Made by a program: the position numbers and the translations under genes
In this document: positions 1 to 64,000 of the stretch, piece after piece
Layout of the letters: each line of letters opens with the position of its first letter
Numbering within the stretch: position 1 is the stretch's first letter
Assembly: GCF_000497125.1 (NCBI RefSeq)
Contig: NC_090597.1
Span: 507,797-571,796 of the forward strand
Origin: Spironucleus salmonicida
Taxonomy: Eukaryota
Direction: 5' to 3'
Length of the DNA: 64,000 nt
Notes under the pieces: generated by a model
The model's input: only the letters and a program-made list of their open reading frames with translations
What the model was told of the DNA's origin: nothing
The model's database searches: none

Positions 1-1991
1 AAATTCTGCTGTTGAACCTGCATGAGTTCTGGCGGTAAATTAGTAGCCATATAGAAAGGGTGGAAGGGATAACAGATATGTAATTATTATATTAATATCA
101 TGTTAACTTAATAATAAAAATATAAAATAAATGTTTTTATACATTAATATAATTGTATAATAATTATATTAGATTATGTATGTCAAATTTAGAAGTAGTG
201 TAAAAATAGTTTAAAGTATAGAAATTATATTAAATCAAATAATTATTATATTATAAAATAATTATATTTAGTTAAACTAAGTTTATATATAGGAACTACG
301 TAATTTATAGCTAAATTCATTGTCAGAAACATCTTAACTATAAAAATTTTTATTAAAGTACATTTTATTAATAAAATATATTATATTTAAAAATTTATTG
401 ACGAAACTAATAATAATTTTTGAGATTTTATTTCGCTCCAAAAGCTAAAGTATATTAGGATTTTAATGGTAAAATAATTTATGAGTAACTTTTTTCTATA
501 GTATATGATCTAATTATTTAGTATTGTCATCATAAATTCTTTTCCATCATAAAGAATATTATGCATTTTAAAAACATGATGAATTCATATAAGTATATTA
601 TTATATGTCAAATCGTAATTTTATAATTGGTAAAAGTTAACATCCTTGATAATACATATATTTAGAATCTATAGAAACCAAAAAATAAACAATACGTTAT
701 AATTTTTATAAAGGTATATAACTATTACAATACTATAACTAGATGTTATAATTTTTATTTATAATAGAAATATATATTTAATACTCTTTCACTTTCTACT
801 TGCAAATGAAGAAGATCATTAAAAAGTAATCATAACTTTAACTTAAATACACTGGCCCTATAACTTTACAATCCCTTGACGTATAAGTACTATAATTTCA
901 TACCATATGTGAAACAATGCTAGAAAATAATTCATCTGGCGAATTTTTATGTGTTCCACTAAGTTTATATGTGAGTAGTATATGAATCTGTATTATACGT
1001 TAGTGACAATTAGTGTTTAACAAATTTAATCTTATATAATATAATTTGCAAAAATAAAACTAACAAACTAAAGTAACGATTGAAAATACTTAGCATATTA
1101 GTAGAACATTAAGTTAATCATCCTCTATATTTACTAAATAATATAATTGCGTAATATTAAATTCATGAATATTTTAATTAATAGTATGATAATCTTTCTA
1201 TTTTATCAATAAGCTAAAACTGTAAAACTTTTTTAATATTATTATTATAATTCAATGTATATTATATTTATAAGTAGAAATGTTGTGTTTCTTTGTAAAA
1301 TATTTTAATAAGTAAAATTTTAAACTATCAATTTTCATTTACATGGATCAATGAATTTAGTTTTATAAATTTATAATCAAAATACTTAGAAATAACTATT
1401 AAGGATTGGTTAACATTCATTAAACTTGATTTTATTTCTAATAGTTTAAACTAAAGAACATCCTAATGAATCTTATCTAATGAGATGATTAAATTGGTAT
1501 AATCTAGTAAACTTTTATCTATTTTAACATAATAATAATAATATTGTTTAATACAATATATTAATTTAAAATAAATGTAACGTATTAAAACAATCATTTT
1601 AAAATCACTTATTAGTGACAGTATTTCTAATAATAATACACTACTTGTAATACATTTATAAGAAAATGTTAATAATAAAGTTATAAAAATATCCTAAAAC
1701 AATAATGATGCAAAGACAATCTATCAATTATTTATATATAGTTTCTTATCAATTTTTAAACTATTTATTAGTAATTTATATTATTTATATCTAAATAGAT
1801 CACGCTATTGCATTATTACTATTTGTTTTTAATTATAAATCTATAGCAAAGTTTATTGGTATAAAATGTTGCTTTGTTTATATTGTTAGTGCAATTCTCT
1901 ATATTAATTTGAATCAGTTGATATATTTTACTGAGTAAAAATTAACCTGAACTTATCAAAATACTAAATAAGTTAAGTATATGATAGAACC

Positions 1992-2474
1992 TCACTGGAA
2001 GTAGACGGCCATCTCGTTGCCCATGCGCTCCATGCCGCACTTCGTGTAGAAGCCGGTGTTGTCGTCCGAGCAGTCAAGGATCACCTTGTAGCAGCCGAGC
2101 TCCTGGGCGCGCGCCACCAGCACCGACACGAGCTGCCTGCCGAAGCCGCGCCCGCGGATGGCCTGGTCTACCACAACGTCCTCGATGTGGCCCACTCTGG
2201 AGCCCCCGTGGAGCAGCTTCCTCTCGACGAGCAGAGTCGCAGCGCCCACTAGCGAGCCCTTGGCGTCCTCGATCACCTGCACCTGGTGGAAGGACGAGGT
2301 GGACACGTCCGCAAAGAAGGCCTCGGCGGCGGAGAGGGGTAGCTCGCCCACGGTGGAGAGCTGGGACAGCAGCGCCGCGAGCGCGTGCAGGTCCTCGAGC
2401 TGGAGGGCGCGCACGCAGTACTCAGGGGTGGAGCCGACGGCGGAGGCTGTGGGCTGGGTCTGTACGACGGACAT
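1992..2474 (-). CDS. GNA1: Glucosamine-6-phosphate N-acetyltransferase (GNAT), copy 1, 160 aa
   Basis: Motifs LSQLSTVG, ERKLLHGG..GHIEDVVV, RGRGFG, GCYKVILDC, FYTKCG typical of GNA1; ends CAG-TGA. Confidence 0.93.
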   Translation of the reverse strand: MSVVQTQPTASAVGSTPEYCVRALQLEDLHALAALLSQLSTVGELPLSAAEAFFADVSTSSFHQVQVIEDAKGSLVGAATLLVERKLLHGGSRVGHIEDVVVDQAIRGRGFGRQLVSVLVARAQELGCYKVILDCSDDNTGFYTKCGMERMGNEMAVYFQ

Positions 2475-3021
2475 TCTTGGGGTTCCCCTACGCCCGGTTC
2501 GCAGGAGGGCGCCCTCTACGCGTGGGCCGCCTGGTGGGTATATGGAGGTAAAGTAGTTCTTCTGGATAGCCCGGTCAGTCGATTATCTATATGTTAACAA
2601 GAAGAGAATATAAAATAGTACAGAAGCGGCACCTAACAAAGCATTTTACTAATCATAATATTATCAAACTAAAAACTATACAGCCACTATATTACAGAAT
2701 AACTAACTGGATAAGTACCTGAACTTAATCAGAACCATGAAATTCACTCATTAATGTTCAATATTTTTAAGCAAAGTACCGTATAAACTCCTTTATCATA
2801 TACTTCACGCTCAACTTAAGGTAGCACCCATACCATATTCCAACCAACCAAAACTCACCACTAAATTATATCCAATACATCTTATTTTCCCTACTATCCC
2901 ATACTCTTCTAAAAACTAATACATTCACACGCATTCACTAACTCTCAAAAAAATTCTACCACATTTTATTTCATGAAACCTATATATAAACATATAAGAA
3001 TTATATATTTTATTTCAATTA

Positions 3022-3471
3022 ATGCCCAAGCCCGCCCCGAGCAGGTACTGCAAGGGTTGCGAGTCTTCCACCGGTTGCACGTTCTCCATAAACTGCAGGA
3101 ATTCCTAGAATCTGTCGTTCTGTGTGAACTGTGTGAATTGTTCCAACCTTCAAAACTGTCACGATGTCTACGACGTCCACGATGCTGCGAACGTCTGCAG
3201 GTCGTCGGAGGTCGAGCGCTGCAATAATATCTCGGACAGCTCGCGGGGGAAGCTAGCCAAAAACGTATAATAATCAACTTCGTTTCAGGAAGTCCAGAAC
3301 GTGAACAATAGCAGCAATGTACAAAAGGCGATGAACGTGAGCCACTCGAGCAAAATACTAGAGTGTGAGGGAATGGACTCCTGCTTCAACGCGTAGCAGA
3401 GCACCAACTGCGCATGTTACGAGAACGCCGTCGGGCGGAGCTAACTAAGCGGGGGAGTATTTGGGGAGTGA
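3022..3471 (+). CDS. Cys/Ser hexapeptide-repeat protein A, 149 aa (table 6)
   Basis: MPKPAPSRYCKGCESSTGCTFSINCRNSQNLSFCVNCVNCSNLQNC...SSNVQKAMNVSHSSKILEC...GVFGE; open through TAA/TAG; ends GAG-TGA. Confidence 0.85.
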
Positions 3472-3597
3472 GGGCGTTTATCTCTATTGTTTATAATATT
3501 ACAAGTGGAAAGGACAATTTGCTGGGCTCTTGGTGTTGAGTAAGACTGATATTAGGAAGTTTACAGATGCGCTGTCAGCTCAAAACCACGAATTTCC

Positions 3598-3894
3598 TCA
3601 CTATTTTGCAATCTTTACGTCCTTCAGGTTCCGCCTGTTAGCCAGCCCATCGCATCCTTCACAGTTGGCGCAGTTGACGCAGTTTTTGCAGCGCTTACAG
3701 TTCGCACAATCAGTCATCTCGGAGCAGTCCTGCAGGTTGCAGCATCTTTCGATGCTTTCACAGTCCTCACAGTTGTTGGAGTCTTTTCCGTGGCTGACAT
3801 TCTTGCAGTTTCGTAGGTTCTCGGAGGAGCTGCAGTTTTGGCAGGAAATGCACTAAGTTGAGTCGGTGCAGTTCTTGGAGTTGAAGCACTCCAT
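3598..3894 (-). CDS. Cys-rich CxxCxxC repeat protein B, 98 aa (table 6)
   Basis: MECFNSKNCTDSTQCISCQNCSSSENLRNCKNV...DCANCKRCKNCVNCANCEGCDGL...IAKQ; ends TAG-TGA. Confidence 0.85.
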
Positions 3895-3940
3895 TTATTG
3901 AATTATTTTAATAAATATATAATAATACATAAAATAAAAA

Positions 3941-4516
3941 ATGGAAGGACAAAAAAACGGTTTAGTGGACTGCGTTAACTGTAAAAATTGCATTAACTGC
4001 TCTAACTGTGCGGACTGCAGAGACTTGGTTGATTGCCACTTTTGTCAAAAGGTGAGTAGCTCATAACGTTGTGCTTTTGTATAGAACTCCAGGAATATAC
4101 AGGATTCATCATTTGTTTTTTCCTCTAGTACCGTTAAAAATTCCAGTAATGTTACATAGTCAAAGCAAATAGTTAATTCGTCTAATATCATCAAATCGAT
4201 TAATATAACAAATAGCTCAAATATTGAGGACGGCAAAAATATTGCATCTTGCTCTAATGTATGCAAGGGAAAAAACTGTGACGATTCATCAAATATTTTC
4301 ACATCGTCAGTAGTGACAAACAGTTTCAATTGTTGTAGGAGCTTATAAATTTCGAATTCATAAATCGTTGTCGATTCGAAAATAATAACAGATAGCAACA
4401 ATGTAGGTAAAGCGAAAAATTGTAGTAGTTGTCAATTTATTTAAAGGGAAAATAATTTGATTGGAGCTGGGAATATCCGAATCATAGAAAGTTAGTAAGT
4501 CGCAGAAAGACAGTGA
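3941..4516 (+). CDS. Cys/Ser hexapeptide-repeat protein C, 191 aa (table 6)
   Basis: MEGQKNGLVDCVNCKNCINCSNCADC... then SSNVTQ SKQIVN SSNIIK SINITN SSNIED GKNIAS CSNVCK...; ends CAG-TGA. Confidence 0.87.
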
Positions 4517-4699
4517 GAAATATGCACTTTTGTATTTAACAAGCTAGATAGATATCATAAAAGGTGATAAATTCACCTTATAGTGCTATTATCAACCCAA
4601 AAGCGGTGGATTACGAGTTCTCTTACCTCCATATACCCACCAGGCGGCCCACGCGTAGAGGGCGCCCTCCTGCGAACCGGGCGTAGGGGAACCCCAAGA

Positions 4700-5182
4700 A
4701 TGTCCGTCGTACAGACCCAGCCCACAGCCTCCGCCGTCGGCTCCACCCCTGAGTACTGCGTGCGCGCCCTCCAGCTCGAGGACCTGCACGCGCTCGCGGC
4801 GCTGCTGTCCCAGCTCTCCACCGTGGGCGAGCTACCCCTCTCCGCCGCCGAGGCCTTCTTTGCGGACGTGTCCACCTCGTCCTTCCACCAGGTGCAGGTG
4901 ATCGAGGACGCCAAGGGCTCGCTAGTGGGCGCTGCGACTCTGCTCGTCGAGAGGAAGCTGCTCCACGGGGGCTCCAGAGTGGGCCACATCGAGGACGTTG
5001 TGGTAGACCAGGCCATCCGCGGGCGCGGCTTCGGCAGGCAGCTCGTGTCGGTGCTGGTGGCGCGCGCCCAGGAGCTCGGCTGCTACAAGGTGATCCTTGA
5101 CTGCTCGGACGACAACACCGGCTTCTACACGAAGTGCGGCATGGAGCGCATGGGCAACGAGATGGCCGTCTACTTCCAGTGA
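4700..5182 (+). CDS. GNA1: Glucosamine-6-phosphate N-acetyltransferase, copy 2, 160 aa
   Basis: Identical protein to 1992-2474; ATG at 4700 (the ORF-track extension to 4583 begins outside the shared repeat and uses a non-ATG start). Confidence 0.93.
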   Translation: MSVVQTQPTASAVGSTPEYCVRALQLEDLHALAALLSQLSTVGELPLSAAEAFFADVSTSSFHQVQVIEDAKGSLVGAATLLVERKLLHGGSRVGHIEDVVVDQAIRGRGFGRQLVSVLVARAQELGCYKVILDCSDDNTGFYTKCGMERMGNEMAVYFQ

Positions 5183-5625
5183 GGTTCTATCTACTTATTA
5201 TAATTTTCTATAAATATTCTGGTAGCAATTATTATTTTATCAAACTTTTTAAAACCTTATAATAACGAAAATGATACTTGTAATTTAGCCAGCTTATTAT
5301 TTATGTTAAATATGACATAAAAACTGAAACTTAAATTTCCTTTGCTACAAGAACCCTGTAAAAAACTTATAACATCGAAATACCAAAATAATAAAGTTGA
5401 ATAAACCAACAGATATACATTTAAGTATTGCATGTAAATCATAATTTTATCCTAATTCAACCCTCGACTAATAAATTTAGTTTTTATTCTTACTATATTT
5501 CCTATAATATTAATATTATAAATTAATTAAAAAATTCCATTTTAATACATATTTTGTATATCATCAAACTTTATGTGAAATATATTGTATTATTCCACAC
5601 CCAGAATATCATTTAAACCCAGAAA

Positions 5626-6528
5626 ATGCTAGAAATGCCAACTAAATGCGACAATAATACTAAAACATGCCCAGCTATGCACGCATGCCCATCCGACGCA
5701 ACTAGCTCCAATGAGAAAAACTGTGTATAGTGCAGCATCAGCGACAGCGAAGGCTGCAACGCTAGCACAGCTGCAAACGATGCTAAATGCACGGCCTTCG
5801 CTAACGCGTGTGGAGCTTCTGTGGTTCCCCAGTGCGATGCAGAAACGCCGTGCAGAGACGGCTAGTTTTGCGAGATAAGGGCCTCTGGGAACGTCTGCAT
5901 TTCCTGCCCGGCGTCATGTCTGGTATGCACCAGCTTTGCAAAGTGCACAAAGTGCGCATCCGAATACGAGATGAATACGGACTAGACGTGCACGGCAATT
6001 TGCAGCGGCAGGGATATTAGCTTCCAAACATGCGAGAATTAGGTTGTAGTTCCTTGCGGGCGCGACGGGCAAAAGACCGCCTGTGTTTGTGGTACGTCAT
6101 AGATGAACTGCCTTACGTGTATGGACGCTTTTGTGCCAGCTCCTGGAAGGTGTGCGGACAAGCTTTGCACGTGCGATGATAGGGACCTTAGTATCTGCAC
6201 GGGCTGCATAAATAGCAAAAATTATACATTCAAGAATAGCAAGTGTATTCCTGGACCCGTAGATAAGTGTAAAAGTTGTCTTCCTGGCTATGCGTTGGAA
6301 AATGGTTTGTGCGAGGGCTGTGCACCAGATGCTCAAAAAATTGGAACTTACTGTTTCCTGCCTTAGGACGAAAGGAGATCTATCAATCTTTCTGGTGGTG
6401 CCGTTGCTGGAATAGTCGTTGTTGTTATAGCGATAAGCGGAGGCATCAGTGGAGGTATATTTTGGTATCTCAAAAAATCTAAAACTTATATGAAAAATGT
6501 AGACTAGGTAGGAATTAGGTAGGAGTGA
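5626..6528 (+). CDS. Cysteine-rich membrane protein (VSP/CRMP-like), 300 aa (table 6)
   Basis: Many CxxC/CxC motifs; C-terminal NLSGGAVAGIVVVVIAISGGISGGIFWY transmembrane helix and basic tail LKKSK; ends GAG-TGA. Confidence 0.88.
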
Positions 6529-6668
6529 GCCTAAATCAAAATGAATATATAGTTTTTCCAGGAAATTCGTTATCATAGGTTTTTTACATTAGAAAAGGAT
6601 TTATTAGTTAAATACATATAATACTTATCTCAATTTGTTCATAAAATAAATTAAAAGTTAATGTACTA

Positions 6669-8015
6669 TCATTCGGCAGTCATAACACCAGAACCAAACC
6701 TAACCTCGGAGCCTTTCTCGGCTTCGCTACTCGCAGCTGGTGCAGAGCCGGTAAGGATCATCTAGATTTCTTCCTGGGTCTTCCCCTTCGTTTCAGGGGT
6801 GGTAAAGAGCAATACAGCAGTTGTAAGACCCATGACGATCAAATAGGTAACGAAGGGAGACCATGCGGCAGCGTTGGTAAGAATTGGGAATAGAACAACG
6901 ACAAAGATGTTAGGGATGTAGTTGAAGCTGAGCAGGATTGAGGATAGGAGGGACTTGGCTTCAACGGGGAATAGCTCGGAGGCGAAGACGAAGAAGATGG
7001 GACCGGGACCAACTTCGAATCCAATGATGAATATAACAGAAGCTGTAATGAGAAGGGCAGTATTGGGTTTTGCGAGGATATAGTTGATCATGAGAGCAAC
7101 CTGTGCAGCGAAACAGACACCGACACCGCCGAAGAGGAGGATCTTGCGGCCGAGCTTCTCGATGAAGGCGAGGGCGCCGAGAGTGGCTACAAAGTTGACA
7201 CCGTTGATAATGATGGAACCAAATACGGAAGACAAAGGATGGGTAGTGCCATCTGACTTCTTAAAGGTCTCCTTGAAGGTCTCAGTAGCGTAGACGATAA
7301 CGGCGTTGATACCGGTGCACTGCTGGTTGAGGCCGAGCATGACAGAGAGGATGAGGACCTTGAGGTACTTCTTCTCCTTGAACAAGAGCATGGGGGAGAT
7401 TTCCTTCTCCTCTCTGGGTTTGACATCAGGTACGAAGATAAGCAAAACAAAGCCCATCAGAGGCCATATCAAGGTGACAACAAAGTTAACCCACCATGCA
7501 TTATAGGTATCTTGATAAGTACGGACGGCAAGTAAGACTAAGGAGGCAACCAATATACCAAGGGTGACGTTGAATTGGAACATGACACCTAGTACACCTC
7601 TCTTGCTGGACTCAGCGTGCTCACCGACGATGATGATACTTGGCTGCTAAAATAATACGACGAAGAATCCTGCAAAAAGCCTCATAATCAACCAATAGTA
7701 GACATTGAAAGGAATGCAAAGCAGAATATTGAAGATGACAGATCCAGCAGCACCTACCAAGCCGGTCTTCTTGTAGCCTAACCAGCTTACAATAGGAGCA
7801 AATGTAAGAGATGCGACGAGGAAACCGATCAGGGAAGCGATAGATAACCAAGGTAATAAAGTTTACACATCGGTATCAGCAGTTCCAAAATCTTTTGAAA
7901 TACCAATAGCCATATAGTAAAGTTTGATGATGTCAGAGGAAAAGTTTGCAATGGTAAAACCGAGAGTCTCGGCTGTTAACGACTAAATTGCAAATAGGAT
8001 TCCGAATGAAACCAT
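6669..8015 (-). CDS. MFS sugar-porter family transporter, copy 1, 448 aa (table 6)
   Basis: QQCTGINAVIVY, IEKLGRK, GPGPIFF..ASELFP, PETKGK motifs; colinear with 45462-46808. Confidence 0.93.
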
Positions 8016-9794
8016 TTATGTGGAAAGTTGCTTAATGTTATGAAAGATGAAACACGTTTAAATAATTAAATTAATCTATATTAATTTTTGAAATATCAAT
8101 AGATATTAAAATAGCTTTTATATAAAATAGCATCAGTTACTGTAAGTTATAAATTTTGATTAATATGATATATATTTTATTTAAACAAACTATATAAAAT
8201 GAACCAAAATTCTACTTGCTCACAGTATTATGTATTAGAAATGTACAAATATACATTTATAGCTTGTTGAAAATTATAGTTTAAATTTATATTTTACTAT
8301 AACATTTTCATATACTAACCTTTTATGAATTGTGCCTTATTTTATACCTATGCTAATAAGAAATTTGTTTCATCGTATTGTAAATTATAATTTCTACAAT
8401 GCAGTAATAGTAAAATCCACTTTTAAAACTTCGAAAATTATATCGTAAAATTCGTAAAATTAATATTAAGTTGAGAAAATTTTTATGTTTACTTTATATA
8501 TGATTTATATATAAATATACTATATTTACTAGTTCCTAAAATCTTCAAATAAACAAGTACTTCTGGGATGTTTAGGATAAATCTTACTATTGTATAATGT
8601 ATTTGTTTTTAGGATACATAACTATCAAGTATTTAGTAATACTGATTTCTATAACTATCTAGTACTAACCTGAATTTTACAATAAATAAATTTTATGAAA
8701 ATGGATAATATGTAATAAAGAAACTATATAAAGTAACTGCAGTTATAATTAGATGAATTATTTAATGTAGTGGGATAATATATGCTTATTTTATTTAAAA
8801 TTGAATGTTATTAACAAACTTATACGAGTTTTAATATTAGTTATGTTTTTTATATAGTTTTTAGTATATATAATTTCTTTGCAAAATGCTTTAAATATTA
8901 TTATATATTTATATGTGGATAAGTAATAATATTTATACTTGAAAAAATACTCATGGATACTTATATCCCATTCTTATACAAGTGATATCCTTGTTGACAC
9001 AGATATAACTATTTATATATGTGTTATTATATTTATGATAAGTATTTCATTACTTGCAATTTGATTTGGTCTATTTTATTAATACATTAAATACTTATCA
9101 TAAAGAATGTGATATTTATCATAGGGTATAGTATTAGTTAGTTATGGATATATCATACGAAAGATGAAATAGGAAAATATATAAATAATCCCAGGATTAC
9201 AGAAAGCTTAGTGAAAACAGAAAAATCATTAACCTATACATGATATTCTGTAAAATCTTTAGGAGGAATATTATAAATAATAAATATGACTGAAATACAC
9301 ATTTACAAAAAGGTAAACAAAAAATAGTAGATTAGTTTTTACTATTTATTAGTACCGTTTTAAAATATGGCTTTTATAAGAGGTAAAAATTAAATACTAT
9401 AAATAAAATCACTCAAAATATTTAACTATTTTAAACAAAATATTATAAAATATATTTTGGAGACATATTTTTAGTAATAAATAATATATGTAAACAAGGT
9501 AAAATAATTGATTAATGTTAAATTCATCTAATATACATTATCATATATAAATTTTGATTACAAATTATCACTGTTTTCATTTTAATTTATCTTCAACTTA
9601 TTTATTTTATTAAAATTTACTTATAGTTCAAATTCACGATTTAAAAACAGAAACCAATTTAATGAGTTTGTGATTTATATATGTTAATATTTAATACTAA
9701 TATAAATATTGATCGAAGTTATCTATCATACGATTAATATTATACACTTAATTAAATAATGCAAACGGTAAGTTTAATCTGCGCTCCACTACAA

Positions 9795-11147
9795 ATGTCT
9801 GAAAAAGAGTAAATCTCTATTGAATCTCAGGACATATCTCCCCGAGCCAAGAAGCTTGCGTGGTGGGTATTTTTGCTCTTCGGTATTACTGTTCTCCTCC
9901 CCTTCAACTGCTTTATCGTACCAGTCGACTACTGGTTCAACCAGTTCCCCTCCACCCTGCTCACTGCTATTTCCGTCACCAACAACATCTTCAACAGTAT
10001 CGTAACTTTCATCATGATGAAGTTTTCCTACACCCTCACTGTTAGATTCAAAATACTTGTTTCGCTTACTATCTGGCTGGTTGTTTTGCTCATCGTTCCG
10101 TTTGCGCAGTTGTTCTCGCACAACCAGACCACCAGGATGACGATAATTCTGATCTGCGTGGGCTTCGCGGGCTGCGCGAACGGCCTCTTCTTCCCCACCG
10201 CCATCGGGGTCGCGGCCTCCCTGGACGTGAGCTTCATCGCCGCCTTCAATGCTGGGTCGGGAATCGCCGGTATAGTTGCCCAGGTGCTCAAGGTGATCAC
10301 GAAGCCCATCATCCCCTTCAACAGCAAGGCCCCCACCTTCGACTCCGTGCTGTACTACACCACCGTGGCCTACTACATCATCGCCGCTATCTTCGTGCTC
10401 GTGACCTACTTCGCCTACTTCTGGCTCGTCAAGAACTACGGCGCTGACAAGATCGAGTTCGACGCCGCCGACCGCCAGAAGTACTTCACGCGCGACAAGA
10501 GCGCCGCCAAGGAGGTCGCCGCCCCCGGCACCACCTTCTTCGACGCGGTCAAGAACCTGTGGATGCCCGGCGTCTCGCTCTTCCTCATCTTCTTCGTCAC
10601 CCTCACCCTGTTCCCCGCCATCACCATCCAGATCCTGTGCTACTCCATGTTCAAGACCAACGAGTCCGGCAAGTACGGCGACTGGTGGTCCATCATCATG
10701 TTCTCCTGGTTCATGGTCGGCGACTGGGTCGGCCGGCAGTTCCCCTCCTGGAAGTGGGGGCTCAGCATCTGGAACGTCAAGACGCTCTTCATCGCCGCCA
10801 TCGTCAGGCTCGCCTTCATCGCGCTCTTCATCATCCAGATCGTGCCCTACTACCACTGGCCTGCCGGTACCGCTTCGCCTGCTGCATCTGGCACCTCCCC
10901 CGACGGCCTTCCCCTCGTCCACAACGACCTGGTGGCCTGGATCGTGATGATCCTCTTCGCGGTGTCCAACGGCTGGTTCATGTGCGCCATCTTCTGCAAG
11001 TACGGCAGCATCATGAAGCCCGAGACCAACGGCACGCACGCCGCCAACTTCATGACCCTCTGCCTCAACATGGGCCTCCTCTTCGGCAGCTCGCTCGGCA
11101 CCGTTGTGTCCATCATAATTGATAGTGCTAAGGCTAGCATAAAATGA
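9795..11147 (+). CDS. Equilibrative nucleoside transporter (ENT/SLC29), copy 1, 450 aa (table 6)
   Basis: FGITVLLPFNCFIVPVDYW, GSGIAG, VTLTLFPA, GDWVGR, FAVSNGW motifs; ATG 9795 with in-frame TAA at codon 6; same length as copy 2. Confidence 0.93.
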
Positions 11148-11253
11148 GAATGATCATAATCCATTTTATATATTTTTACTATTCACTATAAATCTAAATT
11201 TCTATAAATACCCAGTTATAAGAGTATGATACAGTAAAACTAACACTTCACTC

Positions 11254-11469
11254 TCAAAACTAAAATACAAAAGACGTCAAGACTGCAATGTCTTCCGAAT
11301 TCATCTGGCTGGGATCATCGTCCGCATCCAGCTGGATGATTTCGTGTAGCTCAGATTCGAGAGTAAGGGAGGAATTTTCGTATTATCCAGAGTAGTTAAA
11401 TATATGTCCTAACTAAAGCATCGAACTACAAAGAGGCGGGAATGTATTGTTGTTACCAGGATGCTTCAT
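11254..11469 (-). CDS. Small acidic hypothetical protein, 71 aa (table 6)
   Basis: MKHPGNNNTFPPL...SSLTLESELHEIIQLDADDDPSQMNSEDIAVLTSFVFQF; codon-level conservation with paralog at 39862-40092; AGTGA just after the stop. Confidence 0.65.
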
Positions 11470-12023
11470 TTTTGATAAAAGTTTATTATAAAATAATATG
11501 CTATAATATTAATTCGGATGTTAGAATAAAGTTAAAACGACTACATTAAATAGTAATTAAATAATACTATATAATAATTATCTGAATATTCTTTTCAGAA
11601 GCATATGACTTAGGATTGTACAACATATTAACCCTTAAAGCTATTATTACTTTATGAATAAATATAAATTTATGATATTTTTAGAGTAATTTAAATTCTT
11701 ATAATTCCTATTTTGAATTAAATAAAATTTTTGACAGTAATTATTTCAAAACTAAAAAAAATAAACTTTCATATTTTTGAAACGTCATAATAATTCATTT
11801 TAATATTAAACTTCGTATATTTTATAATAAGTAATTTTTGATCCTTTACCTGAATTTGTAATACTCAATTAATTTAGTTTCATCAGCATTTAGTTTAAAT
11901 ATAGTATTAATTTAATATATTAACAGTTCTGCTATTTTTAATATACCCTACAGATTTAATTTGATCCCAAAGAATTTATGTGATATTTTATATATTATTT
12001 TATAGTATTACCACTTCCGTATA

Positions 12024-13283
12024 ATGAAGCAACGAAATTACATCGAGGGAATGTTTGCTACAACTAATTTGTGGGCAATAACCGTGTAAATATATGAGAT
12101 GTTCTGTGTAAAGGTAATCTCCCCGCCTCGATACGACAAAGATAACGATTTTTCGCAGTAGAGCTTTTTATTCTCTTTCTTCCATTGTGGGCGCTTTGCA
12201 GAGGAAACTTTTGTTTTCCTATAACTATTAACTGTGTAATTTAGCATTTCTTAGCGTTGTTCCTCCATATCCGATATCATCGTTCAGGCAGGAAAGCACT
12301 TAATATAAATTTGTATTCCAGTCTGGAGCACAGCATTCTTAGTGCACTAAAACGCTTCTAGCAAAGCTTTCATCCATAATATTCTCTTTATTTCAGCATT
12401 CAAACAGCAAAATTTTAACCCTTTGGATATTTTGTAGATCCACTCGTAGTTGGTCATTGGGATAATTTTTATCGTATTCTGCAATTGTATTAGCTTAGGA
12501 CTAAAAATTAACCTATAAAAAATCGCTAGTTTTTCATTCAATTTTTGCGTTTTTTCCCGCCTCGTCTGTTCGGTTTTAGTCGTCTTTCTCACAAAAAACG
12601 CACATATTTTGTTCTTTCCATTCTTTCAGATCTACCTTTATGCCATTGCGATATACGTTTCTACAGTATTTTGGAGATTTGAAGTCAACGAATTCGGCAT
12701 TACGAACACGCAAATTCAGCACATTCCGCCCACCTACCACCTGTTAGTCAAATTTTTATGCTCCAAATCGAACCTCGTGGGCGATATGCTAATCACCATT
12801 TTGACAGCTTTTGGGAGCGGGTTTCTCGTGAAATTCGTCCATTAGACCGAAAGCGACTTTCTGAGTAACAAGCTAATGGGCATTTTCGTGCTGGCTTTCG
12901 GCCGCGTGGGATGGATTTTAGTCTTTTACATGAGCATAGTGCCCGTTTTCTACGATTTTGCGCCGCTCACAAACCGCTTTCTGGCCTGCCCCATCTTCAC
13001 GAGCCTGGGCGTGCACGCGAACGAGAACTTCATCGGGGCCATTGTCGTGCTGCAGACGCTGCTGCAGGCCACGAAAGGGATGCAGGTGGGCCCCTACAAC
13101 AACGGCACCGTTTTGCTCGCCGTCGGGGGCGTGATGTCGCTGACGCTGGTAGGCGGGCAGCTGATCGCGCAGCTCTTCTCGCTCATCGTGAAGGCGATTG
13201 TGAGCAAAATCGACAGGTACTGGGAGCTGCAGAAGACGAAGCGCGTCGCCATGCAAATTCGGCAGAAAATGGTTAATAAGTGA
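12024..13283 (+). CDS. Multi-pass membrane protein, possibly divergent acyltransferase-3 (OafA-like), copy 1, 419 aa (table 6)
   Basis: Single table-6 frame joins track ORFs 12609 and 12876; N-terminal RNYIEGMFA..LWAITV and GRFAEETFVFL loosely echo AT3 TM1/TM2 motifs; ends AAG-TGA. Gene is solid, family is tentative. Confidence 0.7.
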
Positions 13284-13987
13284 GGTGTGGGGCGCAGTAT
13301 AATGGCGTTAAAAATAACTGTTATATCAGTTGCGATTAGCATATTTTGCTGTAGAATGTTGTGTACACGAGATGCGGTGCAAATTTTTGGGAATTTTTGG
13401 GAATTTTTGCGCGTTAGCCCAAACTCGCAATTTGCGACGGCGCAAGCGCTATTGCGACTGCCAAGCGTTGAATTTTGAGGTCAATTTAGTGAGAACATTT
13501 GCTTGGAATCTGCGCTCCGCGGCGATGATTTAATTTGCAATTTCTCGCGAAAAGTCGTATACTTGATCGATTTTGACTGCAGAAATAAATTTTTATATAA
13601 TAAATATATAATGTATAATATTTAGGTATACGAAAAATTTGGAAAGTTAAGAAAATCGGAATTCTGCTGTAAAAATCAATTCAAGTATATAAGGTTTTTC
13701 TGATTATATATATATATTATAATAATAATAATTATAATTGTATTTATTAAAAATATACAAATGGATTTTTATAGTATAAAATTATAAAATTACTTTATAT
13801 TAGTATTTTCTGAAACTGATTATATTAGTATAATAAATTATATCGAGTAATTACTTATTTTTTTAATCAATATTATATATATTAGTAAGTTTATTCATAT
13901 TAAAATTGTAAAAACTAAAAAATCAGTTTCCCTAAATAACAGGTATTTCCGCTATAAGCGAGCTCAGCATTTTCGTTCTAATTTAAA

Positions 13988-16900
13988 ATGCCGAAACCTT
14001 AAAATTATTTCGGAAACTGCGGCAGAAACCTTGACCCCGCCAACAACTCGGCGGACTGCGACACCAACTCCTACTGTCCCCTTCCTAACTATAAGGATGA
14101 CGTGTTCTGCAAAGAATGTAATGTTAACATGCTCCCTGGAAAGAAGTGCAACTGCGCCGATAATTTAAGGTAAAACTGTGCGGAGTGTACCGGAATCCAG
14201 TGCTCCAAGTGTATTAGCGGCTACACGCTGGTAGGAGGGTAGTGTACTCTGTCCCAATAAAGCTGTAATAGCGATTCAGCTAAATGCCAACATGGGTCGT
14301 TTTGCCCCTAGGCCTCCGGTACGAGATGCTAAAACTGCACTGGGATAAGCATCCAGCAGTCCTGTAACTGCGCCGGTCAGATTATCGTCGGATGTTAAAC
14401 GTGCAGTGGTGACTTTTGCTCTAAATGCGTAAGCAGCCTCATTTTAGTGAATGGAAAGTGCGTAACTTCCATTCCTAACAGGAACTGCTCGGAAAGCAGA
14501 GACTGCAGTGTGGGCTACTACTGCAACGGATCAAAATGTCAAAGCTGTTCCATGTCCACTGATCCCAACGTCCAGTGCTACTGTGAGAATGATGATACTA
14601 TTCAAGGATGTTCCGTTTGTGACGTCGGTGGCAGTGGGTGTAGAACTTGTGGTTCGAATTAGGTGTATGGAACAGTTTATAATCGAAACTTCAAAAGTTG
14701 CTAGAACCCAAAAAGTTGTTTCCGCGGTTCCAGTACTACTAACCCCACTAGTACTAATTGCACCTAGGGATTTTATTGTGACGAAGCGGCCTTAACCTGT
14801 CGGACCTGCGATACTATGTATCTGAGCGAAGGTTGTAATTGTAGCCCTCATAGAAAGCTGTATAATTGTGTAATTTGCAATAGAGAATAATGTGGATAAT
14901 GTGGGTACGGATTTCTCCTGTCAAAAATTAGCACGGGAACCAACTGCCTCGCCAATTACTGCACGAACGAGACGAGCTTGTGTTTAAATAATTATGCCTG
15001 CCCGTCGTGGACCAAGGGAATGGCAGCTTGCGAAACCTGTGTGATAGGTTAAACGGTACCTTGTTAATGCTTTTACCTACAAAACTGCGAGACCTGCGAT
15101 CTTACTGCTTAAACATGCGAGACTTGTCTTCCCGGATTTATTTTCAACGGTGAAAAACGCTGCGTAGCGAAGCAGAATGTATGCAGCCCTTAAAAAGAAT
15201 CATTTACCTGCAATGTCGGAAGTACCTGCGCTGGAAACCCTGGAGAAGACTGCTTGGTATGTTCTAGCATTAAGGAGGGTCAGTTTTGCAATTGTGGTAA
15301 GATGCTTTAGGAAAATTGTAAGGAATGCGAAGGAGATAGTTGTAAAGTTTGTTTAGATAAGTACTTACCCATCGGGGGAATTTGTGTACCCAATATGTGT
15401 GGAGAGCCCAAAAACACGCAAAACTGCATTGATGGTTACTACTGTCCGAATAATGCGACTTCGGAAACTGACGTTTGCAAGCCATGCAATAACTAATAGC
15501 AGGAATGCAAATGCGGGCTTCTCCCCAGCTGTTAAACGTGTGGGTCTGGAGCTAATACATGTGGTTCCTGCTTCTCTGGATATGATTTACAATCTAGTAA
15601 CTAACAATGCGTTTTGAAGGGCGATATCTGCGACTTCGCTAACGGCTCCACGCTTTGCACGTCTGGCAAGTTCTGCTAAGGCAAATTCGGAGAAGCGTGC
15701 GTACCTTGCGATTCAATGAGCAAAGGTAAGGCCTGCAAATGCGGAGGTGCGCTGTTCCAAAATTGTAAGTAATGTAATTCGGAGAATGATGGGTGCGAGG
15801 ACTGCATTGACGGTTATTACCCGTACAACAACATCTGCGTCACAAACACCTGCAATGCTGGCGGGCCCTCAAGCACCTGCGCGCTGGGCAATTACTGCCC
15901 TAATGGGAGCGGAAACAATGTAAACTGCCTGCTGTGCACAGACAAATCCCCTAACTCCTGCCAATGCGGGGCCAACTTCTGCCAAACCTGTGGAGATACC
16001 AATAATTCCTGCGGTTCCTGCATTGCTGGGTACGAATTAGATGCCAAGAATTAATGTATTCTGAAGGCAAATATATGCGATTCTAATAATAAATCAACAT
16101 TATGTAATGACGACTTTTACTGTAATAGTACTTTTGGAACCATTTGCGCCAGCTGTGGCCAGCTTTAGATAGACGAATCCTGCCACTGCAGTGGAGAGGA
16201 CATCAAGAACTGTAACAAGTGCAGTAATGGGCGATGCACAAACTGTCTTTCTGGGTTTGAGCTGCTGCAAGGGACCTGCGCCTAAAACAACTGCGGCGAT
16301 GATTTTTCGGCGACTAAATGCCTTCCCCAACACCACTGTCCTCCTGGCTCGGAAGCAAATGCAAAATGCGAGCCCTGCTCAATTGCGGTAGACGCAGTAT
16401 GCAACTGTGGTACAGCATAAAACTGTAAAACCTGTGGAATTCTATCCAACACATGCCAGACGTGCAAGAGTGGCCATGTATTCAATCCTTCCACTCTGCA
16501 ATGTGTTGAGATCACAGACAAAACTACAAATATATGCGATAAAGACAACAAGTCTTCGAGGTGCAACAACTCGTTCTTTTGCAATGGCTAGTTCGGCGAG
16601 GTCTGCCTGCCCTGCAACCAGCTGACGAGTGGGAAGTCGTGCAACTGCGGCGGAACCCTCAGCGAAAACTGCATTTTCTGCTAAGATGCAAAATGCAAAC
16701 TCTGTATTGCTGGGCTGGAGCTCCTCAACGGCGAGTGCAAGCCTAACAGATGCGGGCCAGCAAACTCCTGCTTCAACGGCTTCTTCTGCCCTTCTAATGA
16801 TGTAGAATCCAACTGCTAGCTCTGCACCACCGTATCTGTTAAGGAATGCAAATGCTCGGGTGCCAAAAACTGCCAGACCTGCTCGGCGTACCAAGACAGC

Positions 16901-17950
16901 TGCCAGACCTGCCTGACAGGATTTCTACTGGTAAACGGCTTCTGCCAGCCCAAAGTCAACTGCCTTGACACCTCTGACTGCCCGGTAAACTAGTACTGCG
17001 ACGAGACTGATAGTTAGTGCAACGTCTGCGGAAAATAGGACAAAGCCTGCAACTGCGGCAGCTCGATAAACTGCATCGCGTGCAGTGCTGCCGGAACCTG
17101 CTCCAGCTGCCTGTCTGGGTACGGGCCCGACTCTCAGAACTCCTGCTCGGTGCCGATTTGCAGCATCAATGTTCCGGCGGGGCACTACTGCAGCGGCCCC
17201 AATGATACGAAATAATGCCCTGCGGCCCAAAACCAGTGCAACTGCGGGAACGCGCAGAACTGCGCCACCTGCACCGCGGACAACAAGGGCTGCGCCACCT
17301 GCATGGCAGGCTCGGTGATGATCAACAAACAGTGCCTGGTGAGCCCTCCAGGCTTCACGGGTGTATGCGATAACGTTTCAGACTCATCATTCTGCCTCAC
17401 CGGGCATGCCTGCATTTTACCAAAGTCCTGCTCTCTGTGCAAGCATGTATCGCCAGGATTTCTATGCAACTGCGAGGGGAACCAGTTCGACACCTGCACG
17501 AGCTGCGACGGGAACAAGTGCGCAGGCTGCTTTACCGGATACGTGCTGGTCGATCAGGTCTGCAAGGTGATGTGCAAGACGGACGATAACTGCTTGGTAG
17601 GCTAAATGTGCGGTGCCTCCCAGTCCTGCGAGGGCTGCAACGGTAAGAGTTCGTGCAACTGCTCCGGTATGCAAAACTGCGCAAACTGCAGCGACACGAA
17701 ATGCGTCGCCTGCACCCCGGAATGGAAGTTGAGCACGGAAGATTAATGCGACTCCTGCGCTGAAGGGTTTGAAATGGTCGAGCAAGTTTGTGTCCCTATA
17801 TAAGAATAACGTAATGAGTCGCTGTTCATAGCGAACATAGCCGGCATGGTGGTAGCTGCGGTGGCCGCGGTAGGCATAATAGCCGGCGTGTCCATATTTT
17901 ACGCCAAGCGCCCTAAGAAATACAGCTTCTAGCATGCAATGATAGAGTGA
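13988..17950 (+). CDS. Large cysteine-rich membrane protein (CRMP/HCMP-like), ~1320 aa (table 6)
   Basis: Repeated CxC..CxxC..CxxCxxGY modules; C-terminal TM IAGMVVAAVAAVGIIAGVSIFYA followed by KRPKK; ends GAG-TGA; track ORFs 14447 and 17303 are in this frame. Confidence 0.88.
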
Positions 17951-18915
17951 GACCTTGAATAACACTTGAGGACCGACCTCTAGAATCACGTACTACATAG
18001 ATGCAATGATGATGGAGCAGAACTATTATTGAAAATTTTATATGCTCATTACTAGCAAAGCGGTATTCCAAATTAGTTTGTTAATCGCAGTTAAGTGAGC
18101 CATGAAATATCATATAATGCGATGCCAATATCCTAAAAATATATATAAGTTAAAAATTGAAATTCGCTTGTTGTAGCGAGTATCTCATGGAATCTGGAAA
18201 ATTTCGTGGAATTCCATAGTTTAATATAATGTTACTTTGTAAGTGCGAAATATATTCAATATCTTAATAGAGACGTTTATCGATTATTGTTTGATTTTAG
18301 TTGGTGGTTTTAGTCTTAATTGTACTAAAATGAATATACAAAACAAGTTTAGTACTCTATTGAGGTGAAATATTACTTTGAGAATTTCTATATTATTACG
18401 AGGCCTAATTGATTCGGTTGTTCAAAAATATAATGAACTATGTATAATATGTATAATTAGTGTAGCAATACCAATATTCACTAGACAGTAGTTCGAAATG
18501 AAATGAGTTCATTGCCCTAAATTAGCACGGCCAAGTATGAATAAGGTTAGTTAATTTTAATATTACAATACATATGCAAATAACAATAATATGTAGTACA
18601 CAGTGCAAACCTAACTCTCAAACTTTAATTAGTTAAAGGAAGGCGATAATATAGCAATTTTGTATCTATTTAGCATAACAGCACTGAAATTGCCCTTTTT
18701 AACTTGGATTAAAAACTGTTGCACTTATATTTTTCAGAACCTTCCATAATTAAAACTATCCAAAATTGATACTTCGCTAAGAAACTAGCAAATGTATACT
18801 GTAATATATGTTCCTTGGTACTAATTAAAATATTTTATAACTATGCATATTCAAGATAGTAATAACGGAATCTAATTCCAATTTTTATCATTCTGATACA
18901 GTATACTAATACTTT

Positions 18916-19011
18916 AGTAGTATATAATACGTACTAAATACATAAACTTGCGAAACTCATTTTCAAAATAAGTTTCGCAAGTTTATGCTTTTAGACATAT
19001 TACATACTACT
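18916..19011. repeat. 96-nt imperfect palindrome (foldback) with a 17-bp perfect core
   Basis: CATAAACTTGCGAAACT (18941-18957) pairs with AGTTTCGCAAGTTTATG (18971-18987); pairing extends imperfectly inward and outward. Confidence 0.85.
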
Positions 19012-19637
19012 CCTTCAAGCTTGTAGTATAATTACATTTTCTTATTCAATATACTTTATATATTAATTAATAGCTAAATGTTTTCGACTCCATTTTTGTT
19101 GAAACTTTCCTGCAGGTTGATCTCTAGGATTTATACGATTTTGCTGGTTTCTTATTACTAAATATTTGGATTTTACAAAGCAGTATTAATGATTCCCAGT
19201 GCCCATGGAACAATACCTATTTGAACACCAGAAAATGTTGTTGTGAACTCTTAAGCTCTATTTTCGCATTTACTTTACTTGACTAACAAAAATAGAAGCA
19301 TGTAGAAATTCAGAATAACCACAACTTTTGAGTCAGATGCACTTATTACAAGACATAATTCTTCAATAGTTTTTTCATCTAATTCTAGGTTATTAGTTAT
19401 CACATTATAAAATATTTTATGAATTTAATTCATATTGTGCTTAAGTTAAGTCTAGCTAGACTAATTAATGTACTGCAATGTTATATCCTGCTTACTGAGC
19501 ATTGAAACTAATTGTAAATCATTGAAATTACACTCATATGACTTAAAAATAATCTTAGCATATTAGTCAACTTTAAAATCTTCTGGGATATCAATAATCG
19601 AACGAATAGACAAAAATACTTCTATTTCATCACATTT
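18963..19637 (-). pseudogene. Protein-like open frame (~224 codons; first ATG at 19502), probably a gene remnant
   Basis: KCDEIEVFLSIRSIIDIPEDFKVDQY...DEKTIEELCLVIS...GVQIGIVPWALGII; upstream frame is interrupted by TGA at 19638-19640 and 19878-19880; no recognisable family. Confidence 0.35.
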
Positions 19638-21687
19638 TCACTAGATTTCTAATGAAATAATCTGACCTTAGTGTGTGAATTATATCACCTTTTACTTTAT
19701 AAATAACTAATTCAACAATTAAAACAAGAAGAATTTCAACCTAATCAGCTTAATATTGCATATTTGAGTCTACTACTACTATATTAGTACTCTGTACTAA
19801 TCATGGAAATGATTAGCAGTGAATTTATTTAGGTTTTAAAAATGGTAAATATAACTGTATAAGCCTTAAAAGATAAGTCACATGTATGCTGTAAAAAAGT
19901 AATGAGAGCACCTTGAATATTTGTATTGTATAAATGGAATATAATTGCGCCTTGTAATTTTATTTGCATAACAAAACTCACGGACTCCTTAAAATGCTTC
20001 TTTACATATAAATTTATCATAACTATGTCCAGAGGTATTGTTATTAGACATTATAAATTAATAAAACTGGTAAGCATATGTAATAAAATAAACATAATTA
20101 TATAAATTATAGATATATGGAGAGTAAAATTTACCTATCAAACACATATTCTCCTGATAACCAATTTTTTGGCTTCAAGTATAGCGTAGCTACAACATCT
20201 AGTTAAAATTTTCAAAATATGATATTAGTATATCATATTTCACCGTCTGATGCACTATACTATCATGGAATAGAGTTTGTCAATTGTTTGCATTGCCATT
20301 TATTAAAAAAAGCTCGCCTTTGATAATTTAGCATATTCAGTATACTTATTGGAACCAGTTCCCCAGTTTAAACAGTGTTCAACACAATACATTTATGTAT
20401 TATGAATTCTTTAAAAATATAACTGATGTACTAGAGATATGCAATTCTGAGATTTCTCCTGACATAAAAGGTGGCACTACGTATTATTTATTTATCAGTT
20501 GATAATCTTCTATAATATACAGGTTACAATTCGTGACTTATGAAGAAAAACAATAATTGTTGATGTTTACTCATTCAATTAAGAAAACTATTATTGTGTA
20601 CTTTAAAGTAGATCTTTTCATCATTGCAAAAGCTCTTTACTTGACTAACCACCATTCAGTAATTATCTTGAACTTGCAATATATAAACTGATGTTAACAA
20701 CATTAACTTCAGCAATAAACTGCATTATCTATTTACTTATCTTCACTGAGATATGATTTCTATCATTTATAAAAATATTTAGACCCTGGATAGATGATTC
20801 CTTTGTTTAGTCAAGGCACCTGATATATGATGTATAAGTAAAGTATAAAAGTCAATCTAGCTTCATTTATCCAATATTACACTAATGGATATCATTAATA
20901 GCCCAGCAGCCAGCTTTCTCTGTCTTTTCTTGAATAGCTTTACTCTCAAAGATTATTTGACGCAGTTGTAAAATAAAATATTTGTGGAATAAAAAGTGTT
21001 CGCTCTGCTTATAAATCTTGGTTTGCCTCGAAGTATCATGTAACTTATCAATAAATAATAGACGACTCCAAATGTTAGCTCTACAGGCGACTACAGCTAC
21101 CAATCATTAACTTGAATATGCCCCTGGTATATTTAGCTAGATGGAAATCAAACTTGCAGTGATCAAATTTGTCATATACATGGTTGGAAACTTGAAATTC
21201 TTAGTAAAGCAAGAAGCTCAAGTAAAGCATATAAGGATACCAAGTATTAACACTAACAAAGTTTGGACTAGTGCACCTTATTTAGCATAAATAAATTGCA
21301 ATAACCTATTAGATAAATTCTGTGGTATTGAGAACATGTTTTCCAGCAACCGACATATGCTAAAATTTAAATAAACAATCACTCAAGAATAATCACGTAG
21401 ATTTTATTTTACTCAATTGTGGCTATAACAGTATTGATTTTCACAAATGTATACAACAACTCATATTATAGCTTCCCCTTAATATTGTAAAGATTTTAGT
21501 CGAAACATTCTTTTTAGCTTGCTGTCCTAGGCTCTGTATAAAAATATTTTACATTTACTTCAGAAATATTGGTGCTACCTTAAAATACGGAAATCAATTT
21601 GTTCACAACTTAATTGTACGTCTACTATAAAAATTTTGTTTAGGTAAGAGAAAGTTGATATATATCCTTAACTATCGCATTCTAACA

Positions 21688-24600
21688 TCATTTTTTATAT
21701 TCTGATGGAATCAAAAATTATTTATTGTCATCAGTTAGCTAATCGACGATTAAAGTAGTTCCATCGATAGAGACTGGGAAAAGATGTATTCCAAGCAAAA
21801 ATCCAACTATGTCTCTGTTGTTAAGAATTTATGTATAAGTATCTTCCTCTCCTACCTTTTTATAGGTTATAGATGAATTAACTAAACAGGTATTTATCTA
21901 TTCCAGTATTTGTAAAACATATAATTAATTTACTTTTTTAGCGGTAATCTCTTGAAAGTTTACACTGTTCGCGACCCACATGATATCCACACCCTAAATA
22001 CATAGAGAGTTTGCTTTTTTATCATTGCAGAACTTACCTAGCTATGCAAATTTTGATTGATATGCTACTTTTAGCGCCGTAGTGTTTGCTATCTTATTCT
22101 TCAGCTCATATATTTCTAAAGGTATTACAGTAGCTAGAATAAGAGTATAAATATTCATCTAATTACTTACTTTTACTATATAGCAATTTTCAATACCTAC
22201 TTTGTATACAATCAAGATACCAAAAATTTTATTAATATCTGTTAATTAAAGTCCCAACATATAAATCTATAAACATATTTCTTCAGACTACTAATCTATA
22301 ATAGATATTAATTTATTTTACTTTGTAATCTGCTAAATTTAAGTAAAAATATTTTCAGCAAACGGTTCAGATATATTTATCAGACAGTTTACGATAACGT
22401 TTAAATTATTAAATTGGCGGGTATAGTTAACCAATTAAAAAATACCTAGAGCGAATACCTTCTTTGATATGCCCATAAACTCTTTTTTTACATTTGCTTA
22501 TTTTTTTTAAGTTTGATCTTATTAGACAGCGTTATTATTGTTTCCTTCTCCCAATTATTTTTAAAATTATATTAAAAAAACTTAAAATACAATAACGCAA
22601 ATTGTGGGGTGAAGACCTAGCACTGCTTACAACTTTTATTGCATACTAAATATTTATTTCCATGTTTTATCTCTTATTAGTTCATTATAACATTTTTTTA
22701 TAAGAATCTCATTCTATTCCTGTGTGTGATAGCAATACTTTACGTCTCCTTCCTATCGTCGAGGATATAAGGATGTAAGTGGGCCAGTCTCGCGCAATGC
22801 CATTATCAGCGGTATGGATAATGCTGAGGAGTAACTGGCTTTTGAAATCAATTTATCTTATTACTGTTCATTCCGTTATAATGATACATCAATTACTTGA
22901 GACAATTAATAATAATTATTATCTTCGTTTTCCTTTAGTTAAGAAACTATTTTTTCCTCAAGAATCAATAAATCTTCTTTGATTATTTTCACGTATTCCT
23001 ACGCTGGCATCATATAGTTTAATGCATTCTCTTACATTTTAATTTCATCTTAGTATATCTTTTTTTAATCACTTATTTCAGTTTCAACATTCGTCTTGTT
23101 GCAATTCGCTAATACTAACTCATATCCAAGTTATTATGATATAACAGCTAAATCATCTAACGCGGTTTTCAAGTATGGTTTTTAAACCCCTGACTCGAGA
23201 GTGTATTGAAATTTTCGTAACTCCCTTTATTTGGATAGTAAACTTGTTTTAGTATCTATACTAATAGATTTAGCGATATCGAGCATTTCCTCAGCTTCTT
23301 TTGAACCTTACTCTAACAATTAAATTTAATAATTTGCATTTATTACTTTTTCTGCCATATGCTTTATTTATTATAAATGAATAATATTATCATACTTTGC
23401 TTATAACATTTCAAACTCAGCTTACGCTTTTATGGCCGCTTTTTCAATATCATTATCTTTATTAGTATTATCTGTTAGTATTTATTACCAAGTATTTGCT
23501 TATTATAACTATAGCTCTGCCTATTTAATATTAAACTATTTTATTGGTGAATCTAATTCATCTTTTGTTTATAGTAATGCTTTTTCTGCATTTTTAATCT
23601 CTTATTTTGCATTTAACATTGCGTATTCTTACCGTTTTTCGTACTAAATAACTATATTTTTAGCATCTACATTTGGTTCGCTTGCGTTTGCTTTGGCTGT
23701 AGTTAGTTCTGCTTCCGCTTGGTTGACTTTTAATTTAGCTGTAGTTAGTTCTGCTTCCGCTTGGTTGACTTTTAATTTAGCTGTAGTTAGTTCTGCTTCC
23801 GCTTGGTTGACTTTTAATTTAGCTGTAGTTAGTTCTGCTTCCGCTTGGTTGACTTTTAATTTAGCTGTAGTTAGTTCTGCTTCCGCTTCCTTTACTTCAA
23901 CCTTTAATTCCTTTACTTCAACCTTTAATTCCTTTACTTCAACCTTTAATTCCTTTACTTTTAATTTAGCTGTAGTTAGTTCTCCTTCAGCTTCGTCTAC
24001 TTCGTTCTTCAGCTATTCTACTTTACCATCTGCTTTTACTACTTCGTTCTTCAGCTATTCTACTTTACCATCTGCTTTTACTACTTCGTTCTTCAGCTAT
24101 TCTACTTTACCATCTGCTTTTACTACTTCGTTCTTCAGCTATTCTACGTTACCATCTGCTTTTACTACTTCGTTCTTCAGCTATTCTACTTTACCATCTG
24201 CTTTTACTACTTCGTTCTTCAGCTATTCTACGTTACCATCTGCTTTTACTACTTCGTTCTTCAGCTATTCTACTTTACCATCTGCTTTTACTACTTCGTT
24301 CTTCAGCTATACTACTTTATCATTTGCTTGGGCTACATCATTATTCAGCTATTCTACTTTTGCTTTTACTTTATTTAAAACCTCCACCTCTTTCTGTGCT
24401 TAGTATGCTTCTACTTTTTCCGTTCTTGCTTCATATTATGGACTCACCTAGTGGTGTAGACAAATCTGATTGAAGTTTTGCTGGTATTTATTTGTTACCT
24501 GGAAACATGTTGTAATCCCGGTATCTTTTTATTTTTTAAACATTTCTTCCCCAGTGTGGTTTCCTGAATCCATCAACAGATTAATGCTTGAAACTTTCTC

Positions 24601-27600
24601 TCCATCCACGTCACGGGTCTAAATTGATAGCATTTTTTTGTTAGAAAATGAATCTCTTATTGTATCCTCCACCCCGAATAGTGAAATTAGATAATCCGGC
24701 ATCGGCGGAGATGTCTCAAAAAATAGATTCGAAATGCAAGTTTTATCAGTAATAGTTACGATCGCAAGTTTCTCATCCTTCTATAGTAGACCTAGTTGTT
24801 TTAGCTTTACATAGCAAACGCTGGCGTTCTGAATAGGGTCACCAACGTACATATCTATATCTGGCTTATCTAGGTTCTAGTATTTATCGAAAGATTTTTG
24901 TAAAAACATGAAAAATGCACCTTTAAAAAGCGACTAAAACTGTGCATACATTTCTATCAATGTAATATCATAATTATATTACATCTAAAATGGATTCACA
25001 TAAATCTCCAGATACTGTGAATAATTGTTAATTGATTTTAAAAGTTTATCTATACCAACTAGATGAGCAGGTTATTATCGACACAATGAGATAACTAAGA
25101 GTATCATTGATGATATTTCTGAAATTTGTTGCTGTTTGAAGAAGCTCAATATTTGGCCAGTACTGCACAACGTGTTGAGTTAATGTTTATCTGATACTCC
25201 AATTAATTTAGATATAGCGTACATGAACTGCTAACTAGCCATAAAATGTAGCACAAATACCACATCTCGATTCAACGATGAGGATGAAGTAAGGTGTAAA
25301 TTCTTGTTAAAATCTGCAATTGATGACGGTATTAATACTACCATGGTTTCTTTCTCATTTTGTACCAATTAGCTTGCTCCAACAAGTTCCTTATCCCTCA
25401 TTATAAATAAGGAATTATAAATTTAACTGTGCGAAGAAATCTAATTCAAAGGAATCTTCTTTTTATTAACTTTGAACTAAAATTACTTTGTAGAATTAAA
25501 AAAGTATGGATATTAACCTTTATTAATAATAATCTGTGGGCATATCAATGGGCACAGGAACTGTAGTTCTGCTGCCAAATCAGGTATCATTGTAAGGTAG
25601 AAATCATTGATGCTCATATTTTTTACCTTATCTTTTACCTATTATATCATAGAATCGTCAGTTTAGGTTGTAATTCGCATATCCTTGTAGTATCGTTAGG
25701 TCAGACAAGACGGGTGCATTTAGGAGGTGCCAAGAATATTAGATTGCCTATAGGGTTTTCCATCTCTACTATTTTCGGAAGTATACAAAAACTCATTCTA
25801 TCTAATGAAGTTTATAAGGGCTAGATCAGTTCCTGCTGCCAGCAGGTGAACTGTTTTCACTGAGATAAAGGGTATTTTTTCATAAACCTTCTAGTTAGGG
25901 AATTTTATATTAATATCTAACGTGTGTTTGAATAAATAGGTGTACTATTTATTTAGTTTATTTTTAACCTTAATTTGGCTAACTAACTCATCGGTTGCAT
26001 CAGATTGTTAATTCATAAAATAATAAATATTTCTCCAGAATATCGTTTCGATCCCACGCGGGTTGTACAGCATAAGGAGGAATTAGTATAGTTTCTATGT
26101 GAATACTTCCAACGTACTATATTTTCTAACATCCGATATCATTTCCTAGAACGACTCCTCTACTTTTTATGACTATCTAAGGTTGATAAAATTGGGAGAC
26201 GAAATGCCCATTAGATCAATAATTTTATAAGCTTTACAGTTCTTGAATAACTCAGATGGTATTAGTCTGAGAAAGTATCGTTCAATCTCTGCAGAATCAC
26301 CACGGATGTACTCTACTTTTTACTCTGCTTCTTTCAAGTATTAAGGTTATTCAGCACGTTAAACTGTATCTATTTCCAAACCATTTTTACGAATTTCTAA
26401 CCAGTCTAATAAGTATATTAGATCAATAGCTGCTATCTCTTTGATATTCAAAAGTACTTCATCAATGCTCGATTTTGCATTTTCCATAAATTTGACAACG
26501 AATAAGTTGGTTATTCTAACTAGCGCACGGGTGCACAATGCGTAGTTGGTTTTCTGCTAGGATAAACACTCATCGACTAAGATAGTAATTTACTTGTTTT
26601 TGCTAAATTCTTGAATTAAGTTTACATTTTTATTTGGTTTAATAAATCCATTTTTGTATTACTTAATTCTCCAAGATACATGCTCTATTTATAACTATAC
26701 CTCATTATTTTCTTTATTATTTTCAATTTATTTCTACAATTATTTTAACTCTTCTGATAAAGTGACTTAGATTTACTTCAATTGATCTGCTTGTTAATAA
26801 TTAAAAAAATTAAACCCACCACTTAGCGAAAATTATTCAAAAGAAGATGTGCCCGTAAAATATGAAACAAATATATTTTTAAGTAATATTTATAATGTCA
26901 GCATATCATAATTTTTGATTAACTTGAAACACTCTGCTTTAACATAAGCCATCGTTTTAGAATATTCAATTCCATCTTTCAAATTACTACTAATAATATC
27001 TCCAAGCTTAGTTTTACGTTGATATTTACAAAAAAGTGTTTTTAGCTGTTAACCAATCTTGATAGAACTTCTGTCATATAAAGGTTGAGTGTCTAGCTTC
27101 TATTTCTCTTCTGTAAATCCAGTGTTAATCAATATGGGAATTTTTAGCCCCGAGAATAAGTTGAAGTAGAAGATGGTGTGCAGGGTGACTGTTTTACCGC
27201 TCCTAGAACTCTGGCTCATAACCGCATTTTCGATGGGGAAGAATGCTGAGAACACCGCAAAGTACTGCGCCTTGAACAGGTACGACACGTTGCACATTTG
27301 CTGGAAGATGAACTTGTTGGTATCGTTAAATTCTAATATTTTTAGTAAATGCACTGGGAGCTCAAAGAAGTTTTAAAAATTTGTCGACATAACAGCATCA
27401 TTGTAAATTTATTGATTAGTGCTAAGAATAGATTTACCAGCCGACTAATAAATAGTAGTAGGATCTATAGCGTTTGAATATAACATTTGCTGATAAATAA
27501 GGTAAGCACTATATCCAAATATCATGGGCAGTAGATGCGCATATATTTTAAACTTATGTAATGCTATACCAATTATTTGCAGGATAGCCTATTTCTCGAC

Positions 27601-28200
27601 AATGCTAAAGTTAGATGGTATTTTAAACTGGGGCTAAGTTAGTTTGTAGTCTTCGACTTAGTTATCTTTTTCATTCTAATCTTACTACTTACTTTTCTTT
27701 TTACTCACAATACAATTAGGAAATAATTTAGAGTCAATTGCTGAATTTTTAGAAACTATAACAATCTCGTGATCTGATTTCATGCTTTATACTTATACCT
27801 TTGCTAGTTTTTGTATTTCTTCATCGCCTATTACTTAATATGATAAAACTGAAAATCCCATTTGGATAGATAGTGAGACCAGATTTAGCCAGTAGTCGGA
27901 TACTGAGTTATTCTTTAAATCAAACGTCTTTTGAATAATGATTATCTAGATTTTCCGTTTGAACAGCAGTTCTTATTTATGCTGCCACATAAAGAGGTGT
28001 AGGAGGCTGAGGGTTTCAACAGTATCAATGGTTATCCTCAGGTAACGTACGGTATCGTCAATGTCGCTTATCTAAAATTCAGTTCCACTAAATTAAAAGA
28101 CTATTTCCGGCAAGAGGTCATTCATATCTTTGTCTAGAGAGGAAAAAGTGAGCTAGGTAGGTTTAGCTTCGGACTTGGTATTCTAGTCTTGATCGGTCAT
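21688..28200 (-). CDS. ~2170-aa P-loop NTPase with putative REase-fold motifs and tandem-repeat coiled coil (table 6)
   Basis: Continuous TGA-free frame from ATG 28200 (preceded by CCACTCC motif); Walker A-like SQSSRSGKT (aa 329-337), Walker B ITILVDE (aa 538-544), sensor-1-like VHLLAAGT (aa 784-791), MPDYLI (~1168), CFQVT (~1233), heptad repeats aa ~1280-1500. Confidence 0.85.
23693..24320 (-). repeat. Coding tandem repeats: 42 bp x ~7.7 (NEVVKADGKVEQLK), 21 bp x ~3.5 (VKELKVE), 42 bp x ~4.6 (AEAELTTAKLKVNQ)
   Basis: Near-identical DNA units, all multiples of 21 bp, in frame with the 21688-28200 ORF. Confidence 0.92.
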
Positions 28201-31200
28201 TTAAGGAGTGGTAATAAAATTTATATCTAAATATGATTAATTAATTATAATATAATATATTGTATAGAATAATATTATGCTTATTCTGGTAGTGAATATG
28301 AAAAATACCATTAACAAATAATTCAATCAAATTATGTCATAAATAATAGACATATATCATGTATAGTGTAAGAAAACATATATAATATCTTCTTTCATCA
28401 AGTATCAGATAAACTTTTAGTTTTCATTTTATATGCTATGTCTGTGTTCATAACGTATTGTAATATGCTACAGTAACTAAACTGATTGATAATATTGTAA
28501 CTGAAATATTGTTTACCAAATCATATAGTCTAATATCACTATTATGAAATATTTTCAAATATTAAATTGAAAATGAATTACGCCAGATAAGAAACACTAT
28601 AAAATATTTCCAACACAATGATTATATTGCTTACGCAATAATGAATAATAGACTATTATGATTATGCAAAACAAGAGCAGAATAACTAATGTTTAGTTAT
28701 GGCATCGCCCAAACATAAGGTAAAATAATTTTTCACTACTCTTAAAATTTCTCTGTATGTTTCAACATTTATATATATTCTCATTTACAGGATAAAAAGT
28801 ATTTCCTGTTATCAAATAGTATTATTATTTAGATTATTCTAAAGTTTTTTGAGTAAATTTAGCTCTAACACCCTGAGATAAATTTAAGCATATTATTAAA
28901 GCAATATTAGAGTGAAATAACTTCATAAATATTATTAAAATGATTATTTTTATTATATTAGATTTGTTTAGATTCAAATAGACTATAATTAGAAATATAT
29001 TATGATAAGTATGTGCAATATTATTTCTTATCTCATACTAACTTTGTTACTTATATAAAATATTATATTCAATATAGATTATATTAATATAAACATCATA
29101 ACTTGTGTTTCTGGTGAATTTCTCGTTACTTTTCATTATAATGTGATCCGATATTCAGCGAACATTTACCAGTTATGATAATAAGCTAATTATTAATTAA
29201 TTAATTAATTAATTAACAATATTCATTGTAATATCTACCTTCTACTATTTCTAGACTGTTTATGCATGTTATTGGCCAGTTTTCATCCTGGAAGAATCAA
29301 TAAGGACTATCATAGGGTATTATTTTTCTCATCTTGTATGACTTTATTTTTCATAGTTACTGGGAATATATAGACCATAGAAGTCTCCTTTAGATAATTT
29401 TTTTCAGAATAATGTATGAAAATTATTAACCACCACTGCTTATTTTCCCCTTAGAAAATAGCATAATGCATTATGAAAGTATCTTTAAATTAAACAGATG
29501 TATCAATATATTATGAATCGATAAGAGCTATCTGGTTATTGTATGCCTTGATTATTAAAGAATTAGATATTTTTAAATAATTTAAATATATTACTATTTA
29601 ATTTTAATAATATATCTACGTTTCGTTTTCATTAATTTTGAATTATATTTATTTAAATATAATATTATTCAATAATAATATTTAAAAATAATAATTAAGT
29701 ATAACTCAAAACAATATTTAATTAACTTCAATGATAAAATAACCTAAATTTAATAAAGATTAAAACCACATTAATTTAGCATAACAATTTAAATTAAAGT
29801 TCTTGTTATATATTAGCAATAACCATATTTTCAAGATGCTAATTTATCAAAGCCTAATTGAAAAAATTATAATTTATATTGTTGTTTATGGGTCTCAAAC
29901 TGTGATAATAATTGATACTTAGCATTTGTAATATTTATATTTTATCAAAATATTTTACTATTATCAATTATAATGTTTACTTATAATATTTCAATATTTT
30001 CAATTACTAATTAACATTGGATTCGTTTACAGCTACATTTTAATCAAGAAAAGAATCTTTAACTCTATATTCTGCTATCTATATTCCCTGCTTAAACATA
30101 TATAAAAGAACTAGGAATCCTTATCACAATCACTCAAAAAACATTAGGATCATATTTGATTTTTAAGTCAATTATAGTAAACAATAACATTTAATATTAA
30201 ATACAAATATTATTTTTTTACATTTTAAAACTCATTGTTTATTTAATTGTTTAAAATATAAAACCTACTATTCATATACATGTTTATATATAAAATAAAT
30301 AATACCATGATTATCTTAATACATACGATCTTAGTATAATTAGTACTGTTATTCATCTTATTTAGGTAATTTTTCATTTTCAAAATTAAAAATCATTTAT
30401 TCATTCACTCTGATATATTTTATTACATATAATTACTTAATATAAACACTTCTATCAGTCATGTAAATTCAACAAATGTAAACTGAGCTGTCTATCTACT
30501 CTTTATTGCTCTAAAAATGTTGTGTTAATTGAGATAATTAGCCTTATCTGTAGTATACTGACACGTATAAACCCCCGAAAATGCAATCGGCAATTTCATT
30601 TTGAAAACCATTAAGTAGTATGTATTACATACTACTACTTTTTTATTTATACCATGCAAATAAAGGCATACGAAGCTATAAGCGGTTAATAGAACACTTA
30701 AAACTTGATATAAATGTGAAAATGAGAGCCAGAACCCAAGCCTGAAGCTATGTCGTAAATTGCTATAACAATGCATACTGGATCTGTGTAAGCAATAAAA
30801 CTTATAAAGAGAATTTTACCAAATGAAATATTAATTCCATATCAAATATATAAACTCTGCTTCACGTGCTTAAAAGGTCTGATTTGCATTCCAGTGATTT
30901 CCAATAGATCATGCATGCAGATTGAAGATTGCTTCTAAGTAGCAGTACTAATAGTGTAAGAGGCTTTCCTGACGAGTATTAATCCATGCGTGCATTTGGA
31001 TTAATTTTTTTAAGATTTATTAGCTTTCTGGAATATTGCTTTCTTTTAATCTGGTTTACTTTTTATATTCACTTTTGAGGGAAAGTGTCTACAAAATATA
31101 AAATTATAATCGGCTTTATAGAAAAAGCATTGAGAGGTAACCTGATTGTACTGCTTATGCTCATGCAGGATATGTTATTGCCTTAAAGCGTTAGGATACG

Positions 31201-31623
31201 TGAGAATTTCAGCAATATGTTGTGGTACTGTGGAATGCTTAGTTTGGATAAGATATTAGAAATTATGGATTTGATTAACTATTAAAGTAAGTTTTCGTAT
31301 ATGCTGGCTTTTATTTGAGATTAAGTATAAATATTTATCTGTTCTTTTAGACCAATTTATATTTAAGTTTCACAACGCATGAAATAAGTGAATGCATACT
31401 ATTTCACAATATGAATATGCTTTATGCATCCAGCTTGTGCAGAAATGCTGAGATAATTTTAACGTCAAATGTATTTAGTAAATATTCAATAAAATTTACG
31501 ATAACTGCAACAGTACAATGACAATTTGCGTTTCTTATTTAAACTAAAAACTAGGTCACCGGCGTGCACTGTTTATAATTTTGCAGATATGTGATATATA
31601 GTACTACTAATAGGTTAAATGTC

Positions 31624-34600
31624 CTGGTCCGGAGCACCTCAGCTGGCTGGTACCACAGGGCTGGCCCGGAGCACCTCAGCTGGCTGGTACCACAGGGCTG
31701 TTCCGGAGCACCTCAGCTGATCCGGAGCACCTCAGCTGGCTGGTACCACAGGGCTGGCCCGGAGCACCACAGCTGGCTGGTACCACAGGGTTGGTCCTGA
31801 GCACCTCAGCTGGCCCGGAGCACCTCAGCTGGCTGGTACCACAGGGCTGGCCCGGAGCACCTCAGCTGGCTGGTACCACAGGGTTGGTCCGGAGCACCTC
31901 AGCTGGCTGGTACCACAGGGCTGTTCCGGAGCACCTCAGCTGATCCGGAGCACCTCAGCTGGCTGGTACCACAGGGCTGGCCCGGAGCACCTCAGCTGGC
32001 TGGTACCACAGGGCTGTTCCGGAGCACCACAGCTGGCTGGTACCACAGGGATGGCCCGGAGCACCTCAGCTGGCCCGGAGCACCTCAGCTGGCTGGTACC
32101 ACAGGGCTGGCCCGGAGCACCACAGCTGGCTGGTACCACAGGGCTGGCCCGGAGCACCTCAGCTGGCTGGTACCACAGGGCTGTTCCGGAGCACCTCAGC
32201 TGGCTGGTACCACAGGGCTGTTCCGGAGCACCACAGCTGGCTGGTACCACAGGGATGGCCCGGAGCACCTCAGCTGGCCCGGAGCACCTCAGCTGGCTGG
32301 TACCACAGGGCTGGCCCGGAGCACCACAGCTGGCTGGTACCACAGGGCTGGCCCGGAGCACCTCAGCTGGCTGGTACCACAGGGCTGTTCCGGAGCACCC
32401 CAGCTGGCTGGTACCACAGGGCTGTTCCGGAGCACCTCAGCTGGCTGGTACCACAGGGCTGTTCCGGAGCACCTCAGCTGGCTGGTACCACAGGGCTGTT
32501 CCGGAGCACCTCAGCTGGCTGGTACCACAGGGATGGCCCGGAGCACCTCAGCTGACCCGGAGCACCTCAGCTGGCTGGTACCACAGGGCTGTTCCGGAGC
32601 ACCCCAGCTGGCTGGTACCACAGGGCTGTTCCGGAGCACCACAGCTGGCTGGTACCACAGGGATGGCCCGGAGCACCTCAGCTGACCCGGAGCACCTCAG
32701 CTGGCTGGTACCACAGGGCTGTTCCGGAGCACCCCAGCTGGCTGGTACCACAGGGCTGATCCGGAGCACCTCAGCTGGCTGGTACCACAGGGCTGTTCCG
32801 GAGCACCTCAGCTGGCTGGTACCACAGGGCTGTTCCGGAGCACCTCAGCTGACCCGGAGCACCTCCGCTGGCTGGTACCACAGGGCTGGCCCGGAGCACC
32901 ACAGCTGGCTGGTACCACAGGGTTGGTCCGGAGCACCTCAGCTGGCTGGTACCACAGGGCTGTTCCGGAGCACCTCAGCTGGCTGGTACCACAGGGCTGT
33001 TCCGGAGCACCTCAGCTGGCTGGTACCACAGGGCTGGTCCGGAGCACCACAGCTGGCTGGTACCACAGGGCTGGTCCGGAGCACCTCAGCTGGCTGGTAC
33101 CACAGGGCTGGTCCGGAGCACCTCAGCTGATCCGGAGCACCTCAGCTGGCTGGTACCACAGGGCTGTTCCGGAGCACCACAGCTGGCTGGTACCACAGGG
33201 CTGGTCCGGAGCACCTCAGCTGATCCGGAGCACCTCAGCTGGCTGGTACCACAGGGCTGTTCCGGAGCACCACAGCTGGCTGGTACCACAGGGCTGGCCC
33301 GGAGCACCTCAGCTGGCTGGTACCACAGGGCTGTTCCGGAGCACCTCAGCTGGCTGGTACCACAGGGCTGTTCCGGAGCACCTCAGCTGACCCGGAGCAC
33401 CTCCGCTGGCTGGTACCACAGGGCTGTTCCGGAGCACCTCAGCTGGCTGGTACCACAGGGCTGGTCCGGAGCACCACAGCTGGCTGGTACCACAGGGCTG
33501 TTCCGGAGCACCACAGCTGGCTGGTACCACAGGGCTGGCCCGGAGCACCTCAGCTGGCTGGTACCACAGGGCTGGCCCGGAGCACCTCAGCTGGCTGGTA
33601 CCACAGGGTTGGCCCGGAGCACCTCAGCTGACCCGGAGCACCTCCGCTGGCTGGTACCACAGGGCTGGCCCGGAGCACCACAGCTGGCTGGTACCACAGG
33701 GCTGTTCCGGAGCACCTCAGCTGGCTGGTACCACAGGGCTGGCCCGGAGCACCTCAGCTGGCTGGTACCACAGGGTTGGCCCGGAGCACCTCCGCTGGCT
33801 GGTACCACAGGGCTGGCCCGGAGCACCTCAGCTGACCCGGAGCACCTCCGCTGGCTGGTACCACAGGGCTGGCCCGGAGCACCACAGCTGGCTGGTACCA
33901 CAGGGCTGATCCGGAGCACCTCAGCTGGCTGGTACCACAGGGCTGTTCCGGAGCACCTCAGCTGGCTGGTACCACAGGGTTGGTCCTGAGCACCTCAGCT
34001 GATCCGGAGCACCTCAGCTGGCTGGTACCACAGGGCTGATCCGGAGCACCTCAGCTGGCTGGTACCACAGGGCTGTTCCGGAGCACCTCAGCTGGCTGGT
34101 ACCACAGGGTTGGTCCTGAGCACCTCAGCTGATCCGGAGCACCTCAGCTGGCTGGTACCACAGGGCTGTTCCGGAGCACCACAGCTGGCTGGTACCACAG
34201 GGCTGGCCCGGAGCACCTCAGCTGGCTGGTACCACAGGGTTGGTCCTGAGCACCTCAGCTGATCCGGAGCACCTCAGCTGGCTGGTACCACAGGGCTGAT
34301 CCGGAGCACCTCAGCTGGCTGGTACCACAGGGCTGGTCCTGAGCACCTCAGCTGATCCGGAGCACCTCAGCTGGCTGGTACCACAGGGCTGATCCGGAGC
34401 ACCTCAGCTGGCTGGTACCACAGGGCTGTTCCGGAGCACCTCAGCTGGCTGGTACCACAGGGTTGGTCCTGAGCACCTCAGCTGTTCCGGAGCACCCCAG
34501 CTGGCTGGTACCACAGGGCTGTTCCGGAGCACCACAGCTGGCTGGTACCACAGGGCTGGCCCGGAGCACCTCAGCTGGCTGGTACCACAGGGCTGTTCCG

Positions 34601-37324
34601 GAGCACCACAGCTGGCTGGTACCACAGGGCTGTTCCGGAGCACCCCAGCTGGCTGGTACCACAGGGCTGTTCCGGAGCACCTCAGCTGGCTGGTACCACA
34701 GGGCTGATCCGGAGCACCTCAGCTGGCTGGTACCACAGGGCTGATCCGGAGCACCTCAGCTGGCTGGTACCACAGGGCTGTTCCGGAGCACCTCAGCTGG
34801 CTGGTACCACAGGGCTGTTCCGGAGCACCTCAGCTGGCTGGTACCACAGGGCTGTTCCGGAGCACCTCAGCTGGCTGGTACCACAGGGCTGATCCGGAGC
34901 ACCTCAGCTGGCTGGTACCACAGGGCTGGCCCGGAGCACCTCAGCTGGCTGGTACCACAGGGCTGTTCCGGAGCACCACAGCTGGCTGGTACCACAGGGA
35001 TGGCCCGGAGCACCTCAGCTGGCTGGTACCACAGGGCTGTTCCGGAGCACCTCAGCTGGCTGGTACCACAGGGCTGTTCCGGAGCACCTCAGCTGGCTGG
35101 TACCACAGGGCTGGCCCGGAGCACCTCAGCTGGCTGGTACCACAGGGCTGTTCCGGAGCACCACAGCTGGCTGGTACCACAGGGATGGCCCGGAGCACCT
35201 CAGCTGACCCGGAGCACCTCAGCTGGCTGGTACCACAGGGCTGTTCCGGAGCACCTCAGCTGGCTGGTACCACAGGGCTGGCCCGGAGCACCTCAGCTGG
35301 CTGGTACCACAGGGCTGTCCGGAGCACCTCAGCTGGCTGGTACCACAGGGCTGGCCCGGAGCACCACAGCTGGCTGGTACCACAGGGCTGTTCCGGAGCA
35401 CCTCAGCTGGCTGGTACCACAGGGCTGGCCCGGAGCACCTCAGCTGGCTGGTACCACAGGGCTGGCCCGGAGCACCTCAGCTGGCTGGTACCACAGGGCT
35501 GGCCCGGAGCACCTCAGCTGACCCGGAGCACCTCCGCTGGCTGGTACCACAGGGCTGATCCGGAGCACCTCAGCTGGCTGGTACCACAGGGCTGTTCCGG
35601 AGCACCTCAGCTGGCTGGTACCACAGGGTTGGTCCTGAGCACCTCAGCTGATCCGGAGCACCTCAGCTGGCTGGTACCACAGGGCTGTTCCGGAGCACCA
35701 CAGCTGGCTGGTACCACAGGGCTGTCCCGGAGCACCTCAGCTGGCTGGTACCACAGGGTTGGTCCTGAGCACCTCAGCTGATCCGGAGCACCTCAGCTGG
35801 CTGGTACCACAGGGCTGATCCGGAGCACCTCAGCTGGCTGGTACCACAGGGCTGGTCCTGAGCACCTCAGCTGATCCGGAGCACCTCAGCTGGCTGGTAC
35901 CACAGGGCTGATCCGGAGCACCTCAGCTGGCTGGTACCACAGGGCTGTTCCGGAGCACCTCAGCTGGCTGGTACCACAGGGTTGGTCCTGAGCACCTCAG
36001 CTGTTCCGGAGCACCCCAGCTGGCTGGTACCACAGGGCTGTTCCGGAGCACCACAGCTGGCTGGTACCACAGGGCTGGCCCGGAGCACCTCAGCTGGCTG
36101 GTACCACAGGGCTGTTCCGGAGCACCACAGCTGGCTGGTACCACAGGGCTGTTCCGGAGCACCCCAGCTGGCTGGTACCACAGGGCTGTTCCGGAGCACC
36201 TCAGCTGGCTGGTACCACAGGGCTGATCCGGAGCACCTCAGCTGGCTGGTACCACAGGGTTGGTCCTGAGCACCTCAGCTGATCCGGAGCACCTCAGCTG
36301 GCTGGTACCACAGGGCTGATCCGGAGCACCTCAGCTGGCTGGTACCACAGGGCTGTTCCGGAGCACCTCAGCTGGCTGGTACCACAGGGCTGTTCCGGAG
36401 CACCTCAGCTGGCTGGTACCACAGGGCTGTTCCGGAGCACCTCAGCTGGCTGGTACCACAGGGCTGATCCGGAGCACCTCAGCTGGCTGGTACCACAGGG
36501 CTGGCCCGGAGCACCTCAGCTGGCTGGTACCACAGGGCTGTTCCGGAGCACCACAGCTGGCTGGTACCACAGGGATGGCCCGGAGCACCTCAGCTGGCTG
36601 GTACCACAGGGCTGTTCCGGAGCACCTCAGCTGGCTGGTACCACAGGGCTGTTCCGGAGCACCTCAGCTGGCTGGTACCACAGGGCTGGCCCGGAGCACC
36701 TCAGCTGGCTGGTACCACAGGGCTGTTCCGGAGCACCACAGCTGGCTGGTACCACAGGGATGGCCCGGAGCACCTCAGCTGACCCGGAGCACCTCAGCTG
36801 GCTGGTACCACAGGGCTGTTCCGGAGCACCTCAGCTGGCTGGTACCACAGGGCTGATCCGGAGCACCTCAGCTGGCTGGTACCACAGGGCTGATCCGGAG
36901 CACCTCAGCTGGCTGGTACCACAGGGCTGTTCCGGAGCACCCCAGCTGGCTGGTACCACAGGGCTGTTCCGGAGCACCTCAGCTGGCTGGTACCACAGGG
37001 CTGATCCGGAGCACCTCAGCTGGCTGGTACCACAGGGCTGGCCCGGAGCACCACAGCTGGCTGGTACCACAGGGCTGTTCCGGAGCACCCCAGCTGGCTG
37101 GTACCACAGGGCTGTTCCGGAGCACCTCAGCTGGCCCGGAGCACCACAGCTGGCTGGTACCACAGGGCTGTTCCGGAGCACCTCAGCTGTCTGGTACCAC
37201 AGGGCTGTTCCGGAGCACCTCAGCTGGCCCGGAGCACCACAGCTGGCTGGTACCACAGGGCTGTTCCGGAGCACCTCAGCTGGCTGGTACCACAGGGTTG
37301 GTCCTGAGCACCTCAGCTGGCTGG
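31624..37324. repeat. 5.7-kb GC-rich satellite; 37-bp unit CCGGAGCACCTCAGCTGGCTGGTACCACAGGGCTG(TT/GC/GT/AT) interspersed with 19-bp half units
   Basis: Direct reading; 24-26 of 37 bases are G/C; about 150 unit-equivalents; no unique spacers. Confidence 0.97.
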
Positions 37325-38407
37325 GAGTCCATGGTGCGGTCGCGTACGACAATATTATGCCCGGAGTACGACCAAATTCACTGCAGGTGGACCCGCCTCA
37401 GCGGCAGTGTTGCACTTATGCAAGCTAGAGGGATATAAAGAAGAATCTGCCGAATGGAACTGTAAAATGAGATAATATATTTTGGAAAGCCAAATGGTGC
37501 ATAGAACATAGCTAAATGCAGCTGCTATACGCACCGCACAAAGCTAGAATAAAAACAGTATGCCCTCACTTACCAATGATAGTGCCTGCTCCAGGATGGT
37601 AGACAGTGGACTAACCCTCTATTTCCATCATCGCCCAAATTTAAGTTTCCTAATGGCTGGAATACCGTACGCAGACAACTCTAACTCTAACCCCAACCCG
37701 ATGCGATGGAATGCTAATTTTACCATACTGCGAAGCCACCCACTCTCTAGATATGCGGTCGTGGGTTACCTAAGATTCAACTGCTATACTGATAGAGAAT
37801 ACAACTGAGATACTCCCGGTTCGCCCATGGCCCTAGAATCCGCATGAAGATCGTCATAGTGCTAGCATGATTAAATACCATTGGGCGGAGCTGCATACAC
37901 TAGATGGCCAGAAGCTCCAAACCATCGCCTCAGGGACAGTACGCTTTGGCATGAGTCTGACCGCACGGTATCCTAATTCCATGCTGGTGCAGCAGTTCCC
38001 GTGGGTAGCCAGTGATATCTCAGCGTTACCACGTTGCTATGCACCTGCCAGCTGCGAATATCGGTGTGATCATTGTCCCCGTACTACTATTGCTTGGCGG
38101 GGGTGATAAATGCCACCGTCAGGTTTGTCGCCCAGCCAAGAGAGAAAATCATTGTATTTATTTTACAGTTCGGGGAGGTAAAGTAAATGTTGATCTATTT
38201 CATATACGCACTAAATATATTTTCTTTCCATAAGTAGAAAGAACGATGCAAAACTTTTCATACAATATAACCTCGGTGCCCGATTTGTGATTTACGTATT
38301 GCAATAACACCATATACTACGAGATTTATATTTGGTGCGCTGGGCCGTTCAGGTATTTCGCACACCATGCTGCACCAATGCTATATTTTTTACGCCCCTT
38401 CCTTCAA

Positions 38408-39760
38408 ATGTCGGAAAAAGACTCCATAACCGTGGAGGCCCAGGAGTTATCGCCCAAGACCAAGAAGTTAGCGTGGTGGGTGTTCCTACTATTTGGCGTG
38501 ACAGTTCTCCTTCCTTTCAACTGCTTTATCGTACCAGTCGACTACTGGTTCAACCAGTTCCCCTCCACCCTGCTCACTGCTATTTCCGTCACCAACAACA
38601 TCTTCAACAGTATCGTGACCTTCACGATGATGAAATTTTCATACACCCTCACTGTCAGGTTCCGCTTGCTCCTGGCCCTATCCATTTGGCTTGTTGTTTT
38701 ACTCATCGTTCCGTTTGCGCAGTTGTTCTCGCACAACCAGACCACCAGGATGACGATAATTCTGATCTGCGTGGCCTTCGCGGGCTGTGCGAACGGCCTC
38801 TTCTTCCCCACCGCCATCGGGGTTGCGGCCTCCCTGGACGTGAGCTTCATCGCCGCCTTCAATGCTGGGTCGGGCATCGCCGGTATAGTTGCCCAGGTGC
38901 TCAAGGTGATCACGAAGCCCATCATCCCCTTCAACAGCAAGGCCCCCACCTTCGACTCCGTGCTGTACTACACCACCGTGGCCTACTACATCATCGCCGC
39001 TATCTTCGTGCTCGTGACCTACTTCGCCTACTTCTGGCTCGTCAAGAACTACGGCGCTGACAAGATCGAGTTCGACGCCGCCGACCGCCAGAAGTACTTC
39101 ACGCGCGACAAGAGCGCCGCCAAGGAGGTCGCCGCCCCCGGCACCACCTTCTTCGACGCGGTCAAGAACCTGTGGATGCCCGGCGTCTCGCTCTTCCTCA
39201 TCTTCTTCGTCACCCTCACCCTGTTCCCCGCCATTACTATGGAGATCCTGTGCTACTCCATGTTCAAGACCAACGAGTCCGGCAAGTACGGCGACTGGTG
39301 GTCCATCATCATGTTCTCCTGGTTCATGGTCGGCGACTGGGTCGGCCGGCAGTTCCCCTCCTGGAAGTGGGGGCTCAGCATCTGGAACGTCAAGACGCTC
39401 TTCATCGCCGCCATCGTCAGGCTCGCCTTCATCGCGCTCTTCATCATCCAGATCGTGCCCTACTACCACTGGCCTGCCGGTACCACCTCGCCCGCTGCAT
39501 CTGGCACCTCCCCCGACGGCCTTCCCCTCGTCCACAACGACCTGGTGGCCTGGATCGTGATGATCCTCTTCGCGGTGTCCAACGGCTGGTTCATGTGCGC
39601 CATCTTCTGCAAGTACGGCAGCATCATGAAGCCCGAGACCAACGGCACGCACGCCGCCAACTTCATGACCCTCTGCCTCAACATGGGCCTCCTCTTCGGC
39701 AGCTCACTCGGCACCGTCGTGTCCATCATCATCGGGAATGCCAAGAACAGCCTTGCATGA
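38408..39760 (+). CDS. Equilibrative nucleoside transporter, copy 2, 450 aa
   Basis: Colinear with 9795-11147 (offset 28613), near-identical core, diverged termini; start set by alignment to copy 1. Confidence 0.93.
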   Translation: MSEKDSITVEAQELSPKTKKLAWWVFLLFGVTVLLPFNCFIVPVDYWFNQFPSTLLTAISVTNNIFNSIVTFTMMKFSYTLTVRFRLLLALSIWLVVLLIVPFAQLFSHNQTTRMTIILICVAFAGCANGLFFPTAIGVAASLDVSFIAAFNAGSGIAGIVAQVLKVITKPIIPFNSKAPTFDSVLYYTTVAYYIIAAIFVLVTYFAYFWLVKNYGADKIEFDAADRQKYFTRDKSAAKEVAAPGTTFFDAVKNLWMPGVSLFLIFFVTLTLFPAITMEILCYSMFKTNESGKYGDWWSIIMFSWFMVGDWVGRQFPSWKWGLSIWNVKTLFIAAIVRLAFIALFIIQIVPYYHWPAGTTSPAASGTSPDGLPLVHNDLVAWIVMILFAVSNGWFMCAIFCKYGSIMKPETNGTHAANFMTLCLNMGLLFGSSLGTVVSIIIGNAKNSLA

Positions 39761-39861
39761 GTGATCTAATTCTATTTGCAGTTTTGTGCTTTCCTAAAAT
39801 GCAGTACTTTCCAGGGAATGCCCTGCGAGATAAGTAATACACACGAAAGTAATACTTCACT

Positions 39862-40092
39862 CTAAACCGAAAAGGCTAAGGCTGCCAAGACGGTCAGGTG
39901 CTCTGAGTCCACCTGCCTTGGGTCATCGTCCACGTCCCGCTGGATGATCTCCTGCAGCTCGGTATCAATGGCGAGGGAGGACTTTTAGTGCTAGCCTGAG
40001 CAGTTGAGGATGCGCCAAGCTGCGGCATTGGCCAGTAGAGGCAGAAACGTACTCTTATCCCCTAGGGCTTCCCTTTATGCAGTGCCTCGCAT
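39862..40092 (-). pseudogene. Paralog of the small acidic ORF, probably degenerate
   Basis: ...SSLAIDTELQEIIQRDVDDDPRQVDSEHLTVL; the start aligned to copy 1 is altered, and a 1-nt difference puts TAG where copy 1 has TGA. Confidence 0.55.
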
Positions 40093-40538
40093 CACATTAC
40101 TACATATTAGGAGCGCTTTTAAAGCTAGACTAGAACTGTGCGAAGTACCCTGAACATTAGAGAACGCACCGAACGGAGTGTGGCTATCAGATTTTAATAT
40201 GCATCCAGAGGATATGTGGGTGGAGTGGAACTGGAGAATGCGCACTCGTATACTCGGGTCATGGCGGGGGTATAGAGGCTTGGTACTTCAATTACCGCGT
40301 GGTGCGGCTAGCCTCCTAAAAGTGCCTCGCACGGGACCCGAATCCGGTCGTACACCATGTTCTAGAGTGTCTGGTGAAGGGAGGCGCAGGGAGAACGGGC
40401 CATCGGCGGTCTGTTGTGCTCACGAGGTATCATAATTCAGGAGGAAGGCGTGGGCGCAAGCAGGTTGGCAGATGGCGAGTAGCATTTTCCAAACCCATAT
40501 TCTAGTTCGTAATAATACGGTTCCCACTTCAGCTTTTA

Positions 40539-41795
40539 ATGAGGCAGCGGAACTATATTCAGGGCTTGCTGGGCGTGGCGAATCTGTGGGCATTAACCGT
40601 GTACATCTACGAGATGTTCTGCGTTAAGGTGATCTCCCCACCTAGGGTAGGCAAGGACAACGATTTCTCGCAGCAGAGCTTTCTGTTCGCGTTTTTCCAT
40701 TGCGGGCGCTTCGCCGAGGAGGTTTTCGTGTTCCTATACCTGCTAACGGTTCAGTTTGGGATCTCTCAGCGCTGCTCCTCCGTGGCTGACGTAGTAGTGC
40801 ATGCAGGGAAACACATTATTTTCATAGCCACGCCCGTCTGGTGCACCGCGTTTCTGGTGCACCAAAACTGTTCCCGGGACGCCCTAGTGCATGACCTATT
40901 GTTCCTCGCCGCGTTCAGACCCTATACCTAGGATCCCTTGGAGATCCTGCAGGTTCATTCCTACCTCGTCACCGGGATCTTCTTCGTGTCGCTGTGCAAC
41001 TGCACAAGTCTGCTGCTGAGGCTCGACCTGAAGAAAATTGCGGTATTTTCTTTCGCTGCCTGCACTCTGATGCGCCTCGGCTGTGCCGCTTTGGTGGTCT
41101 TATTGGCGAAAACGTCGCACCACATGTTGTTCCCGGTCTTCTACGTGTACCTGTATGCCATCGCTATCTATGTCGCGACGACCTTCTGGAAGTTCGACGT
41201 CAACGATCTGGGGATCGCAAATATGCAGACTCCTTCGAAGCCGCCCAGGCACCACCGCTGCATTCAGTGGCTGTGCTCCAAGAATCGCGTCGCGGGGGAC
41301 ATGGTCGTCTGGGCCCTGGCGTGCGGAGGCGGAGTAGTGGTTAAGTTCGTGCACCGTACGGAGGACGACCTCCTGGACCACAAACTGGTTGGCGTGCTTG
41401 TGCTGGCATTCGGCCGCGTTGCCTAGATGATGGTCTTTTACATCTGCATGGTGCCCGTTTTCTACGACCTTACCCCGCTTACGAACCGCCTACTCGGTTG
41501 CCATATATTCACGAGCCTGGGCGTGCACGCGAACGAGAACTTCATCGGGGCCATTATCGTGCTGCAGACGCTGCTGCAGGCCACGAAAGGGATGCAGGTG
41601 GGCCCCTACAACAACGGCACCGTTTTGCTCGCCGTCGGGGGCGTGATGTCGCTGACGCTGGTAGGCGGGCAGCTGATCGCGCAGCTCTTCTTGCTCATCG
41701 TGAAGGTGATTGTGAGCAAAATCGACAGGTACTGGGAGCTGCAGAAGACGAAGCACGTCGCCATGTAAATTCGGCAGAAAATGGTTAACAAATGA
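40539..41795 (+). CDS. Multi-pass membrane protein, possibly acyltransferase-3-like, copy 2, 418 aa (table 6)
   Basis: Track ORFs 40539, 40938 and 41427 are one frame separated only by TAG/TAA; colinear with 12024-13283. Confidence 0.72.
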
Positions 41796-41797
41796 TC

Positions 41798-44185
41798 TCA
41801 CATCATCCTTGCGATTACTTGATCCACCTCGTCCAAGCTATCAAACTCAGTCTTGATTTCTGATTCCATTTTCTGATTCATATCTTACCCTATTAGACCC
41901 ATTTTATTTTAAATATTTACATTTCCGCTAAAAATTAAAATTTTTTCAATTTTTTCAATTTTCCTAACCAATTCTTGATTTTCAAATTCTAACTCTTTTA
42001 TTCTTCCAAGTTTACCGTCATTTTGGTCGTCTAGTAATTCATCAGCTAAACTTTCTAACTTAACTAAATTATTTTAGAGTGCTTCAAAGTTAACATCAAT
42101 TTCTTCCTATTTCACGTTATTTTCTTTTAGTTAGAGTTTAATTTTTTAAAATGCTGAAACCAAGGTTTCCTGGAATTCAAGTAAAGCAGGATGAACTTCT
42201 TCGGCATCGAATGATGCATCTTCCGGCTCTTCACTTCTAGGCTAAGAAGACATCGTCATAGGTGCTTATGGCATCTATGGCATTTAAGCTAATTAAGCCA
42301 TTGGGTTAAACTGAGGCATTTAACTAACTTGGTTAAGCTAAGGCATCTAGTTTAGTTATGGCATCTAATTAAGCTGTGGCATTTAGTTAAGTTATGGCAT
42401 CGATGAAAACTGATTTAATTATTGCATCTATGGCATTTAGTTAAGAGTATTTAATTAAGGCATAGATCCTATTTCCGGCATGTCTAATTTATATCTATTT
42501 ATAACTGAATTATCTTCATATGGATCATACATACCATCATCTAATTAAATATTAACTTATCGTGCCTCTTAAATATCGATATCCATAGCTTCTTTTCGAG
42601 AAATTGTAGTTTCTCCTATAATACAGCAGTCTAATCTCGAGAGTCTAGTACCAAAAAGATAAATTGAAATTAGCTCTGCTGCTGAATCATTCACGCCGTC
42701 ACAAATTTCAATAAAATCTTAGCCACCAAAATCGCGCTTTAGTTACTTAGATACACCATTACCGAGAATTTCAACAGTAGTTGCGGTTGAACTGCCGTCT
42801 AAATTAATATCAATGCCTATTCGTTTCTCCATTCCTTTTTCGAAGTCTACGACCCAAAAATCATTTAAAAACTTTTCTTTACCGGTACCTGAAAATATGA
42901 GCAACGCATTTTCTCTAATATTAATACACGAATGATCAAATCTTTATGGGATTTGCATTTTCAAAGGTTTCCATTAAAAATTAATTAAAATATGAGAGTC
43001 GTTCACAAGCCCCGAATCAGAAACACCGCCAAAAAGAACAGCCTTGTTTTTAGAAATTTTGGTCAATGTAGCAAACGAACGAGAGCTAGGTAAAGATTAC
43101 CCCAATAGCTAATTCCAGTTTTTTTGCTAAAAATTATACACCCAATAATCATTTAAGAATTGCTTATTTTTACCCCCAAACAGAACCAATTTGCCCTGAA
43201 TTAGCACAACCTAGTGACCACTACGCGCAGTAGGCGCGTTTTGCGACGAAATTTGAGACCACTAATTACTAGTCGAATTATAGTGCCAGAAATCGTTCAA
43301 AAATTGATTTTCGGCCTCCCCTCCGAAGATAACGAAATTCCCGTTATTTAGCGACGTAATGGTGTGATTTTTACGGAATTTTGGAGCGATTTTCGGCATC
43401 GGAATTGGGGCGAATTATTTCTATTTTTCAGGGTCAATTTTGCCGAAATTTTGCCCAAAAACGTACAAAACGCTTCCCGCGAAAGCGACTTTTCCCTCGT
43501 AAAATTTTTAATTCACCTTAAAAGACTGCTAAAGCGACACGAAAGCAAGCCCGTTTTGGGGCATTTCCGGCACCTTCGGGACCTGCACGGGCGGCTCGGA
43601 AGGGATGTCCGGAATCGATCCCAGAGACGCGATTTGGCCGATTACGGGCCTGAATTGCTGCATTTCCTTGTCCTCCTCAGAGGACTCGGAATTGACCCTC
43701 ATGGTCTGCGCAATGACCGAATTTTGACGGTCCAGGCCGGTCGTGTCGCGCTTGAAGTTCTGGTACGGCACCATGAAGGACGTGAGGTCGACTTTTTCCT
43801 TCGGCTGGTCGTTCTGGTTAATAAGGGCTGTGGACTGGAACTTTACGGCCGATTTGAGGTCTTTTACGTCTTTTACGTTCGAAATCGAACGGTTCGATTT
43901 TATGGGTTTTTGGTACGTTTTGGAGAACCAGGTCTGCAGTTTGGCAGTTTTGATTCCTGTGTCCTGCGCGAGCAGTTTCCAGGCCTTGCTCGTCATGAGC
44001 TTGTTGAGCTGGTACGGCTCAGCTTTCAGGTCTTTGATGGTTTGTTGTGAGGTGATGTCGAGGGCGACGATCATGGAGGCGACTAGTTTTGCGGCCGAAA
44101 ATCCATCCAGGCCAGCTAGCTCGCCTGGGGGGAGCGGTACGGCGGGGTCAACGAGAGAATTCTGTCTGGACAGTTTTGAGGACAT
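41798..44185 (-). CDS. Kelch-repeat protein with MPQLNQ low-complexity tract and C-terminal coiled coil, 795 aa (table 6)
   Basis: Kelch blades PKFRKNHT..FVIFGG..FLNDFWHY..W, PTARSGH..LVLFGG..FLNDYWVY..W, PSSRSF..AVLFGG; one frame from ATG 44185 to TGA 41798. Confidence 0.9.
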
Positions 44186-45461
44186 TTAAAATTTGAAAAG
44201 ATATAGAATATTAAGTTATATATAATATTTAATTGTTGGTTTAAATTTAAAAAATATTATTATTTAATATATATAATAATCAAAAATATGCGTGGAGTGG
44301 AGGATTATAGGCTTGTTTAATGAGAGTTGTGGATAGGGGGTGAGAATAAGAAGATCTGGATATAATTTGGATTGGGGCGAAATTAGAGCGAAGAAATGGA
44401 GTAAATTACTAGATATGATTGAATATTTTTATGTTAAAATAGTTTAATTTTAGATGAAAATTAGGTTTTTCATTTATAAAAATAAGAGAGAACGGTCATA
44501 GATGGGATATTTGGGGATTTTAATATAAAGCGATTCGAGGAATATAATAAAGTTTGGATATGTTATATAAAGAATGTATGCTTTCTACAAAATTTATTAA
44601 TATTCTTATACAAATTGCAATTAATAAAAATATGAGTTGAATTTAAAGTATTAAAGAAACTATTCGATTTATTAGAGGCAGATTATCTGTATATACTATT
44701 GATTTCAAATTATATTCAAATATTATGCTTATAAATAGGATTAATGTTTGTAATCAGTTTTATGCAAAAAGATAGTCTACTTAAATGATTTAACCAGATT
44801 AGGCCTAATGGAAATATATTTGTTAAGTTATTTAAGGTATTTAGTAATTTACGTTGATGATTTACAGATATTCATGTTTAAACCTTAAATTATAATTTAT
44901 TTGAATTTGAAGCATTAAACGTAAACTTTCCTATCTGACTATTACTTAAGACATAAAAAATAAATATATAATGAATGATTTATAATAAAACAATAGAATT
45001 ATTAGTTATCATGCTACTTGTTTAAAAACTTTATGCTGTTGTTTCTGTGAAAATTATGAATTCTGCATATGTATTGGTTAACTGTGTTATATTATTTAAT
45101 AAATAATATATATGTTTTATATTATTTAATATAAGGAACTATACGTATTATTAAAATATTTATACTTATATCTTTTTAAGTTAAATTTAATTATAATTAA
45201 ATTGAGTTTCACACTACAATAAACTTAATTTATAATAAATGATAAACTAAATATGTCTAAAAAGTACAAGCAACTGATTTAGAAAATATTTTATGATACG
45301 CTAAAAAATAATCATTACCTTAATTTATTTTATTAATAACTAATGCATATTGATAATTATTACTAAATATAGATTATTAAATTTGGAATAAATATAATAA
45401 TAATACTATATGTGTATTAAGCGATGTGTCATGCGTAGATAAAAACCTCTTTCCTTTATAA

Positions 45462-46808
45462 ATGGTTTCGTTCGGACTCCTATTTGCAATTTAGTCCTTA
45501 ACAGCCGAGACTCTCGGCTTTACCATTGCAAACTTTTCTTCTGACATCATCAAACTTTACTATATGGCTATTGGTACTTCAGCTAATTTTGCAGCCGCTG
45601 ATGTTGCAGTTCAAACTTTACTACCCTATCTATCTATCGCCTCCCTTGTAGGCTTCCTCATTGCTTCTCTCACCTTCGCTCCTATTGTAAGCTGGTTAGG
45701 CTACAAGAAGACCGGCTTGGTAGGTGCTGCTGGATCTGTCATCTTCAATATTCTGCTTTGCATTCCTTTCAATGTCTACTACTGGCTGGTTATGAGGCTT
45801 TTTGCCGGCTTCTTTGTCGTATTATTTTAACAACCCAGCATCATCATCGTGGGTGAGCACGCTGAGGCCAGCAAGAGAGGTATACTCGGTGTTATGTTCC
45901 AATTTAACGTCACCCTTGGTATATTGGTTGCTTCCTTAGTCTTACTTGCCATCCGTACTTATCAAGATACCTATAATGCTTGGTGGGTCAACTTTATTGT
46001 TACCTTCATATGGCCTCTCATGGGATTTGTCTTGTTATTCTTCGTTCCCGACGTCAAGCCCAGAGAGGAGAAGGAAATCTCCCCCATGCTCCTGTTCAAG
46101 GAGAAGAAGTACCTCAAGGTCCTCATCCTCTCTGTCATGCTCGGCCTCAACCAGCAGTGCACCGGTATCAACGCCGTTATCGTCTATTCCACTGAGACCT
46201 TCAAGGATACCTTCAAGAATGCAGATGGCACTACCCATTCCCTGTCTTCCGTCTTCGGTTCCATCATTATCAACGGTGTCAACTTTGTGGCTACCCTCGG
46301 CGCCCTCGCCTTCATCGAGAAGCTCGGCCGCAAGATCCTTCTCTTCGGCGGTGTCGGTGTCTGTTTCGCTGCACAGGTTGCTCTCATGATCAACTATATC
46401 CTCGCAAAACCCAATACTGCCCTTCTCATTACAGCTTCTGTTATATTCATCATTGGATTCGAAGTTGGTCCCGGTCCCATCTTCTTCGTCTTCGCCTCCG
46501 AGCTCTTCCCCGTCGAGGCCAAGTCCCTCCTATCCTCAATCCTGCTCAGCTTCAACTACATCCCCAACATCTTTGTCGTCGTTCTCTTCCCAATTCTTAC
46601 CAACGCTGCCGCATGGTCTCCCTTCGTTACCTATTTGATCGTCATGGGTCTTACAACTGCTGTATTGCTCTTTACCACCCCTGAAACGAAGGGCAAGACC
46701 CAGGAGGAAATCCAGATGATCCTTACCGGCTCTGCACCAGCTGCTAGTAGCGAAGCCGAGAAAGGCTCCGAGGTTAGGTTTGGTTCTGGTGTTATGACTG
46801 CTGAGTGA
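45462..46808 (+). CDS. MFS sugar-porter family transporter, copy 2, 448 aa (table 6)
   Basis: Same motifs and length as 6669-8015; ends GAG-TGA. Confidence 0.93.
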
Positions 46809-47270
46809 TGAGTCTACTTATTGTTATTTAAAACTCTTTATAATATTAATTTGTATAAGTAAATATTCCATTAAAACCGAACACTTATTAACTAAAATTG
46901 AGTTTAATTAAGGCCATTTTCATGACTTAATAATTTTATGATTATCATCAACAAATAGCTTCTTACTTGTTAAGAGCATACCGAATAAATAAAATGCTGG
47001 AAACACCATGTTGTTGAATCATAATATCACAAAAGGTACTATTTTCACTCGTAAAGTTATAAATTTCTTAACACCTAATAGACGCTATAGCATCTATCAC
47101 TTACCAATACGAACCATTTAGTCATATACTTGATTCGAACCTCATTTTTATTTTGTAATTATATTATATAATAATCATAATTTCTTCCCCTTCCCCTCCC
47201 TTTCTTTTCACACTCAATTTTTATTATTATACAATATACCCTATATTTCCGCTCCACAAACAAAAATTTC

Positions 47271-48026
47271 TCAGATTCCGTCAATGCCGCCCGCATCCAA
47301 CCCCTCAACTTCCTCTTCGCATTCTCCCCGAAATCGACAGCAGTATCCGTACTGCTCCAGAGTCTGCACCATGAAAACGCTCCGCTGGCGCCGCAAATCC
47401 AAAATTATCTGGTCAGTTTCCGCTCCTTTTTGGCTCATTTTCGCTCTGCAGACGATGAAAACGCCAGTCCGGCCCACCCCCGCAGAGCAGTGCACGAGAA
47501 TTCGCTAATTTGCAGTTTCTCGTAGAATTTAAAGGAACGAAAAATCATTTTCTGGGGTTTTTAGGTCCGGGAACGACGCCAGCGCGTAGTGCGTCACCGG
47601 CGCGCCGTCGACGAGCAGTTTCGTCACTGTCAGGTCGTTTTTGACCGTTTTTTCTGTCGTTTCGACGGTCAAGTTTCTGCCGTTCTCGCTAAGCACCGCA
47701 GCCGCTGCTGGCAAGTAGGCGTCGCACTTGCCCGCCTCGACCTCGCAGAGCTGCACGATTGACGCGATTTCGCGGTCCCGCACGAGCGCGAAAAAGCGGA
47801 AAAACTCGACCGGGAGCGGCGCCTGCGACGCGATTTGGAAGGTCCCGCCCAGCCGGATTTCGTTTGCGTTCATGTAGGGCTCCACCACCGTCGAAAGCGA
47901 TGGTGTGACGTTGATCTGGCGGTTCCGCGACGCGTTTTCGGCATTCCAGGCGTGCGTCGCGACAGGTGTCGAGGGCAGAACGTCCGCGAACGTGCGGTCC
48001 TCTAGCGCGTCGTAACGCTGCTGCAT
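47271..48026 (-). CDS. Classical protein-tyrosine phosphatase, 251 aa (table 6)
   Basis: RNRQINV, YMNAN, IASQAPLP, FPD loop, VHCSAGVGRTG, MVQTLEQY; two track ORFs joined through TAA/TAG. Confidence 0.93.
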
Positions 48027-48039
48027 TATTAGAAAAATT

Positions 48040-48066
48040 TGGACAACCCGGGAATCGAACCCGGGG

Positions 48067-48097
<31 letters not shown>

Positions 48098-48112
48098 CTG
48101 AGCTAGCCGCCC
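48040..48112 (-). tRNA. tRNA-Ala(TGC)
   Basis: GGGCGGCTAGCTCAGTTGGTAGAGCGCGCGCTTTGCATGCGCGAGGCCCCGGGTTCGATTCCCGGGTTGTCCA; cloverleaf, G3:U70, T-run downstream. Confidence 0.96.
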
Positions 48113-48560
48113 TGTAAATAAAAGAAGATTGTGTATAATGATGTTAATTAACTAGTAAAAATTTAAATGTTGCTATGAGAAATTAGGGAGGCTTTGGAAT
48201 ATAATAGTAGGAGCTGGAAATGATAATTTATAGCGAATGTGAACATTAGAACTAAAGTTAAGTAGTTAGTAAGTAGTTGAGCTGATCATACTAGAGAGGC
48301 GACAAAAGGTTATTCTTTAAATATTAATTATTTACAAGTTCAATTTTAAATAATATTCAGTTAAAGCATACTCGAGTATAATTGTCTAAGAATAATTAAC
48401 ATAAATTTATATAATAATAGAGTTACTTATTGTGATGTTAAAATAGATATTATCCAATTGATTTATAAGGATATTCTATTACTTATTATAAAAAGGAAAT
48501 TATTAATTTTAGACTAAAATTATAAATTTATATATAATAATATAAAATACGTAAATAATA

Positions 48561-49073
48561 ATGTAGGTACCCAGACTATCACTGGCCTAGATATTTACCA
48601 ATCCGTCATCATTTGAAATATCAGAATCGGCCAATAATACACCATTATTTTAGTAAAAAGCATCTGAATTTAATATAGAATAAGATATTGCTGATTAGGA
48701 ATAGTGGAATATGTAGCGAGAAAAGCATGTAGATTTAATAGTTAAATTGACGTATAACATAATTGAAGATTTATAAGTGTTAAACTAAGTGTAAAGTGCA
48801 CTACATGTGCATGTTATACATTATTAAAAACTTAACAGTGTTATAAAAAAATCAGAGGTTATTAAAATACTATTGGAATCAGGATTAGTAGTGGATTATA
48901 TAGTTAATCTCATACGTAAAATAACTTAATAAGTGGGAACTTTAACTGCATTTTCACGAAAAAGTCTTAATTAGTAGGGAGAGCGGTTATTAAAATAGAT
49001 CATAGATACTGTTGATTTGTTTATGGACGAAGCTATTTATTTTTTGAAGTATTCTGTGAGAAAAGGTGAATGA
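48561..49073 (+). CDS. Hypothetical protein, 170 aa (table 6)
   Basis: MQVPRLSLAQIFTNPSSFEISES...YSVRKGE; ATG after AT-rich tract, helical-looking composition, AGTGA just after the stop; no family recognised. Confidence 0.65.
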
Positions 49074-49484
49074 TAGAGTGATTTTAAACAGAATTATTTC
49101 TAATCTTAATTCGAAATTTGTGGTTTACATAAATTGTGTATGTTAAGAGATGCACTTAATTCATATTGTACTATTATATCGCATACATGATTTTATTGTA
49201 GAGATCGGATCTGACGAAATCCCGCGATAATTCTAATCGCCTGGGTTTACAAACTATAAAATGAATATTAACAACATTCAATAATATTAAATTATATTTT
49301 ATTCTATTATCTAACTGTATGCCAAATATTATATAGTTATATTTATAAGTATAAGTATCTGCTCTACAAAATATTTTTCTGGCATATCTAAATTGGTAAA
49401 ATATTGATAATAGTATTCAGGACGAATATAATTATACATAAATACTTATATTATCACATATTCATTTTCGTTACTTCTATTAAA

Positions 49485-49886
49485 ATGATCCAACAACCAG
49501 CATACAATTTCAATGTATTCAGCCATCCTAGTTTTACAGGAGAACAATGTTTAGAACATTAATAGGGCCGAGTTTGTAAAACCTGGTCCCTAGAAGAGGA
49601 CGATATTATTCTTAATCTTGCGAAAACTACAAGTTCTTGGTAGATTATTGCTTAATAAATGAGATAAATATTTGGAAAGGTATATTCAAGTCCTTAGATA
49701 TCCTAACATTATCGGAGAGTTCTTTGTAAAGGTAGTACAGTATGGTCTGATTCAGAGTTAGATAAGCTAGGAGAACTTGTAAAAGTCATGCCAGGTTGCT
49801 GGGCTGAAATAGGCAGACAGTTGGGAAAAGCAGATGCTCAAGTAAAACAGAAGGCTAAATCATTAATGTGTTTTATGTATAAGTGA
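49485..49886 (+). CDS. Two-repeat Myb-like DNA-binding protein, 133 aa (table 6)
   Basis: KTWSLEEDDIIL..SSWQIIA..QISQHY and VWSDSELDKL..GCWAEIGRQLGKADAQVKQK; ends AAG-TGA. Confidence 0.9.
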
Positions 49887-51527
49887 TATTTTTATGATTA
49901 TCTTAAAATAATACGAAAGGTAAGGGTAATTTTTGACAGCAATGGATGATAATAGACTAATTATTACTAGTTTCCTTGTCATTGTAATATTAAATTTGCA
50001 TTATTATTTCATACATAATTATACCCAACAATAAGAGTAGTAGATGAACGAATAATAAGGTATTTTTAAAACATTGGTACACTTAAAGTTATTCACGTGA
50101 CTAAATGCCTCTTAGAACTAGTTTTTATTTGATAAGGTACAATTTTTATAGTTTATTAAAGCTTCATTCTTATTTAACATATTATTACTCATACATATTA
50201 TAGTATAGAAAGTTCGGAACATTTCAATATAATTTATTAGATTGTAATTTCTATCATAGTAAAGTAATATTAATTATTTGAAAATATACTTATAATTAAA
50301 ATAGATAATAATTTTTCCGCTTTTTAATTTATAATAATTTATAATATATGAATAATTTATAAGTTTATTAAAAATCAATAATTGTGATTACTCACATATT
50401 TAACTATATATCAAAACTAAACAAATATCAAAAGAATAATCTTTGATCATGTATGAAAGATACATTATTATTACTGCTGCTACTGCTTTACAGGTAAACG
50501 TTTACCCTTACTATCAAAATGAATAGATATAATTTTTAGTATTACTAAATGAGAAATAGAACTAATCCATCTTCCAAAGCTATAATACTAAAGCAATTCA
50601 TGATGAAGGGTAATGAAAATAAGTTCAACAATACTTAATAATTAAAATTTAGTGATTATCCTGGAAGATGTTGCAATATTGACATAATTTTTTACTAAGC
50701 TATTGTTAGGTTAGAATATGATACTTAATGAAAAGTAAAATTTGTACATATATACCAAGTAACTCCATGATGGATTCTACACTAATTTTTGATAGAATCA
50801 ATTTATTAAATCATAATACAAAGATAGGATTCACTGTTAGTTGAACATAAGACAATAGATATGCCATAATGCTGTTAAAAATCTATTTTATATTAATACA
50901 TATTTTATCGTACTAATAAGTTCTAAATTATACAAGTGAAAGAACAGCCGCCAAGTAATATTTTCCACTTATCTTAGTATGATAATTTTTAATATAAATG
51001 ATATATTATTTTCAGTATATCATATGATAATCTTTATAATTTTTTAATTTGGGCCTGTACTTAATAAAATGTTTAGTAATAAGTTAAGTATAGTAAAATT
51101 GAGATTAAAGTTTAATGATAAAGTCTATTATTAGAAGTAATGAATATAATTTTGTTTTGTAGACAAAAGATCATAAGTAGTTTAAAAATATATGATAAAT
51201 TTACAGTGATATAGCAAAATTAAAGTATATCTATATTTTTAGTATCAAATAATTCAAATAATGATATTGGTATGTTCTAGGTATATGGAAATTAGAACTA
51301 TAATCTTTTTAATGAATTTATGGTTTAAAAGCAACTTCATAAATACTTTCTATGAATTTACACTTTAATGGAAAATTACGACTACAAATATATGATGTAA
51401 GTAATTTTTAAGCAGTGGCTTTATAGTCTATATAACTCCGTCGCAGCTACTTAATTTCTCCTATTTTTAGAAAAAGTTATAATATTATTATATGATTAAT
51501 CCCTCTTAACTATTTATTATTAAAATT

Positions 51528-51600
51528 TGGACTAACGGGGGATTGAACCCCGGGCCTCATCCATGCTAGGGATGCGCTCTACCAACTGAGCTACCAGCCC
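51528..51600 (-). tRNA. tRNA-Ala(AGC)
   Basis: GGGCTGGTAGCTCAGTTGGTAGAGCGCATCCCTAGCATGGATGAGGCCCGGGGTTCAATCCCCCGTTAGTCCA; cloverleaf, G3:U70. Confidence 0.96.
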
Positions 51601-51695
51601 TAATGTACATTATAATTTTATCATGTCACATATACTTCTATTTATATCTATTATTATACTGTATTTAATCATTTACTCCCAACTCCTCTATTTAA

Positions 51696-52385
51696 ATGAA
51701 CGCAGGTTTCGACCAAAACCTGACTGTCTTCTCCCCCGAAGGTAAGCTATACCAGATCGAATACGCTTAAAATGCTGTTTCTTCGTCCCCGCTTTCGTCG
51801 CTGGCACTCCGTTCCCCAGCTCAGCTCACATTCTTTGCCCAGTTGCCTACTTTTGATCTGCTCCAAAATGCAAGAAACACCACTTCTTTCTGGCCCGTAA
51901 CGAGGCAGATTTCAGTCCTCGCTTGCGGTAGGGCTTCTGACTCCAGGGCCCTCGTCCAGAGGGTCCGCTCAGAGTGCGCGGAGTTCAAGAAAAAATTTGG
52001 AACTGATCCAAGCGTTTAGGAAATATCGGAGCGCGTCGCCGATGTGACCCAGCTCTATTCGCAGGAGGCTTGGTTGAGGCCCTACGGATGCGTGCTGTTT
52101 TTCGGCTGTTCCGTGACTTTGAAAATATTTAGAGTTGACGCTAGTGGAGCATGTGTTTGCGTTAACTGTGGTGCAGCTGGGGTCAAGGGCGGTGAGTTTT
52201 TGGAATATTTTTGCTCGTAGCAGCAAGGAGATGATGGCGTTAAATTTGGGCTCGGAATGTACCAAAAATACGTTAATGCAGGGCTTATTGGTGATGATTT
52301 GGAGGTTTGGGTCGGAAAAGATGGCGAGTGGAAGAAAATCAGAGTTGAAGAAGTAGATGATATGTTAGAAAGCAATAAGGTGTGA
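51696..52385 (+). CDS. PSMA6: 20S proteasome alpha subunit (alpha-1/PSMA6-like), 229 aa (table 6)
   Basis: AGFDQNLTVFSPEGKLYQIEYA signature; GRASDSRALV; QLYSQEAWLRPYG. Missing from the standard-code track. Confidence 0.88.
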
Positions 52386-52943
52386 TCCAGAAAATTTCAT
52401 TTAAAGCGAAAAGACTAGTTAAAGGGTATTACACAGTAATAGTCAGAATACTTTAGTGCCTGACAAAATATTTTACTAATTTTAAAGAATATAAGCCACG
52501 TAAAATCAGCCAAAATGTAATTTATTTTGTAAAGTTATTTAATAATATGATATGGAGTTTATTATCGCGAAGAATTAGTAACGAGTAGTAATAGTTTTTA
52601 ATAATAAAATCTATAGACTTTATTTCAAGAACTTAGCTTATCGGATATAAATTTAATATTTAGTCATTCTAGTCTTAAAAAATAATTATTTATCTCTACC
52701 TATAATTCTAATTAAATCTCTTATGATGTATAATGTGAAGTTTATAATAATATTTTACTAATTAACTTGCTTTGAGTCAATCCAGGGCTAGCTAGCTTTT
52801 ACACAAAAATCCATAGATCAGAATCACTATAAGTAACTTGACAATACATACGCCTGCCTCACTGCTGCGCGGCTGTCCGTAGTTTATTTCCCATTTTGAT
52901 TAGTGCCCAAATCATATATATACACTGGTATCAGAAAAGGAAA

Positions 52944-54569
52944 ATGCCCTCGTCGCGGTCCTCAGTAGCCAATACCGGGTACTCCTTCCAGGCGGGCGTA
53001 GAGGCCTTGCACATCCCCTTGAAGAACCTCCTGCTCAGCTTCCAGCCGCAGCACCTGCTGTACCACATCCTCCTCCCGCTGTCGGAGCTGGTGCAGCTCT
53101 ACCTCACTCTGGCGGCGTTCGGGGTACAACGCACCACGGAGCTAGTCTCCCTACACCTACTCTTGAAGGCCGTCCTGCAGCAGACCAGCGAGGCGTTCTC
53201 CACGGCCAACTTCCGGTTCCTGGTCCAGTTCTTCGCCGAGGCGCGGATAGAAACGGCCAAGATCCACTACATCTACACCCTGCTCGCGAAGTTAGTCGTG
53301 CTGGTCATCCTGTCCATCGTGCTCCTCGTGGTGCGCCTCCCGTTCCTCTCGCCCGAGATTCTGGCCGTCCGGCCCCTGTTTGTCGTCACGTCTCTGTTCG
53401 GGGAGATGACGATCGCGGACGTGCTCCAGATCAGCATCTACATGGGGAAGAGCCTCCAGTTCTACGTCCTCCAGCTGGGCGTGCAGATCGCGAAGATTCT
53501 CCTCATCCTGCTGGCCTACCTCTTTAGCGTGGTGAGCGGGAGAAGGCTGGAGCTCTCCGCCTACATTTTCATCCAGGCGCTTCCGGGCGTGGCCGTGCAC
53601 GGGCTGCTCCTGATCGGCCTGTTTACCAAGAGCTCGGTGCTGCGCCTCCACCTCTCGCTGCTGCAGCCGTTCCGCATCAAACTGGTCCTCGTTATCCTGC
53701 TGAAAGTCGCAACTGATCTCTTCTCGAACTTCGACGTCTCCTTCTTCACCTTCGTGATGTACCTGTACCCAGCCCTCAAGGGCACCTTAGCAGCAGGGAA
53801 CTTCCAGCTGTCGGCCCTAAGCGGCATCGCACTCGCCAACCTGGTGCATGCGGTCTCCGGCTCCCTGGGCGAGATCGCCTTCCAGTACCTGATCAGCCAG
53901 CCCGACAAGGCCCGGGACTATTTCAGAATCGTAGCCCCGGCCAACACGGTGTTCATTCTCGTCATCGCCTTCGGCCTGTACCTGCTGGCCCCCGCGTTCG
54001 CGAACTTCATCTTCAGCTTCGCGGACGAGGCGCTGGTGGAGCTGAACTCGAACACCAAGTGGACCGCCAAGGCCGGCGTGGTGGTTTTCGCAGCAGGTCT
54101 GCACGGACCGTACCGCATTGCCATGGGAGCCATGCAGGGCATGAGAATGTACAACCTGCACATGGTCCTCAGTGTCATCACCTTCGTTGCCGACCTCGGG
54201 CTGGGCATTGCGCTCGCCTTCTCAGCTCCGGGGGCGAACCCCATGGAGGTCCTCACGCAGACTGGGCTGCTAAAGCTGGTTAACGGAGGCATTTTCGTGG
54301 CGATAGTGGTTCTCAGGGCCGCCAGGAGGGTAAGCACGCCGCCCACGGAACTATTGCAGACGACCGAGCTGGAGCAGCAGGAGCCCGCGACCGAGATCGA
54401 AGTGGAACTGGAGTTCAAGAACGCCCCGTCCACGGGACGCCAGATCCAGCCGAGCCCCAGCGACCTGCGTTCGGAGCTGTTCGTGTCCAACGTGTTCAAC
54501 CACATGGGCGCGAAGAAGGAGGACAGCTCCCTTGCGGGTTCCTTCAAGGACGGCACGACGGCAGAGTGA
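52944..54569 (+). CDS. Multi-pass membrane protein, MATE/MOP-flippase-like, copy 1, 541 aa
   Basis: About 12 hydrophobic segments in two halves, LKNLLLSFQP..LL TM1 pattern, acidic tail; first ATG at 52944; ends GAG-TGA. Family tentative. Confidence 0.68.
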   Translation: MPSSRSSVANTGYSFQAGVEALHIPLKNLLLSFQPQHLLYHILLPLSELVQLYLTLAAFGVQRTTELVSLHLLLKAVLQQTSEAFSTANFRFLVQFFAEARIETAKIHYIYTLLAKLVVLVILSIVLLVVRLPFLSPEILAVRPLFVVTSLFGEMTIADVLQISIYMGKSLQFYVLQLGVQIAKILLILLAYLFSVVSGRRLELSAYIFIQALPGVAVHGLLLIGLFTKSSVLRLHLSLLQPFRIKLVLVILLKVATDLFSNFDVSFFTFVMYLYPALKGTLAAGNFQLSALSGIALANLVHAVSGSLGEIAFQYLISQPDKARDYFRIVAPANTVFILVIAFGLYLLAPAFANFIFSFADEALVELNSNTKWTAKAGVVVFAAGLHGPYRIAMGAMQGMRMYNLHMVLSVITFVADLGLGIALAFSAPGANPMEVLTQTGLLKLVNGGIFVAIVVLRAARRVSTPPTELLQTTELEQQEPATEIEVELEFKNAPSTGRQIQPSPSDLRSELFVSNVFNHMGAKKEDSSLAGSFKDGTTAE

Positions 54570-55093
54570 GTGTGAGTTGGCTTCGTGCGCGGGAGGGTGT
54601 ATGCCCTAGCTGGCGGTACCGCTCCCGGACAGCAGAGGAATCGGATGCTGAGATGCGCGCACGTGGCGTGACGCTGCATGCTGGCCGGCGGTTAAAAGGC
54701 GGCAGCATCGGTGTAGGGGTGCCGCATCTCGCTCCAGCAACTGCCGGGGCACACGAATAAAGAGCGCGGACAAGATACTGCTGCGGAAGCTGCGAGCACC
54801 CCGGGGTAGGGCTATAACCCGCGGGAGTCGTATTCTGGTGTTAGTTCAATAATATATATGAGAAATCAATCAAATATTTTATACTCAATGAAGCTTTAAT
54901 TACTTTTACCTTGTTTTTAAAATATAATTTTATTAAATAAATTCTTTTGACATTTTCTCTATTATATAAATATAATATATTTATATTAGTAATTGTAGCT
55001 ATTTCTAGCAAAGATTATTAATAATATTCTATATAATATTTCTAATATTTTAATTTTTAAAATTCTATTTTAAAAACCACTCCCTTGCTCAAG

Positions 55094-55432
55094 ATGAAGA
55101 ACTTAGCTGCTTATTTACTCTGCACTCTCGCTGGCAAGGACGCTCCTACTGCTGCTGATGTATCTGCAATCCTCAAGTCTGTTGAGATTGAAGCCGTTGA
55201 AGCTGATATCAAGAACGTTATCGCCTCCATCGCTGCTAAGGAATGCCCTCTCAGTGAGATTATGGAAGCCGGTAAGAAGCGCATGGCCGCTTTACCTTCT
55301 GGTGCTGCTGCTCCCGCCGCTGCCGCCGGTGCCGCTTCTTCTGCTGAGGAGAAAAAGGAAAAGACTGAAGAAGAAGAAATGGTTGGTGGTTTCTGCATGG
55401 ATGACTCCAGTTCTGAAGATGAATCTGACTGA
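55094..55432 (+). CDS. RPLP2: 60S acidic ribosomal protein P2, 112 aa
   Basis: MKNLAAYLLCTLAG..PTAADVSAILKSV, Ala-rich hinge, EEKKEKTEEEE acidic tail. Confidence 0.93.
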   Translation: MKNLAAYLLCTLAGKDAPTAADVSAILKSVEIEAVEADIKNVIASIAAKECPLSEIMEAGKKRMAALPSGAAAPAAAAGAASSAEEKKEKTEEEEMVGGFCMDDSSSEDESD

Positions 55433-56445
55433 TTAATAAGTATATAAACATTCTAGACGTATTTCTACCTATCTTATGTTGCACTTTACTTTTTACTAGT
55501 TTTAATTTAATTTCATTCAATAGAACACATAATTTTTTCTATCTTAAATACATAATTAATTTATTTTTATAAATTTAGTGGTTTTTTAACTGACCAAAAC
55601 ATAAAATAGTTTAACGAGAAAATAAAGTGTTTTTTTAGTATACTGCATGGATTGTTCACTAGTATTCTTTGTGAATATAAAATATTAATAATATTATCCT
55701 ATATTTAATCACTTGTATATATTTTCAGTATATGTAATCAAATAATCATATCTAATAGTAATTCATAAGTATCCATTCAATTGATTAGTAAAAGAATACA
55801 TATTAATTGATTATTTTCTTATGTCGATAATAGTAATACTTATTTATACTAAATATTAAAATTTTATACTTGAATAATAGTGCTGTAAATATGTTAGTTA
55901 TTGGTAGAATTATAAGTTTTTAATATTATTATATTTAAAAAAACTGTAATACTAAAAGGTTTTAACATAGTATTTAGGGTTATTTAAATAAAAATATATA
56001 ATGATAAATAATATCAATATCAAAATAAGTTTGCTTTAAAAGTATAGTTTTTGTTTTAATTTAATAACACCTCATATTGCATTGATAACACTAGCCTTTA
56101 AAAATAATTGAATATAAATTTTTAGCTAAATATGCATTTATACTAATGGAAAGATTTAATAATATATGTTTATTAAAATACTTCTATTTATTGTATTTTA
56201 AGTTCAATGTAATATCTAGATAAATTAATAATAAATATACTTACATATATAAGTATACAGTTTCAAATTTCCAGTATTATTTATAGAATTTGCCTTACTA
56301 AAATCAAACTACAAACGAACAGTCTTTTTTACACATTTTAAGATTATATTAAATTTATTCAATTATTATGAATTAAAAACGGCTTAAAATTAACCGAAAT
56401 AGATATGTTAATGCTCACAAAAATATAAATAGCAATCTCCTTAAA

Positions 56446-56727
56446 ATGCGGAACCACAAATGGGAGGCCAGCGAGAAGGCGACGCTCATGTACGCGGTGC
56501 AGGCCCACGGGCTGCAGTGGCGGGACATCCAGGGCACGTACTTCCCGGCGCTGTCGCAGGCGCAGGTGAAGTTCAAGTACTACTACCTGAAGCGGCAGCA
56601 GGACAACAAGCCCAACCGCTGCGACGACATGCGCGGCTTCGTGGTGGACGGTGCCGCAGAGAAGCGGCAGCCCTGCAGGAAGGGGGCGCTGCTGAGCGAG
56701 CTGCTCCGGATCATGGGCGCCGAGTGA
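56446..56727 (+). CDS. Single-repeat Myb-like protein, 93 aa
   Basis: HKWEASEKATLMYAVQAHGLQWRDIQGTYFPALSQAQVKFKYY; ends GAG-TGA. Confidence 0.88.
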   Translation: MRNHKWEASEKATLMYAVQAHGLQWRDIQGTYFPALSQAQVKFKYYYLKRQQDNKPNRCDDMRGFVVDGAAEKRQPCRKGALLSELLRIMGAE

Positions 56728-58152
56728 GAGGAGTTGGGTTGGCACGAGCGGCGAAGGGCTGCACTCGCCGTAGATTCCTCGGAGTGCCTCCCGAGGAGCC
56801 GGCTGGCCACAGCACCTCTGGCGCCAGCCTGCGCAGAGGGGCACCCGGCTCTGCAGGAGGCTCCACCGCCGTGGGCTCTGCGCCTTTCCGGCAGCGAGCG
56901 CCCGAGTATGGCCGCTGGCCAGGGGCGTATATCTCGGAAAGGGGAAGTTGCAGAGGCAAGCTCTCCCGCCCCGGCTAGGTTCTGCGCGGAACGGCGCCGC
57001 AGCCGGCCCGCTAGCACCGGACTGCAGCGGTGCAGTCCGCTGCACCACCTTGCTCTGGTAGACCAGGGGCATTTTCGTGCGAAGATAAGGGGAGTATAGC
57101 ATTATATTATTCGCATAATCGCAATTGCCTGAAGATGGAGTCGGGTTTTCTAAGAGTGATGGGCTGGTGCCGCCCTGCACTGCCCTGGTAGCGATGCCCA
57201 TGGCGCCACAGGTACCTATCCTCTAGCCGTCTCTGGGCTGTGCGCACCGCTGCTTCTCGTCCGGCCGGCCTGCCTGCCTGACTTTGCGGCGGCGTGGAGT
57301 ATGCTGATACTTGCAAGTCGTCACTGACGGCAGTCCCCCGCCCCGCTTGAGGCTGGTGGAAATTTACCCTCCACTCGGTTGGCCATCCTCCCTGGCCCCC
57401 ACTCGGCCGAGATCCGTCTCCACGCCACGGCTGGAGATCCTGTGCCATATGGCCGCTGCCGGAAGGGTTGTGCTTCATCCGCGGCGAGTGTCCGACCTCC
57501 GCTATAAACTTGGAAACATGAGTGGCGCGTACCGGACTCTACCGACGCAGCCTCTGCCGGGACGTGAGTACGGCGTTGGTGGCCGGAGCAGCGGAAGCGG
57601 GGTATGACATGCTTCAGTGCCGCCCGCCCGCCGGCAGGAGTTCTTACATAGCGCCCTTCCCCGCAAGCGGCCTGGCTGGGTAGCTCCACACACCGCAGCG
57701 AACCGTGCATCTTGGGGCGAGCCAAGCCCTTGCTGGTAAAATGCGGTAGCCACCACCCACAATGGCGTGCATCGGGCCGCCGCGCATGCTCTGATATCGA
57801 AATTCCTATCCACATGCAGTCTGGCAGCGCGAGGTATCTACGCCATGGACGACAGCGAGGGCTGCTCGCGCGGCTGGGGCTTCTGGGGCAGGCCCGCTCC
57901 TGTGGGTTAGTATTTGTGTTCGCAGCTGCACTATCCGGGCAATTTGGCGCTGCGGCAACGCCCCCCGGAAGCCGGCATGCGGGATCCGGCGGGCGTGGTA
58001 TACGGGCGCCCAGTACCGCGGCCCTTCGCGAGAAGTGGCGAGTGGCGCGCACCCGCTCCACAGATGCCTCTCCCCTGAATCCCTGCCCTGCTACGGCTGC
58101 CTGCCCATGGGTCTTGGCCTGGATGGCGCTAGCGGTCTTGCCCACAAAATAT

Positions 58153-59373
58153 TCACTCGGCCCAGTCCGCCGGGTGCTGCGCCTTGAGCAGGAGCTCCAT
58201 TCCGATCCCCACTGCGGTCGCGATGCAGATGCCGAAGTTGGTCACCATGCCGGAGAAGCTGAGTGCGAAGCTCCGCTCCCCCTTGAGGGGGTTGCGCTTC
58301 TGCATCCACCAAATCGTGTTTGAGTAGCAGAAGCCAGAGCAAATCCCGATGAAAGGGACGAAAATGAGCATCACCCATATGGAGTAGATAAAGCGGTATA
58401 CCGATTGGAGCGCGAACAGCACAAACAGCCCCCACCCCGAGAGCGAGAACAGCGGGAGGGTCCAGTAGGGCACCGAGAAGAGCGTGGTAGTGGAGCGGGC
58501 GATCAGCACGCCCCCTTGCAGGAAGAACGCGGCGAACTTGTAGTAGATCTTCTCGTCCCCGTGGAAGATCATTGTGGGGTTGATTCCGGCCGTTATCGAG
58601 TACTGGCAAATGAAAATGAGCAGCAGCGAGAGATATGCCATCCAGTTTCGGGCCACCGTTTGAAGCTTCGATTTTACGGAATGGTCTTCTAGAGCCTCTA
58701 CCTCAGCAGTGTTATCATCCAGCGCGACCGCAGAGGATATTGATGTATTGTTAGTAACAGCGCCTGATTCAACCTCCTCATTGTCCAGCTGCGCCTTTAT
58801 GCAGGGTTTGAGAGTAGTCATCCAAAGTGCAAGGTTTAGAACCAATGGTAGGAAAGCAAACGAGTACAGAATTATCTCGAACCTGATATGCAGCACGGAA
58901 GTGAGCAACGCATAAAATCCCGATCCCAAAAGACCAACTAGGCCAGTTCCCACACAGTACATGGCCGAGCAGTCAGGTAGGAAGCTACCTGAGTATGCTA
59001 GGAAAGGTCCTTCGCCAGATGACTAAATTGAGAAGAATATGACTCCCACTAGGCCCGCCCACGTTCCAAATGTAGTTGATAACCCTGCTAGAATATATCC
59101 TATGCTACCGATAATAGACAGTATGGGGGCAATATACTTAATATTTAAATACTAATGTATCATAGGATAGATGCACGAAATGAAGAATGCAGGGAATATA
59201 TCGCAAAATAATAAGATTCCCTTAGGAAACGATTTTCCTACTAGGTCTAATGCAGCTGAAATACCAACCACATAACCAAAATTATTCATTGTTCCGATTA
59301 TTATGAAAGCAATTCGCGTTAGAATATGTTCATGGACTACTTTAGGTTTAGCTTCAGTTTTATCCTTATCCAT
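58153..59373 (-). CDS. CLN3: CLN3/battenin family membrane protein, copy 1, 406 aa (table 6)
   Basis: GTMNNFGYVVGISAALDL, LLFCDIFP, SSGEGPFL, GTGLVGLLGS, YSITAG, QGGVLIARS, GFCYSNT motifs; track ORFs 59152 and 58153 share a frame. Confidence 0.9.
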
Positions 59374-60544
59374 TTGATGGAGTGGGAGAAGTAAAATAGT
59401 ACATTATATGATGGCTTAGATGTTTAGTTGATTTTTAAATCTATACTTAGTTGTATTATTTTTTTTAATTCCTTATATATTAATGTTTGAATGTGAAATT
59501 AATATAAATTAATACAATGAGATAGAAATATTTATAGTAATCGCTAGGATATATGCTAAAAGCTATAATTTATAGACTGTAAAAATCATATTGTATCTTT
59601 TCAGTATTTCAAACTTTATACTGGCAGAATCAGTGACAGCAGAAAATCAATTTAAAGATAGTAGCGTACCGCCAATTGGGTATTACTATATCTTGAAATG
59701 ATCATTTACCAGAAATGCGGGTATATTTTCAAAATCATTAATTATATTACCCTATATATATTTTTGAGACATAATATAATATATAATATAGGATTATTTA
59801 TTAAAAGAAACTAATTTCAATAACATAAGATGAATGAACGTACCTACTACTCTACATTTGTAGGCATAGACTATATTGAGTTCAGGTATTTGAATAATCC
59901 ACTAAATTCACCATATAACGCGTTCATAGAACGACTGGCTCCCAGCTCTAACACCAACCTTTTTGGATTTTCATGATTACATTTTATTAAATTTCACAAC
60001 ATCAATTAGGTGTATAAAAATTTTTACACCTCAAGTCGTCGATATCTTATATATAAATTATACAGAATCACTTTTTTCGAAAATATTAAGCAAAGTGTAG
60101 TAGTTGTTATTAAAATGGATTTTTAGTATAAATTATGGCTAATAAATCACAATCTAACATTATTTATATTATATTATATAAAAATAGTATCGATATTTTA
60201 TTTTCAGATGCTTAAAAACTTTATTCGTGAAAAGTATGCAATCATAATTCTTTTCTCTTTATTAACATAATGACTCCAGAAAACGACTCCCTCGGGTTAT
60301 AGCCCTACCCCGGGGTGCTCGCACCTGCCGCAGCAGTATCTTGTCCGCGCTCTTTATTCGTGTGCCCCGGTAGTTGCTGGAGCGAGATGCGGCACCCCTA
60401 CACCGATGCTGCCGCCTTTTAACCGCCGGCCAGCATGCAGCGTCACGCCACGTGCGCGCATCTCAGCATCCGATTCCTCTGCTGTCCGGGAGCGGTACCG
60501 CCAGCTAGGGCATACACCCTCCCGCGCACGAAGCCAACTCACAC

Positions 60545-62170
60545 TCACTCTGCCGTCGTGCCGTCCTTGAAGGAACCCGCAAGGGAGCTGTCCTCCTTCT
60601 TCGCGCCCATGTGGTTGAACACGTTGGACACGAACAGCTCCGAACGCAGGTCGCTGGGGCTCGGCTGGATCTGGCGTCCCGTGGACGGGGCGTTCTTGAA
60701 CTCCAGTTCCACTTCGATCTCGGTCGCGGGCTCCTGCTGCTCCAGCTCGGTCGTCTGCAATAGTTCCGTGGGCGGCGTGCTTACCCTCCTGGCGGCCCTG
60801 AGAACCACTATCGCCACGAAAATGCCTCCGTTAACCAGCTTTAGCAGCCCAGTCTGCGTGAGGACCTCCATGGGGTTCGCCCCCGGAGCTGAGAAGGCGA
60901 GCGCAATGCCCAGCCCGAGGTCGGCAACGAAGGTGATGACACTGAGGACCATGTGCAGGTTGTACATTCTCATGCCCTGCATGGCTCCCATGGCAATGCG
61001 GTACGGTCCGTGCAGACCTGCTGCGAAAACCACCACGCTGGCCTTCGCAGTCCACTTGGTGTTCGAGTTCAGCTCCACCAGCGCCTCGTCCGCGAAGCTG
61101 AAGATGAAGTTCGCGAACGCGGGGGCCAGCAGGTACAGGCCGAAGGCGATGACGAGAATGAACACCGTGTTGGCCGGGGCTACGATTCTGAAATAGTCCC
61201 GGGCCTTGTCGGGCTGGCTGATCAGGTACTGGAAGGCGATCTCGCCCAGGGAGCCGGAGACCGCATGCACCAGGTTGGCGAGTGCGATGCCGCTTAGGGC
61301 CGACAGCTGGAAGTTCCCTGCGGCTAAGGTGCCCTTGAGGGCTGGGTACAGGTACATCACGAAGGTGAAGAAGGAGACGTCGAAGTTCGAGAAGAGATCA
61401 GTTGCGACGTTCAGCAGGATAACGAGGACCAGTTTGATGCGGAACGGCTGCAGCAGCGAGAGGTGGAGGCGCAGCACCGAGCTCTTGGTAAACAGGCCGA
61501 TCAGGAGCAGCCCGTGCACGGCCACGCCCGGAAGCGCCTGGATGAAAATGTAGGCGGAGAGCTCCAGCCTTCTCCCGCTCACCACGCTAAAGAGGTAGGC
61601 CAGCAGGATGAGGAGAATCTTCGCGATCTGCACGCCCAGCTGGAGGACGTAGAACTGGAGGCTCTTCCCCATGTAGATGCTGATCTGGAGCACGTCCGCG
61701 ATCGTCATCTCCCCGAACAGAGACGTGACGACAAACAGGGGCCGGACGGCCAGAATCTCGGGCGAGAGGAACGGGAGGCGCACCACGAGGAGCACGATGG
61801 ACAGGATGACCAGCACGACTAACTTCGCGAGCAGGGTGTAGATGTAGTGGATCTTGGCCGTTTCTATCCGCGCCTCGGCGAAGAACTGGACCAGGAACCG
61901 GAAGTTGGCCGTGGAGAACGCCTCGCTGGTCTGCTGCAGGACGGCCTTCAAGAGCAGGTGTAGGGCGACTAGCTCCGTGGTGCGTTGTACCCCGAACGCC
62001 GCCAGAGTGAGGTAGAGCTGCACCAGCTCCGACAGCGGGAGGAGGATGTGGTACAGCAGGTGCTGCGGCTGGAAGCTGAGCAGGAGGTTCTTCAAGGGGA
62101 TGTGCAAGGCCTCTACGCCCGCCTGGAAGGAGTACCCGGTATTGGCTACTGAGGACCGCGACGAGGGCAT
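60545..62170 (-). CDS. MATE/MOP-flippase-like membrane protein, copy 2, 541 aa
   Basis: Near-identical to 52944-54569; the in-frame upstream ATG at 62269 lies outside the shared repeat. Confidence 0.68.
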   Translation of the reverse strand: MPSSRSSVANTGYSFQAGVEALHIPLKNLLLSFQPQHLLYHILLPLSELVQLYLTLAAFGVQRTTELVALHLLLKAVLQQTSEAFSTANFRFLVQFFAEARIETAKIHYIYTLLAKLVVLVILSIVLLVVRLPFLSPEILAVRPLFVVTSLFGEMTIADVLQISIYMGKSLQFYVLQLGVQIAKILLILLAYLFSVVSGRRLELSAYIFIQALPGVAVHGLLLIGLFTKSSVLRLHLSLLQPFRIKLVLVILLNVATDLFSNFDVSFFTFVMYLYPALKGTLAAGNFQLSALSGIALANLVHAVSGSLGEIAFQYLISQPDKARDYFRIVAPANTVFILVIAFGLYLLAPAFANFIFSFADEALVELNSNTKWTAKASVVVFAAGLHGPYRIAMGAMQGMRMYNLHMVLSVITFVADLGLGIALAFSAPGANPMEVLTQTGLLKLVNGGIFVAIVVLRAARRVSTPPTELLQTTELEQQEPATEIEVELEFKNAPSTGRQIQPSPSDLRSELFVSNVFNHMGAKKEDSSLAGSFKDGTTAE

Positions 62171-62933
62171 TTTCCTTTTCTGATACCAGTGTATATATAT
62201 GATTTGGGCACTAATCAAAATGGGAAATAAACTACGGACAGCCGCGTAACAATATGGTAAGGCAGACATCTGAAATCAGTGTGATATTAGGAATATTTAT
62301 TTATATAGAGTTTGCATTACAGAAATTTATAATACAGATTAGTCAATGATATGTTCTAAAGCTGGGAGCCAGTCGTTCTATGAACGCGTTATATGGTGAA
62401 TTTAGTGGATTATTCAAATACCTGAACTCAATATAGTCTATGCCTACAAATGTAGAGTAGTAGGTACGTTCATTCATCTTATGTTATTGAAATTAGTTTC
62501 TTTTAATAAATAATCCTATATTATATATTATATTATGTCTCAAAAATATATATAGGGTAATATAATTAATGATTTTGAAAATATACCCGCATTTCTGGTA
62601 AATGATCATTTCAAGATATAGTAATACCCAATTGGCGGTACGCTACTATCTTTAAATTGATTTTCTGCTGTCACTGATTCTGCCAGTATAAAGTTTGAAA
62701 TACTGAAAAGATACAATATGATTTTTACAGTCTATAAATTATAGCTTTTAGCATATATCCTAGCGATTACTATAAATATTTCTATCTCATTGTATTAATT
62801 TATATTAATTTCACATTCAAACATTAATATATAAGGAATTAAAAAAAATAATACAACTAAGTATAGATTTAAAAATCAACTAAACATCTAAGCCATCATA
62901 TAATGTACTATTTTACTTCTCCCACTCCATCAA

Positions 62934-64000
62934 ATGGATAAGGATAAAACTGAAGCTAAACCTAAAGTAGTCCATGAACATATTCTAACGCGAATTGCTT
63001 TCATAATAATCGGAACAATGAATAATTTTGGTTATGTGGTTGGTATTTCAGCTGCATTAGACCTAGTAGGAAAATCGTTTCCTAAGGGAATCTTATTATT
63101 TTGCGATATATTCCCTGCATTCTTCATTTCGTGCATCTATCCTATGATACATTAGTATTTAAATATTAAGTATATTGCCCCCATACTGTCTATTATCGGT
63201 AGCATAGGATATATTCTAGCAGGGTTATCAACTACATTTGGAACGTGGGCGGGCCTAGTGGGAGTCATATTCTTCTCAATTTAGTCATCTGGCGAAGGAC
63301 CTTTCCTAGCATACTCAGGTAGCTTCCTACCTGACTGCTCGGCCATGTACTGTGTGGGAACTGGCCTAGCTGGTCTTTTGGGATCGGGATTTTATGCGTT
63401 GCTCACTTCCGTGCTGCATATCAGGTTCGAGATAATTCTGTACTCGTTTGCTTTCCTACCATTGGTTCTAAACCTTGCACTTTGGATGACTACTCTCAAA
63501 CCCTGCATAAAGGCGCAGCTGGACAATGAGGAGGTTGAATCAGGCGCTGTTACTAACAATACATCAATATCCTCTGCGGTCGCGCTGGATGATAACACTG
63601 CTGAGGTAGAGGCTCTAGAAGACCATTCCGTAAAATCGAAGCTTCAAACGGTGGCCCGAAACTGGATGGCATATCTCTCGCTGCTGCTCATTTTCATTTG
63701 CCAGTACTCGATAACGGCCGGAATCAACCCCACAATGATCTTCCACGGGGACGAGAAGATCTACTACAAGTTCGCCGCGTTCTTCCTGCAAGGGGGCGTG
63801 CTGATCGCCCGCTCCACTACCACGCTCTTCTCGGTGCCCTACTGGACCCTCCCGCTGTTCTCGCTCTCGGGGTGGGGGCTGTTTGTGCTGTTCGCGCTCC
63901 AATCGGTATACCGCTTTATCTACTCCATATGGGTGATGCTCATTTTCGTCCCTTTCATCGGGATTTGCTCTGGCTTCTGCTACTCAAACACGATTTGGTG
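62934..64000 (+). CDS. CLN3: CLN3/battenin family protein, copy 2 (3' end beyond window)
   Basis: Mirror of 58153-59373; near-identical sequence. Confidence 0.9.

What the first reader, a model, noticed from the sequence alone, without database searches (positions are those of the whole stretch)
21688..28200. Hidden 2170-aa NTPase + putative nuclease-fold protein resembling Crinkler/RHS-type effectors
Seen: a 6.5-kb TGA-free frame almost invisible to the standard-code track. It has a ~325-aa N-terminal region, Walker A-like SQSSRSGKT, Walker B ITILVDE, sensor-like VHLLAAGT, then MPDYLIS / MLSIQTR / CFQVT, a repeat coiled coil, and a distal QGVDIMW...LYVLQI segment. Known: Crinkler/RHS (CR) effectors pair a variable header with a P-loop NTPase and a PD-(D/E)xK REase-fold domain and are linked to transposon-type NTPase-REase modules. 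Inference: this may be a diplomonad member (effector, immunity gene or domesticated mobile element) with large inserts and perhaps two REase-like modules. The NTPase call is reasonably firm; the nuclease call rests on short motifs and is tentative.
Basis: partly seen in the sequence, partly recalled or inferred. Interest (0 to 1): 0.85.

Follow-up and report, generated by a model that had tools for sequence, protein, structure and literature searches.

The report
Orphan giant NTPase-like protein gene family
This is a real, already annotated 2170-codon gene of the fish parasite Spironucleus salmonicida, one of about twenty copies of a family found only in that species, with conserved nucleotide-binding-like motifs and a coiled-coil stalk but no detectable nuclease or Crinkler-effector features.

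Summary
Window 21688-28200 (minus strand) is a 2170-codon reading frame with 142 TAA/TAG codons read as Gln. It is far longer than chance allows.

It is not hidden. The exact protein is in public databases as a Spironucleus salmonicida hypothetical protein, and an older gene model is labelled 'dynein heavy chain'.

It belongs to a multigene family. A profile search of 1.84 billion proteins found 19 relatives, and none is named for another organism.

Conserved across the family:
- an N-terminal domain;
- a Walker-A-like SGK[ST] loop;
- an invariant hhhhDE, separated from the loop by an insert of 200 to about 1960 residues;
- further motif blocks (NPRxxETxFW, AGTD);
- an alpha/beta domain.

A variable tandem-repeat coiled coil and a tail follow.

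No curated profile and no fold search supports a P-loop class, a restriction-endonuclease fold, a Crinkler header or dynein. The proposed (D/E)xK motif is not conserved. The NTPase reading therefore rests on motifs only, and the nuclease/effector reading is unsupported.

New here: the annotated stop is an in-frame TGA. The next 102 codons, in the same frame, align end to end with the paralogs' C-terminus. This copy is either truncated or read through.

The parts
21688..28200 (-). Annotated coding sequence: 2170 codons plus TGA, table 6. Residue numbers in this report are those of the 2207-codon ORF from 28311; subtract 37 for the 2170-aa protein.
28201..28311 (-). 37 upstream in-frame codons from an earlier ATG. 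Probably not coding: paralogs and the public model start at M38.
27322..28200 (-). N-terminal family domain (aa 38-330). It is conserved in distant paralogs and has no known family.
27187..27228 (-). Walker-A-like block N-A-V-M-S-Q-S-S-R-S-G-K-T-V (aa 362-375). K373 is K336 of the 2170-aa protein.
26632..26814 (-). Variable, partly coiled-coil insert between the Walker A and Walker B motifs (aa 500-560). Its equivalent in paralog P0028 is about 1960 aa of tandem repeats.
26551..26589 (-). Walker-B-like block ITILVDECLSQQK (aa 575-587). L578, D580 and E581 are invariant in 17 of 17 sequences.
26065..26517 (-). Helical domain (aa 599-749), modelled at pLDDT about 75-90.
25702..26070 (-). Most conserved motif blocks: LYNPRxxETxFW (R752, F758, W759 invariant), AGTD (G827, D829), SR (848-849), ILGxxQxHxS (G861, H866). 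The model has low confidence here.
24490..25317 (-). Conserved alpha/beta domain (aa 999-1274). pLDDT 80-90. Fold unassigned.
23212..24444 (-). Coiled-coil stalk (aa about 1290-1700). It includes 14-aa and 7-aa tandem repeats encoded at 23692-24360.
21691..22551 (-). Tail region (aa 1921-2207). It is 34% identical to the tails of P0003-type paralogs. Its last ~125 aa are 26-30% identical to a C-terminal domain of 9 further stored family proteins.
21688..21690 (-). In-frame TGA, the annotated stop, at a column where paralogs have Leu or Met. Context AAAAAATGAT.
21382..21687 (-). 102 further in-frame codons (10 TAA/TAG, no TGA). They align ungapped with the last 102 residues of paralogs and end ...VIILE.
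21379..21381 (-). Second TGA, at the position of the family's stop. It sits inside AGTGA, the reported stop/poly(A) motif of this species.
   Evidence: PMC3916229 (passages)

Best explanation
The locus is one copy of a multigene family so far seen only in Spironucleus salmonicida. The family encodes giant cytosolic 'head-stalk-tail' proteins.

The head is about 1300 aa and contains:
- a family-specific N-terminal domain;
- a probable nucleotide-binding site, built from a Walker-A-like loop (SxSGK[ST]) and an invariant Walker-B-like hhhhDE, brought together across a length-variable insert;
- a helical domain;
- a conserved alpha/beta domain lined with acidic and His residues.

The stalk is a recently expanded tandem-repeat coiled coil that most likely dimerises the protein. 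The tail ends in a small domain shared by the family.

My inference is that the head binds and probably hydrolyses an NTP to drive a conformational or assembly cycle, in the general way of SMC/Rad50, large GTPases or motor proteins. I do not think it cuts DNA.

In this copy an in-frame TGA cuts off the last 102 residues of the tail domain. The product is most likely a C-terminally truncated variant in a family that is gaining and losing copies.

Shown: the gene, the family, motif conservation, the coiled coil, and the TGA with its homologous in-frame extension. Inferred: nucleotide binding, dimerisation, cytosolic location, and any cellular role.
For: The gene is real and annotated.

Family:
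- 11 paralogs at 25-99% identity by word search.
- 19 hits at E<=1e-3 in 1.84 billion representatives with a 979-position profile.
- 15 of the 19 are named S. salmonicida, 3 are unnamed UniParc records and 1 was not looked up.
- Cluster look-ups show 20 or more locus tags on several chromosomes.

Motifs:
- SGK[ST], preceded by N-[AG]-V-h, in 9 of 9 rows that have the region.
- P0019 reads APSKSGKS, a canonical [AG]x4GK[ST].
- L578, D580 and E581 invariant in 17 of 17.
- The Walker A to Walker B distance varies from about 160 aa to about 1960 aa of repeats in P0028, so the two halves must fold back on each other.

Stalk: tropomyosin, SMC, LmuB and JetC coil matches fall only on aa about 1291-1700. 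The DNA tandem repeats are 95-100% matching.

Location: no long hydrophobic segment and a hydrophilic N-terminus.

TGA:
- The extension aligns 1-102 with the paralog C-termini at 28-36% identity, E 2e-11 to 6e-7.
- The 2014 gene model ends at the same residue.
- Contigs of 4 of 4 public runs bridge the TGA with 0 mismatches.
- Other copies are also disrupted. SS50377_25233 plus 25232 is a frameshifted copy of 25221, and 21281 plus 21282 is a split copy.
Against: No curated P-loop family matches in Pfam, NCBIfam or PADLOC for any of 17 members. None matches the isolated Walker-A fragment at E<=10.

The strict Walker A first position (A/G) is Q or N in two of the three subfamilies.

AlphaFold2 gave pLDDT about 30 over the Walker A region, so the P-loop fold is unproven.

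The most conserved blocks (aa 750-870) are poorly modelled.

The His of 'TFHG' in distant members is Phe/Leu in this subfamily. That argues against a shared catalytic role for that residue.

No expression or localisation data were seen for this gene. The runs that hold it are only guessed to be RNA.
Confidence: 0.5

Rival explanations
1. One reading: a Crinkler/RHS-type effector or a domesticated transposon module. A header domain is joined to a P-loop NTPase and one or two PD-(D/E)xK nuclease domains, and the protein acts on nucleic acids as a toxin or immunity factor.
For: - Walker-like motifs are present.
- A conserved Asp lies in 'PD' before a beta-strand.
- The family is expanded, fast-evolving and partly pseudogenised, as conflict genes often are.
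- The gene lies in a duplication-rich region next to cysteine-rich surface-protein genes.
Against: - No Crinkler, CR-header, HTH or nuclease family among the Pfam hits at E<=1 for the window protein, or among the 25 most shared of 49 families for 17 members.
- The (D/E)xK partner is not conserved. The aligned motif is (D/E)-[SC]-G-x-H, and 'QTRDVDGEKVSSINLLM' is a subfamily insert.
- No significant fold match for the well-modelled domain in PDB or BFVD.
- No signal peptide is evident.
- No terminal repeats flank the gene.
- At 2170 aa with a 400-aa coiled coil, it is unlike the CR architecture (header, then NTPase + HTH + REase) described in passages of PMC5289972.
Confidence: 0.04
2. A purely structural cytoskeletal or scaffold coiled-coil protein. 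The Walker-like motifs are structural relics or bind nucleotide without turnover. The family diversifies as lineage-specific cytoskeleton components.
For: - No P-loop profile or fold support.
- A long coiled coil with recent repeat expansion.
- From my own recall, with no call behind it: diplomonads have many lineage-specific coiled-coil cytoskeletal proteins.
Against: - GK[ST] and DE are strictly kept across subfamilies that share only about 20% identity.
- About 1300 aa of conserved non-coil head is hard to explain as scaffold alone.
Confidence: 0.25
3. An SMC/Rad50-like ABC ATPase. The N-terminal Walker A and the C-terminal Walker B halves are joined by an antiparallel coiled-coil or repeat arm, and the protein acts on chromatin or DNA.
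For: - The insert between Walker A and Walker B is variable and very long in P0028.
- Weak SMC, Rad50, LmuB and JetC profile hits.
Against: - Those hits cover only the distal coiled coil (aa 1291-1700) and are far below cut-off: 49.5 bits against 729.
- There is no conserved LSGG signature. The window's 'LSGG' at 496-499 is not kept in paralogs and lies before the insert.
- No D-loop follows DE.
- The main coiled coil lies after the head, not between its halves.
Confidence: 0.05
4. The in-frame TGA is decoded, by readthrough or as selenocysteine, so the full 2273-residue protein with the family's C-terminal domain is made.
For: - 102 downstream codons stay in frame, free of TGA, and are as similar to the paralogs (28-36%) as the upstream tail is (26-34%).
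- Contigs of 4 of 4 runs bridge the TGA.
- The second TGA sits in the AGTGA stop/poly(A) motif (passages of PMC3916229).
- The species has tRNA-Sec and the Sec machinery (passages of PMC3916229 and PMC1805757).
Against: - The TGA aligns with Leu/Met, not Cys.
- No SECIS match in the window at Rfam gathering scores.
- A TGA-free run of 102 codons has about a 16% chance at this base composition (my estimate).
- The first TGA context, AATGA followed by T, also occurs at 3 of 10 other ORF ends in the window.
- Other family copies are plainly broken.
- No paper on readthrough in Spironucleus was found: 10 of 607 rows were listed and none contained 'Spironucleus'.
Confidence: 0.15
5. A dynein heavy chain, as UniProt names the older model V6LLP0 and some paralogs.
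For: Only the database name.
Against: - No dynein or AAA+ Pfam domain at E<=1 in the window protein, or among the families listed for 17 members.
- A single Walker A.
- NCBI calls the same genes hypothetical.
Confidence: 0.01

Closest known systems
P-loop NTPases with catalytic Glu after Walker B (ASCE division: AAA+, ABC/SMC, SF1/SF2 helicases)
   Same: A conserved beta-strand, xxSGK[ST], helix block and an invariant hhhhDE. Conserved polar blocks lie downstream (AGTD, NPRxxE) and could be sensor or Arg-finger elements.
   Different: No profile or fold match to any class. The first Walker A position is usually Q or N. Walker A and Walker B are 160 to about 1960 aa apart. No signature motif, no helicase motif VI, no AAA+ lid recognised.
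SMC/Rad50/MukB-type head-coiled-coil ATPases
   Same: Giant size, a long coiled coil, and a nucleotide-binding-like head whose two motif halves tolerate a long intervening arm.
   Different: The main coiled coil follows the head. No LSGG signature or D-loop. Profile hits cover only the coil and lie far below cut-offs.
Crinkler-RHS (CR) effectors, NTPase + HTH + REase (Zhang et al. 2016, as summarised in PMC5289972)
   Same: A variable N-terminal region followed by Walker motifs. An expanded, fast-evolving eukaryotic family.
   Different: No header, HTH or REase detected. The (D/E)xK motif is not conserved. There is a 400-aa coiled coil and a tail. No sign of secretion.
Giardia 'head-stalk' nucleotide-binding protein HPSR2 (recalled from memory; no call)
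   Same: A diplomonad protein described as an N-terminal P-loop head plus a long coiled-coil stalk with no motor homology.
   Different: No Giardia protein was among the 19 profile hits, so homology is not shown. The head here is far larger.

Membership tests
P-loop NTPase | Walker A loop GxxxxGK[ST] between a beta-strand and a helix | tested here: met
   SGK[ST] is kept in 9 of the 9 aligned rows that have the region. The 4 other rows shown lack the N-terminal part. The strict [AG] first position is met only in P0019.
P-loop NTPase | Walker B hhhhD(E) | tested here: met
   L578, D580 and E581 are invariant in 17 of 17 sequences. Regex and alignment.
P-loop NTPase | Three-layer alpha/beta P-loop fold | tested here: inconclusive
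   AlphaFold2 on aa 320-1340 gave a mean pLDDT of 37, about 30 over the Walker A region. The second model omitted Walker A.
P-loop NTPase | Match to a curated P-loop family profile | tested here: not met
   No such family in Pfam, NCBIfam or PADLOC at E<=1, or at E<=10 for the fragments.
P-loop NTPase | NTP binding and hydrolysis | not testable with these tools
   Needs biochemistry.
PD-(D/E)xK restriction-endonuclease fold | Conserved (P)D ... (D/E)xK catalytic motif | tested here: not met
   D1206 is conserved (Asn in P0012). The proposed partner 'SIQTR' lies beside a subfamily insert. The aligned conserved motif is (D/E)-[SC]-G-x-H.
PD-(D/E)xK restriction-endonuclease fold | alpha-beta-beta-beta-alpha-beta core fold | tested here: inconclusive
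   aa 999-1274 is modelled at pLDDT 80-90. The whole 731-aa model was searched, not the domain alone. Best Foldseek E was 0.31 and best VIA Z on this domain was 4.5.
Crinkler-RHS (CR) effector | CR header domain (Ubl or other CR header) at the N-terminus | tested here: inconclusive
   No Pfam family on aa 38-330 at E<=1, apart from a sub-threshold AFT hit. The N-domain matches only S. salmonicida proteins. Zhang et al.'s own profiles were not available.
Crinkler-RHS (CR) effector | NTPase + HTH + REase toxin module | tested here: not met
   No HTH or REase was detected and the (D/E)xK motif is not conserved. The architecture is taken from PMC5289972 passages.
Dynein heavy chain | Dynein motor with multiple AAA+ modules and DHC domains | tested here: not met
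   No DHC or AAA Pfam family at E<=1. One Walker A only.
SMC/Rad50 ABC ATPase | Signature motif LSGG and D-loop near Walker B; head matches SMC_N/Rad50 profiles | tested here: not met
   'LSGG' at 496-499 is not conserved. No D-loop. Profile hits cover only the coiled coil, 49.5 bits against a cut-off of 729.

The most novel reading that the evidence does not exclude
The family is a previously unrecognised class of nucleotide-driven head-stalk-tail mechanochemical proteins that arose in the Spironucleus lineage. Its head folds lie outside known P-loop classes, and it might fill cytoskeletal or chromosome-handling roles in an organism with a reduced canonical toolkit. In addition, the in-frame TGA in this copy is read through. 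That would be a case of stop-codon redefinition in an organism that has only one stop codon.
Probability: 0.1. Interest if true: 0.8.

Novelty: new variant of a known kind. Interest (0 to 1): 0.4.

Why it matters
Twenty or more giant genes, roughly 1-2% of a 13-Mb genome (my estimate), code for a family with no relatives elsewhere and no assigned fold, in a pathogen of farmed salmon. If the head is an active NTPase, it is a new branch of nucleotide-driven machines. It could also explain lineage-specific cell biology in diplomonads.

The finding corrects a misleading public label ('dynein heavy chain'). It removes an attractive but unsupported effector/nuclease reading.

The in-frame TGA with a conserved downstream domain gives a simple natural test of how strictly the single stop codon is obeyed in this genetic code.

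Tried and rejected
- **Whole genome:** none is held for this window, so copy number, synteny and flanks of paralogs could not be studied at DNA level.
- **ESM Atlas:** A public paralog, P0019, gave no usable hit.
- **First AlphaFold2 model** (aa 320-1340, 11 rows): pLDDT 37, not searched.
- **Fold searches of the second model:**
  - Foldseek PDB: 0 matches at E<=0.001, best 0.31.
  - BFVD: 0 matches at E<=0.001, best 0.062.
  - All of these are within the noise range the tool states.
- **Complex prediction:** the Walker-A part against the Walker-B part with ATP and Mg gave no answer (score 0.00; alignments not used; partner pLDDT under 50).
- **PDB by sequence and by profile:** only coiled-coil hits, or one hit at E 1.6.
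- **Tail (aa 1640-2207) against shorter proteins:** nothing.
- **N-domain against shorter proteins:** only S. salmonicida fragments.
- **RNA evidence:** no RNA holder is listed. Four runs of one 2019 study are only guessed to be RNA.
  - Their contigs leave 19868-21268 and 28741-32000 uncovered.
  - Three of the four stop at 21381/21382, at the second TGA.
  - I treat this only as a weak hint about transcript ends.
- **Literature:** no paper holds any of six locus tags of the family. Nothing specific came from searches on dynein, gene families or readthrough in Spironucleus. Supplements were closed, so the gene tables and Figure S5 of PMC3916229 could not be seen. They may list this family or its expression.
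- **Mobile element idea:** no terminal inverted or long direct repeats flank the gene, and there is no second family copy in the window.
Full report
**Observation**

Under table 6 the minus strand of window 21688-28311 is open for 2207 codons, with 142 TAA/TAG codons read as Gln. Under table 11 nothing of 100 aa or more exists on that strand.

Over 21379-28311 the coding frame holds 2 TGA in 2311 codons, against 22-78 in each of the other five frames. The TGA-free run of 2207 codons compares with a maximum of 495 in 200 shuffles.

All quoted motifs are in the translation. In this report I number residues by the 2207-codon ORF; subtract 37 for the 2170-aa protein.

**Identity**

A word-indexed search with aa 300-1260 found 11 proteins at E<=0.001 among 4382 candidates. 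All were from Spironucleus salmonicida.

- The best hit (99% identity, 2144 aa) is the 2014 gene model. UniRef names it 'Dynein heavy chain'.
- The others are 'hypothetical'.
- The exact 2170-aa sequence is in NCBI/UniRef, on a 1,877,751-bp contig.

So the gene is annotated, not hidden.

The neighbourhood is ordinary S. salmonicida chromosome: sugar and nucleoside transporters, a kelch protein, a CLN3 homologue, and cysteine-rich membrane proteins. No second family copy lies in the window. No terminal repeats flank the gene.

**Family**

A 979-position profile of the core (alignment A3) was searched against 1.84 billion representative proteins. It found 19 hits at E<=0.001.

- 15 carry S. salmonicida names.
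- 3 are unnamed UniParc records.
- 1 was not looked up.
- None is named for another organism.

Cluster look-ups reveal 20 or more locus tags on several chromosomes. These include near-identical recent duplicates and disrupted copies. SS50377_25233 plus 25232 is a frameshifted copy of 25221, and 21281 plus 21282 is a split copy.

Three subfamilies share about 20-25% identity.

**Anatomy**

Conservation runs from about aa 50 to 1340. The parts, in order:

1. An N-terminal domain (38-330), shared even with distant members.
2. The block N-[AG]-V-h-[SA]-x-[SP]-S-[RK]-S-G-K-[ST]. It is present in 9 of the 9 rows that have the region. P0019 reads APSKSGKS.
3. A variable insert. It is about 200 aa and partly coiled coil here, about 160 aa in the P0009 group, and about 1960 aa of tandem repeats in P0028.
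4. An invariant h-h-L-V-D-E-x-L-x-x-Q-[KN], with L578, D580 and E581 invariant in 17 of 17.
5. A helical domain (599-749).
6. The most conserved blocks: SP (705-706), LYNPRxxETxFW (R752, F758 and W759 invariant), AGTD (827-829), SR, and ILGxxQxHxS.
7. An alpha/beta domain (999-1274) with D1142, D1189-K1190, P-D1206, (D/E)-S-G1250-x-H1252 and Q1271.
8. A coiled coil (about 1290-1700) with 14-aa and 7-aa repeats encoded by 95-100% matching 42-nt and 21-nt DNA repeats.
9. A tail. Its last part is a domain shared by most full-length paralogs.

There is no long hydrophobic segment.

**Is it an NTPase?**

For:
- GK[ST] and DE are strictly kept across subfamilies that otherwise share one residue in five.
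- The local pattern (strand, loop, helix; hydrophobic strand then DE) is the Walker pattern.

Against:
- No curated P-loop profile matches any of 17 members.
- None matches the isolated 71-aa Walker-A fragment at E<=10.
- The first Walker A position is Q or N in two subfamilies.
- AlphaFold2 could not fold this region (pLDDT about 30).

I rate nucleotide binding at about 0.6. I cannot assign a class. The very long insert tolerated between the two motifs recalls SMC/Rad50. However, there is no conserved signature motif or D-loop, and the SMC/Rad50/LmuB/JetC profile hits fall only on the distal coiled coil, far below cut-off.

**Is there a nuclease?**

The second AlphaFold2 model covered aa 560-1290 with 28 alignment rows. 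It reached pLDDT 62.8 and pTM 0.54, with 350 of 731 residues at 70 or more. The alpha/beta domain was at 80-90.

- Foldseek against PDB: no match at E<=0.001, best 0.31.
- Foldseek against BFVD: none, best 0.062.
- All of these are within the stated noise range. The domain was not searched on its own, so the fold remains open.

The proposed second half is not. 'MLSI-QTRDVDGEKVSSINLLM-DSGNH' contains a subfamily insert, and the family motif is (D/E)-[SC]-G-x-H. The His of 'TFHG' in distant members is Phe/Leu in this subfamily.

That domain has no relatives outside the family.

No Crinkler header, HTH or REase family appears in any scan. The CR architecture, as described in passages of PMC5289972, is not met.

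**A new point: the stop codon**

All other full-length paralogs continue about 100 residues beyond the point where this protein ends. The annotated stop (21690-21688) is an in-frame TGA at a column where paralogs have Leu or Met.

The same frame continues for 102 codons (21687-21382; 10 TAA/TAG, no TGA) to a second TGA at 21381-21379. These 102 residues align ungapped, 1-102, with the last 102 residues of the paralogs. Identity is 28-36%, with E 2e-11 to 6e-7 in a 45-sequence database. They end ...VIILE exactly at the paralogs' C-terminus.

The TGA is not an assembly error.
- The 2014 model ends at the same residue.
- Contigs of 4 of 4 public runs bridge it with no mismatch.

The second TGA sits in AGTGA. 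That is the combined stop/poly(A) motif reported for this species, with poly(A) about 9-14 nt downstream (passages of PMC3916229 and PMC1805757). The first TGA sits in AATGA followed by T. AATGA also occurs at 3 of 10 other ORF ends in the window, against 5 of 10 with AGTGA. Context therefore does not decide the matter.

The simplest reading is a nonsense-truncated copy in a birth-and-death family (about 0.75). Readthrough is possible (about 0.15). Selenocysteine is unlikely: the site is a Leu/Met column and there is no SECIS match at Rfam gathering scores. I give no change that would undo the interruption.

**Function**

I commit to this reading. It is a cytosolic head-stalk-tail protein. Its head binds, and probably hydrolyses, a nucleotide at a site formed by the Walker-A and Walker-B halves folding back across the insert. 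It dimerises through the repeat coiled coil. Its tail domain, cut short here, mediates attachment or partner binding.

The role could be cytoskeletal or chromatin-related. The expansion, rapid divergence and pseudogenes also fit a conflict-type family. None of this has been tested.

**Novelty and verdict**

The gene is already annotated, but the family is uncharacterised and mislabelled. It is best filed as a lineage-restricted variant of Walker-motif NTPases with unassigned folds.

The Crinkler/nuclease reading is not supported. Interest is moderate.

Noticed in passing
window 6669-8015(-) and 45462-46808(+); 9681-11147(+) and 38378-39760(+); 12024-13283(+) and 40077-41795(+); 52931-54727 and 60270-62269: The window holds several duplicated gene pairs: sugar transporters, nucleoside transporters, an unknown multi-pass protein, and an unknown high-GC ORF as an inverted pair. 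The copies differ in GC content (about 0.38-0.44 against 0.52-0.53 for the transporter block). The region looks rich in segmental duplications.
   Followed up: partly
window 1-64000, e.g. 32001-38000: GC content swings from 0.19-0.29 in intergenic stretches to 0.60-0.67 at 32-38 kb. ORFs in the GC-rich parts have no in-frame TAA/TAG. Compositional heterogeneity and a gene subset with unusual codon usage were reported for this species (passages of PMC1805757).
   Followed up: no
window 13988-17950(+) and 5626-6528(+): A 1320-aa cysteine-rich protein with a C-terminal membrane anchor has no Pfam match. A 300-aa protein has a sub-threshold Giardia VSP match (24.6 bits against 31.4). They are probably variant cysteine-rich surface proteins, and they lie next to the finding.
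   Followed up: partly
window 31587-32000: A tandem array of 37/19-nt units with at least 10 copies, in the long AT-rich spacer upstream of the gene.
   Followed up: no
window 18934-18994 and 19013-19388: A 30-nt perfect-spacing palindrome (90% complementary). Next to it is a stretch covered by 1.4-1.6-kb run contigs that fit only partly and carry 4-5 mismatches. This suggests a repeated or paralogous transcribed element downstream of the gene.
   Followed up: no
paralogs SS50377_25233+25232 (P0015+P0029) and 21281+21282 (P0026+P0027): Two other family loci are annotated as adjacent split ORFs. The first is a 97-99% identical, frameshifted copy of SS50377_25221. Disrupted copies are common in this family.
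   Followed up: partly
P0002 against the window protein, aa 72-135 and about 1090-1335: The 2014 gene model differs from the window copy in clusters, and at those sites it carries the residues of paralog P0003. This is either a chimeric older assembly or gene conversion between copies.
   Followed up: no
window 48040-48112(-) and 51528-51600(-): Two tRNA genes at Rfam gathering score.
   Followed up: no
P0014 (SS50377_28830, 773 aa, on a 4,336-bp contig): A partial copy 96% identical to the window protein's N-terminal part sits on a small unplaced contig. It is probably an unresolved duplicate.
   Followed up: no
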